Part shown: piece after piece, positions 1-18,100 of the stretch
Position numbering within the stretch: position 1 is the stretch's first letter
Layout of the letters: each line of letters starts with the position of its first letter
UHGV virus genome: UHGV-0199914
Strand: one strand, 5' to 3'
Source: a virus
Length of the DNA stretch: 18,100 nucleotides
Notes under the pieces: model-generated
Database searches by the model: none
The model's input: the letters and a program-made list of their open reading frames with translations, nothing else
What the model was told of the DNA's origin: nothing
Position numbers and translations under genes: made by a program

Positions 1-129
1 TTTATCTCGCTGGTCGCTGCCGGGTGGATTTTTACTGCGCTGATTTACCTCGTGGCGTCGGTGTTCTTCCGGCTGATACGTACGGCCTGCCGTCAGCGTT
101 TTGAGGGGCGGGAACCATGTCAAAGCTGA
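1..129 (+). CDS. lysA: C-terminal fragment of a lysis accessory membrane protein (LysA-like), 5' end outside window
   Basis: Frame 1 is open from the window edge to TGA at 127-129 and translates to a hydrophobic tail (FISLVAAGWIFTALIYLVASVFF...). Its position directly upstream of and overlapping lysB matches the P2 order K-lysA-lysB. Confidence 0.45.
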   Translation, partial: FISLVAAGWIFTALIYLVASVFFRLIRTACRQRFEGREPCQS

Positions 130-542
130 TGATTGTGCTGGTCGTGTTGTTATCGCTGGCGGTGTCCGGTCTGTTTCTGGTGAAACACAAAAATGCCAGC
201 CTGCGCGCCTCGCTGGACAGGGCGAATAACGTCGCCAGTGAACAGCAGACGACCATCACCATGCTGAAAAATCAGCTTCATGTTGCGCTCACCAGGGCAG
301 ATAAAAACGAGCTGGCGCAGGTGGCACTGCGTCAGGAACTGGAGAACGCCGTGAAGCGTGAAGCACAGCGCGAGAAAACCATCACGAGGTTACTGAATGA
401 AAACGAAGATTTTCGCCGCTGGTACGGTGCTGACCTGCCTGATGCTGTGCGCCGGTTGCACCAGCGCCCGGCCTGCACCGACGCCAGTGATTGTCCACAA
501 CGCCTGCCCGAAAGTGAGCCTTTGCCCGATGCCGGGCAGTGA
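117..542 (+). CDS. lysB: Rz-like i-spanin (LysB)
   Basis: 141 aa with an N-terminal transmembrane segment (MSKLMIVLVVLLSLAVSGLFLV) and a charged, Q/E/R-rich helical periplasmic domain. The Rz1-like ORF is embedded in another frame, as expected for a spanin pair. Confidence 0.75.
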   Translation: MSKLMIVLVVLLSLAVSGLFLVKHKNASLRASLDRANNVASEQQTTITMLKNQLHVALTRADKNELAQVALRQELENAVKREAQREKTITRLLNENEDFRRWYGADLPDAVRRLHQRPACTDASDCPQRLPESEPLPDAGQ

Positions 543-687
543 CCCGGAGACAAACGGTGATTTAAGTGCCGATATCCGGCAGCTTGAGAACGCGCTGGCA
601 CGCTGTGCCAGCCAGGTAAAAATGATTAAACACTGTCAGGACGAAAACGATGCTCAAACCCGACAGCCTGCGCAGGGCGCTGACTGA
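397..687 (+). CDS. lysC: Rz1-like o-spanin lipoprotein (LysC), nested in and extending past lysB
   Basis: 96 aa with a signal peptide and lipobox-like Cys cluster (LTCLMLCAGCTS), then a proline-rich mature region (ARPAPTPVIV...CPMPGSDP). Starts inside lysB in a different frame, the typical Rz/Rz1 architecture. Confidence 0.65.
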   Translation: MKTKIFAAGTVLTCLMLCAGCTSARPAPTPVIVHNACPKVSLCPMPGSDPETNGDLSADIRQLENALARCASQVKMIKHCQDENDAQTRQPAQGAD

Positions 688-1117
688 TGCCGTCACGGTG
701 CTGAAAACTAACCCCGATATGCTGCGGATATTCGTGGATAACGGGAGTATTGCCTCCACGCTGGCGGCGTCGCTGTCATTCGAAAAGCGTTACACGCTCA
801 ATGTCATTGTGACCGACTTTACCGGTGATTTTGACCTGCTCATCGTGCCGGTGCTGGCGTGGCTGCGGGAAAATCAGCCCGACATCATGACCACCGACGC
901 AGGCCAGAAAAAGGGCTTCACGTTTTATGCAGACATCAACAATGACAGCAGCTTTGATATCAGCATCAGCCTGATGCTGACCGAGCGCACGCTGGTCAGT
1001 GAGGTGGACGGCGCACTGCATGTGAAGAATATCCCGGAACCCCCGCCGCCGGAGCCGGTCACCCGCCCGATGGAGCTTTATATCAATGGCGAACTGGTGA
1101 GCAAGTGGGATGAATGA
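650..1117 (+). CDS. R: tail completion protein R
   Basis: 155 aa, located immediately after the spanins. Sequence (MLKPDSLRRALTDAVTVLKTNPDMLRIF...) recognised as P2 gpR. AGGA lies 9 nt upstream of the ATG. Confidence 0.85.
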   Translation: MLKPDSLRRALTDAVTVLKTNPDMLRIFVDNGSIASTLAASLSFEKRYTLNVIVTDFTGDFDLLIVPVLAWLRENQPDIMTTDAGQKKGFTFYADINNDSSFDISISLMLTERTLVSEVDGALHVKNIPEPPPPEPVTRPMELYINGELVSKWDE

Positions 1118-1559
1118 GTTTAAGCGTTTTGAAGACCGACTGACCGGACTGATTGAGTCGCTGTCACCGTCAGGGCGTCGGCGACTGAGTGCAGAACTGG
1201 CGAAACGTCTGCGGCAGAGTCAGCAGCGCCGGGTGATGGCACAGAAAGCCCCGGATGGCACACCCTATGCGCCACGCCAGCAGCAGAGCGCCAGAAAAAA
1301 GACCGGTCGCGTTAAGCGAAAAATGTTTGCGAAACTTATCACCAGTCGTTTTTTGCATATCCGCGCCAGCCCGGAACAGGCATCAATGGAGTTTTACGGC
1401 GGAAAGTCACCGAAAATCGCCAGTGTGCATCAGTTCGGTCTGTCGGAAGAAAACCGGAAAGACGGTAAGAAAATTGATTATCCGGCGCGTCCTCTGCTCG
1501 GCTTTACCGGTGAGGATGTGCAGATGATTGAAGGGATTATCTCTAACCATCTAGAATAA
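1110..1559 (+). CDS. S: tail completion / virion morphogenesis protein S
   Basis: 149 aa, start overlaps the R stop (ATGAATGA). Sequence recognised as P2 gpS-like and the synteny fits. Confidence 0.85.
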   Translation: MNEFKRFEDRLTGLIESLSPSGRRRLSAELAKRLRQSQQRRVMAQKAPDGTPYAPRQQQSARKKTGRVKRKMFAKLITSRFLHIRASPEQASMEFYGGKSPKIASVHQFGLSEENRKDGKKIDYPARPLLGFTGEDVQMIEGIISNHLE

Positions 1560-1608
1560 AAACATAGTTAATCATCATTGGTGAAATCATTAGGGGGGCA
1601 ATCGCTTG

Positions 1609-1640
1609 TTGACTTGAAAATCGCGAAAAAAAATATTATA
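1609..1640 (+). promoter_or_regulatory. candidate sigma70 promoter for the cargo gene (-35 TTGACT 1609-1614; -10 TATTAT 1634-1639, 19-nt spacer)
   Basis: Consensus -35 hexamer and a 5/6 -10 hexamer in the AT-rich S/V intergenic region about 35 nt upstream of the 1675 ATG. RBS AAGGGA sits 6-7 nt before the ATG. The spacer is longer than optimal. Confidence 0.35.
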
Positions 1641-1674
1641 GATCATCTTTTTACACTAATCTTAAAGGGAATAT

Positions 1675-3201
1675 ATGCGCGAACCAGTGTATTTAGAAGA
1701 TGTCTTTAAACTTTCGGGTATCCCGACAATTACTTTTGTTGAACCTAACGAGTATAAACACCTCTATGTGTCGATAAGAACAGCGGGAAGAGGGGTAATT
1801 ATTGAAGGGCCATCAGGTATAGGGAAGACGACTTGCGTAAGACAGGTTATTGAAAAGTTAAAATTCGAGACCAGTAGTCGGATAATTAAAGAGTTTAAAG
1901 TATTGTCTGGAAGGAAAAAGGAAGATAAAGCCCAGATTGAAAATATAATAACAACGAGTGGTTTCGGTGGGGTGATTATTGATGATTTTCATAAGTTAGA
2001 TGATGAGTTGAAGCATAAAATATCTGACTTGCTGAAAAATTTAGCGGATGAACAACCCTTAGATTCTAAGTTGATTATTATAGGTATAAATAAAACAGGC
2101 AAATCACTGATTGATTTATCACCGGATTTACTAAATCGAATCTCCATTGTTAAATTTGAGTCCAATCCGGAATATAAGGTCAGGGAGTTGCTAGAAAAAG
2201 GTGAGAATGCGCTTAATTTCAAACTAAATGTAAAAGAAGATATTGTAAAGGACTCGGATGGGGCATTTCATCTGGCGCAAATGTTGGCTTATAATGCTTG
2301 TTTACAGGCTGATATCACAGAAGAGTTAGAATCTCCTCGGGAAACAAATATTAGCTATGAATCACTTAAAGAAACAGTGATTCAGGATCTTAGCTATAGA
2401 TTCAATGATATAGTCGTTCGCTTTGTGAAAGGCCAGCGGGTTAAAAAGGGTAGTAGAGCTCCATATCTCCACGTTTTATATTGGTTATCTAAAGAAGATG
2501 AGCGTTCTTTAAATTTGACAAGTTATTTAATTAACAATCCTAATCATCGTAATAGCGTTGGGCAAATTCTGACGCGAGGCCATTTAAAAACGCATTATGA
2601 GAGCAATCCTGATTTTTCGGATGTTATTCATTATAATGATGAAACTACGGAGATTTCAATCGAAGATCCCAAGTTTTATTATTATATAAAGAATTTGTTA
2701 TGGAGCAAGCTTGCGGAGAAGATAGGTTTCACATCATTTGAGTTTAAGTCGAAATATGACTTTGCTTTATCATTTGCTGGAGCTAATAGAAATCATGCGG
2801 AGTATTTAAATCAAAAGCTGATTGAGAATGAGTTATCTGTTTTTTATGATTTCAATGAGCAGGCCAGAATACTTTCTGAAGATGTAGAACAATATCTTGC
2901 TCCAATTTATAGGAGTGAGTCTGTTTTTGTAATTCCGTTTTTGAGTAGGGATTATCCAACTAGAATATGGTGCAAATTTGAAGGTGATACATTTAGGGAT
3001 AGATTTGGTGATGGGTGTGTTATTCCTTTAAGATATAGTGATGCACCTGTTGGCATGTTTGATACTGCCAATGGCATTGGAGGTTTTACCATAAATCCTA
3101 GTGAGGATATATACGCACAGCTAGATACATTTGCAAACTTGCTTGTTGAAAAAATATGTGAAAAAAGAATGCTCTTAAATGGAAAAGAGAATGAGGAATA
3201 A
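1675..3201 (+). CDS. P-loop NTPase fused to a C-terminal TIR-like domain; candidate single-gene anti-phage defence protein (cargo at the P2 orf30 position)
   Basis: 508 aa. Walker A GPSGIGKTT at nt 1807-1833 and Walker B VIIDD at nt 1972-1986, followed by DFHKLD (STAND/NB-ARC-like hhhhDD kinase-2 pattern). The C-terminal part (about aa 360-490, nt 2752-3140) carries TIR hallmarks: FALSFAG (betaA), SVFYDF, SESVFVIPFLSRDY, and TRIWCKFE with a Glu at aa 436 (nt 2980-2982) in the position of the TIR catalytic Glu after the conserved WC. The gene is about 32% GC against about 50% for flanking tail genes, and has its own promoter-like sequence and RBS. Confidence 0.8.
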   Translation: MREPVYLEDVFKLSGIPTITFVEPNEYKHLYVSIRTAGRGVIIEGPSGIGKTTCVRQVIEKLKFETSSRIIKEFKVLSGRKKEDKAQIENIITTSGFGGVIIDDFHKLDDELKHKISDLLKNLADEQPLDSKLIIIGINKTGKSLIDLSPDLLNRISIVKFESNPEYKVRELLEKGENALNFKLNVKEDIVKDSDGAFHLAQMLAYNACLQADITEELESPRETNISYESLKETVIQDLSYRFNDIVVRFVKGQRVKKGSRAPYLHVLYWLSKEDERSLNLTSYLINNPNHRNSVGQILTRGHLKTHYESNPDFSDVIHYNDETTEISIEDPKFYYYIKNLLWSKLAEKIGFTSFEFKSKYDFALSFAGANRNHAEYLNQKLIENELSVFYDFNEQARILSEDVEQYLAPIYRSESVFVIPFLSRDYPTRIWCKFEGDTFRDRFGDGCVIPLRYSDAPVGMFDTANGIGGFTINPSEDIYAQLDTFANLLVEKICEKRMLLNGKENEE

Positions 3202-3218
3202 CACACAAAATATGCTGT

Positions 3219-3236
3219 TGTGTCAGCTATAGTACA
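3219..3236 (+). promoter_or_regulatory. TGT-N12-ACA dyad (Ogr/Delta-type late-activator site pattern) upstream of V
   Basis: TGT at 3219-3221 and ACA at 3234-3236 with a 12-nt spacer, matching the P2 late-promoter upstream element pattern. The geometry relative to the V start at 3284 is tighter than the usual dyad centred near -55, so assignment is tentative. Confidence 0.3.
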
Positions 3237-3283
3237 TAATGGGAGGTTTGCCGTGCTGCTTTCTTGGCGGCATCCTTCCCGTT

Positions 3284-3919
3284 ATGAACACTCTCGCAAA
3301 TATTCAGGAACTCGCGCGCGCACTGCGCAACATGATTCGTACCGGCCTTGTCGTCGAAACCAACCTTAAAGCCGGTCGCTGCCGTGTGCAGACCGGTGGC
3401 ATGTGCACCGACTGGCTTCAGTGGCTGACCCATCGTGCCGGACGTTCGCGCACATGGTGGGCACCTTCCGTGGGGGAACAGGTGCTGATTCTGGCTGTGG
3501 GCGGTGAACTCGACACGGCGTTCGTTCTGCCGGGGATTTATTCCGGCGATAACCCCGTGCCGTCTGCGTCGGCGGATGCCCTGCATATCCGTTTCCCTGA
3601 CGGGGCGGTGATTGAGTATGAACCCGAAACCAGTTCACTGACGGTAAGCGGAATTAAAACGGCCAGCGTGACGGCTTCTGATTTTGTTACTGCCACGGTG
3701 CCGGTGGTCACGGTGAAAGCATCAACCCGCGTCACCCTGGACACACCGGAGGTGGTCTGTACCAACAGGCTGATTACCGGCACGCTGGAAGTGCAGAAGG
3801 GCGGGACGATGAGCGGCAACATTGAACACACCGGCGGTGAACTCTCATCAAACGGTAAGGTACTGCATACCCATAAACACCCCGGCGACAGCGGCGGCAT
3901 AACCGGGAGTCCTTTATGA
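3284..3919 (+). CDS. V: baseplate spike / assembly protein V
   Basis: The ORF is open from 3239, but the recognisable gpV sequence begins at the internal ATG 3284 (MNTLANIQELARALRNMIRTG...), giving 211 aa, the size I recall for P2 gpV. The 15 upstream codons (MGGLPCCFLGGILPV) look like intergenic read-through. Confidence 0.8.
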   Translation: MNTLANIQELARALRNMIRTGLVVETNLKAGRCRVQTGGMCTDWLQWLTHRAGRSRTWWAPSVGEQVLILAVGGELDTAFVLPGIYSGDNPVPSASADALHIRFPDGAVIEYEPETSSLTVSGIKTASVTASDFVTATVPVVTVKASTRVTLDTPEVVCTNRLITGTLEVQKGGTMSGNIEHTGGELSSNGKVLHTHKHPGDSGGITGSPL

Positions 3920-4263
3920 CAGCGCGTTATCTCGGAATGAATCGCAGTAATGGCCTGACTGTCACTGACCTTGAGCATATCAGCCAGAGTATCGGCGATA
4001 TCCTGCGTACACCGGTCGGCTCACGGGTGATGCGTCGTGATTACGGCTCGTTGCTGGCATCAATGATTGACCAGCCGCAGACCCCGGCGCTTGAGTTGCA
4101 GATTAAGGTCGCCTGTTACATGGCGGTGCTGAAATGGGAACCCCGCGTCACCCTGTCATCCGTCACTACGGCGCGCAGTTTTGACGGGCGAATGACGGTC
4201 ACGTTAACCGGCCAGCACAACGACACCGGCCAGCCACTTTCGTTAACCATCCCTGTGAGTTGA
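3916..4263 (+). CDS. W: baseplate wedge protein W (gp25-like)
   Basis: 115 aa, ATGA overlap with the V stop; sequence and position match P2 gpW. Confidence 0.85.
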   Translation: MTARYLGMNRSNGLTVTDLEHISQSIGDILRTPVGSRVMRRDYGSLLASMIDQPQTPALELQIKVACYMAVLKWEPRVTLSSVTTARSFDGRMTVTLTGQHNDTGQPLSLTIPVS

Positions 4264-4267
4264 AACC

Positions 4268-5176
4268 ATGCCGATTATCGACCTGAACCAGCTACCCGCA
4301 CCGGATGTGGTCGAGAAGCTGGACTTTGAAACCATTCTCGCTGAACGCAAGGCGACACTGATTTCCCTTTACCCGGAAGACCAGCAGGAGGCGGTCGCCC
4401 GTACCCTGACGCTGGAATCTGAGCCTCTCGTCAAACTGCTGGAGGAAAATGCTTATCGTGAGCTTATCTGGCGTCAGCGTGTGAATGAGGCCGCACGGGC
4501 GGTGATGCTGGCCTGTACCGCCGGTAATGACCTTGATGTGATTGGTGCCAATTACAACACCACGCGCCTGACTATCACCCCGGCAGATGATTCGACCATT
4601 CCGCCGACACCGGCAGTGATGGAATCTGACACCGATTATCGTCTGCGTATTCAGCAGGCTTTTGAGGGCTTAAGCGTCGCCGGGTCGGTGGGAGCCTATC
4701 AGTATCATGGTCGCAGTGCCGACGGGCGTGTCGCGGATATCTCTGTCACCAGTCCGTCTCCGGCCTGCGTCACTATCTCTGTGCTGTCACGTGAAAATAA
4801 CGGTGTGGCATCCGAAGACCTGCTGGCGGCGGTGCGTAACGCCCTTAATGGCGAGGACGTCAGGCCGGTGGCCGACCGCGTGACCGTGCAGTCTGCCGCC
4901 ATTGTTGAATACCAGATAAACGCCACGCTTTACCTTTACCCTGGTCCCGAAAGCGAACCCATCCGCGCTGCCGCCGTGAAAAAACTGGAAGCGTACATCA
5001 CGGCACAGCACCGGCTGGGGCGCGACATCCGTCTGTCTGCCATTTATGCCGCTTTGCATGTGGAAGGCGTGCAGCGTGTCGAACTGGCTGCACCGCTGGC
5101 CGATATCGTGCTTAACAGCACGCAGGCGTCTTTCTGTACCGAATACCGCGTCGTGACCGGAGGCTCGGATGAGTGA
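4268..5176 (+). CDS. J: baseplate protein J (gp6-like)
   Basis: 302 aa, immediately after W, matching P2 gpJ in size and synteny. Confidence 0.85.
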   Translation: MPIIDLNQLPAPDVVEKLDFETILAERKATLISLYPEDQQEAVARTLTLESEPLVKLLEENAYRELIWRQRVNEAARAVMLACTAGNDLDVIGANYNTTRLTITPADDSTIPPTPAVMESDTDYRLRIQQAFEGLSVAGSVGAYQYHGRSADGRVADISVTSPSPACVTISVLSRENNGVASEDLLAAVRNALNGEDVRPVADRVTVQSAAIVEYQINATLYLYPGPESEPIRAAAVKKLEAYITAQHRLGRDIRLSAIYAALHVEGVQRVELAAPLADIVLNSTQASFCTEYRVVTGGSDE

Positions 5177-5699
5177 TTCGCGACTGCTGCCGACCGGCTC
5201 ATCACCGCTTGAAGTCGCCGCCGCAAAAGCCTGTGCGGAAATTGAAAAAACGCCGGTCAGTATTCGTGAGCTGTGGAACCCGGATACCTGTCCGGCAAAT
5301 CTGCTGCCGTGGCTGGCGTGGGCGTTTTCGGTCGACAGGTGGGATGAAAAGTGGCCGGAAGCGACAAAACGCGCCGTTATCCGCGATGCCTATTTCATCC
5401 ACTGTCATAAGGGCACTATAGGTGCAATCCGGCGTGTGGTGGAGCCGCTCGGCTATCTCATCAACGTGACGGAGTGGTGGGAAAACAGTGACCCGCCAGG
5501 CACTTTCCGGCTTGATATTGGTGTACTGGAAAGCGGCATCACAGAGGCAATGTATCAGGAAATGGAACGGCTGATTGCTGATGCCAAACCTGCAAGCCGC
5601 CACCTTATTGGCCTGAACATTACCCGGGACATTCCCGGCTATCTGTTCGCCGGTGGTGTGGCTTACGACGGCGATGTAATTACGGTTTACCCCGGATAA
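5169..5699 (+). CDS. I: baseplate / tail protein I
   Basis: 176 aa, overlaps the J stop by 8 nt; matches P2 gpI in size and synteny. Confidence 0.85.
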   Translation: MSDSRLLPTGSSPLEVAAAKACAEIEKTPVSIRELWNPDTCPANLLPWLAWAFSVDRWDEKWPEATKRAVIRDAYFIHCHKGTIGAIRRVVEPLGYLINVTEWWENSDPPGTFRLDIGVLESGITEAMYQEMERLIADAKPASRHLIGLNITRDIPGYLFAGGVAYDGDVITVYPG

Positions 5700-5709
5700 G
5701 TGAGGAATA

Positions 5710-7575
5710 ATGAGCACAAAATTCAGAACCGTTATCACCACTGCCGGTGCAGCAAAGCTGGCAGCGGCAACCGCACCGGGAGGGCGGAAGGTCAACATTA
5801 CCACGATGGCCGTCGGGGATGGCGGTGGTAAATTGCCTGTCCCGGATGCCGGACAGACCGGGCTTATCCATGAAGTCTGGCGACATGCGCTGAACAAAAT
5901 CAGCCAGGACAAACGAAACAGTAATTATATTATCGCAGAGCTGGTTATTCCGCCGGAGGTGGGCGGTTTCTGGATGCGTGAGCTTGGCCTGTACGATGAT
6001 GCGGGAACGTTAATTGCTGTGGCGAACATGGCTGAAAGTTATAAGCCTGCCCTTGCCGAAGGCTCAGGGCGTTCGCAGACCTGCCGCATGGTCATCATCG
6101 TCAGCAGTGTGGCCTCAGTGGCGCTGACCATTGACACCACAACGGTGATGGCAACGCAGGATTACGTTGATGACAAAATTGCAGAGCACGAACAGTCACG
6201 ACGTCACCCGGACGCCTCGCTGACCGCAAAAGGTTTTACTCAGTTAAGCAATGCGACCAACAGCACGTCTGAAACACTGGCCGCAACGCCGAAAGCGGTA
6301 AAGGCCGCCTATGACCTGGCTAACGGGAAATATACTGCACAGGACGCCACCACCGCGCGAAAAGGCCTTGTTCAGCTCAGTAGTGCGACTAACAGCACGT
6401 CTGAAACGCTCGCCGCAACGCCAAAAGCAGTAAAGACCGCCTATGACCTTGCTAACGGGAAATACACTGCACAGGATGCCACCACAGCGCGAAAAGGGCT
6501 TGTTCAGCTCAGTAGCGCCACCAACAGTGATTCGGAAACGCTGGCCGCAACACCAAAAGCGGTGAAGTCTGCCTATGACAATGCTGAAAAACGTCTTCAG
6601 AAAGATCAAAATGGCGCGGATATTCCTGATAAAAGATTATTCCTGCGCAATATTGGAGCAACAAATTCAACAACCATGTCTTTTAGTGGTGGTACAGGAT
6701 GGTTCAGGCTGGCAACTGTAACCATGCCACAGGCCAGTTCCGTGGTTTACATAAGTCTGATTGGTGGTGCTGGATATAATGTTAACTCCCCTATGCAGGC
6801 TGGTATATCTGAACTTGTTCTTCGTGCGGGAAATGGAAATCCAAAAGGTCTTACTGGTGCGTTATGGCGACGGACATCGGTTGGATTTACTAATTTTGCA
6901 TGGGTGAATACATCCGGTGATACCTATGATGTTTATGTTGAAATAGGTAATTACGCCACAGGTGTTAATATTCAGTGGGATTATACCAGTAACGCCAGCG
7001 TAACGATTCATACATCACCATCTTATACAGCGAATAAACCAACAGGCCTGACAGATGGAACTGTATATGTAATTTACAGTTCGCACATTAAACCGACTGC
7101 TGCTGATGTTGGGGCGTTGTCATTATCTGGAGGTCAATTGAATGGTGCACTGGGCATCGGAACATCCAGTGCTCTTGGCGGTAACTCGATTGTTTTGGGT
7201 GATAATGACACGGGCTTTAAACAAAATGGCGACGGTAATCTGGATGTTTATGCTAATAACGTCCATGTTATGCGCTTTGTCTCCGGTAGCATTCAAAGTA
7301 ATAAAACCATAAATATTACGGGGCGTGTTAATCCCACAGATTACGGTAACTTTGATTCCCGCTATGTCCGGGATATCCGGCTTGGTGGTGCTGCCACATA
7401 CAAACCTGCGAACAATGGCATGACATGGACACATCAGGCACCGTCCGGGTGTATATATTCCGGCATTATTGTTCAGGATACCGGCTCAAACTCTGCCGAT
7501 AACATTGGTGGCGTATATTACAGACCGGTTCAGAAATACATTAACGGGACATGGTATAACGTGGCACAGGTATAA
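5710..7575 (+). CDS. H: tail fibre protein H (mosaic: conserved N-terminus, tandem fibre repeats, divergent low-GC distal domain)
   Basis: 621 aa. N-terminus MSTKFRTVITTAGAAKLAAATAPGG is typical of P2-type gpH. It contains three tandem copies of a 44-aa fibre repeat, and composition shifts to AT-rich from about 6600 onward. Confidence 0.85.
   Translation: MSTKFRTVITTAGAAKLAAATAPGGRKVNITTMAVGDGGGKLPVPDAGQTGLIHEVWRHALNKISQDKRNSNYIIAELVIPPEVGGFWMRELGLYDDAGTLIAVANMAESYKPALAEGSGRSQTCRMVIIVSSVASVALTIDTTTVMATQDYVDDKIAEHEQSRRHPDASLTAKGFTQLSNATNSTSETLAATPKAVKAAYDLANGKYTAQDATTARKGLVQLSSATNSTSETLAATPKAVKTAYDLANGKYTAQDATTARKGLVQLSSATNSDSETLAATPKAVKSAYDNAEKRLQKDQNGADIPDKRLFLRNIGATNSTTMSFSGGTGWFRLATVTMPQASSVVYISLIGGAGYNVNSPMQAGISELVLRAGNGNPKGLTGALWRRTSVGFTNFAWVNTSGDTYDVYVEIGNYATGVNIQWDYTSNASVTIHTSPSYTANKPTGLTDGTVYVIYSSHIKPTAADVGALSLSGGQLNGALGIGTSSALGGNSIVLGDNDTGFKQNGDGNLDVYANNVHVMRFVSGSIQSNKTINITGRVNPTDYGNFDSRYVRDIRLGGAATYKPANNGMTWTHQAPSGCIYSGIIVQDTGSNSADNIGGVYYRPVQKYINGTWYNVAQV
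6229..6580 (+). repeat. three tandem in-frame about 132-bp direct repeats inside H (K-G-[FL]-[TV]-QLS-[NS]-ATNS-[TD]-SETLAATPKAVK-x-AYD motif units)
   Basis: Unit 1 at 6229-6360, unit 2 at 6361-6492, unit 3 from 6493 (diverges after about 6580). Units 1 and 2 are near-identical 44-aa blocks ending ...GKYTAQDATTAR. Confidence 0.85.
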
Positions 7576-7578
7576 TTT

Positions 7579-8106
7579 ATGCAGCATTTGATAAATATAA
7601 CAGCGGGGAATCCAAAAACGGTTGAACAATATCAATTGACAAAGGGTTTTGATGTTGTCTGGTTTTTTTCAGAAGATGGTAAGAACTGGTACGAAGAACA
7701 AAAGTATTTTGCTGATGACACGATAAAAATAGCGTACGACAAAGATAATATTATCCGCTATGTGGAAAAGGATGTGACAGCTATCAGACCAGATGGATTA
7801 AGTGTTGTTGAAGTGCCAGATATTACTGCTAACCGACGGGCGGACATTTCAGGGAACTGGATGTTTAAGGACGGCACAGTGATTAAACGAATTTATACGG
7901 CGGAGGAATTGCAGCAGCAGGCAGAAAATCGGAAAGCCAGACTTCTAGCAGATGCTGAATCCGTGATTTTGCCGCTGGAACGCGCGGTCAGGCTGAATAT
8001 GGCAACAGATGAGGAACGCAGCCGACTGGAGGTTTGGGAACGCTATAGCGTTCTGGTCAGTCGTGTGGATCCTGCGAATCCTGAATGGCCAGAAATGCCG
8101 CAATAA
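7579..8106 (+). CDS. G: tail fibre assembly chaperone G
   Basis: 175 aa immediately after H. The C-terminal part is conserved gpG-like and the N-terminal part is AT-rich, co-varying with the H tip. Confidence 0.8.
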
Positions 8107-8163
8107 GTTGTATGAGCTCTGGTGTGAGCTGACATATCTATGGCAAAGAGTAAAGCCTAATCT

Positions 8164-8195
8164 GACAGTCCGCTCTGTGCCATGAGCGGACTGTC
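8164..8195. terminator. perfect 12-bp inverted repeat (GACAGTCCGCTC / GAGCGGACTGTC, 8-nt loop); possible terminator between convergent G and the minus-strand cargo gene
   Basis: Stem at 8164-8175 and 8184-8195 read directly from the sequence. No clean U-tract on either strand, so function is uncertain. A second 8-bp palindrome AGATTTAC-GT-GTAAATCT follows at 8203-8220. Confidence 0.35.
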
Positions 8196-8390
8196 AATAA
8201 ACAGATTTACGTGTAAATCTTGAAGCTATACATATTTACTTTCAATGATAAATAAAAGAACCACCCCAAAATCACTGAAAGTATATTTTAACTAACCACC
8301 TGCAACTACTAACATTAATTTCACTCAACCTCAAAGAGTCGTAATTAAAATGATATGTATAGCAATTTGCCTCGATACGAATCATATGAA

Positions 8391-9089
8391 TTATATTTTT
8401 CCATGCTTTTCACCGTCAAATCGAGTCATGCTAGGATCAAGAAAATAAATCAAATCAATTAACGCATGTTGTATTCTGATTAGCCTTTCTTTATAAGGCT
8501 CGATATTTTTTGTCATATTTATCACTTCATTGTTTAAATCTAAAAAAAATGGTTCATTGACAAAGCAATTTTCCTTTGTGAAACCGCCGTAACCTATGCA
8601 ATCAAATCCAGCATCTGTTGATATCAACATCTTTTCCGCAATAGCTCTCTGCTCTCCTATGAAAAACATAAAATACTGACCAAAGGCGTCTGTTTGGATT
8701 AATGAGTTAATATTGTTCTGTAATCTAATAAACTCCCTCATTTTTTTATTTTTTTCTAGACTAAGGTATTGAATGTCTATGCGGGCAGCTTCTGCCCATG
8801 CAAAGAACTGGGAAAAAAGAAAAACCGTATTTTTGATAACATAATCTTGTTGGCGCTTACTCCCATTATGATAAAACTCTTCAATAAACCCTAATTCTAA
8901 TATGTTATAAATGCGGCTTTGTAAGTCTGAAGCTGAGCGAATTAACGGTTCAATATAGTACTGATGTTTTCTCCTTACATCCAGTGTTTCATTGAGCTTG
9001 TTTATTCTATTCTGATTATAGGTAGATATAGCAATAGAGATTATAGATATTGCACCACCAATAAGGCTTGAAATTAATGCCACACTCAT
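8391..9089 (-). CDS. hypothetical membrane-anchored protein, cargo at the P2 Z/fun position; function unknown (candidate defence / exclusion factor)
   Basis: 232 aa on the opposite strand to the tail operons. ATG with AGGA 8 nt upstream. N-terminal single transmembrane helix (SVALISSLIGGAISIISIAISTY), then a roughly 210-aa domain without motifs I recognise. Sits in an island of about 30% GC. Confidence 0.7.
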   Translation of the reverse strand: MSVALISSLIGGAISIISIAISTYNQNRINKLNETLDVRRKHQYYIEPLIRSASDLQSRIYNILELGFIEEFYHNGSKRQQDYVIKNTVFLFSQFFAWAEAARIDIQYLSLEKNKKMREFIRLQNNINSLIQTDAFGQYFMFFIGEQRAIAEKMLISTDAGFDCIGYGGFTKENCFVNEPFFLDLNNEVINMTKNIEPYKERLIRIQHALIDLIYFLDPSMTRFDGEKHGKI

Positions 9090-9911
9090 CTAAAAGTCCT
9101 TTGATTTTCTTGGTTAACAAAATGACATGGTTTTATTTAATGTCGCAGCAACTTAATAATACACCATGATATGATTATTATGGTGTGATTTTTTGCATCT
9201 GTAATCCATTACAAACAGATGCAAGGTATAACTTGTCTATTTTCAGTCAGAAAATTCGTAAACATCCAAAGTAGCCTCATCAAACTCTTAAAATTCTATA
9301 CATTTGAGTGTAAAGATTTTAAATCCAGCTGCATGGTATCGACTCATGTTTATTATATTTTTTATTTGTAATTAAAGGTTGCATTATTTTCGATAATAAA
9401 TCATCGCAAGATTGAAATATGATTTCACTTGATGCAATGTTTCATGTGGCCCAGCGATTTGAGTTACACCCAGCTGTACGGGTAATATAAATCAAATTGA
9501 TGAACTTTTGATACACTCCTCTCTCTTCATTACTTTATGTTTTTGCTCTCAAAAATATCTTGCTCTCTGAAAATTATTCTTTAAGTTCAAAGTCGAGGAC
9601 TGCATGAGTGTTAGATACAAAGCTAATATGTTGAAATGTTTTTCATCTCCCCATAACGGCATTATTATCTAAAATATTTACACAAATATAGAATCACCCC
9701 TTTAACGTAAACTAGGAATCAAGTTAACACCATTATATATATCATAAACATGATATTTTGTATATTTTTATCATTTAGCCTTGATTGTACAGGGCGTACT
9801 CTCAACGAAGTAGGGAAAGTCTGTTTTTCGCTCAAAGCTGGCTGTCAGATTTGATAGCATTTGGGCTATGTAAATTGTCAGTTGGAGAATGAGGGAGTAA
9901 AAATCAGGACA

Positions 9912-9938
9912 GGCGGGCGAATTGCCCGCCTTTTCTTT
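9912..9938 (+). terminator. rho-independent terminator (stem GGCGGGC / GCCCGCC, loop GAATT, then TTTTCTTT)
   Basis: GC-rich 7-bp stem at 9912-9918 and 9924-9930, immediately followed by a T-rich tract at 9931-9938 on the + strand. Located at the boundary between the AT-rich island and the FI upstream region. Confidence 0.6.
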
Positions 9939-9944
9939 ATCTGT

Positions 9945-10007
9945 TGTTTCATCCACTGACCAGCCAGGTCAAATAGCGTCTCATGTACTACCCAACGGAA
10001 AATAGTT
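9945..10007 (+). promoter_or_regulatory. candidate late promoter for FI: imperfect dyad TGT-N12-CCA at 9945-9962 and -10-like AATAGT at 10002-10007
   Basis: Partial match to the TGT-N12-ACA late-promoter element, centred about 55 nt upstream of a plausible start site about 25 nt before the FI ATG. One mismatch in the dyad; geometric inference only. Confidence 0.3.
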
Positions 10008-10034
10008 GCACCCATTAACCACGGAGTTAAACGG

Positions 10035-11225
10035 ATGAGTGACTATCATCACGGCGTGCAGGTGCTGGAGATTAACGACGGCACCCGCGTCATTTCCACC
10101 GTATCCACTGCCATTGTCGGCTTGGTCTGCACGGCCAGCGATGCGGATGCGGAAACCTTCCCCCTCAATAAACCTGTGCTGATTACCAATGTGCAGAGTG
10201 CAATTGCAAAGGCTGGTAAAAAAGGCACGCTGGCGGCATCGTTGCAGGCCATCGCCGACCAGTCAAAACCGGTCACCGTTGTCGTGCGTGTGGAAGACGG
10301 CACCGGCGACGACGAGGAAACGAAACTCGCGCAGACCGTTTCCAATATCATCGGCACCACTGACGAAAACGGTCAGTACACCGGACTGAAAGCCCTGCTG
10401 GCGGCGGAGTCGGTAACCGGTGTTAAGCCGCGCATTCTCGGTGTGCCGGGACTGGACACCAAAGAGGTTGCCGTCGCACTGGCATCAGTCTGTCAGAAGC
10501 TGCGCGCTTTCGGGTATATCAGCGCATGGGGCTGTAAAACCATTTCCGAGGTGAAAGCCTACCGCCAGAATTTCAGCCAGCGTGAGCTGATGGTCATCTG
10601 GCCGGATTTCCTCGCATGGGATACGGTTGCCAGTACCACCGCCACCGCGTATGCCACCGCCCGTGCGCTGGGTCTGCGCGCTAAAATCGACCAGGAGCAG
10701 GGCTGGCATAAAACTCTGTCCAACGTCGGGGTAAACGGTGTTACCGGCATCAGCGCATCTGTATTCTGGGATTTGCAGGAGTCCGGCACCGATGCTGACC
10801 TGCTTAACGAGTCAGGCGTCACAACGCTGATTCGCCGCGACGGTTTCCGCTTCTGGGGTAACCGTACCTGCTCTGATGACCCGCTGTTCCTCTTTGAAAA
10901 CTACACCCGCACTGCGCAGGTGCTGGCCGACACGATGGCTGAGGCGCACATGTGGGCTGTGGATAAGCCCATCACCGCAACGCTGATTCGCGACATCGTT
11001 GACGGCATTAATGCCAAATTCCGTGAGCTGAAAATAAACGGCTATATCGTGGATGCGACCTGCTGGTTCAGCGAAGAATCCAACGATGCGGAAACCCTCA
11101 AGGCCGGAAAACTGTATATCGACTACGACTATACACCGGTGCCTCCTCTCGAAAACCTGACCCTGCGCCAGCGTATTACCGATAAATACCTGGCAAATCT
11201 GGTCACTTCGGTTAACAGCAATTAA
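10035..11225 (+). CDS. FI: contractile tail sheath protein FI
   Basis: 396 aa, GGAG 9 nt upstream, followed by the tube gene; sequence recognised as P2 gpFI-like. Confidence 0.9.
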   Translation: MSDYHHGVQVLEINDGTRVISTVSTAIVGLVCTASDADAETFPLNKPVLITNVQSAIAKAGKKGTLAASLQAIADQSKPVTVVVRVEDGTGDDEETKLAQTVSNIIGTTDENGQYTGLKALLAAESVTGVKPRILGVPGLDTKEVAVALASVCQKLRAFGYISAWGCKTISEVKAYRQNFSQRELMVIWPDFLAWDTVASTTATAYATARALGLRAKIDQEQGWHKTLSNVGVNGVTGISASVFWDLQESGTDADLLNESGVTTLIRRDGFRFWGNRTCSDDPLFLFENYTRTAQVLADTMAEAHMWAVDKPITATLIRDIVDGINAKFRELKINGYIVDATCWFSEESNDAETLKAGKLYIDYDYTPVPPLENLTLRQRITDKYLANLVTSVNSN

Positions 11226-11237
11226 GGAGCCTGACCG

Positions 11238-11756
11238 ATGGCAATGCCGCGCAAACTCAAGTTAATGAACGTCTTTCTGAACGGCTACAGCTATCAGGGC
11301 GTTGCAAAGTCCGTCACGCTGCCAAAACTGACCCGTAAGCTTGAAAACTATCGCGGTGCGGGGATGAACGGCAGCGCACCGGTAGACCTCGGCCTTGATG
11401 ACGATGCGCTGTCAATGGAGTGGTCGCTCGGGGGCTTCCCGGATTCGGTTATCTGGGAGCTTTACGCCGCAACCGGCGTGGATGCCGTGCCGATTCGTTT
11501 TGCTGGCTCTTACCAGCGCGACGATACCGGCGAAACGGTGGCCGTCGAGGTGGTCATGCGTGGACGTCAGAAAGAAATCGACACCGGCGAGGGCAAACAG
11601 GGAGAAGACACCGAGTCGAAAATCTCCGTGGTCTGCACCTATTTCCGGCTGACGATGGACGGTAAGGAGCTGGTCGAAATCGACACCATCAACATGATTG
11701 AGAAGGTGAACGGCGTCGACCGGCTGGAGCAACACCGCCGCAATATCGGCCTGTGA
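11238..11756 (+). CDS. FII: tail tube protein FII
   Basis: 172 aa, directly downstream of the sheath gene with RBS AAGGAG; matches P2 gpFII. Confidence 0.9.
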   Translation: MAMPRKLKLMNVFLNGYSYQGVAKSVTLPKLTRKLENYRGAGMNGSAPVDLGLDDDALSMEWSLGGFPDSVIWELYAATGVDAVPIRFAGSYQRDDTGETVAVEVVMRGRQKEIDTGEGKQGEDTESKISVVCTYFRLTMDGKELVEIDTINMIEKVNGVDRLEQHRRNIGL

Positions 11757-11764
11757 TTTTCATC

Positions 11765-11785
11765 CGGTCAGCCTGGCTGACCGGT
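11765..11785 (+). promoter_or_regulatory. GC-rich hairpin between FII and E (CCGGTCAG-CCTGG-CTGACCGG)
   Basis: Perfect 8-bp stem read from the sequence, with no U-tract. Possible attenuator or RNA-stability element between the tube and chaperone genes. Confidence 0.3.
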
Positions 11786-11812
11786 TAACCCCGATTCATA
11801 AGTGAGAAAACC

Positions 11813-12088
11813 ATGAACAAAGAAAATGTGATTACCCTGGACAATCCGGTCAAGCGTGGTGAGCAGGTTATCGAACAGGTCACTCTGATGAAACCCAGTG
11901 CGGGGACGCTGCGCGGTGTCAGTCTGGCTGCGGTCGCAAACTCAGAAGTCGATGCACTGATTAAGGTGCTGCCGCGCATGACGGCACCGATGCTGACCGA
12001 GCAGGAAGTCGCCGCGCTGGAACTGCCTGACCTTGTGGCGCTGGCCGGTAAGGTGGTCGGTTTTTTGTCGCCGAACTCGGTGCGGTAA
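11813..12088 (+). CDS. E: tail assembly chaperone E
   Basis: 91 aa, located between the tube and tape-measure genes. A slippery heptamer lies near its 3' end. Confidence 0.85.
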   Translation: MNKENVITLDNPVKRGEQVIEQVTLMKPSAGTLRGVSLAAVANSEVDALIKVLPRMTAPMLTEQEVAALELPDLVALAGKVVGFLSPNSVR

Positions 12089-12240
12089 CGTTCCCGAAAA
12101 ATCTGTCGGTCGATGACCTGATGGCGGATGTGGCAGTGATATTTCACTGGCCGCCATCAGAACTGTATCCCATGAGCCTGACCGAACTCATCACATGGCG
12201 CGAAAAGGCGCTCCGGCGAAGCGGAAACACGAATGAGTAA
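11813..12240 (+). CDS. E': tail assembly chaperone E+E' made by programmed -1 ribosomal frameshift
   Basis: Slippery T_TTT_TTG at 12061-12067 in the E frame. The -1 frame stays open from there to TAA at 12238-12240, overlapping the T start at 12233. Same arrangement as the known P2 E/E' (and lambda G/GT) frameshift. Confidence 0.65.
12061..12067 (+). other. -1 frameshift slippery heptamer T_TTT_TTG
   Basis: 0-frame codons GGT TTT TTG, with the heptamer in X_XXY_YYZ register; the downstream -1 frame is open for 58 codons. Confidence 0.65.
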
Positions 12241-14680
12241 CAATGTAAAATTACAGGTATTGCTCAGGGCTGTTGACCAGGCATCCCGCCCGTTTAAATC
12301 CATCCGTACAGCGAGCAAATCGCTGTCGGGGGATATCCGGGAAACACAAAAATCACTGCGCGAGCTGAACGGTCAGGCATCCCGTATTGAGGGATTTCGC
12401 AAGACCAGTGCACAGCTCGCCGTGACTGGTCATGCACTTGAAAAGGCTCGGCAGGAAGCCGAAGCCCTTGCCACACAGTTTAAAAACACCGAACGTCCGA
12501 CCCGTGCTCAGGCGAAAGTGCTGGAATCCGCAAAGCGTGCGGCGGAGGACTTACAGGCGAAATATAACCGCCTGACAGACTCCGTTAAACGCCAGCAGCG
12601 GGAACTGGCCGCTGTGGGAATTAATACCCGCAATCTTGCACATGATGAGCAGGGACTGAAAAACCGTATCAGTGAAACCACCGCACAACTTAACCGTCAG
12701 CGCGACGCGCTGGCGCGTGTCAGTGCGCAACAGGCAAAACTTAACGCAGTAAAACAGCGTTATCAGGCCGGAAAGGAACTGACCGGAAATATGGCCTCAG
12801 TAGGCGCTGCCGGTGTGGGGATTGCTGCTGCGGGAACGATGGCCGGTGTTAAGCTGCTGATGCCCGGTTATGAGTTTGCGCAGAAAAACTCAGAATTGCA
12901 GGCCGTGCTCGGAGTGGCAAAAGACTCCGCCGAAATGGCCGCACTACGCAAGCAGGCGCGCCAGCTCGGCGACAATACCGCAGCCTCGGCAGATGATGCA
13001 GCCGGTGCACAGATTATCATTGCGAAAGCGGGTGGAGATGCTGCGGCTATTCAGGCGGCAACGCCGGTCACGCTGAATATGGCACTGGCGAATCAGCGGT
13101 CGATGGAAGAAAACGCGCAACTGTTGCTGGGGACTAAGGCATCCTTTCAACTGTCAAATGATGATGTCAGCCATGTGGGCGACGTGTTGTCGGCAACGAT
13201 GAATAAGTCGGCGGCTGATTTTCAGGGACTCAGTGATGCACTGACTTACCTCGGTCCGGTTGCGAGGACGGCAGGTGTAAGTCTTGAGCAGGCAGCGGCC
13301 ATGACAGGTGTGCTGCATGACAATAACATCAGGGGGTCAATGGCGGGGACGGGGAGCAGTGCCGTTGTCACCCGATTACAGGCACCGACTGGAAAAGCAT
13401 GGGATGCACTCAAAGAGCTTGGCGTGAAAACCTCGGACAAAAAGGGAAATATGCGTCCGTTGTTCACCATTCTGAAAGAGATTCAGGCCAGCTTTGATAA
13501 ACACAAGCTGGGAACGTCTCAGAAGGGGGAATACCTTAAAACCATTTTTGGTGAGGAAGCCCTGAAATCAGCGAACGTTTTACTGGCAGCGGCAGCAAGC
13601 GGAAAACTGGATAAGCTGACCGCCACGCTGAAAGCCTCGGACGGTAAAACGGAAGAGCTGGTTAAAATCATGCAGGATAATCTCGGCGGTGACTTTAAGG
13701 AGTTTCAGTCTGCTTATGAGGCGGTGGGGACTGACCTGTTTGACCAGCAGGAAGGCGCACTGCGTAAGCTCACGCAGACGGCCACAAAGTATGTGTTAAA
13801 ACTCGACGGCTGGATCCAGAAAAACAAATCACTGGCGTCAACCATCGGCATCATTGTCGGTGGTGCACTGGCACTGACTGGCATCATTGGTGCCATTGGC
13901 CTCGTAGCCTGGCCGGTTATCACCGGCATCAATGCCATCATCGCGGCAGCAGGCGCAATGGGGGCAATCTTCACGACGGTTGGCAGTGCTGTTATGACCG
14001 CCATCGGGGCGATTAGCTGGCCGGTTGTGGCTGTGGTGGCTGCCATTGTCGCCGGGGCGTTGCTTATCCGTAAATACTGGGAGCCTGTCAGCGCATTCTT
14101 TGGTGGTGTGGTTGAAGGGCTGAAAGCAGCATTTGCGCCGGTGGGGGAGCTGTTCTCGCCACTGAAACCGGTGTTTGACTGGCTGGGCGAAAAGTTACAG
14201 GCCGCGTGGCAGTGGTTTAAAAACCTGATTGCCCCGGTCAAAGCCACCCAGGACACCCTGAACCGTTGCCGTGATACTGGCGTCATGTTCGGGCAGGCAC
14301 TGGCTGACGCGTTGATGCTGCCGCTTAATGCGTTCAACAAACTGCGCAGCGGTATTGACTGGATACTGGAAAAACTCGGGGTTATCAACAAAGAGTCAGA
14401 CACACTTGACCAGACCGCCGCAAGGACTCATGCCGCCACGTATGGCACCGGTGGTTATATTCCGGCGACCAGCTCTTATGCAGGCTATCAGGCTTATCAG
14501 CCGGTCACGGCACCGGCTGGCCGCTCTTATGTGGACCAGAGTAAAAACGAATATCACATCAGCCTGACGGGTGGTACTGCGCCGGGGACACAGCTTGACC
14601 GCCAGTTACAGGATGCGCTCGAAAAATACGAGCGGGATAAACGTGCGCGCGCCCGTGCCAGCATGATGCATGACGGTTAA
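12233..14680 (+). CDS. T: tail tape measure protein T
   Basis: 815 aa with an N-terminal coiled-coil-rich region and a central Gly/Ala-rich hydrophobic block; position after E/E'. Size matches P2 gpT. Confidence 0.9.
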   Translation: MSNNVKLQVLLRAVDQASRPFKSIRTASKSLSGDIRETQKSLRELNGQASRIEGFRKTSAQLAVTGHALEKARQEAEALATQFKNTERPTRAQAKVLESAKRAAEDLQAKYNRLTDSVKRQQRELAAVGINTRNLAHDEQGLKNRISETTAQLNRQRDALARVSAQQAKLNAVKQRYQAGKELTGNMASVGAAGVGIAAAGTMAGVKLLMPGYEFAQKNSELQAVLGVAKDSAEMAALRKQARQLGDNTAASADDAAGAQIIIAKAGGDAAAIQAATPVTLNMALANQRSMEENAQLLLGTKASFQLSNDDVSHVGDVLSATMNKSAADFQGLSDALTYLGPVARTAGVSLEQAAAMTGVLHDNNIRGSMAGTGSSAVVTRLQAPTGKAWDALKELGVKTSDKKGNMRPLFTILKEIQASFDKHKLGTSQKGEYLKTIFGEEALKSANVLLAAAASGKLDKLTATLKASDGKTEELVKIMQDNLGGDFKEFQSAYEAVGTDLFDQQEGALRKLTQTATKYVLKLDGWIQKNKSLASTIGIIVGGALALTGIIGAIGLVAWPVITGINAIIAAAGAMGAIFTTVGSAVMTAIGAISWPVVAVVAAIVAGALLIRKYWEPVSAFFGGVVEGLKAAFAPVGELFSPLKPVFDWLGEKLQAAWQWFKNLIAPVKATQDTLNRCRDTGVMFGQALADALMLPLNAFNKLRSGIDWILEKLGVINKESDTLDQTAARTHAATYGTGGYIPATSSYAGYQAYQPVTAPAGRSYVDQSKNEYHISLTGGTAPGTQLDRQLQDALEKYERDKRARARASMMHDG

Positions 14681-14694
14681 GGAGGTGACGAAAA

Positions 14695-15174
14695 ATGATG
14701 CTCGCGTTAGGTATGTTTGTTTTTATGCGCCAGACGCTGCCACACCAGACCATGCAGCGTGAATCAGATTATCGCTGGCCGTCAAATTCCCGTATCGGTA
14801 AACGGGATGCCTACCAGTTTCTCGGTGTGGGTGAGGAAAACATGACGCTTGCCGGTGTGCTTTATCCCGAACTGACCGGCGGAAAGCTGACGATGACCAC
14901 GCTCAGGCTGATGGCAGAGGAAGGCCGGGCTTGGCCGTTGCTGGATGGCACCGGCATGATTTACGGCATGTATGTCATCAGCAGGGTGAGTGAAACAGGG
15001 AGTATTTTCTTTGCAGACGGCACACCCCGGAAAATTGATTTTACGCTGTCGCTCACCCGCGTTGATGAATCACTGGCCGCGCTTTATGGCGATATCGATA
15101 AACAGGCGGAATCGCTCATCGGTAAAGCTGGCAGTATGGCGACCAGATTCACGGGTATGACGGGGGCGGGATAA
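14695..15174 (+). CDS. U: tail protein U
   Basis: 159 aa, strong RBS (AAGGAGGTGA) upstream; synteny and size match P2 gpU. Confidence 0.85.
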   Translation: MMLALGMFVFMRQTLPHQTMQRESDYRWPSNSRIGKRDAYQFLGVGEENMTLAGVLYPELTGGKLTMTTLRLMAEEGRAWPLLDGTGMIYGMYVISRVSETGSIFFADGTPRKIDFTLSLTRVDESLAALYGDIDKQAESLIGKAGSMATRFTGMTGAG

Positions 15175-16337
15175 TGCTGGATGCACTGACATTTGATGCA
15201 GGCAGTACGCTGACGCCGGATTACATGCTGATGCTCGACAACAGGGATATTACCGGCAATATCAGCGACCGTCTGATGAGCATGACTCTGACGGATAACC
15301 GGGGCTTTGAGGCTGACCAGCTTGATATTGAACTGAACGATGCCGACGGGCAGGTAGGGCTACCGGTTCGTGGCGCTGTCCTGACGGTGTATATCGGCTG
15401 GAAAGGTTTTGCCCTGGTATGCAAAGGGAAATTTACCGTTGATGAGGTTGAACACCGGGGCGCACCGGATGTGGTCACCATCCGCGCCCGGAGTGCAGAT
15501 TTTCGCGGGACGCTCAATTCCCGCCGTGAAGGCTCCTGGCATGACACCACGCTCGGTGCGATTGTTGAGGCGATAGCCTCCCGTAACAGGCTGGAAGCCA
15601 GTGTCGCGCCGTCACTGGCAGGAATTAAAATCCCGCACATCGACCAGTCGCAGGAGTCTGATGCGAAATTCCTGACCCGTCTTGCAGAACGCAACGGCGG
15701 TGAGGTGTCGGTAAAAATGGGAAAACTGTTGTTTCTCAAAGCGGGGCAGGGGGTGACGGCCAGCGGTAAAAAAATCCCGCAGATTACCATCACCCGCAGC
15801 GACGGCGACCGTCATCATTTTGCGATTGCTGACCGTGGAGCTTACACCGGCGTAATGGCAAAGTGGTTACACACCAAAGACCCGAAGCCGCAAAAGCAGA
15901 AGGTAAAACTGAAACGCAAAAAGAAAGAAAAACACCTGCGCGCACTGGAGCACCCGAAAGCGAAACCGGTCACGCAGAAGAAAGCGCCAAAAGTACCGGA
16001 AGCGCGCGAAGGTGAATACATGGCCGGTGAAGCTGACAACGTTTTTGCCCTGACTACGGTATATGCCACGAAAGCACAGGCCATGCGCGCCGCTCAGGCG
16101 AAGTGGGATAAACTGCAACGGGGCGTTGCGGAGTTCTCCATCAGCCTTGCCACTGGTCGTGCTGATATTTACACGGAAACACCGGTCAGAGTGTCAGGCT
16201 TTAAGCGCGTCATAGACGAGCAGGACTGGACAATCACTAAGGTGACACATTTTCTGAATAATAGCGGCTTCACGACGTCCCTGGAGCTTGAGGTCAGGCT
16301 TTCTGATGTGGAGTACGAAACAGAAGATGATGAGTAA
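15174..16337 (+). CDS. D: tail protein D
   Basis: 387 aa, start overlaps the U stop. Contains a Lys-rich low-complexity segment (KPQKQKVKLKRKKKEKH); size matches P2 gpD. Confidence 0.85.
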   Translation: MLDALTFDAGSTLTPDYMLMLDNRDITGNISDRLMSMTLTDNRGFEADQLDIELNDADGQVGLPVRGAVLTVYIGWKGFALVCKGKFTVDEVEHRGAPDVVTIRARSADFRGTLNSRREGSWHDTTLGAIVEAIASRNRLEASVAPSLAGIKIPHIDQSQESDAKFLTRLAERNGGEVSVKMGKLLFLKAGQGVTASGKKIPQITITRSDGDRHHFAIADRGAYTGVMAKWLHTKDPKPQKQKVKLKRKKKEKHLRALEHPKAKPVTQKKAPKVPEAREGEYMAGEADNVFALTTVYATKAQAMRAAQAKWDKLQRGVAEFSISLATGRADIYTETPVRVSGFKRVIDEQDWTITKVTHFLNNSGFTTSLELEVRLSDVEYETEDDE

Positions 16338-16418
16338 TGTTTTTATTTTATCTGTTTGTTTTATAAGGATAAATTAACTAAAATGGCACCGTCAACAAAA
16401 CCGGAAGAGGTGCTCGCG

Positions 16419-16637
16419 ATGTTTCATTGTCCTTTATGCCAGCATGCCGCACATGCGCGTACAAGCCGCTATATCACTGACACGACAAAAGAGCGTTATC
16501 ACCAGTGTCAGAACGTGAATTGCAGCGCCACGTTCATCACTTATGAGTCGGTACAGCGATACATCGTGAAGCCGGGAGAAGTCCACGCCGTAAGACCGCA
16601 CCCGTTGCCGTCAGGGCAGCAAATTATGTGGATGTAA
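16419..16637 (+). CDS. ogr: late gene transcription activator Ogr (zinc-finger)
   Basis: 72 aa from the internal ATG 16419 (MFHCPLCQHAAHARTSRYITDTTKERYHQCQNVNCSATF...), with the Cys4 pattern CxxC...CxxxxC. GAGG lies 8 nt upstream. The track ORF starts further upstream at a TTG (16356), which I consider spurious. Confidence 0.85.
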   Translation: MFHCPLCQHAAHARTSRYITDTTKERYHQCQNVNCSATFITYESVQRYIVKPGEVHAVRPHPLPSGQQIMWM

Positions 16638-16649
16638 TTACAAACAGGA

Positions 16650-16674
16650 AGCCCCTCAGTCGAGGGGCTTTTTT
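16650..16674 (+). terminator. rho-independent terminator after ogr (AGCCCCTC-AGTC-GAGGGGCT then TTTTTT)
   Basis: Perfect 8-bp GC-rich stem with a 4-nt loop, followed by a T-run, 13 nt after the ogr stop. Confidence 0.8.
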
Positions 16675-16738
16675 GTCGATGTGGTCAATGTGTGGACGTG
16701 ACCAGAAATAAATCCTTTTATTTCATTGTATTACGCGT

Positions 16739-16765
16739 AAAAAATAAGCCCGTGTAAGGGAGATT
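16739..16765. other. probable attR core (AAAAAATAAGCCCGTGTAAGGGAGATT), prophage/host junction
   Basis: Matches the 27-bp P2 att core as I remember it. Lies just past ogr, the last gene at the right prophage end, and coincides with the terminator end of cyaR. Exact boundaries are not verifiable without the attL copy. Confidence 0.5.
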
Positions 16766-16825
16766 ACACAGGCTAAGGAGGTGGTTCCTGGTACAGCTAG
16801 CATTTTATGGGTTATGTTTTTCAGC
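16739..16825 (-). ncRNA. cyaR: CRP-activated Hfq-dependent sRNA CyaR (RyeE)
   Basis: The reverse complement reads GCTGAAAAACATAACCCATAAAATGCTAGCTGTACCAGGAACCACCTCCTTAGCCTGTGTAATCTCCCTTACACGGGCTTATTTTTT, which I recognise as E. coli CyaR, including the CCUCC-containing seed loop and a terminator hairpin with a U-run. It lies between yegQ and ogr, as in E. coli K-12 (yegQ-cyaR-ogrK). Confidence 0.75.
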
Positions 16826-16859
16826 GAAACGGATGATAACCTTAATAAATACAGCTGTA

Positions 16860-16875
16860 TGTGATCGGTTTCTAA
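16860..16875 (-). promoter_or_regulatory. candidate CRP half-consensus site (TGTGA-N6-TCTAA) at class II spacing upstream of cyaR
   Basis: TGTGA at 16860-16864 and a degenerate second half at 16871-16875. Centre is about 42 nt upstream of the inferred cyaR 5' end (16825). A -10-like TATCAT (minus strand) lies near 16831-16836. Confidence 0.35.
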
Positions 16876-16909
16876 GAATTTTCCATCCGGGAAAAATAAT
16901 CGAAATTAA

Positions 16910-18100
16910 TCACTTACCGTGGGGATTACGCGTGGTTTCCCCGGAGAAATTACGCATCAGCAGCGCGTAATTGAGCTCAAGATCCTGCGGGACCGGGAGC
17001 CACACAGTATAACCATCGCCTGGTGCTATCGGCATAGCTTCGCCTTTGGCGTTTTCCATGTGCTCAAGGGTAAAATTAATGTTGCCTTGCGGCGTCATCA
17101 GCTCAAGGCTGTCGCCAACGGAGAATTTATTTTTCACCGCTACCGCCGCGAGGTCCCCCTTGCGCTCACCGGTAAACTCACCAACAAACTGCTGGCGGTC
17201 AGAAACTGAATAACCGTATTCGTAGTTCTGATAATCGTCGTGAGTATGACGACGCAGGAAACCTTCGGTATAGCCACGATGCGCCAGACCTTCCAGAGTT
17301 TCCAGCAGGCTGGTATCGAACGGTTTTCCCGCAGCGGCGTCATCGATAGCTTTGCGGTAAACCTGTGCGGTGCGTGCACAATAGTAGAAAGATTTGGTAC
17401 GACCTTCGATTTTCAGCGAATGCACGCCCATTTTGGTCAGGCGTTCTACATGGGCGATGGCGCGCAGATCTTTCGAGTTCATGATGTAAGTGCCGTGCTC
17501 ATCTTCAAACGCGGTCATATACTCGCCCGGACGCTGGGCCTCTTCGATCATAAACACTTTGTCGGTTGGTGCGCCGATACCCAGCGTCGGCTCAACATTT
17601 TGCACCGGAATCGGCTCGTACTTGTGTACGATGTTGCCAACATCATCTTCTTTCCCTTCCTGGACGTTGTACTCCCAGCGGCAGGCGTTGGTGCAGGTGC
17701 CCTGGTTCGGGTCGCGCTTGTTGATATAGCCAGAGAGCAGGCAGCGACCGGAGTAGGCCATGCACAGCGCGCCGTGAACGAAGATCTCGATCTCCATATC
17801 CGGCACCTGATTGCGGATCTCTTCAATCTCTTCCAGCGACAGCTCGCGAGAGAGGATCACGCGGGTCAGGCCCATTTGCTGCCAGAATTTCACCGTCGCC
17901 CAGTTCACGGCGTTAGCCTGCACCGAAAGGTGGATCGGCATTTCAGGGAAGTGCTCACGCACCAGCATAATCAGCCCTGGATCGGACATAATCAGCGCAT
18001 CCGGCCCCATTTCCACCACCGGTTTCAGGTCACGGATAAAGGTTTTCAGCTTGGCGTTGTGCGGTGCAATGTTGACCACGACATAAAACTTTTTCCCCAG
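16910..18100 (-). CDS. yegQ: host peptidase U32-family protein YegQ (partial; N-terminus beyond the window edge)
   Basis: The minus-strand ORF is open to the window edge (...LGKKFYVVVNIAPHNAKLKTFIRDLKPVVEMGPDALIMSDPG...). Sequence recognised as E. coli YegQ; about 55% GC, host-like. The GTG at 18077-18079 used by the ORF track is internal, not the true start. Confidence 0.85.
   Translation of the reverse strand: MGKKFYVVVNIAPHNAKLKTFIRDLKPVVEMGPDALIMSDPGLIMLVREHFPEMPIHLSVQANAVNWATVKFWQQMGLTRVILSRELSLEEIEEIRNQVPDMEIEIFVHGALCMAYSGRCLLSGYINKRDPNQGTCTNACRWEYNVQEGKEDDVGNIVHKYEPIPVQNVEPTLGIGAPTDKVFMIEEAQRPGEYMTAFEDEHGTYIMNSKDLRAIAHVERLTKMGVHSLKIEGRTKSFYYCARTAQVYRKAIDDAAAGKPFDTSLLETLEGLAHRGYTEGFLRRHTHDDYQNYEYGYSVSDRQQFVGEFTGERKGDLAAVAVKNKFSVGDSLELMTPQGNINFTLEHMENAKGEAMPIAPGDGYTVWLPVPQDLELNYALLMRNFSGETTRNPHGK

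What the first reader, a model, noticed from the sequence alone, without database searches (positions are those of the whole stretch)
1560..3283. AT-rich single-gene cargo at the S/V junction encoding a P-loop NTPase fused to a TIR-like domain: candidate compact anti-phage defence system
Seen in sequence: a 1.7-kb island of about 32% GC (19 of 60 G+C at 2041-2100) sits between tail genes S and V, which are about 50% GC (30 of 60 at 4321-4380). It has its own sigma70-like promoter (TTGACT at 1609, TATTAT at 1634) and RBS. The 508-aa product has Walker A GPSGIGKTT (aa 45-53) and Walker B VIIDD followed by FHKLD (aa 100-109), resembling the STAND/NB-ARC P-loop and kinase-2 motifs. The C-terminal 130 aa or so show the TIR signature: FALSFAG (aa 363-369), SVFYDF, SESVFVIPFLSRDY, and TRIWCKFE with Glu436 where the TIR catalytic Glu sits. 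Established knowledge: the S/V junction is where P2 carries the non-essential acquired gene orf30; P2-like prophages carry variable anti-phage cargo at such sites; bacterial TIR domains act as NAD+-cleaving effectors or signal generators (Thoeris, CBASS, SPARTA, Avs). Inference: this is a one-protein defence module in which an NTPase sensor or switch controls a TIR NADase, like an NLR with domain order inverted and no repeat sensor. I cannot tell from sequence alone whether it belongs to a catalogued family.
Basis: partly seen in the sequence, partly recalled or inferred. Interest (0 to 1): 0.9.

Follow-up and report, generated by a model that had tools for sequence, protein, structure and literature searches.

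The report
Prophage ATPase–TIR candidate defence gene
A P2-like prophage carries, between two tail genes, a foreign AT-rich gene for a single protein that joins an ATP-driven switch to a TIR (NAD-cleaving) domain; it very likely defends the host cell against other phages, but nobody appears to have tested it.

Summary
A 35.5% GC island (about 1542-3265) lies between P2 genes S and V, which are about 55% GC. It holds one 508-aa ORF (1675-3201, + strand) with the motifs at the stated residues.

The gene stands alone, with no conserved neighbour in 80 loci. It is patchily spread across bacterial phyla and two archaeal genome bins, and its GC lies below its flanks in 76 of 80 loci. It occupies the same S/V slot in divergent P2-like phages. 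Its ATPase module recurs fused to TIR, SIR2, SEFIR, DUF4062 and phosphoesterase domains.

It belongs to no catalogued defence family; PADLOC PDC-S59 gives only a partial 68-bit match. I found no experimental report.

Verdict: a credible, untested, compact NTPase-TIR defence gene, and a new variant of a known kind. Interest is moderate (0.5), not 0.9.

The parts
1542..3265 (.). Replaced AT-rich segment (cargo cassette) between the 3' end of gene S and the P_V promoter of gene V
   Evidence: Similarity to other P2-like phages stops at about 1541-1545, so the last ~5 codons of S differ. Strong similarity resumes at 3266. GC is 35.5% against about 55% in the flanks. No flanking direct repeats.
1609..1639 (+). 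Sigma-70-like promoter candidate (TTGACT ... TATTAT)
   Evidence: Present as described. Such matches are not enriched over shuffles (8 against 6.0 +/- 2.5). An ATTATAG -10-like element is kept in the 83%-identical homologue locus L090.
1665..1669 (+). Shine-Dalgarno AAGGG, 5 nt before the ATG
   Evidence: Read from the sequence. TAAAGGGAAT is conserved upstream of the homologues in L090 and L092.
1675..3201 (+). 508-aa AAA+/STAND-like ATPase-TIR protein (WP_047644722.1, annotated 'AAA family ATPase')
   Evidence: ORF; annotation in NZ_CP134805; AlphaFold2 model with pLDDT 88.7 and pTM 0.83.
1780..2163 (+). AAA+ alpha/beta ATPase core (aa 36-163). Walker A 1807-1833, Walker B 1969-1986, sensor-1 Asn139 codon 2089-2091, box VII Arg155 codon 2137-2139.
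2164..2724 (+). Helical lid (aa 164-255) and winged-helix-like domain (aa 256-350)
2746..3198 (+). TIR domain (aa 358-508) ending in a long C-terminal helix; catalytic Glu436 codon 2980-2982
3219..3236 (+). TGT-N12-ACA box, probable Ogr activator site of the late promoter P_V; marks the right edge of the cargo
   Evidence: Its centre lies 56 bp upstream of the V ATG at 3284. In P2 the annotated activator site is centred 55.5 bp upstream of the leaderless V start. Function is inferred by position.
1110..1559 (+). Gene S (virion morphogenesis), left anchor of the slot
   Evidence: Pfam Phage_tail_S 5.6e-44; 97-98% DNA identity to Wphi and P2 R/S.
3284..3919 (+). Gene V (baseplate spike), right anchor of the slot
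   Evidence: Pfam Phage_base_V and Phage_spike; annotation.

Best explanation
The island is a one-gene anti-phage module carried as a moron (accessory cargo gene) by a P2-like prophage. It sits in the permissive gap between the end of the O late operon (gene S) and the Ogr-dependent V promoter.

The protein has four parts: an AAA+/STAND-like ATPase core, a lid, a winged helix and a C-terminal TIR domain.

Proposed mechanism:
1. In the resting lysogen the protein sits as an inactive, nucleotide-bound monomer or low oligomer.
2. A cue from an infecting phage is sensed by the ATPase/lid/winged-helix module itself, since there is no repeat sensor domain.
3. Sensing drives ATP-dependent oligomerisation.
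4. Oligomerisation brings the TIR domains together and assembles their composite NADase sites.
5. NAD+ is destroyed and the infected cell stops supporting phage growth (abortive infection).

Shown here: domain identities, intact catalytic residues, stand-alone organisation, horizontal mobility, residence in a phage cargo slot, and modular effector swapping on the same ATPase module.

Inferred: defence function, the trigger, oligomerisation, and NAD+ as substrate.
For: - TIR chemistry: the family profile aligns WTKFE to AbTIR's WTNYE.
- Conservation: K51, D103, N139, R155 and E436 are invariant in 78/78 homologues and D104 in 77/78. Against the 83%-identical homologue dN is 0.11 while synonymous sites are saturated.
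- Stand-alone gene: the largest neighbour cluster occurs in 10 of 80 loci at no fixed position, so TIR must be the effector rather than a signal maker for a linked partner.
- Mobility: 307 species across many phyla plus two archaeal genome bins. GC is below the flanks in 76/80 loci, median -9.3 points. Only 2 of 5426 E. coli genomes carry it.
- Phage cargo: it sits in the same S/V slot in divergent P2-like phages L090, L091, L092 and L002, where gpS is only 42-50% identical. In L098 it sits between the V-like and W-like genes. The P2 S/V gap holds nonessential orf30. P2-like phages are known carriers of defence cargo (PMC9122126, PMC13586616).
- Effector swapping: in 56 larger relatives the same ATPase module (aa 6-355) is fused to TIR_2 (47), TIR (27), Metallophos (14), SIR2_2, SEFIR, DUF4062, PNP_UDP_1, HD-CE, EAD1 and EAD7. 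Their NTPase regions match nSTAND5 (15) and nSTAND3 (7).
- Homology to a defence candidate: PADLOC PDC-S59, 1.5e-19.
- Neighbours: some direct neighbours are defence genes, including type I RM, mad6, SoFic, RT-TIR, RT-protease and caspase.
Against: - There are no experimental data for this protein or family in the searchable literature.
- In the E. coli TIR survey (PMC11350192) 20 of 32 tested TIR loci showed no activity, so a TIR domain alone does not guarantee defence. I cannot tell whether this protein was among the loci tested.
- Defence-island association is only qualitative. Direct neighbours are very mixed and include housekeeping genes such as PolA, Hsp90 and CPSase. Some PADLOC neighbour hits (RTasPolA, PD-T4-6) are probably housekeeping homologues.
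- The protein is unusually well conserved for an immune gene, 43-50% identity across phyla.
- There is no recognisable sensor domain.
- Neither a promoter nor a terminator is demonstrated, so expression in the lysogen is unproven.
- Walker B is DD rather than DE, so the ATPase may bind rather than turn over ATP.
Confidence: 0.65

Rival explanations
1. The TIR domain is a signal generator, as ThsB is in Thoeris. It would make a cADPR-type or other nucleotide signal that switches on an effector encoded elsewhere in the genome, rather than depleting NAD+ itself.
For: Bacterial TIRs can signal (Thoeris; established knowledge, restated in PMC11350192). Relatives P0189, P0194 and P0263 match the PADLOC ThsB model on their TIR parts.
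Against: No conserved partner gene occurs in 80 loci from many phyla. The P2 slot holds this one gene only. A signalling TIR that moves alone between phyla would land without its receptor. This protein does not match ThsB or ThsA models at E < 1.
Confidence: 0.08
2. It is a selfish stabilisation or addiction module, or a lysogen-fitness moron unrelated to phage defence. Examples would be a toxic NADase kept in check by its own ATPase to penalise prophage loss, or a Tcp-like TIR virulence factor acting on eukaryotic hosts.
For: The best Foldseek match of the TIR model is the Brucella virulence TIR BtpA. Other occupants of the S/V slot, including orf30, have no known function.
Against: The family is spread across soil, water and sediment bacteria and two archaeal genome bins, which does not fit a role against animal hosts. 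There is no secretion signal and no partner antitoxin gene. Its relatives carry typical immune effector sets: SIR2, SEFIR, DUF4062 and EAD domains.
Confidence: 0.08
3. It is a defence protein, but the TIR domain does not deplete NAD+. It would instead act on nucleic acids (2',3'-cNMP synthetase or nuclease-like activity, reported for some plant TIRs) or ADP-ribosylate a target, with the ORC/Cdc6-like winged-helix module positioning it on DNA.
For: By fold the ATPase plus winged helix resembles DNA-binding initiators and clamp loaders. R261 is invariant within the conserved GRAPY motif of the winged-helix region, which also holds invariant P263, Y264 and W270.
Against: The closest TIR sequence and structure matches (AbTIR, BtTir, TIR-STING) are NAD+-consuming enzymes. 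The WxxxE Glu that performs NAD+ cleavage is invariant. Sister proteins swap TIR for SIR2 or DUF4062, both NADases (DUF4062 per bioRxiv 10.64898/2026.05.01.722283).
Confidence: 0.1
4. It is a phage replication, packaging or morphogenesis accessory ATPase, that is, a functional part of the P2-like life cycle, with TIR serving only as a protein-interaction scaffold.
For: It lies inside the late gene cluster, on the same strand, with no detected terminator after S. It holds the same slot in divergent P2-like phages. Its fold is ORC/Cdc6/clamp-loader-like.
Against: It is absent from more than 99% of E. coli P2-like prophages, and 36 of 60 sampled S/V junctions are empty. Of 80 genomic homologue loci, 78 have no P2-like tail genes nearby. 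Its composition is foreign. The invariant catalytic Glu argues for an enzyme, not a scaffold. PHROG 6841 carries no assigned function.
Confidence: 0.04

Closest known systems
Avs / TIR-NLR (Rst_TIR-NLR from P4 satellites) / bNACHT: bacterial STAND NTPase immune proteins with a TIR effector
   Same: One polypeptide couples a P-loop NTPase of the AAA+/STAND lineage (NTPase core, helical domain, winged helix) to a TIR effector. They are carried on P2/P4-type mobile elements (PMC9122126). The expected logic is the same: nucleotide-dependent oligomerisation activates TIR.
Larger relatives built as X - [ATPase-lid-WH] - TIR, with NTPase regions matching Pfam nSTAND_NTPase5 / nSTAND3 (no trivial name found)
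   Same: The profile-profile match runs over aa 6-467 (hhalign E 3.5e-90). Motifs are near-identical: SG.P..TFVEP, EGPSGIGKTT, IDDFHRL, GE.ALNI. A C-terminal TIR is present.
   Different: The relatives carry an extra N-terminal effector or adaptor domain (second TIR, Metallophos, kinase, SIR2, SEFIR, DUF4062, EAD) and are 600-2000 aa. The window protein is the stripped-down core. It scores below the nSTAND5 and nSTAND3 cut-offs (19.3 against 34; 18.2 against 27.2).
PADLOC candidate system PDC-S59
   Same: The ATPase, lid and winged-helix regions are homologous (E 1.5e-19, aa 53-337 against profile positions 110-399 of 428). It is also a single-gene candidate.
   Different: The match is partial and weak at 68 bits. 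The profile has no TIR part. Ten relatives score only 31-56 bits. It is a related family, not the same one. PDC-S59 is itself unvalidated, and no paper mentions it.
Stand-alone TIR NADases: AbTIR, BtTir, TIR-STING (Cap12), SpbK, SPARTA TIR-APAZ
   Same: Same TIR fold and WxxxE catalytic motif. By established knowledge, activity in these proteins depends on oligomer or filament formation. SpbK is likewise a mobile-element-borne single protein with a C-terminal TIR that causes abortive infection (PMC12847820).
   Different: Their control domains are a coiled coil, STING, or APAZ/Argonaute, not an ATPase.
ORC1 / Cdc6 / clamp-loader AAA+ ATPases
   Different: Sequence identity is only 11-19%. Walker B is DD rather than DE. 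No initiator-specific insertion is seen, as there is a single helix between strands 2 and 3. The protein is fused to TIR, mobile, and not near replication genes.
P2 morons orf30, fun(Z), old, tin
   Same: Same kind of genomic niche: AT-rich nonessential cargo at fixed gaps in the P2 backbone. This gene sits exactly where P2 has orf30.
   Different: It has no homology to orf30 (BLASTP E 1.5) and lies on the opposite strand. Old is an ABC-ATPase/TOPRIM nuclease, which is a different fold and effector.

Membership tests
TIR domain (Pfam PF13676 TIR_2) | Sequence match to the family model at or above the curated cut-off | tested here: inconclusive
   27.6 bits against a cut-off of 28 for this sequence. 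Most of the 120 listed homologues carry a precomputed PF13676 hit. The family profile hits solved TIR domains at E 3.5e-7 to 1.8e-5.
TIR domain (Pfam PF13676 TIR_2) | Flavodoxin-like TIR fold | tested here: met
TIR domain (Pfam PF13676 TIR_2) | Catalytic Glu of the WxxxE motif needed for NADase activity | tested here: met
   W432-x-x-x-E436 aligns to WTNYE of AbTIR and WTEYE of BtTir. Invariant in 78/78. Enzyme activity itself is not testable here.
AAA+ ATPase | Pfam AAA above cut-off, AAA+ core plus helical lid fold | tested here: met
AAA+ ATPase | Walker A Lys, Walker B acidic pair, sensor-1 polar residue, box VII arginine | tested here: met
   K51, D103, N139 and R155 invariant in 78/78, D104 in 77/78. 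N139 and R155 are assigned by their position after strand 4 and before strand 5 of the model, which is an inference.
STAND NTPases (NB-ARC, NACHT, nSTAND families) | Match to a STAND family model above cut-off | tested here: not met
   nSTAND5 19.3 against 34; nSTAND3 18.2 against 27.2; NACHT 18.5 against 26.7; AAA_16 24.4 against 32.6. Larger relatives do pass: nSTAND5 in 15 of 56 and nSTAND3 in 7 of 56.
STAND NTPases (NB-ARC, NACHT, nSTAND families) | NTPase - helical domain - winged helix core | tested here: met
STAND NTPases (NB-ARC, NACHT, nSTAND families) | C-terminal repeat or other sensor domain (TPR, LRR, WD40) | tested here: not met
   The protein ends with the TIR domain. No repeat families appear in Pfam and none in the model.
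Avs / Rst_TIR-NLR / bNACHT defence systems | Match to the system's protein models; N-terminal effector - STAND - C-terminal sensor order | tested here: not met
   No such PADLOC model matches at E < 1. The domain order is reversed and there is no sensor. DefenseFinder models were not available.
PADLOC PDC-S59 | Near full-length, high-scoring match to PDLC05049 | tested here: not met
   68.4 bits over profile positions 110-399 of 428 and 56% of the protein. Relatives score 31-56 bits. Whether PADLOC's own thresholds would call it could not be checked.
Thoeris | ThsB TIR protein plus a linked ThsA-type effector | tested here: not met
   No ThsA or ThsB model hit. No conserved neighbour in 80 loci. 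It is the single gene in the slot.
P2 orf30 family | Sequence similarity to P2 Orf30 | tested here: not met
   BLASTP E 1.5; opposite strand. Only the genomic position is shared.
Anti-phage defence system (functional class) | Reduces phage plating or growth when expressed | not testable with these tools
   No experimental report found. Support is by context and homology only.

The most novel reading that the evidence does not exclude
The ORC/Cdc6-like ATPase plus winged-helix module is itself the sensor. It would recognise a phage nucleic-acid structure (incoming DNA ends, or replication or packaging intermediates) and polymerise on it in an ATP-dependent, arginine-finger-coupled AAA+ assembly. 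That would make this a minimal DNA-sensing TIR immune receptor working without any repeat domain, and the ancestral core from which the larger TIR-NTPase-TIR and SIR2 proteins were built. Its unusually high conservation across phyla, including two archaeal genome bins, would then reflect recognition of a universal nucleic-acid feature rather than a fast-evolving phage protein.
Probability: 0.15. Interest if true: 0.75.

Novelty: new variant of a known kind. Interest (0 to 1): 0.5.

Why it matters
If it protects, this would be one of the smallest NTPase-controlled TIR immune proteins: 508 aa with no repeat sensor. It is conserved at 43-50% identity from Enterobacterales to Acidobacteriota, Firmicutes and two archaeal genome bins.

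It would offer a simple system for asking how an AAA+/STAND-type switch turns on a TIR NADase, and what such a switch senses when it has no sensor domain.

It would also establish the S/V (orf30) gap as a third defence slot of P2-like phages, beside old/tin and Z/fun. The other unknown occupants of that slot, including orf30 itself, would then become candidate defence genes.

In practical terms, the gene would affect the phage susceptibility of the rare E. coli lineages that carry it.

Tried and rejected
- Literature: searches for PDC-S59, WP_047644722 and 'AAA-TIR'-type terms found nothing. Broader searches returned only related systems.
- E. coli TIR survey (PMC11350192): it lists an 'AAA' domain in one of its nine new TIR systems. 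By elimination that should be a two-protein system. Its supplements are not held, so I could not tell whether this protein was among its 64 clusters.
- Deposited phage genomes: tblastn against 50,697 genomes found no homologue. IMG/VR viral contigs did contain homologues.
- Single-sequence search of PDB sequences gave nothing significant. A family profile was needed.
- Conserved partner gene: searched for and rejected.
- Defence-island enrichment could not be quantified. PADLOC and Pfam summaries of the direct neighbours show a mixed neighbourhood, and some PADLOC hits are probably housekeeping homologues.
- Insertion signature: no flanking direct repeats and no terminator after S or after the cargo. 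A site-specific insertion model is therefore rejected in favour of cassette exchange by recombination in S and the V promoter region.
- Promoter conservation across homologous loci was not convincing.
- dN/dS could not be computed because synonymous sites are saturated.
- Rfam found no RNA family in the island.
- Structural virion component: rejected on occupancy.
Full report
**1. Observation**

The window holds the late region of a P2-like prophage. In order it reads: lysB/lysC, R (650-1117), S (1110-1559), the cargo ORF (1675-3201), V (3284-3919), W, J, I, H, G, a second AT-rich gap, FI, FII, E, T, U, D, ogr, and then host DNA.

- The ORF is 508 aa.
- GC is 35.5% over 1560-3283, against 55.5% to the left and 55-62% in the windows just to the right.
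- TTGACT (1609) and TATTAT (1634) are present. The consensus scan finds 8 promoter-like sites in 1300-3500 against 6.0 +/- 2.5 in shuffles, so in this AT-rich DNA the promoter is plausible but not demonstrated.
- No terminator-like hairpin follows S or the cargo gene.

**2. The slot**

In phage P2 (NC_001895) the S-V gap contains four annotated features:

- the putative O-operon terminator;
- orf30 (261 aa, minus strand, 'nonessential');
- the activator-binding site for the V promoter (P_V);
- a V transcript that starts at the V ATG.

In the window a TGT-N12-ACA box lies at 3219-3236. Its centre is 56 bp upstream of the V ATG, matching the P2 geometry of 55.5 bp. The cargo therefore fills the whole space between the S stop codon and the P_V activator site.

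Similarity to other P2-like phages breaks at about 1541-1545, so the last few codons of S differ. It resumes strongly at 3266. There are no flanking direct repeats. This fits cassette exchange by homologous recombination rather than site-specific insertion.

Among 5426 complete E. coli genomes, about 1560 have these flanks but only 2 carry this cargo. I took an even sample of 60 S/V junctions:

| State of the junction | Count |
|---|---|
| Empty (about 87 bp between S and V) | 36 |
| An insert annotated 'hypothetical protein', mostly orf30-sized | 18 |
| Other single genes of unknown function (4 of the 5 inspected: 246-357 aa, either strand) | 5 |
| Spurious match | 1 |

The inspected occupants have no Pfam or PADLOC match. 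The S/V gap is therefore a real, variable, single-gene cargo site.

**3. The protein**

*Sequence profiles*

- Pfam gives AAA at 29.6 bits (cut-off 21.2) on aa 42-157 and TIR_2 at 27.6 bits (cut-off 28) on aa 363-456.
- A 78-sequence family profile hits solved TIR domains: BtTir at 3.5e-7 and AbTIR at 4.2e-6. The family's WTKFE aligns to AbTIR's WTNYE, which holds the catalytic Glu by established knowledge.

*Predicted structure*

- AlphaFold2 on the family alignment gives a confident model, pLDDT 88.7 and pTM 0.83.
- A separate model of aa 350-508 (pLDDT 83.6) returns bacterial and plant TIR domains as its top Foldseek hits.

*Conservation*

- Invariant in 78/78 homologues: K51 (Walker A), D103 (Walker B), N139 (sensor-1 position), R155 (box VII, arginine-finger position), and W432, K434, F435 and E436 (TIR). 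D104 (Walker B) is invariant in 77/78.
- Against the 83%-identical homologue dN is 0.11 while synonymous sites are saturated, which indicates strong purifying selection.

*Classification of the ATPase*

- The DD Walker B and the pre-Walker 'TFV.P.EY..L' segment are STAND-like, and larger relatives match nSTAND5 and nSTAND3.
- This protein is below every STAND cut-off, and by fold it is nearest to ORC/Cdc6/clamp-loader AAA+ proteins.

**4. Family and context**

- The 90%-clustered database returned 1957 hits. The top 120 are about 500-aa proteins, 47-99% identical over the full length. They come from Serratia, Rahnella, Erwinia, Aeromonas, Pseudomonas, Nitrosomonas, Paenibacillus and many metagenomes.
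- In one-genome-per-species data, 307 species carry a relative. They span Proteobacteria, Bacteroidota, Acidobacteriota, Planctomycetota, Firmicutes, Actinobacteria, Cyanobacteria, Chlorobi and two archaeal metagenome-assembled genomes.
- Clustering all neighbours in 80 loci finds no conserved partner: the largest cluster is in 10 loci at no fixed position.
- The gene's GC is below its flanks in 76 of 80 loci, with a median difference of -9.3 points.
- Direct neighbours are mixed. Some are defence genes (type I RM, mad6, SoFic, RT-TIR, RT-protease, caspase, PDC families). Many are housekeeping genes. Island association is therefore only qualitative.
- In IMG/VR, 23 viral contigs carry a homologue.
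- Three of those contigs hold the identical gene with an identical gpS, but a gpV only 96% identical. This implies a recombination joint to the right of the cargo.
- L090, L091 and L092, and the Erwinia locus L002, are divergent P2-like phages (gpS 42-50% identical). All have the homologue (65-83% identical) in the same S/V slot. In L098 it sits between the V-like and W-like genes.

**5. Wider superfamily**

A full HMMER scan of 1.84 billion cluster representatives finds 238 relatives at E <= 1e-30 and 3852 at E <= 1e-3. Beyond the full-length family, many 600-2000-aa proteins match only aa 6-355, and the match is internal to them. Pfam results on 56 of these:

| Pfam family | Proteins (of 56) |
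|---|---|
| TIR_2 | 47 |
| TIR | 27 |
| nSTAND5 | 15 |
| Metallophos | 14 |
| nSTAND3 | 7 |
| Protein kinase | 3 |
| SIR2_2 | 2 |
| SEFIR | 2 |
| DUF4062 | 2 |
| NACHT | 2 |
| PNP_UDP_1, HD-CE, EAD1, EAD7 | 1 each |

- hhalign aligns the two groups over aa 6-467 at E 3.5e-90.
- Examples are TIR-ATPase-TIR (P0189) and TIR-ATPase-SIR2 (P0196).
- One NTPase module carrying interchangeable NAD+-targeting effectors is the classic signature of prokaryotic immune proteins.
- The window protein is the minimal core of this clade.

**6. Catalogue status**

- PADLOC's only meaningful hit is the candidate PDC-S59: 1.5e-19, 68 bits, covering the ATPase, lid and winged helix only. Ten relatives score 31-56 bits. 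PDC-S59 is a cousin family, not this one.
- PHROG 6841 (unknown function) matches at 3e-87.
- NCBI names the protein 'AAA family ATPase'.
- No paper in the searchable library mentions it.
- Rousset et al. (PMC9122126) validated a TIR-STAND-TPR protein from P4 satellites, which has a different architecture.
- Wang et al. (PMC11350192) found 12 of 32 tested E. coli TIR loci active. Their single-protein systems are TIR-TPR or short TIR-only proteins.

**7. Mechanism**

The best-supported model is an NTPase-gated TIR NADase that causes abortive infection.

- Shown: both folds, intact catalytic residues, a stand-alone gene, mobility, residence in a phage cargo slot, and effector swapping.
- Inferred: the anti-phage role; the trigger, which is probably sensed by the ATPase/lid/winged-helix module since no other domain exists; ATP-dependent oligomerisation; and NAD+ depletion. 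Solved TIR NADases need self-association, by established knowledge.

Because no partner gene travels with the gene, a Thoeris-like signalling role is unlikely.

**8. Verdict**

It is an uncharacterised, compact variant of the known class of NTPase-TIR immune proteins. It is a good candidate for a bench test but not a categorical surprise: interest 0.5.

Noticed in passing
window 8107-10034: There is a second AT-rich island (33.9% GC) between tail-fibre assembly gene G and sheath gene FI, which is the P2 Z/fun cargo site. It holds a 232-aa ORF on the minus strand (8391-9089). The ORF has a hydrophobic N-terminus that looks like a membrane helix, no Pfam match, and a PADLOC hit to RTasTM, a membrane protein associated with defence reverse transcriptases (4.8e-7). 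About 950 bp (9090-10034) have no ORF over 61 aa and no Rfam match. It may be another defence remnant or a new cargo.
   Followed up: partly
L001 (NZ_CP134805) 8258-10477 and 27030-27539, compared with window 8107-10034: The E. coli prophage with the same S/V cargo (99.9% identical) has a 740-aa AAA ATPase at the A-Q (old/tin) hotspot. At the Z/fun site it has an HNH endonuclease, not the window's 232-aa ORF, and its tail fibre differs (673 aa against 621 aa). The same S/V cargo is thus combined with different cargo elsewhere.
   Followed up: no
window 16356-18079: This is the right end of the prophage: ogr (16356-16637, Ogr_Delta zinc finger), the CyaR/RyeE sRNA gene (16742-16827, minus strand, 100.7 bits), then the host U32 peptidase gene trhP/yegQ (16910-18079, minus strand). 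In K-12 the ogrK remnant neighbours the same locus.
   Followed up: partly
window 3015-3027 and 3194-3206: A perfect 13-nt inverted repeat (GTGTGTTATTCCT / AGGAATAACACAC) has arms 166 nt apart, and the second arm covers the stop codon of the cargo gene. It is longer than I would expect by chance in 2 kb. It could form a 3'-end RNA structure in place of a canonical terminator.
   Followed up: no
L084 3684-4424(+), L086 3661-4404(-), L087 3305-4378(-), L083 (P2) 1140-1925(-): Other occupants of the same S/V slot in E. coli P2-like prophages are single genes of 246, 247, 357 and 261 aa (the last is orf30). None has a Pfam or PADLOC match apart from a sub-threshold HNH_5 hint. They are an untested pool of possible defence or other accessory genes.
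   Followed up: partly
L098 9254-12019; L110 7507-13414: In a more distant P2-related viral contig (L098) the homologue sits between the V-like and W-like baseplate genes instead of between S and V. The most divergent homologue (L110, 29% identity, same architecture) is flanked by two proteins of 651 and 494 aa. By eye these look like a TIR-like protein with repeats and an AlbA_2/Schlafen-like protein; neither was scanned.
   Followed up: no
window 5710-7575: The tail-fibre protein H contains three tandem copies of a roughly 45-aa segment (...ATNS.SETLAATPKAVK.AYD.A...), and GC falls to about 43% across its 3' half and gene G. This suggests a recombined host-range module.
   Followed up: no
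window 3239-3283: The mechanical ORF list extends V upstream to an ATG at 3239 (226 aa). RefSeq annotation and the P2 reference both start V at 3284, where the leaderless V transcript begins. The 3239 start would overlap the P_V promoter and is probably not used.
   Followed up: yes

Follow-up and report, generated by a model that had tools for sequence, protein, structure and literature searches.

Since the early 1990s, textbooks have described how P2, Mu, P1, lambda, and T-even phages exchange fiber tips and their chaperones as modules. Phage P2 (NC_001895) encodes the fiber gpH and its partner gpG in the order I-H-G, followed by a cargo slot and FI. Phages Mu, D108, P1, and P7 possess the S/U pair, and Mu, P1, and P7 have invertible G/C segments. 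Mosaicism has also been described for Yersinia phage L-413C. Specifically, the account of its gpH in PMC7460101, which summarizes Garcia et al. 2008, depicts a hybrid whose N-terminus resembles that of P2, whose middle is a mosaic without homology, and whose C-terminus is P2-like in part. Here, we analyze a tail-fiber locus in an 18,100-nucleotide stretch of the virus genome UHGV-0199914, called the window. Analogous to L-413C gpH, the window fiber has this same architecture, but its middle and tip modules are different ones; the passage on gpH in PMC7460101 mentions no repeat number.

The locus consists of two genes:

5710 to 7575, plus strand: gene H, tail fiber, 621 aa (open reading frame; PF12571 and three PF03406 matches; P2 late-gene order)
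7579 to 8106, plus strand: gene G, tail-fiber assembly chaperone (Tfa), 175 aa (PF02413; match to Mu U; identity to P2 G)

We consider it very probable that H and G are the tail-fiber/chaperone pair of a P2-like (Peduovirus) Escherichia coli prophage beside yegQ, its two-way evolution included. In the list of open reading frames (ORFs), G starts 4 nt past the H stop. The late-gene order, V-W-J-I-H-G-(cargo)-FI, is P2-type, with V, J, I, and FI recognized by Pfam, and fiAA91-ss, P2, and E. coli prophages have a matching order. H displays features of a Peduovirus gpH, namely a P2-like PF12571 N-domain, the late-operon position, and PF03406 repeats. G likewise displays features of the Tfa/Caudo_TAP family: PF02413 (E 5e-34), full-length similarity to Tfa, a gene adjacent to the fiber gene, and a variable N-domain joined to a conserved C-domain. 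NCBIfam has no family for H, G, or two cargo proteins. The closest complete genome, GDAR2-2, shares the attachment site and the cargo of the window and carries 4 repeat copies. Two antisense ORFs within H (6244-6609 and 7123-7434, minus strand) are without support and were treated as spurious.

In the cargo region between G and FI, 8391-9089 is the only non-spurious-looking ORF of at least 60 aa. A neighboring ORF matches the PADLOC "RT-associated TM" model. Upstream of the cargo ORF lies an unannotated stretch of 760 nt, which we considered and rejected as a non-coding RNA: it has no Rfam match. The stretch has diverged by 17%, as against 9% at four-fold sites of the adjacent ORF, and thus shows no sign of constraint.

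We compared the window with 68 relatives (69 loci in total), most of which (80%) are 99-100% identical in gene I. The sources were 80 viral contigs, whose gene I identity is 99-100%, and 4 annotated relatives. Module clusters, defined at 85% amino-acid identity, number 1 for the H N-domain, 10 for the middle module, 4 for the last 75 aa of H, 2 for the G N-domain, and 1 for the G C-domain. The invariant part of H is the following:

5710 to 6228, plus strand: conserved N-terminal domain, aa 1-173 (PF12571 at aa 1-151; identity across the panel; identity to P2)

PF12571, the P2-type tail-collar fiber N-terminus, matches H aa 1-151 with an E value of 3e-58. Amino-acid identity of the domain is 97-100% over all 69 H genes, and nucleotide identity to P2 is 97%, a level maintained up to 6437. 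The P2-type N-terminus of the original prediction is thus borne out, with H aa 1-251 being 95.6% identical to P2 gpH. This domain probably attaches the fiber to the baseplate. Homology to P2 H is not colinear over the full length, since similarity is undetectable for H aa 252-448 and amounts to 36% of amino acids (77% of nucleotides) for aa 449-621. P2 gpH also differs in its length, 669 versus 621 aa, and in its number of PF03406 repeats, of which it has 2. The G proteins of the window and P2 are 75% identical in amino acids.

The N-terminal domain is followed by a repeat array:

6229 to 6580, plus strand: 2.66 tandem PF03406 repeats of 132 bp (44 aa), at 6229-6360 and 6361-6492, with a partial unit at 6493-6579

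Pfam reports three "phage tail fibre repeat" stretches between H aa 170 and ~300 (E 3e-61), and Tandem Repeats Finder reports a period of 132 bp with 2.5 copies at 6252-6579 (87% matches, no indels, score 502). Self-identity at offset 132 reaches 0.84 over the best 220 nt; 200 shuffles give at most 0.36. Three near-identical in-frame repeats had been predicted. At the protein level, this description fits the first two units, which lie exactly where they had been placed and agree at 40/44 residues. At the DNA level, the two are 86% identical and thus clearly diverged, with 12 synonymous and 4 non-synonymous codon differences. The third unit is only partial: 27 of its first 29 residues match unit 2, and there the similarity ends. 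PMC3368898 and PMC8078820 offer no settled structure for the PF03406 unit.

The expectation that such repeats allow copy-number variation agrees with the panel, in which repeat number ranges from 1 to 6 in exact, in-register multiples of 132 bp. H length varies from 621 to 860 aa, and the window H is the shortest. The 336-aa distal module of the window occurs behind 3, 4, and 5 motif copies. Compared with the 5-copy allele of E. coli ECC-1470, the window array is the same array minus exactly 264 bp, in register. Specifically, unit-by-unit identities between the two alleles show positional orthology: the first 88 nt of window unit 2 are 100% identical to ECC-1470 unit 2, the last 44 nt are 100% identical to unit 4, and the deletion crossover joins the 3' part of unit 2 to unit 4.

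Mean PF03406 repeat number drops as the distal module lengthens (Spearman -0.67, p 0.006, for 15 distal-module types, uncorrected for relatedness). A tentative idea, which we consider unlikely, is that gpH repeat number is a tuned length compensator rather than a product of neutral slippage. If so, selection would hold or adjust the total reach of the fiber, for example, to the depth of the O-antigen or capsule. The 132-bp array would then be an adjustable element, and the 3-copy allele of the window would have been adapted to some specific host surface.

Assemblies are well known to go wrong at tandem repeats, and the 3-copy array could instead be an assembly collapse or the mark of a decaying, non-functional prophage. 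The window allele is indeed the shortest, all 10 of the other panel loci with its distal module have 4 or 5 copies, and there is no colinear 3-copy match among the complete E. coli genomes listed, with copy counts read indirectly from match spans. However, DNA differences of 14-25% between the units make them resolvable in an assembly, and the deletion preserves both reading frame and register exactly. Moreover, the identical 621-aa protein, deposited at NCBI as "tail fiber protein," is present on 54 independent contigs, one of them 4.9 Mb in length, and the neighboring late genes are all intact ORFs. We judge collapse or decay to be very unlikely and take the short array as a genuine allele.

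Beyond the repeats, H and G are composed of the following segments:

6610 to 6657, plus strand: junction box NGADIPDKRLFLRNIG, where recombination delimits the variable region on its left
6658 to 7341, plus strand: middle module, ~aa 317-544, low in GC, rich in Gly/Asn/Thr/Ser, independently assorting
7342 to 7386, plus strand: conserved box YGNFDSRYVRDIRLG, separating the middle module from the tip
7387 to 7521, plus strand: variable core of the fiber tip, ~aa 560-604, traveling with the G N-domain
7522 to 7575, plus strand: conserved C-terminal end RPVQKYINGTWYNVAQV and stop codon
7579 to 7947, plus strand: variable N-terminal part of G, with the lowest GC (0.38-0.40)
7948 to 8190, plus strand: conserved C-terminal part of G and ~85 nt downstream, right-hand homology arm

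The check suggested at the outset, alignment of H and G to P2-like relatives, located breakpoints at 6585/6626/6654, 7316-7385, 7516-7521, and ~7950. On the left, homology to other H types stops at 6585, 6626, or 6654. At the end of the middle module, identity to two P2-like loci (L046 and L018) and to Muvirus vB_YpM_5 drops from over 0.9 to 0.5-0.6 after ~7365-7385, and homology to fiAA91-ss-type and related types is back at 7316, 7342, or 7354. Homology to P2 and other classes returns at 7516-7521, with an identity of 0.91 in the bin from 7550. Between G classes, nucleotide identity climbs to 0.85-0.95 from 7948, and alignments to every H/G type extend to 8179-8203.

These comparisons support the prediction that the receptor-binding end is exchanged horizontally: behind N-domains that are 97-100% identical, the post-repeat part of H in the 68 relatives comes in no fewer than 10 unrelated types. 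The distal part of H had further been proposed to co-vary as a whole with the G N-terminus. For the last ~75 aa of H, the proposal is correct, as four types of this segment map onto two G N-domain types with no exception in 69 loci. For the middle module (~6626-7365), the proposal fails. This module is independent of G: middle modules 0, 1, and 4 are each paired with two different tip/G classes, and the window's own middle module is 96-100% identical to that of L046 and L018, which belong to the other tip/G class. Correlations of pairwise identity with the G N-domain are 0.75 for the last 75 aa of H, 0.29 for the middle module, and 0.04 for the H N-domain. Distal H is two modules, not a single cassette. 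Physical proximity could account for part of the linkage between tip and G N-domain, and the panel loci are not phylogenetically independent.

Similarities of the middle module reach beyond the P2-like phages. The interval 6598-7385 is 93% identical in nucleotides to a part of Muvirus vB_YpM_5, namely the Sv' portion of its invertible segment, which lies next to a hin invertase; in contrast, the tip and U of that phage are only 74% identical to their window counterparts. H aa 306-548 share 45-55% of amino acids with T2-like gp37 distal fibers over 66-83% of the length, and there is a weak match to PF20744 (gp37_trimer) together with a match to PDB 6F45. Unlike in T-even phages, the chaperone is a Mu-U-type Tfa and not gp38/gp57, and the N-terminus and virion context differ.

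Base composition changes along the locus as had been predicted. GC (GC3 in parentheses) is 0.56 (0.60) in the H N-domain, 0.54 in the repeats, 0.42 (0.48) at 6581-7090, and 0.46 (0.51) at 7091-7575. In G, it is 0.39 (0.38) at 7579-7880, and the conserved C-terminal part regains a GC of 0.51 at 7881-8106. The AT-rich region, 6600-7880, averages 0.429, whereas intervals of equal length from the remaining late genes have a mean of 0.560 +/- 0.011, the lowest value being 0.541. The expected richness of distal H in Gly, Thr, Asn, and Tyr is present as well: with Ser included, these residues account for 47% of H aa 306-621 and 30% of the N-domain. That enrichment would suit an explanation in which low GC is an amino-acid or structural constraint of a Gly/Asn/Thr/Tyr-rich, beta-structured fiber, with no exchange required, and so would the identical GC profile of P2 H/G (distal H 0.41-0.46, G N-part 0.38, G C-part 0.51). 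Yet GC3 drops too, to 0.38-0.51 from 0.58-0.67 in the backbone. Exchange is moreover evident without recourse to composition, from the unrelated modules behind a 97-100% identical N-domain and from the 93% identity to Muvirus. We thus find constraint highly improbable as a substitute for exchange. Because P2 H/G has the same profile, the GC profile alone dates no transfer. Low GC at 6600-7950 characterizes the shared module pool and does not mark a recent event in this prophage.

The tip and the chaperone are kin to those of Mu. G aligns from end to end with Mu U, or TfaMu (residues 1-175 to 1-175, PDB 5YVQ_B, E 1e-83), and residues 535-620 of H pair with residues 423-503 of Mu S in an alignment to the S-U complex (5YVQ). 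Farther upstream, H aa 232-320 correspond to S 91-175, the NGADIP box included; box NGADIPDKRLFLRNIG aligns with Mu S residues ~150-175, and box YGNFDSRYVRDIRLG aligns with Mu S as well. Tip and G together are 72-75% identical in nucleotides to the S/U genes of Mu, D108, P1, and P7. Unlike in Mu, the N-terminal attachment domain is P2-type. The panel holds 2 classes of G N-part, with 60-71% amino-acid identity between them (nucleotides 0.63-0.80). The variable part of G, which had been predicted to span its first half, reaches ~7950, roughly two thirds of the gene. A secondary source, PMC9608196, describes the TfaMu N-domain as the fiber-binding, non-conserved part, and the variable N-terminal part of G presumably binds the fiber likewise. 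Homology and the exceptionless linkage of tip and G N-domain suggest that G is needed for folding of the cognate tip.

The same kinship could suggest a Mu/P1-type invertible host-range switch in which an invertase flips alternative Sv/U cassettes, given that the H tip and G are homologous to S and U of Mu, that a cassette within the Muvirus invertible segment shares 93% identity with the middle module, and that the junction box matches the inverted-repeat boundary of that segment (the same GADIPDK-coding sequence forms its inverted-repeat ends), but we give this idea almost no credence, as 5600-10100 contains neither an additional Sv'/U' cassette in inverted orientation nor an inverted junction-box copy, and downstream there is no recombinase-like ORF, 8391-9089 having no Pfam family. 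Unlike the Mu, P1, and P7 segments, the window thus lacks an invertase, an alternative cassette, and inverted repeats. A diversity-generating retroelement acting on the fiber was also considered and rejected: the repeats are direct, in-frame, and tandem, not a template/variable pair, and no window ORF scanned has a Pfam match to reverse transcriptase.

For the preferred reading, a fiber/chaperone pair that exchanges modules and changes its repeat number, we propose that the two proteins work as follows. An H trimer would dock on the conserved baseplate via its invariant N-domain, the 44-aa PF03406 repeats would form the shaft, and, judging by homology, the two exchangeable distal modules at the end of the fiber would recognize the cell surface. 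The variable N-domain of G would bind the matching tip, and its conserved C-terminal part, again by homology, would drive trimerization. The evolution of the locus, as the comparisons show, follows two routes. One is homologous recombination at short conserved boxes, namely NGADIP..F..NIG, NFDSRYV.D.RLG, the INGTWYNVA end joined to the beginning of G, and the C-terminus of G. Through it, the middle module and the tip-plus-chaperone unit are swapped between P2-like phages, Mu-like phages, and, at a greater distance, T-even-like ones. The other is in-register unequal crossing-over between the 132-bp repeats, by which whole 44-aa units are gained or lost; the window's 3-motif (2.66-unit) allele arose from a 4- or 5-copy allele by loss of 132 or 264 bp.

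The finding of a mosaic H/G pair is correct but ordinary, because host-range change by swappable modules and spacer repeats of varying number is well documented and the biology is already known. The exact H protein has already been deposited with a correct annotation, which leaves little discovery value. The practical value lies in the fine breakpoint map and its four conserved boxes. In engineering P2-type phages and tailocins, modules would be swapped at the boxes, and the last ~75 aa of H would be kept with their own G. The map is likewise useful in typing Peduovirus prophages. For this group, the picture is of a near-invariant P2-like backbone on which the middle module, the tip-plus-chaperone unit, and the repeat number each vary independently.

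The late-gene half of an Escherichia coli prophage of the P2-like (Peduovirus) kind makes up the window. Specifically, Pfam searches and an ORF map give the order lysis genes, R, S, a cargo ORF, V, W, J, I, H, G, a second cargo slot, FI, FII, E/E', T, U, D and ogr, followed by the host gene yegQ on the minus strand. The same prophage occupies the same site in complete E. coli genomes (90% of the window aligns at 96% identity). Two adjacent genes concern us here:

5710-7575: H, tail fibre gene, 621 aa
7579-8106: G, its Tfa-type assembly chaperone gene, 175 aa

The elements of the original prediction, namely a P2-type N-terminus, tandem repeats, low GC in distal H and the start of G, and GC recovery, all lie where they had been placed. 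The P2-type tail-collar fibre N-domain PF12571 covers H residues 1-151 (Pfam, E 3e-58), and three stretches of the PF03406 "phage tail fibre repeat" follow it, matching the three in-frame repeats foreseen. Tandem Repeats Finder gives a 132-bp period repeated 2.5 times at 6252-6579, matching at 87% and free of indels; the third unit is partial, with 29 matching aa and unique sequence beyond. "Near-identical" proved apt for the protein, units 1 and 2 sharing 40/44 residues in the phase first proposed, and too strong for the DNA, which is only 86% identical (12 synonymous and 4 non-synonymous codon differences). At the nucleotide level, self-identity at offset 132 is 0.84, versus at most 0.36 across 200 shuffles. 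The course of GC is as had been described: 0.54-0.56 in the N-domain and repeats, 0.42-0.46 in distal H, 0.39 in G codons 1-100 and again higher, at 0.51, in the remainder of G, with GC3 running in parallel. Across 6600-7880, GC is 0.429, about 12 standard deviations under the other late genes (equal-length windows, 0.560 +/- 0.011). P2 H and G have the same GC profile. Thus, low GC is a property of a shared module pool and provides no date for transfer into the window's prophage.

Exchange of the distal end is evident in a panel anchored on gene I, comprising 80 viral contigs that encode the window's I protein at 99-100% identity. Intact H and G were readable in 64/80; four annotated relatives were added, making 69 H genes with the window. 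These proteins range from 621 to 860 aa. Behind an N-domain that is 97-100% identical, the post-repeat sequence comes in 15 length types and forms at least 10 sequence clusters, many pairs having essentially no similarity, which supports the proposed horizontal exchange of a predicted receptor-binding end. Compared with P2, the window's DNA is 97% identical from gene I to 6437 and 77% identical across 7521-8203, with no homology between 6437 and 7521 except an 87-nt patch. At the protein level, H residues 1-251 are 95.6% identical to P2 H, residues 252-448 are unmatched in it and residues 449-621 are 36% identical; G is 75% identical. Homology to P2 is broken across H, and thus the colinearity named beforehand as contradicting a mosaic fibre is absent.

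Distal H is two modules rather than one. Aligned pairwise by BLAST with representatives of the H types, the window shows left breakpoints at 6585, 6626 or 6654; where a type has fewer repeats, the break falls inside the array, at 6303 or 6437. Homology restarts at 7316-7354 in one group of types (92-95% identity) and at 7410-7521 in the remaining types (about 75-80%). In sliding-window comparisons from ~6600 to ~7365, the P2-like loci L046 and L018 are 96-100% identical to the window, and Muvirus vB_YpM_5 is 89-100% identical with one dip; identity of all three is 0.5-0.6 at 7370-7505 and back to 0.91 at 7550-7595. With module clusters cut at 85% aa identity, three middle-module types in the panel are each paired with two different tip/G classes, whereas the tip, meaning the final 75 aa of H, has four types, each confined to one of the two G N-domain types with zero exceptions. 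Pairwise-identity correlations with the G N-domain are 0.75 for the tip, 0.29 for the middle module and 0.04 for the H N-domain. The predicted co-variation of distal H with the G N-terminus therefore stands for the tip and fails for the middle module, which sorts independently. Nucleotide identity between the classes of G is 0.63-0.80 as far as ~7950 and 0.85-0.95 from ~7950 to ~8190, so that the conserved right-hand stretch ends some 85 nt beyond the G stop. Module boundaries fall on short conserved peptide boxes:

6610-6657: peptide box at module boundary, NGADIPDKRLFLRNIG
7342-7386: peptide box at module boundary, YGNFDSRYVRDIRLG
7522-7600: peptide box at module boundary, with the start of G, RPVQKYINGTWYNVAQV
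C-terminal third of G: fourth conserved boundary segment

Both modules have counterparts outside P2-like phages. G aligns end to end with TfaMu (Mu chaperone U, PDB 5YVQ chain B, E 1e-83). Mu S 423-503 aligns with H residues 535-620, and Mu S 91-175 with residues 232-320 (the last repeat and junction box). Tip and G DNA shares 72-75% identity with S/U of Mu, D108, SfMu, P1 and P7. The middle module matches a vB_YpM_5 cassette (94.7% aa, 93.3% nt over 6598-7385) that adjoins a hin invertase within an invertible segment; the tip and U of that phage are only 74% identical to the window's. More distant matches to the middle module are gp37, the distal long-tail-fibre subunit of T2-like phages (45-55% aa), and the fibres of Felix-O1-like phages (about 38%). 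The inverted repeats bounding the vB_YpM_5 invertible segment encode GADIPDK, which is the window's left-breakpoint box. Its coding sequence lies at 6610-6632 in the window and at 3490-3509 and 6396-6415 in vB_YpM_5. One conserved box thus appears to be a homologous-recombination arm in P2-like phages and to stand at a site-specific inversion boundary in Mu-like phages. We found no invertase in the window, and no second cassette or inverted partner of the junction box within 5600-10100; the window employs Mu-type parts without the Mu-type switch.

Repeat number varies, as anticipated. PF03406 copies number 1, 2, 3, 4, 5 and 6 in 7, 17, 9, 26, 9 and 1 panel loci, and every distal type sampled beyond a few times shows more than one copy number. 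The window's 336-aa distal module (96-100% identical) occurs with four copies in E308, GDAR2-2 and locus L013 (665 aa), with five in ECC-1470 and six others (709 aa), and with three in the window alone within the panel. An assembly artefact could yield a three-copy array, but the same 621-aa protein occurs on 54 contigs, among them one of 4.9 Mb, which argues against it. Units are positionally orthologous among phages, unit i being nearest unit i. Compared with ECC-1470, window unit 1 equals unit 1 (97-100%), the first 88 nt of unit 2 equal unit 2 and its last 44 nt unit 4 (both 100%), and unit 3 equals unit 5 (100%): an exact 264-bp in-register deletion with its crossover in the 3' part of a unit. 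GDAR2-2, the nearest whole-prophage relative, is one repeat unit apart. We found no explicit report of such polymorphism in Peduovirus H in the literature, and it is an unsurprising outcome of a tandem array. Repeat number correlates negatively with distal-module length (Spearman -0.56 for 69 loci; -0.67, p 0.006 for 15 types; both uncorrected for relatedness), a possible sign that overall fibre length is constrained. In H types with 1-2 repeats, the shaft includes other sequence.

Both cargo positions are occupied. Between S and V, at the P2 orf30 position, a 508-aa ORF (1675-3201, +) combines an N-terminal AAA/STAND-like ATPase with a C-terminal TIR_2 domain (E 4e-6, slightly below the Pfam cut-off). 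The protein also hits PADLOC candidate PDC-S59 (E 1.5e-19) and is present on 299 contigs, named "TIR domain-containing protein" or "AAA family ATPase" in NCBI. It is likely a prophage-borne anti-phage defence gene. GDAR2-2 carries a different gene on the opposite strand there. In the P2 Z/fun slot between G and FI lies a low-GC (0.34) module (8109-9848) flanked by imperfect 37-nt inverted repeats (8159-8195 / 9815-9851, 73% complementary). Its one ORF (8391-9089, minus strand, 232 aa, N-terminal TM helix) has no Pfam or NCBIfam family, is named "lysogenic protein" in NCBI and weakly matches the RT-associated TM protein of DRT systems in PADLOC (E 5e-7); the flanking 282 nt and 760 nt hold no ORF of at least 60 aa. 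The entire 1.74-kb unit also occurs in E. coli U15A (86.6% identity), in a non-P2 context adjoining ImmA/IrrE and LprI genes. An 811-nt query spanning the non-coding part (9090-9900) has at least 80% coverage in 411/5,426 genomes, with no annotated feature among the matches listed. Divergence is faster in the non-coding part (17%) than at the ORF's four-fold sites (9%), and Rfam gives no match for it; no constraint is therefore evident. A strong terminator-like hairpin (9911-9931, +; 9 bp, 7 GC, T-run) lies ~100 nt upstream of FI, whereas P2 has an annotated V-operon terminator before fun(Z). Slot content differs among the relatives examined (L001, L002, L003 and L086): orf20 in fiAA91-ss, a 1041-nt hypothetical gene in ECC-1470, two hypothetical genes in E308 and fun(Z) in P2. 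A cargo hotspot directly beside the conserved end of G would fit this pattern.

P2-type H is already known to be mosaic, and the novelty of the fibre finding is minimal. Haggard-Ljungquist, Halling and Calendar reportedly described, in 1992, P2 H and G segments common to Mu, P1, lambda and T-even fibre genes. Going by the summary of Garcia et al. 2008 in PMC7460101, L-413C gpH is a four-part hybrid, just the kind of architecture in the window's H.

To the observed module boundaries, independent assortment, cross-family identities and in-register copy-number changes we add a mechanism that we mostly infer, by homology. The N-domain would hold the trimeric fibre on the conserved baseplate, shaft segments would be built from the repeats, and the middle and tip modules would touch the cell surface. 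The description of the TfaMu N-domain as the fibre-binding, non-conserved part (secondary source PMC9608196) fits G, which has a variable N-terminal and a conserved C-terminal part and is strictly linked to the fibre tip. The interpretation of H as a mosaic with an exchangeable end is thus supported in refined form: two independently assorting distal modules, with the chaperone linked to the tip only.

Follow-up and report, generated by a model that had tools for sequence, protein, structure and literature searches.

The ORF-free stretch at positions 9090–9911 is very probably the wreck of a second cargo gene rather than a designed regulatory or RNA element, as judged from comparison with related sequences. 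It lies within the 18,100 nucleotides analysed here (referred to as the window), immediately upstream of a minus-strand gene encoding a membrane protein. An earlier note, made from the letters of the window, had offered three explanations for it, namely a long structured 5' UTR or promoter region, an sRNA or antitoxin-like small-protein partner, and a decayed remnant of a former cargo gene. The third is the correct one for the core at 9247–9648, according to nhmmer homology, an inventory of lesions and a multiple alignment. Taken as a whole, the relic is a hitch-hiking pseudogene together with its old flanks and a boundary repeat of the phage, and it is real but ordinary.

Pfam matches in the window to the proteins R, S, V, W, J, I, H, G, FI and FII follow the order of phage P2, which identifies the window as the block of tail genes from a P2-like (Peduovirus) prophage. 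The gene order around the cargo is R-S-V-W-J-I-H-G, cargo, FI-FII, with G closing the late V-W-J-I-H-G operon. The position of the cargo in the G–FI interval, flanked by the conserved left and right inverted repeats, is characteristic of Z/fun cargo, and the ORF-free stretch sits in this known hotspot. Z/fun is described as one of the two classical variable loci in P2-like phages, in the passages of PMC9122126 and bioRxiv 10.1101/2024.10.15.618418 that cite Nilsson, Karlsson and Haggard-Ljungquist 2004 (Mol Biol Evol 21:1). Over 8102–10039 the window shares 98.2% identity with GenBank AJ512683 (“Bacteriophage P2-EC58 proviral Z-region”), and window positions are obtained by adding 8076 to those of the record. 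The annotation of AJ512683 consists only of ORF1 as a “putative lysogenic protein”, a ribosome-binding site (RBS), predicted −10 and −35 boxes, and the left and right inverted repeats; the ~730 bp from ORF1 to the right repeat carry no other annotation. In RefSeq, no feature is annotated under the region in any of the 413 E. coli genomes that carry it.

The left inverted repeat is kept in P2-like phages with other cargo (P2-EC67, P2-EC31 and L-413C in our alignment) and holds a 13-bp perfect hairpin at 8163–8196 (z = −7.3). On the right side, the sequences of about 60 distinct P2-like contigs, whose cargo is unrelated, all become alike at GTC(C/T)G...CGCTCAAAGC, and the next ~110 nt, terminator included, are common to them. 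By this sequence convergence, the rightmost ~90 nt of the stretch (9819–9910) are conserved P2 backbone rather than cargo. The terminator that follows combines a stem-loop and a T-run with conservation in the ~60 contigs, and it is the terminator of the late operon. In the empty sites of two phages (L058 and L097), the stop codon of G is directly followed by this terminator and both repeats are absent. As the cargo is placed between the last late gene and the terminator, late transcripts of the plus strand should cross it. The features of the locus are collected in Table 1.

Table 1. Features of the cargo locus and its flanks in the window, with the evidence for each.
Feature	Position	Strand	Evidence
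P2 gene G (tail fibre assembly), left flank of the hotspot	7579–8106	+	Pfam Caudo_TAP, E = 5e-34; RefSeq annotation of a 98%-identical locus
P2 Z-region “left inverted repeat”	8079–8191		AJ512683 feature 3–115
Intact cargo gene, 232-aa protein with an N-terminal membrane helix (“lysogenic protein”)	8391–9089	-	phrog_5606, E = 2e-147
Former spacer from the dead gene's stop codon to the membrane-protein gene	9090–9246	-	Alignment with L005
Hairpin 1, stem of 12 bp and then six T in a row; resembles a terminator and is antisense to the cargo genes	9160–9194	+	Terminator scan and fold
Hairpin 2, core GCATCTGT / ACAGATGC extended to ~12 pairs	9191–9226	+	Fold
Putative decayed pseudogene of a ~150-aa, PD-(D/E)xK-like family	9247–9648	-	nhmmer, lesion list, multiple alignment, colinear tblastn and hmmsearch fragments
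Former upstream region of the dead gene (leader and promoter)	9649–9818	-	Homology to the regions upstream of the intact genes in L005, L012, L015 and L020
P2 Z-region “right inverted repeat”	9819–9910		AJ512683 feature 1743–1833 (9819–9909 in the window)
Strong intrinsic terminator	9911–9931	+	9 pairs, 7 of them G-C; T-run tail TTTTCTTT
P2 gene FI (tail sheath), right flank of the hotspot	10035–11225	+	Pfam Phage_sheath_1

The stretch has a GC content of 32%, and the elements listed in the earlier note are all there. A hairpin ACACCAT-N12-ATGGTGT at 9161–9186 is followed by GATTTTTT at 9187–9194, and the inverted repeat GCATCTGT-N12-ACAGATGC is located at 9195–9222. The pyrimidine run CTCCTCTCTCTTC occupies 9516–9528 (13 nt, shifted by 1–2 nt from the approximate position given before), the direct repeat TTGCTCTC occurs at 9543–9550 and 9560–9567, and the 22-codon ORF is located at 9604–9672. 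Short inverted repeats are enriched, the observed count being reached by only 2% of shuffles. Neither the 8-mer direct repeat nor the 13-nt pyrimidine run exceeds chance level, as they are matched by 46% and 11% of dinucleotide shuffles, respectively. The absence of any ORF of 60 aa or more holds for most of the stretch, the exception being a 61-aa ORF with a GTG start on the minus strand (9771–9956) that overlaps the right end. This ORF spans the conserved P2 repeat and the terminator and is unannotated in all RefSeq genomes examined.

The length of the stretch had been called unusual, and this was borne out by a survey of P2-like viral contigs anchored on the conserved sequence past the terminator. 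We distinguished 31 cargo classes between the two repeats and determined for each the longest stretch without ORFs of 60 aa or more. The class of the window has 739 nt, the longest of all and the sole outlier, while the other classes have 94–403 nt. Moreover, only 42% of its cargo is contained in ORFs of at least 60 aa, compared with 56–90% elsewhere.

A module of 1.7 kb (window 8128–9843) was found at 87% identity in a lambdoid prophage in about 400 E. coli genomes, which indicates that the membrane-protein gene and its “non-coding” upstream DNA travel together. The lambdoid copy (L002) retains the inner 65 bp and about 25 bp of the P2 repeats. Its coding sequence is 94% identical to that of the window with zero gaps, versus 82% identity and 15 gap columns for the upstream part. 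A third lineage (L005–L007, from three independent sequencing runs) encodes a membrane protein of 83% identity. Upstream of it, on the same strand, L005 encodes a ~150-aa protein whose frame is broken by one 1-nt deletion, and intact genes of the same family were found in L012, L015, L018/L019 and L020. We also searched genome, viral and metagenome contigs for further lineages of the cassette, and obtained only the two known alleles and one partial match from Yersinia.

An nhmmer profile made of four intact coding sequences (L012, L015, L019 and L020) matched the window at 9645–9248 on the minus strand, over profile positions 19–467 and with E = 2e-33, and had no second significant match in the 18.1 kb. 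At the protein level, the fragments from tblastn and hmmsearch lie in colinear order on the minus strand, and the hmmsearch matches are marginal (E = 0.058 and 1.7); a weak match of this kind is expected, since the window copy is badly decayed. The case for the putative pseudogene rests on homology at the DNA level and on the chain of sequences that leads from the window through L002 and L005 to the intact genes. The damage is extensive. The start codon is gone (ATG to AGA), and 10 nt including the ribosome-binding region of the dead gene are also missing. Ten deletions (4, 1, 2, 11, 26, 1, 1, 2, 2 and 1 nt) sum to 51 nt, the indel sizes of 1, 2, 4, 11 and 26 nt not being multiples of three, and the ancestral frame is interrupted by four premature stops. 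The ExK motif is destroyed as well (VECKS to AGCNS), and the gene's own stop codon is TGA at 9249–9247. Six of the ten deletions are common to the window and lambdoid copies, so the gene was dead before these two copies split.

Three of the elements noticed in the stretch are chance products inside the pseudogene. The pyrimidine run consists of mutated codons for GVGS. The TTGCTCTC copies are mutated codons within REQGILLE, the second copy being present only in the lineage of the window. Finally, the 22-codon ORF runs antisense to the N-terminal segment of the pseudogene, which is its best-preserved part.

The substitution rates point in the same direction. For the one informative lineage pair, window and lambdoid copy, the JC distance is 0.188 over 9090–9818 and 0.219 over the pseudogene body, and the membrane-protein gene has dS = 0.145 and dN/dS = 0.30. 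Because the distances are at or above dS, there is no overall constraint on the region, although only three independent lineages carry it and conservation tests are accordingly low in power. The relic itself appears to be without a selected function. By comparison, dN/dS of the membrane-protein gene is 0.12–0.30 against three relatives, which indicates purifying selection on this gene. We infer that its promoter lies in the relic, since this is the only upstream DNA common to the P2 and lambdoid contexts and there is no minus-strand gene upstream.

The flanking parts of the relic can be followed in the relatives. L005 likewise has a spacer of ~160 nt from one gene to the other; in the window this spacer contains the RBS of the membrane-protein gene at about 9097–9102, as annotated in AJ512683. 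The spacer also contains the double hairpin (9160–9226), which on the plus strand folds at −27.5 kcal/mol versus −12.3 ± 2.5 in shuffles (z = −6.1), with 0 of 200 shuffles as good, and on the minus strand has z = −3.8. In the lambdoid copy, the stem of hairpin 1 is kept on the plus strand via G-U pairs and the T run is lost, while hairpin 2 is shortened to a remaining GCATC/GATGC core. In L005 the stems are not kept beyond cores of 5–7 bp, the GCATC/GATGC core of hairpin 2 among them. Conservation of structure with compensatory changes was found for neither hairpin in the three lineages compared. Beyond the pseudogene, the former upstream region includes a 7-4-7 palindrome, ATATCATAAACATGATAT. 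The segment 9725–9824 is 94% identical to the lambdoid copy, above what the synonymous rate predicts, but it is not deeply conserved, as identity with L005 is only 65% with an 18-nt indel. On account of the z-score of −6.1 for the double hairpin and the 94% identity at 9725–9824, some sub-elements may be under lineage-specific constraint.

These observations have to be weighed against readings in which the region is kept for a function. It is unlikely that selection maintains it as a long structured 5' leader and promoter regulating the membrane-protein gene, with the hairpins as an RNA switch or stability element. The suggestion of a structured 5' UTR or promoter was trivially right in one respect, in that a promoter for a gene under purifying selection in both P2 and lambdoid contexts must lie in the only upstream DNA that these share. 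In addition, AJ512683 predicts a −35 box at 9317–9322 and a −10 box at 9293–9298, with which our promoter scan agrees, the double hairpin is also stable on the minus strand, and identity to the lambdoid copy reaches 89% at 9090–9159 (RBS and proximal leader) besides the 94% at 9725–9824. However, the scan is uninformative, as it returned 7 sites versus 9.0 expected, and the predicted −10 box TAGAAT reads TAGGGT in the lambdoid copy. As to a selected structure, the overall divergence at or above the synonymous rate, the many indels and the hairpins not kept in L005, where the arms are not complementary, all argue against it. Moreover, distant homologues of the membrane-protein gene have upstream gaps of just 177–360 bp without similarity to this one, and no Rfam family was matched by the putative leader.

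A separate sRNA or small protein partnering the membrane protein, either an antitoxin-like RNA or the product of the ORF at 9604–9672, is highly improbable. An AGGA does stand near the 22-codon ORF, the lambdoid copy shares its first 12 codons, and 9575–9674 is 88% identical in the two copies; but this ORF is the antisense of the part of the pseudogene that has decayed least. In L002 a 2-nt indel shortens the ORF to 16 codons and alters its C-terminus, and the corresponding site in L005 lacks an ATG. The Rfam 15 scan of 7900–10200 (E ≤ 1) gave no significant family and a single weak PrrB_RsmZ match at 9822–9938 (18.1 bits, E = 0.25), which is far under the gathering score of 44 bits and falls on the P2 backbone repeat and terminator, outside the cargo. 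Tandem repeats of the ToxI type are absent, Tandem Repeats Finder giving two trivial 2-copy rows only, both outside 9090–9911. The locus resembles type III toxin-antitoxin (ToxI-like) systems and sRNA partners in having a non-coding stretch directly upstream of a small gene, possibly one for defence, within a prophage hotspot, whereas it differs from ToxI-like RNAs in having no tandem array, Rfam match or conserved structure, and its sequence is that of a dead protein-coding gene. We see no sign of a selected structured RNA, sRNA or small protein in the region.

A working terminator is another reading of hairpin 1 and its T run (9160–9194, plus strand), which would halt antisense read-through from the late operon before 9911–9931. 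Such read-through is expected from the position of the cargo between G and the operon terminator (compare the empty-site phages), the sequence fits the terminator consensus on the plus strand, and two C-to-T changes in the 5' arm of the lambdoid copy preserve pairing solely on that strand. We nevertheless regard it as quite unlikely, for the T run is absent from the lambdoid copy and the hairpin from L005, the stem is AT-rich with 3 G-C pairs, and the site is downstream of the antisense gene body, so that it would give the gene no protection from antisense transcription. Two further possibilities, together improbable, are that the old promoter region 9725–9824 and the spacer hairpins are kept as an expression and insulation module of the membrane-protein gene, or that the whole inverted-repeat unit, with the pseudogene, is a mobile cassette that passes from P2-like to lambdoid prophage hotspots or back, recombining at its hairpin-containing repeats.

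Returning to the decayed cargo gene, we propose the following history. An ancestral cassette of two genes on one strand, first a ~150-aa PD-(D/E)xK-like gene and then the 232-aa membrane-protein gene, would have resided between the inverted repeats of the Z/fun hotspot in a P2-like phage. Its first gene would then have been inactivated; one relative, L005, shows a single 1-nt frameshift. The dead gene would have drifted neutrally from then on, with the downstream membrane-protein gene staying under purifying selection. What would be left today is the pseudogene body, the old spacer with two hairpins, the old upstream region, the right inverted repeat and the terminator.

In most respects the relic is like an ordinary bacterial or prophage pseudogene, with colinear full-length homology, a lost start, frameshifts, stops, lost catalytic residues and a rate at or above the synonymous one. 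It differs in that it has been carried along in two or more hotspot contexts (the P2 Z-region and the lambdoid prophage) and has decayed enough to evade automated pseudogene annotation. The locus is the same as the Z-region of P2-EC58 (AJ512683) in ORF1, the left and right inverted repeats and the position between G and FI, but the pseudogene reading is absent from that record and from RefSeq. The value of the result is mainly for annotation, and no new mechanism is opened. It explains an anomalously long “non-coding” stretch in one class of P2 Z/fun cargo, adds a pseudogene annotation that is missing in the 2003 GenBank record and in RefSeq, and shows that dead genes can be carried along in hotspot cassettes that pass repeatedly between P2-like and lambdoid prophages.

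The 232-aa protein of the surviving cargo gene has no match in Pfam or NCBIfam, and its AF2 model is all-helical (pLDDT 87), for which Foldseek returned no significant fold match, only generic helical bundles with E > 0.1. Comparison with the Z-region protein of L-413C showed the two to be unrelated. PADLOC RTasTM matches it weakly (E = 4.8e-7); a role as the reverse-transcriptase-associated membrane effector of DRT type 1 is not supported, because its neighbours are G, the pseudogene and FI, without an adjacent reverse transcriptase. A reverse transcriptase is likewise absent next to its homologues in ten other contexts.

Membrane-protein homologues in ten other contexts occur without the nuclease-like gene, and intact members of the ~150-aa family stand alone in four contexts. 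One of these members (L018/L019) lies in another P2-like prophage, adjoining its tail fibre assembly gene, and another (L015, E. coli TA054) is located beside Cap4-nuclease and UvrD-like genes. We therefore rejected the nuclease-like gene as an obligate partner of the membrane protein; the pairing is lineage-specific, and the two do not form an obligate two-gene system. A 150-aa gene downstream in L160 was also considered as a family member and proved to be unrelated.

The ~150-aa family is large. The protein reconstructed from L005 has 1551 homologues at E ≤ 1e-3 in Dickeya, Yersinia, E. coli, Vibrio and many metagenomes. Each is ~150 aa long, and the best are 60–87% identical over 100% of the length. 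No sequence match was obtained in Pfam, NCBIfam, PADLOC or PDB, and the sole profile match is phrog_7353, a profile of 55 residues and of unknown function. Among 60 aligned members, D60 and K73 are invariant and E71 is present in at least 90%, giving a D...ExK arrangement, and the AF2 model (pLDDT 90.3) shows an alpha/beta core. The better Foldseek matches in PDB are mostly PD-(D/E)xK enzymes, including the nuclease domain of Cdn1/Card1, a CdiA-CT toxin, Exo5, Cas4 SSO0001, YaeQ and cap-snatching endonucleases. The best E-value is only 0.018, with TM-scores of 0.44–0.58, and since the E-values are 0.02 or weaker, the fold assignment is provisional. The family shares the D...ExK motif with the PD-(D/E)xK superfamily, and its modelled alpha/beta core may be of the same kind, but it has no sequence match in the four databases above. 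The ancestral gene was probably a PD-(D/E)xK-like nuclease. As a by-product, the analysis brings out a large uncharacterised family of ~150-aa, apparently PD-(D/E)xK-like proteins that serve as cargo of prophage hotspots and defence islands; one UniRef name among the homologues reads “NO VEIN C-terminal domain-containing”.

Imperfect inverted repeats of about 100 nt border the cargo of the Z-region, the P2 Z/fun hotspot between G and FI (window 8079-8191 and 9819-9910). These repeats are absent at the empty sites of the P2-like phages L058 and L097, where the terminator directly follows the stop codon of G. The lambdoid copy of the cassette, with the membrane-protein gene and the relic of the decayed gene (L002 6001-7720), still has ~65 bp from the inner side of the left repeat, along with ~25 bp of the right one. 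This retention implies that P2-like and lambdoid hotspots have exchanged the cassette at breakpoints within the repeats. Similar hairpin motifs, of the form GTCCGCT...AGCGGAC, border cargo in L005 (4896-4930) and L015 (6769-6803).

Comparison with L035 showed that the lambdoid site holding the cassette (L002 5817-7741) is itself a swap hotspot. In strain CD09, the cassette is replaced, within the same lambdoid flanks, by a gene for a GIY-YIG nuclease plus two small ORFs, and an IS1 element breaks into the cassette in a few genomes (H5 and H6). At the start of the LprI-family gene, 44 nt (L002 8135-8178) have 93% identity to annotated CRISPR-array features in many E. coli genomes; this may be a spacer against this lambdoid prophage family or a repeat-like sequence.

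Features of the cargo sites and their neighbours
Feature	Position in the window	Strand	Remark
Membrane-anchored all-helical protein	8391-9089	-	232 aa; phrog_5606
AT-rich cargo island, second in the window	1675-3201	+	P2 'orf30' position
Tail gene S	1110-1559		borders the AT-rich island
Tail gene V	3239-3919		borders the AT-rich island
Flanks of the lambdoid cassette site			ImmA/IrrE-neighbouring gene; LprI-family gene

For PrrB/RsmZ, Rfam gives a sub-threshold match of 18 bits, below the gathering score of 44, at window 9822-9938 (+). It covers the conserved right repeat plus the terminator, which hold several GGA motifs (TTGGAGAATGAGGGAGTAAAAATCAGGACAGG), and is probably due to chance. The backbone segment of ~110 nt under it is conserved: about 60 distinct P2-like contigs share it.

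The ~150-aa family of the decayed gene, for which we considered the members in L012, L015, L018/L019 and L020 and proteins P0121-P0240, is large (1551 matches) and well conserved, with an invariant D...ExK signature, and is absent from Pfam, NCBIfam and PADLOC. Its genes are found as cargo of prophage hotspots and defence islands, for example beside Cap4-nuclease and UvrD-like genes, and the ~55 nt 5' of the start codon are about as conserved across genera as the coding sequence. In the third lineage, a single 1-nt deletion (about L005 3570-3586) leaves the nuclease-like gene as two ORFs and is common to L005, L006 and L007, three contigs from independent sequencing runs. Apart from the deletion, the protein has 87% identity to intact relatives; either the gene was inactivated very recently or the split is tolerated.

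The surviving 232-aa protein weakly matches PADLOC RTasTM (E = 4.8e-7), a membrane effector associated with the reverse transcriptase in DRT systems. Prophages, a conjugative-element-like locus (L156) and chromosomal islets carry it with no reverse transcriptase. The second cargo island has a GC content of about 34% versus about 56% in its flanks. Its product, a protein of 508 aa, combines an AAA/STAND-like ATPase at the N-terminus with a TIR_2 domain at the C-terminus; among PADLOC families it best matches PDC-S59, a candidate defence family (E = 1.5e-19).

Follow-up and report, generated by a model that had tools for sequence, protein, structure and literature searches.

The attR junction of a P2-family prophage at the 3' end of the small RNA gene cyaR, and a one-base polymorphism of the host site

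How is the 3' end of a small RNA gene shared between a prophage and its host, and what becomes of the gene once the phage is in place? The question is raised by the 272 nt (16638-16909) that separate the stop codon of ogr (16637) from that of yegQ (16910) in an 18,100-nt stretch of DNA catalogued as the virus genome UHGV-0199914 (the whole stretch is referred to below as the window). We hold it to be nearly certain that this interval is the attR of a P2-family prophage inserted at the primary P2 site of Escherichia coli, which is formed by the last 27 bp of cyaR. We take this primary attachment site to be the one called locI in the older P2 literature.

Insertion of P2 at cyaR (ryeE) is already published, and the feature is ordinary and common. 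In the E. coli W genome paper, Wphi2 (P2), K-12 ogr-D' and P2*B are all entered under the insertion site 'cyaR RNA' (PMC3032704, Table 2), and Bobay et al., citing Wassarman 2001, describe E. coli ryeE as 'previously known to be targeted by phages' (PMC3603311). A P2-specialist review states that P2-type integrases integrate 'between other genes' (PMC3448106); from this wording, the view of the sRNA gene as the target is published yet not universal. The only increment over published knowledge is a polymorphism of six or seven A's at the edge of the core, together with the one-base change in the CyaR tail that goes with it.

The junction between phage and chromosome

To the left of the interval lies ogr (16419-16637, plus strand), which encodes the 72-residue zinc-finger activator of P2 late genes (Pfam Ogr_Delta, 1.1e-21) and is collinear with the annotated P2 ogr, with five nucleotide differences. 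To the right, the minus strand carries the 3' part of yegQ (trhP; 16910-18100), a peptidase U32 family tRNA hydroxylase gene that runs off the end of the window. Its ORF (16910-18079, minus strand) matches Pfam Peptidase_U32 (3.4e-89) together with the C-terminal domain, and yegQ/trhP is annotated at this position in all matching E. coli genomes. Within the interval, AAAAAATAAGCCCGTGTAAGGGAGATT at 16739-16765 on the plus strand is an exact match (27/27) to the core of P2 attP, annotated as attP or 'Int attP core' at 24356-24382 of the P2 record AF063097. This is the segment that phage attP and bacterial attB have in common and in which Int exchanges strands; the window holds its attR copy. Both the 27-bp core and the K-12 remnant discussed below were reportedly described by Barreiro and Haggård-Ljungquist in 1992.

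In AF063097, the Int P-arm site, the IHF site and the ogr terminator lie to the left of the attP core, and the Cox site, the P' arm and int lie to its right. When P2 attP (24293-24496) is compared with the window, the core and the Int P-arm site are identical and the IHF site and ogr terminator are collinear, whereas cyaR stands in place of the P' arm and int, as expected for attR. The Int arm-type site of the P arm (TCGATGTGGTCAATGTGTGGACGTGACC, 16676-16703, plus strand) is identical to the 'Int, P arm' site of P2 (24293-24320) and holds two TGTGGnC direct repeats; the published consensus of the P2 arm repeat is tgTGGaCa (PMC3448106). The rho-independent terminator of ogr and the F operon (16648-16671, plus strand) and the IHF site of attP, which is kept in attR (16707-16740, plus strand), were transferred from the P2 annotation at 24265-24288, with an ungapped offset, and at 24324-24357, respectively. 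On the opposite strand, the terminator scan also recovers the ogr hairpin as a terminator-like site with a weak T-rich tail (16670-16649). The part of the phage arm that adjoins the core (about 13-14 nt, up to 16738) carries five substitutions relative to P2, all at 16726-16735, and shows no difference from the K-12 remnant. Over its final eight nucleotides (TTACGCGT), the arm agrees with the bacterial flank TTATGCAT at six of eight positions, so that the similarity of attP and attB in this phage lineage reaches slightly past the 27 bp.

The junction was resolved by a four-way alignment of the window with P2 attP, the K-12-type remnant and an unoccupied E. coli chromosome. Up to the left edge of the core, the window is collinear with P2 attP (P arm, ogr terminator and ogr); past the core, in cyaR and yegQ, it is collinear with unoccupied E. 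coli chromosomes and with the ogrK remnant of K-12. The core itself is identical in all four sequences and is the sole segment that phage and empty-site sequences have in common. Megablast searches place the same boundaries: phage genomes with the core lose their match at 16765, and unoccupied E. coli genomes begin to match at 16731 or 16739 and continue at 97-100% identity. Sequence left of 16739 thus aligns with P2-family attP arms and sequence right of 16765 with unoccupied chromosomes; the phage P arm (16676-16740) is present on the left side of the core only, the right side having no phage homology, and the switch from phage to chromosomal homology coincides exactly with the core edges.

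The K-12 cryptic remnant (D'-ogrK-attR) has the same 27-bp core, P arm, ogr, cyaR and yegQ as the window, and its ogrK-yegQ spacer, taken from a K-12-type O16:H48 strain, differs from the 272-nt interval at two positions only (16641 and 16851). The remnant stops inside gene D, whereas the arm in the window continues through a full tail and lysis set. The first-pass annotation had recognised a P2 att core at 16739-16765, a prophage integrated at the 3' end of cyaR in the order yegQ-cyaR-attR-ogr, with yegQ upstream of cyaR, and a K-12 site that holds only ogrK, and had proposed an alignment to the K-12 yegQ-cyaR-ogrK region and to P2 attP. That alignment gave the expected recombinant pattern, and the rest is likewise borne out: the core matches the AF063097 annotation in full, the ORF from 16910 onward is YegQ/TrhP, and K-12-type strains keep only D'-ogr-attR here.

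Established P2 biology and the site annotations of AF063097 suggest how the junction would have arisen. With IHF on the P arm, the tyrosine integrase of P2 would recombine the attP core with the identical 3' end of cyaR, leaving cyaR beside yegQ under its own CRP-dependent promoter at one end of the prophage and, at the other, an attL beside int with a promoterless 27-bp duplicate of the cyaR end. We infer that Int made the junction, that the left arm exists in the source genome and that CyaR is expressed normally there. The right boundary of the prophage is fixed at 16739-16765, with cyaR intact in the source lysogen; this is a textbook phage-host junction, correctly annotated.

The late arm, its cargo and related prophages

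The window from 1 to 16337 (plus strand) is the late right arm of a P2-family (Peduovirus) prophage, running from lysis through tail genes to gene D, as judged by PHROGs, megablast and gene order. PHROGs matches include the spanin, tail terminator, tail completion, baseplate, tail fibre, sheath, tube and tape measure proteins, U and a gpD-like protein, and the genes follow the P2 late order (lysis, R, S, V, W, J, I, H, G, FI, FII, E, T, U, D, ogr). The same order is annotated in two E. coli prophages, GDAR2-2 among them. At the nucleotide level, the region around ogr is 96-99.8% identical to Peduovirus genomes, the late arm also matches E. coli P2-like prophages, and among the complete E. coli genomes of the collection the closest match reaches 90% coverage and 96.3% identity. 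That a full tail, lysis and ogr arm is present, as had been claimed from the sequence alone, is confirmed by P2-type ORFs with full-length PHROG matches.

Two cargo insertions interrupt the late arm, at 1675-3201 and 8391-9089. The ORF at 1675-3201 (plus strand, 508 aa) lies between S (tail completion) and V (baseplate), at the position of P2 orf30, a spot that holds other genes in related prophages. It has an N-terminal AAA ATPase domain and, at the C-terminus, a TIR_2 match of 27.6 bits against a cut-off of 28 bits; its best PADLOC match is the candidate defence family PDC-S59 (1.5e-19). Judged by these matches, it is probably anti-phage cargo in a known variable spot of P2. The ORF at 8391-9089 (minus strand, 232 aa) occupies the Z/fun variable locus between G (tail-fibre assembly) and FI (sheath). 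A Pfam search with this ORF gave no match, and PADLOC gave a weak one to RTasTM, a DRT-associated membrane protein (4.8e-7). Between this ORF and FI, 945 bp (9090-10034) have no sizeable ORFs. In GDAR2-2, the homologue of the 232-aa ORF is annotated as 'lysogenic protein' and has the same gap beside it. The early region of GDAR2-2, the closest related prophage, has a further variable spot (8446-12435 of the extracted locus) with two reverse-transcriptase genes and a 'retron Ec48 family effector'; the corresponding part of the prophage falls beyond the window.

Since the window begins within the lysis genes, int, C, cox, B, A, the head genes and attL are out of sight, and a second copy of the 27-bp core is absent from the 18.1-kb window even when up to three mismatches are allowed, a result that does not speak against a prophage. 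Related lysogens show what lies at the other end. In GDAR2-2 the order is yegR, core, int, early, head and tail genes, ogr, core, cyaR, yegQ, with exact copies of the core at 2004-2030 and 36172-36198 of the extracted locus, about 34 kb apart. The layout is repeated in strain 504237, with cores at 7113-7139 and 40799-40825 of the extracted locus; in both lysogens the second copy of the core lies beside int. We surveyed 5,426 complete E. coli genomes for these junctions. The attL junction was found in 753 of them, and at least the full D-ogr-cyaR-yegQ arrangement in 727, so that roughly one E. coli genome in seven has a prophage at this site; ogr joined to cyaR-yegQ, with or without full gene D, occurs in 1,130.

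With the left end of the prophage outside the window, the arm could also belong to a defective remnant, larger than K-12 ogr-D' but without int and the early region. K-12-type strains are a precedent, in that they keep a truncated arm at the same junction and differ so little from the interval, and among the 1,130 genomes with ogr beside cyaR roughly 400 lack full gene D and have a remnant only, these being largely K-12-type. We nevertheless consider a remnant unlikely: all late genes from lysis to ogr are open, both related lysogens examined are complete, and the near equality of the D-ogr and attL counts means that most D-ogr arms come with a left end. It is scarcely credible that the core match reflects chance or a generic likeness among terminators, with the phage arm brought next to cyaR by, for example, illegitimate recombination. 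An identity of 27 bp has zero chance expectation (none of 200 shuffles matched the core), the breakpoints of phage and host homology both fall on the core edges, and the same junction, with a matching attL, recurs in hundreds of genomes; the four-way alignment, the identity to the P2 core and the shuffles together refute this reading. Integration by Int at the cyaR end stands as the preferred account.

The terminator and promoter of cyaR

A single Rfam family was found in the 18.1-kb window, namely CyaR_RyeE (RF00112), which covers 16742-16827 of the minus strand with the full model aligned (positions 1-85 of 85; 100.7 bits, gathering score 47; E=1.7e-19). Over the 87 nt from 16739 to 16825, the window and the cyaR of the K-12-type O16:H48 strain do not differ. 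On this evidence and on its fold, we annotate 16739-16825 (minus strand) as cyaR (ryeE), the gene of the 87-nt Hfq-dependent, CRP-activated sRNA. It reads from 16825 to 16739, directly downstream of yegQ and on the same strand, a layout shared with annotated E. coli genomes. The predicted fold comprises the seed hairpin, an 11-bp terminator hairpin and a UAUUUUUU tail (z=-3.0). By its 100% identity to the K-12-type gene, the RNA would be expected to be expressed and to regulate its targets in an Hfq-dependent manner.

The Rfam structure line, the MFE fold and the terminator scan agree on an intrinsic terminator at 16739-16774 (minus strand). Its 11-bp stem is formed by 16774-16764 and 16757-16747 around a loop at 16763-16758, and the UAUUUUUU tail follows at 16746-16739. 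Apart from nine bases of the 5' arm, which are host-only, everything in it falls within the att core: the last two nucleotides of that arm, the loop, the 3' arm in full and the U tract. Integration thus rebuilds the cyaR terminator, and because attP and attB are identical over 27 bp, recombination anywhere within the core restores it exactly. In the proposed mechanism, loop, 3' stem arm and T tract would all come from the phage copy of the core, and with them the recombinant cyaR would keep an intact terminator and an unchanged 87-nt product. The first-pass annotation had described a CyaR-like sRNA at 16739-16825 on the minus strand, its terminator end formed by the core and regenerated on integration; the gene proves to be authentic cyaR, and the other two statements are correct.

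Replacement of the 3' end is the usual strategy of integrases that target tRNA, tmRNA and sRNA genes. Phage 186 integrates in a tRNA-Ile gene and Fels-2 and SopE-phi in ssrA (PMC3448106), and Salmonella phages integrate at ryeB/sdsR (PMC3603311, PMC3333887). In all of these, as in the window, the core spans the terminal hairpin and the tail, and the gene is restored. In contrast to tRNA-like targets, the target here is the terminator of an Hfq-dependent sRNA and the core is short (27 bp). Closest to the present case are Wphi2 of E. coli W and P2*B of E. coli B, P2-type prophages in the same sRNA gene that differ in cargo; the likeness follows from their listing in PMC3032704.

The pattern TGTGA-N6-TC(A/T)(A/C)A occurs once in the window, as TGTGATCGGTTTCTAA at 16860-16875, upstream of cyaR. 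This sequence is predicted from the motif to be a CRP-type site (TGTGA-N6-TCTAA) in class II position: its centre (16867.5) lies 42.5 nt upstream of G16825, and the distance is 41.5 nt for a transcript that begins one base earlier. The hexamer TATCAT at 16833-16838 (minus strand), read from the sequence at -13 to -8 from G16825, is the likely -10 element of the cyaR promoter. The distance of about 42 nt that had been noted for a CRP-like half-site therefore stands (41.5-42.5 nt), but the term half-site does not, as two complete half-sites are present.

Scanning one genome per species with a cyaR pattern gave 120 enterobacterial loci, 118 of them with enough upstream sequence. In 114 of these 118 species, the corresponding position upstream of cyaR carries a motif of the form T-N-N-(G/T)-A, N6, TCACA. 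The first half-site is TTAGA or TAAGA in every upstream hit; the half-sites are fixed and the six-base spacer is variable, which is the pattern of a functional protein-binding site. This conservation indicates that the site upstream of cyaR is functional, and it agrees with the published control of CyaR by cAMP-CRP (PMC5861431, PMC3333887).

Host haplotypes and cyaR in other species

Unoccupied E. coli sites come in two haplotypes that differ at the left edge of the core. The six-A haplotype reads ...GGTGACCAGGGATAGGGCTTATGCAT (GCAT) and then the core, the seven-A haplotype ...GGTTACCAGAGATAGGGCTTATGCATA (GCATA) and then the core, and two SNPs close by are linked to this polymorphism. Before the core, the phage arm has ...ACGCGT at its end, which gives six A's. 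Strain 504237 shows what follows when such a phage enters a seven-A host: its attL has seven A's and its attR, on the cyaR side, has six. The cyaR side of a seven-A host thus takes the six of the phage, and the encoded U run of CyaR is shortened from seven to six. In evenly spaced sampled rows, which give rough values only, the seven-A type accounts for about 27-30% of both empty sites and attL junctions and six-A hosts for roughly 70%; attL rows that align ungapped over 2-81 are the seven-A attLs, about 27% of the sampled rows. We rejected the idea that seven-A hosts are barred from lysogeny, as the share of about 27% among sampled attL rows speaks against it and 504237 confirms it to be wrong. 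Similarly, BL21(DE3) was considered as a differently occupied site and rejected, the assembly examined having an empty seven-A site. The yegQ side of the window matches six-A and seven-A strains equally well and fits a host of either haplotype.

About a quarter of natural hosts would accordingly lose one U of the CyaR tail upon lysogenisation, and six-A and seven-A hosts form a clean natural pair for effects of U-tail length on termination and Hfq loading. The 'reference' CyaR of K-12 is already the phage-joined (attR) form. Nearly all CyaR work has used K-12, where cyaR is in this form, and this includes the study on which we draw next for Hfq binding and terminator read-through. According to that study, efficient Hfq binding requires a poly(U) tail of at least seven U's; in a plasmid assay, it measured 41% intrinsic read-through at the CyaR terminator (PMC9765468). 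The first-pass annotation had raised a subtle change of CyaR termination or stability in the presence of the prophage as a possibility. These values, the existence of two haplotypes, the loss of one U in 504237 and the replacement of the DNA downstream of the tract (ATGCATAAGCCC before integration, ACGCGTAATACA after it) could be taken to mean that integration measurably changes CyaR, by way of a shorter U tail, termination efficiency, Hfq binding or read-through antisense into ogr. We think such a change improbable. In six-A hosts, the larger group, integration alters neither the core nor the U tract nor the base that follows it (A), leaving the mature RNA unchanged, and of the next eight bases past the tract six are identical. 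The K-12 reference itself is an attR form, and the ogr terminator hairpin stands between cyaR and ogr on the minus strand; read-through from cyaR would meet this hairpin, with its weak T tail, before reaching ogr. Restoration of cyaR by the phage core remains the reading that we prefer.

Among the same 120 loci, three genomes of Kluyvera and a single record labelled Enterobacter hormaechei share the exact P2 core at cyaR with E. coli. P2-type arms directly 3' of cyaR, with the IHF site GAAATAAAAGGATTTATTT and the Int repeat ...GTCCACACATTGACCACATCGA, are present in at least eight other enterobacterial species, among them Citrobacter youngae, Buttiauxella, Enterobacter, E. albertii and further Enterobacteriaceae, and in three of the arm-bearing species ogr lies within 1.5 kb. 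In each species, the core matches the local cyaR terminator (ACGCAGGCTTATTTTTT, for example). P2-type arms with host-matched cores in at least eight species make cyaR a family-wide target. In Salmonella diarizonae, a short GCGTGTAATC stretch equals the start of the Citrobacter arm.

Across the 120 species, the 3' arm of the cyaR terminator, which the core covers, has 18 variants and the host-only 5' arm has 27, in counts that ignore kinship. Several 5' arms pair with one and the same 3' arm through wobbles or mismatches. For instance, the U·G pair of E. coli is a C·G pair in Kluyvera georgiana, with the same core and 3' arm; between the cyaR terminators of E. coli and E. albertii, only the 3' arm differs. 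Two speculative ideas may be added, which as a pair we regard as a long shot. Beyond the restoration of cyaR, the 3' half of its terminator may in effect belong to P2-family phages, which would make it uniform, as might be suggested by the variant counts, by the resetting of the U tail to the length of the phage and by the arm-like segment at empty sites described below. In addition, the leaky terminator of a CRP-driven gene faces ogr, and read-through could yield a cAMP-dependent antisense RNA against the late activator.

Finally, some empty E. coli sites carry a 31-bp segment resembling the P2 Int arm, 48 bp to the left of the core (2949-3008 in locus L006 and 2941-3000 in locus L003). The segment, TCGATGTGGTCAATG-GAAGACGGTGACCAG, has a local alignment score of 38, compared with a mean of 14.8 and a maximum of 31 for shuffled sequences; ahead of it stands AAGGGAGATT, which repeats the final 10 bp of the core. 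From its sequence, the segment looks like a fossil of an older P2-type integration within what is now an empty attB.
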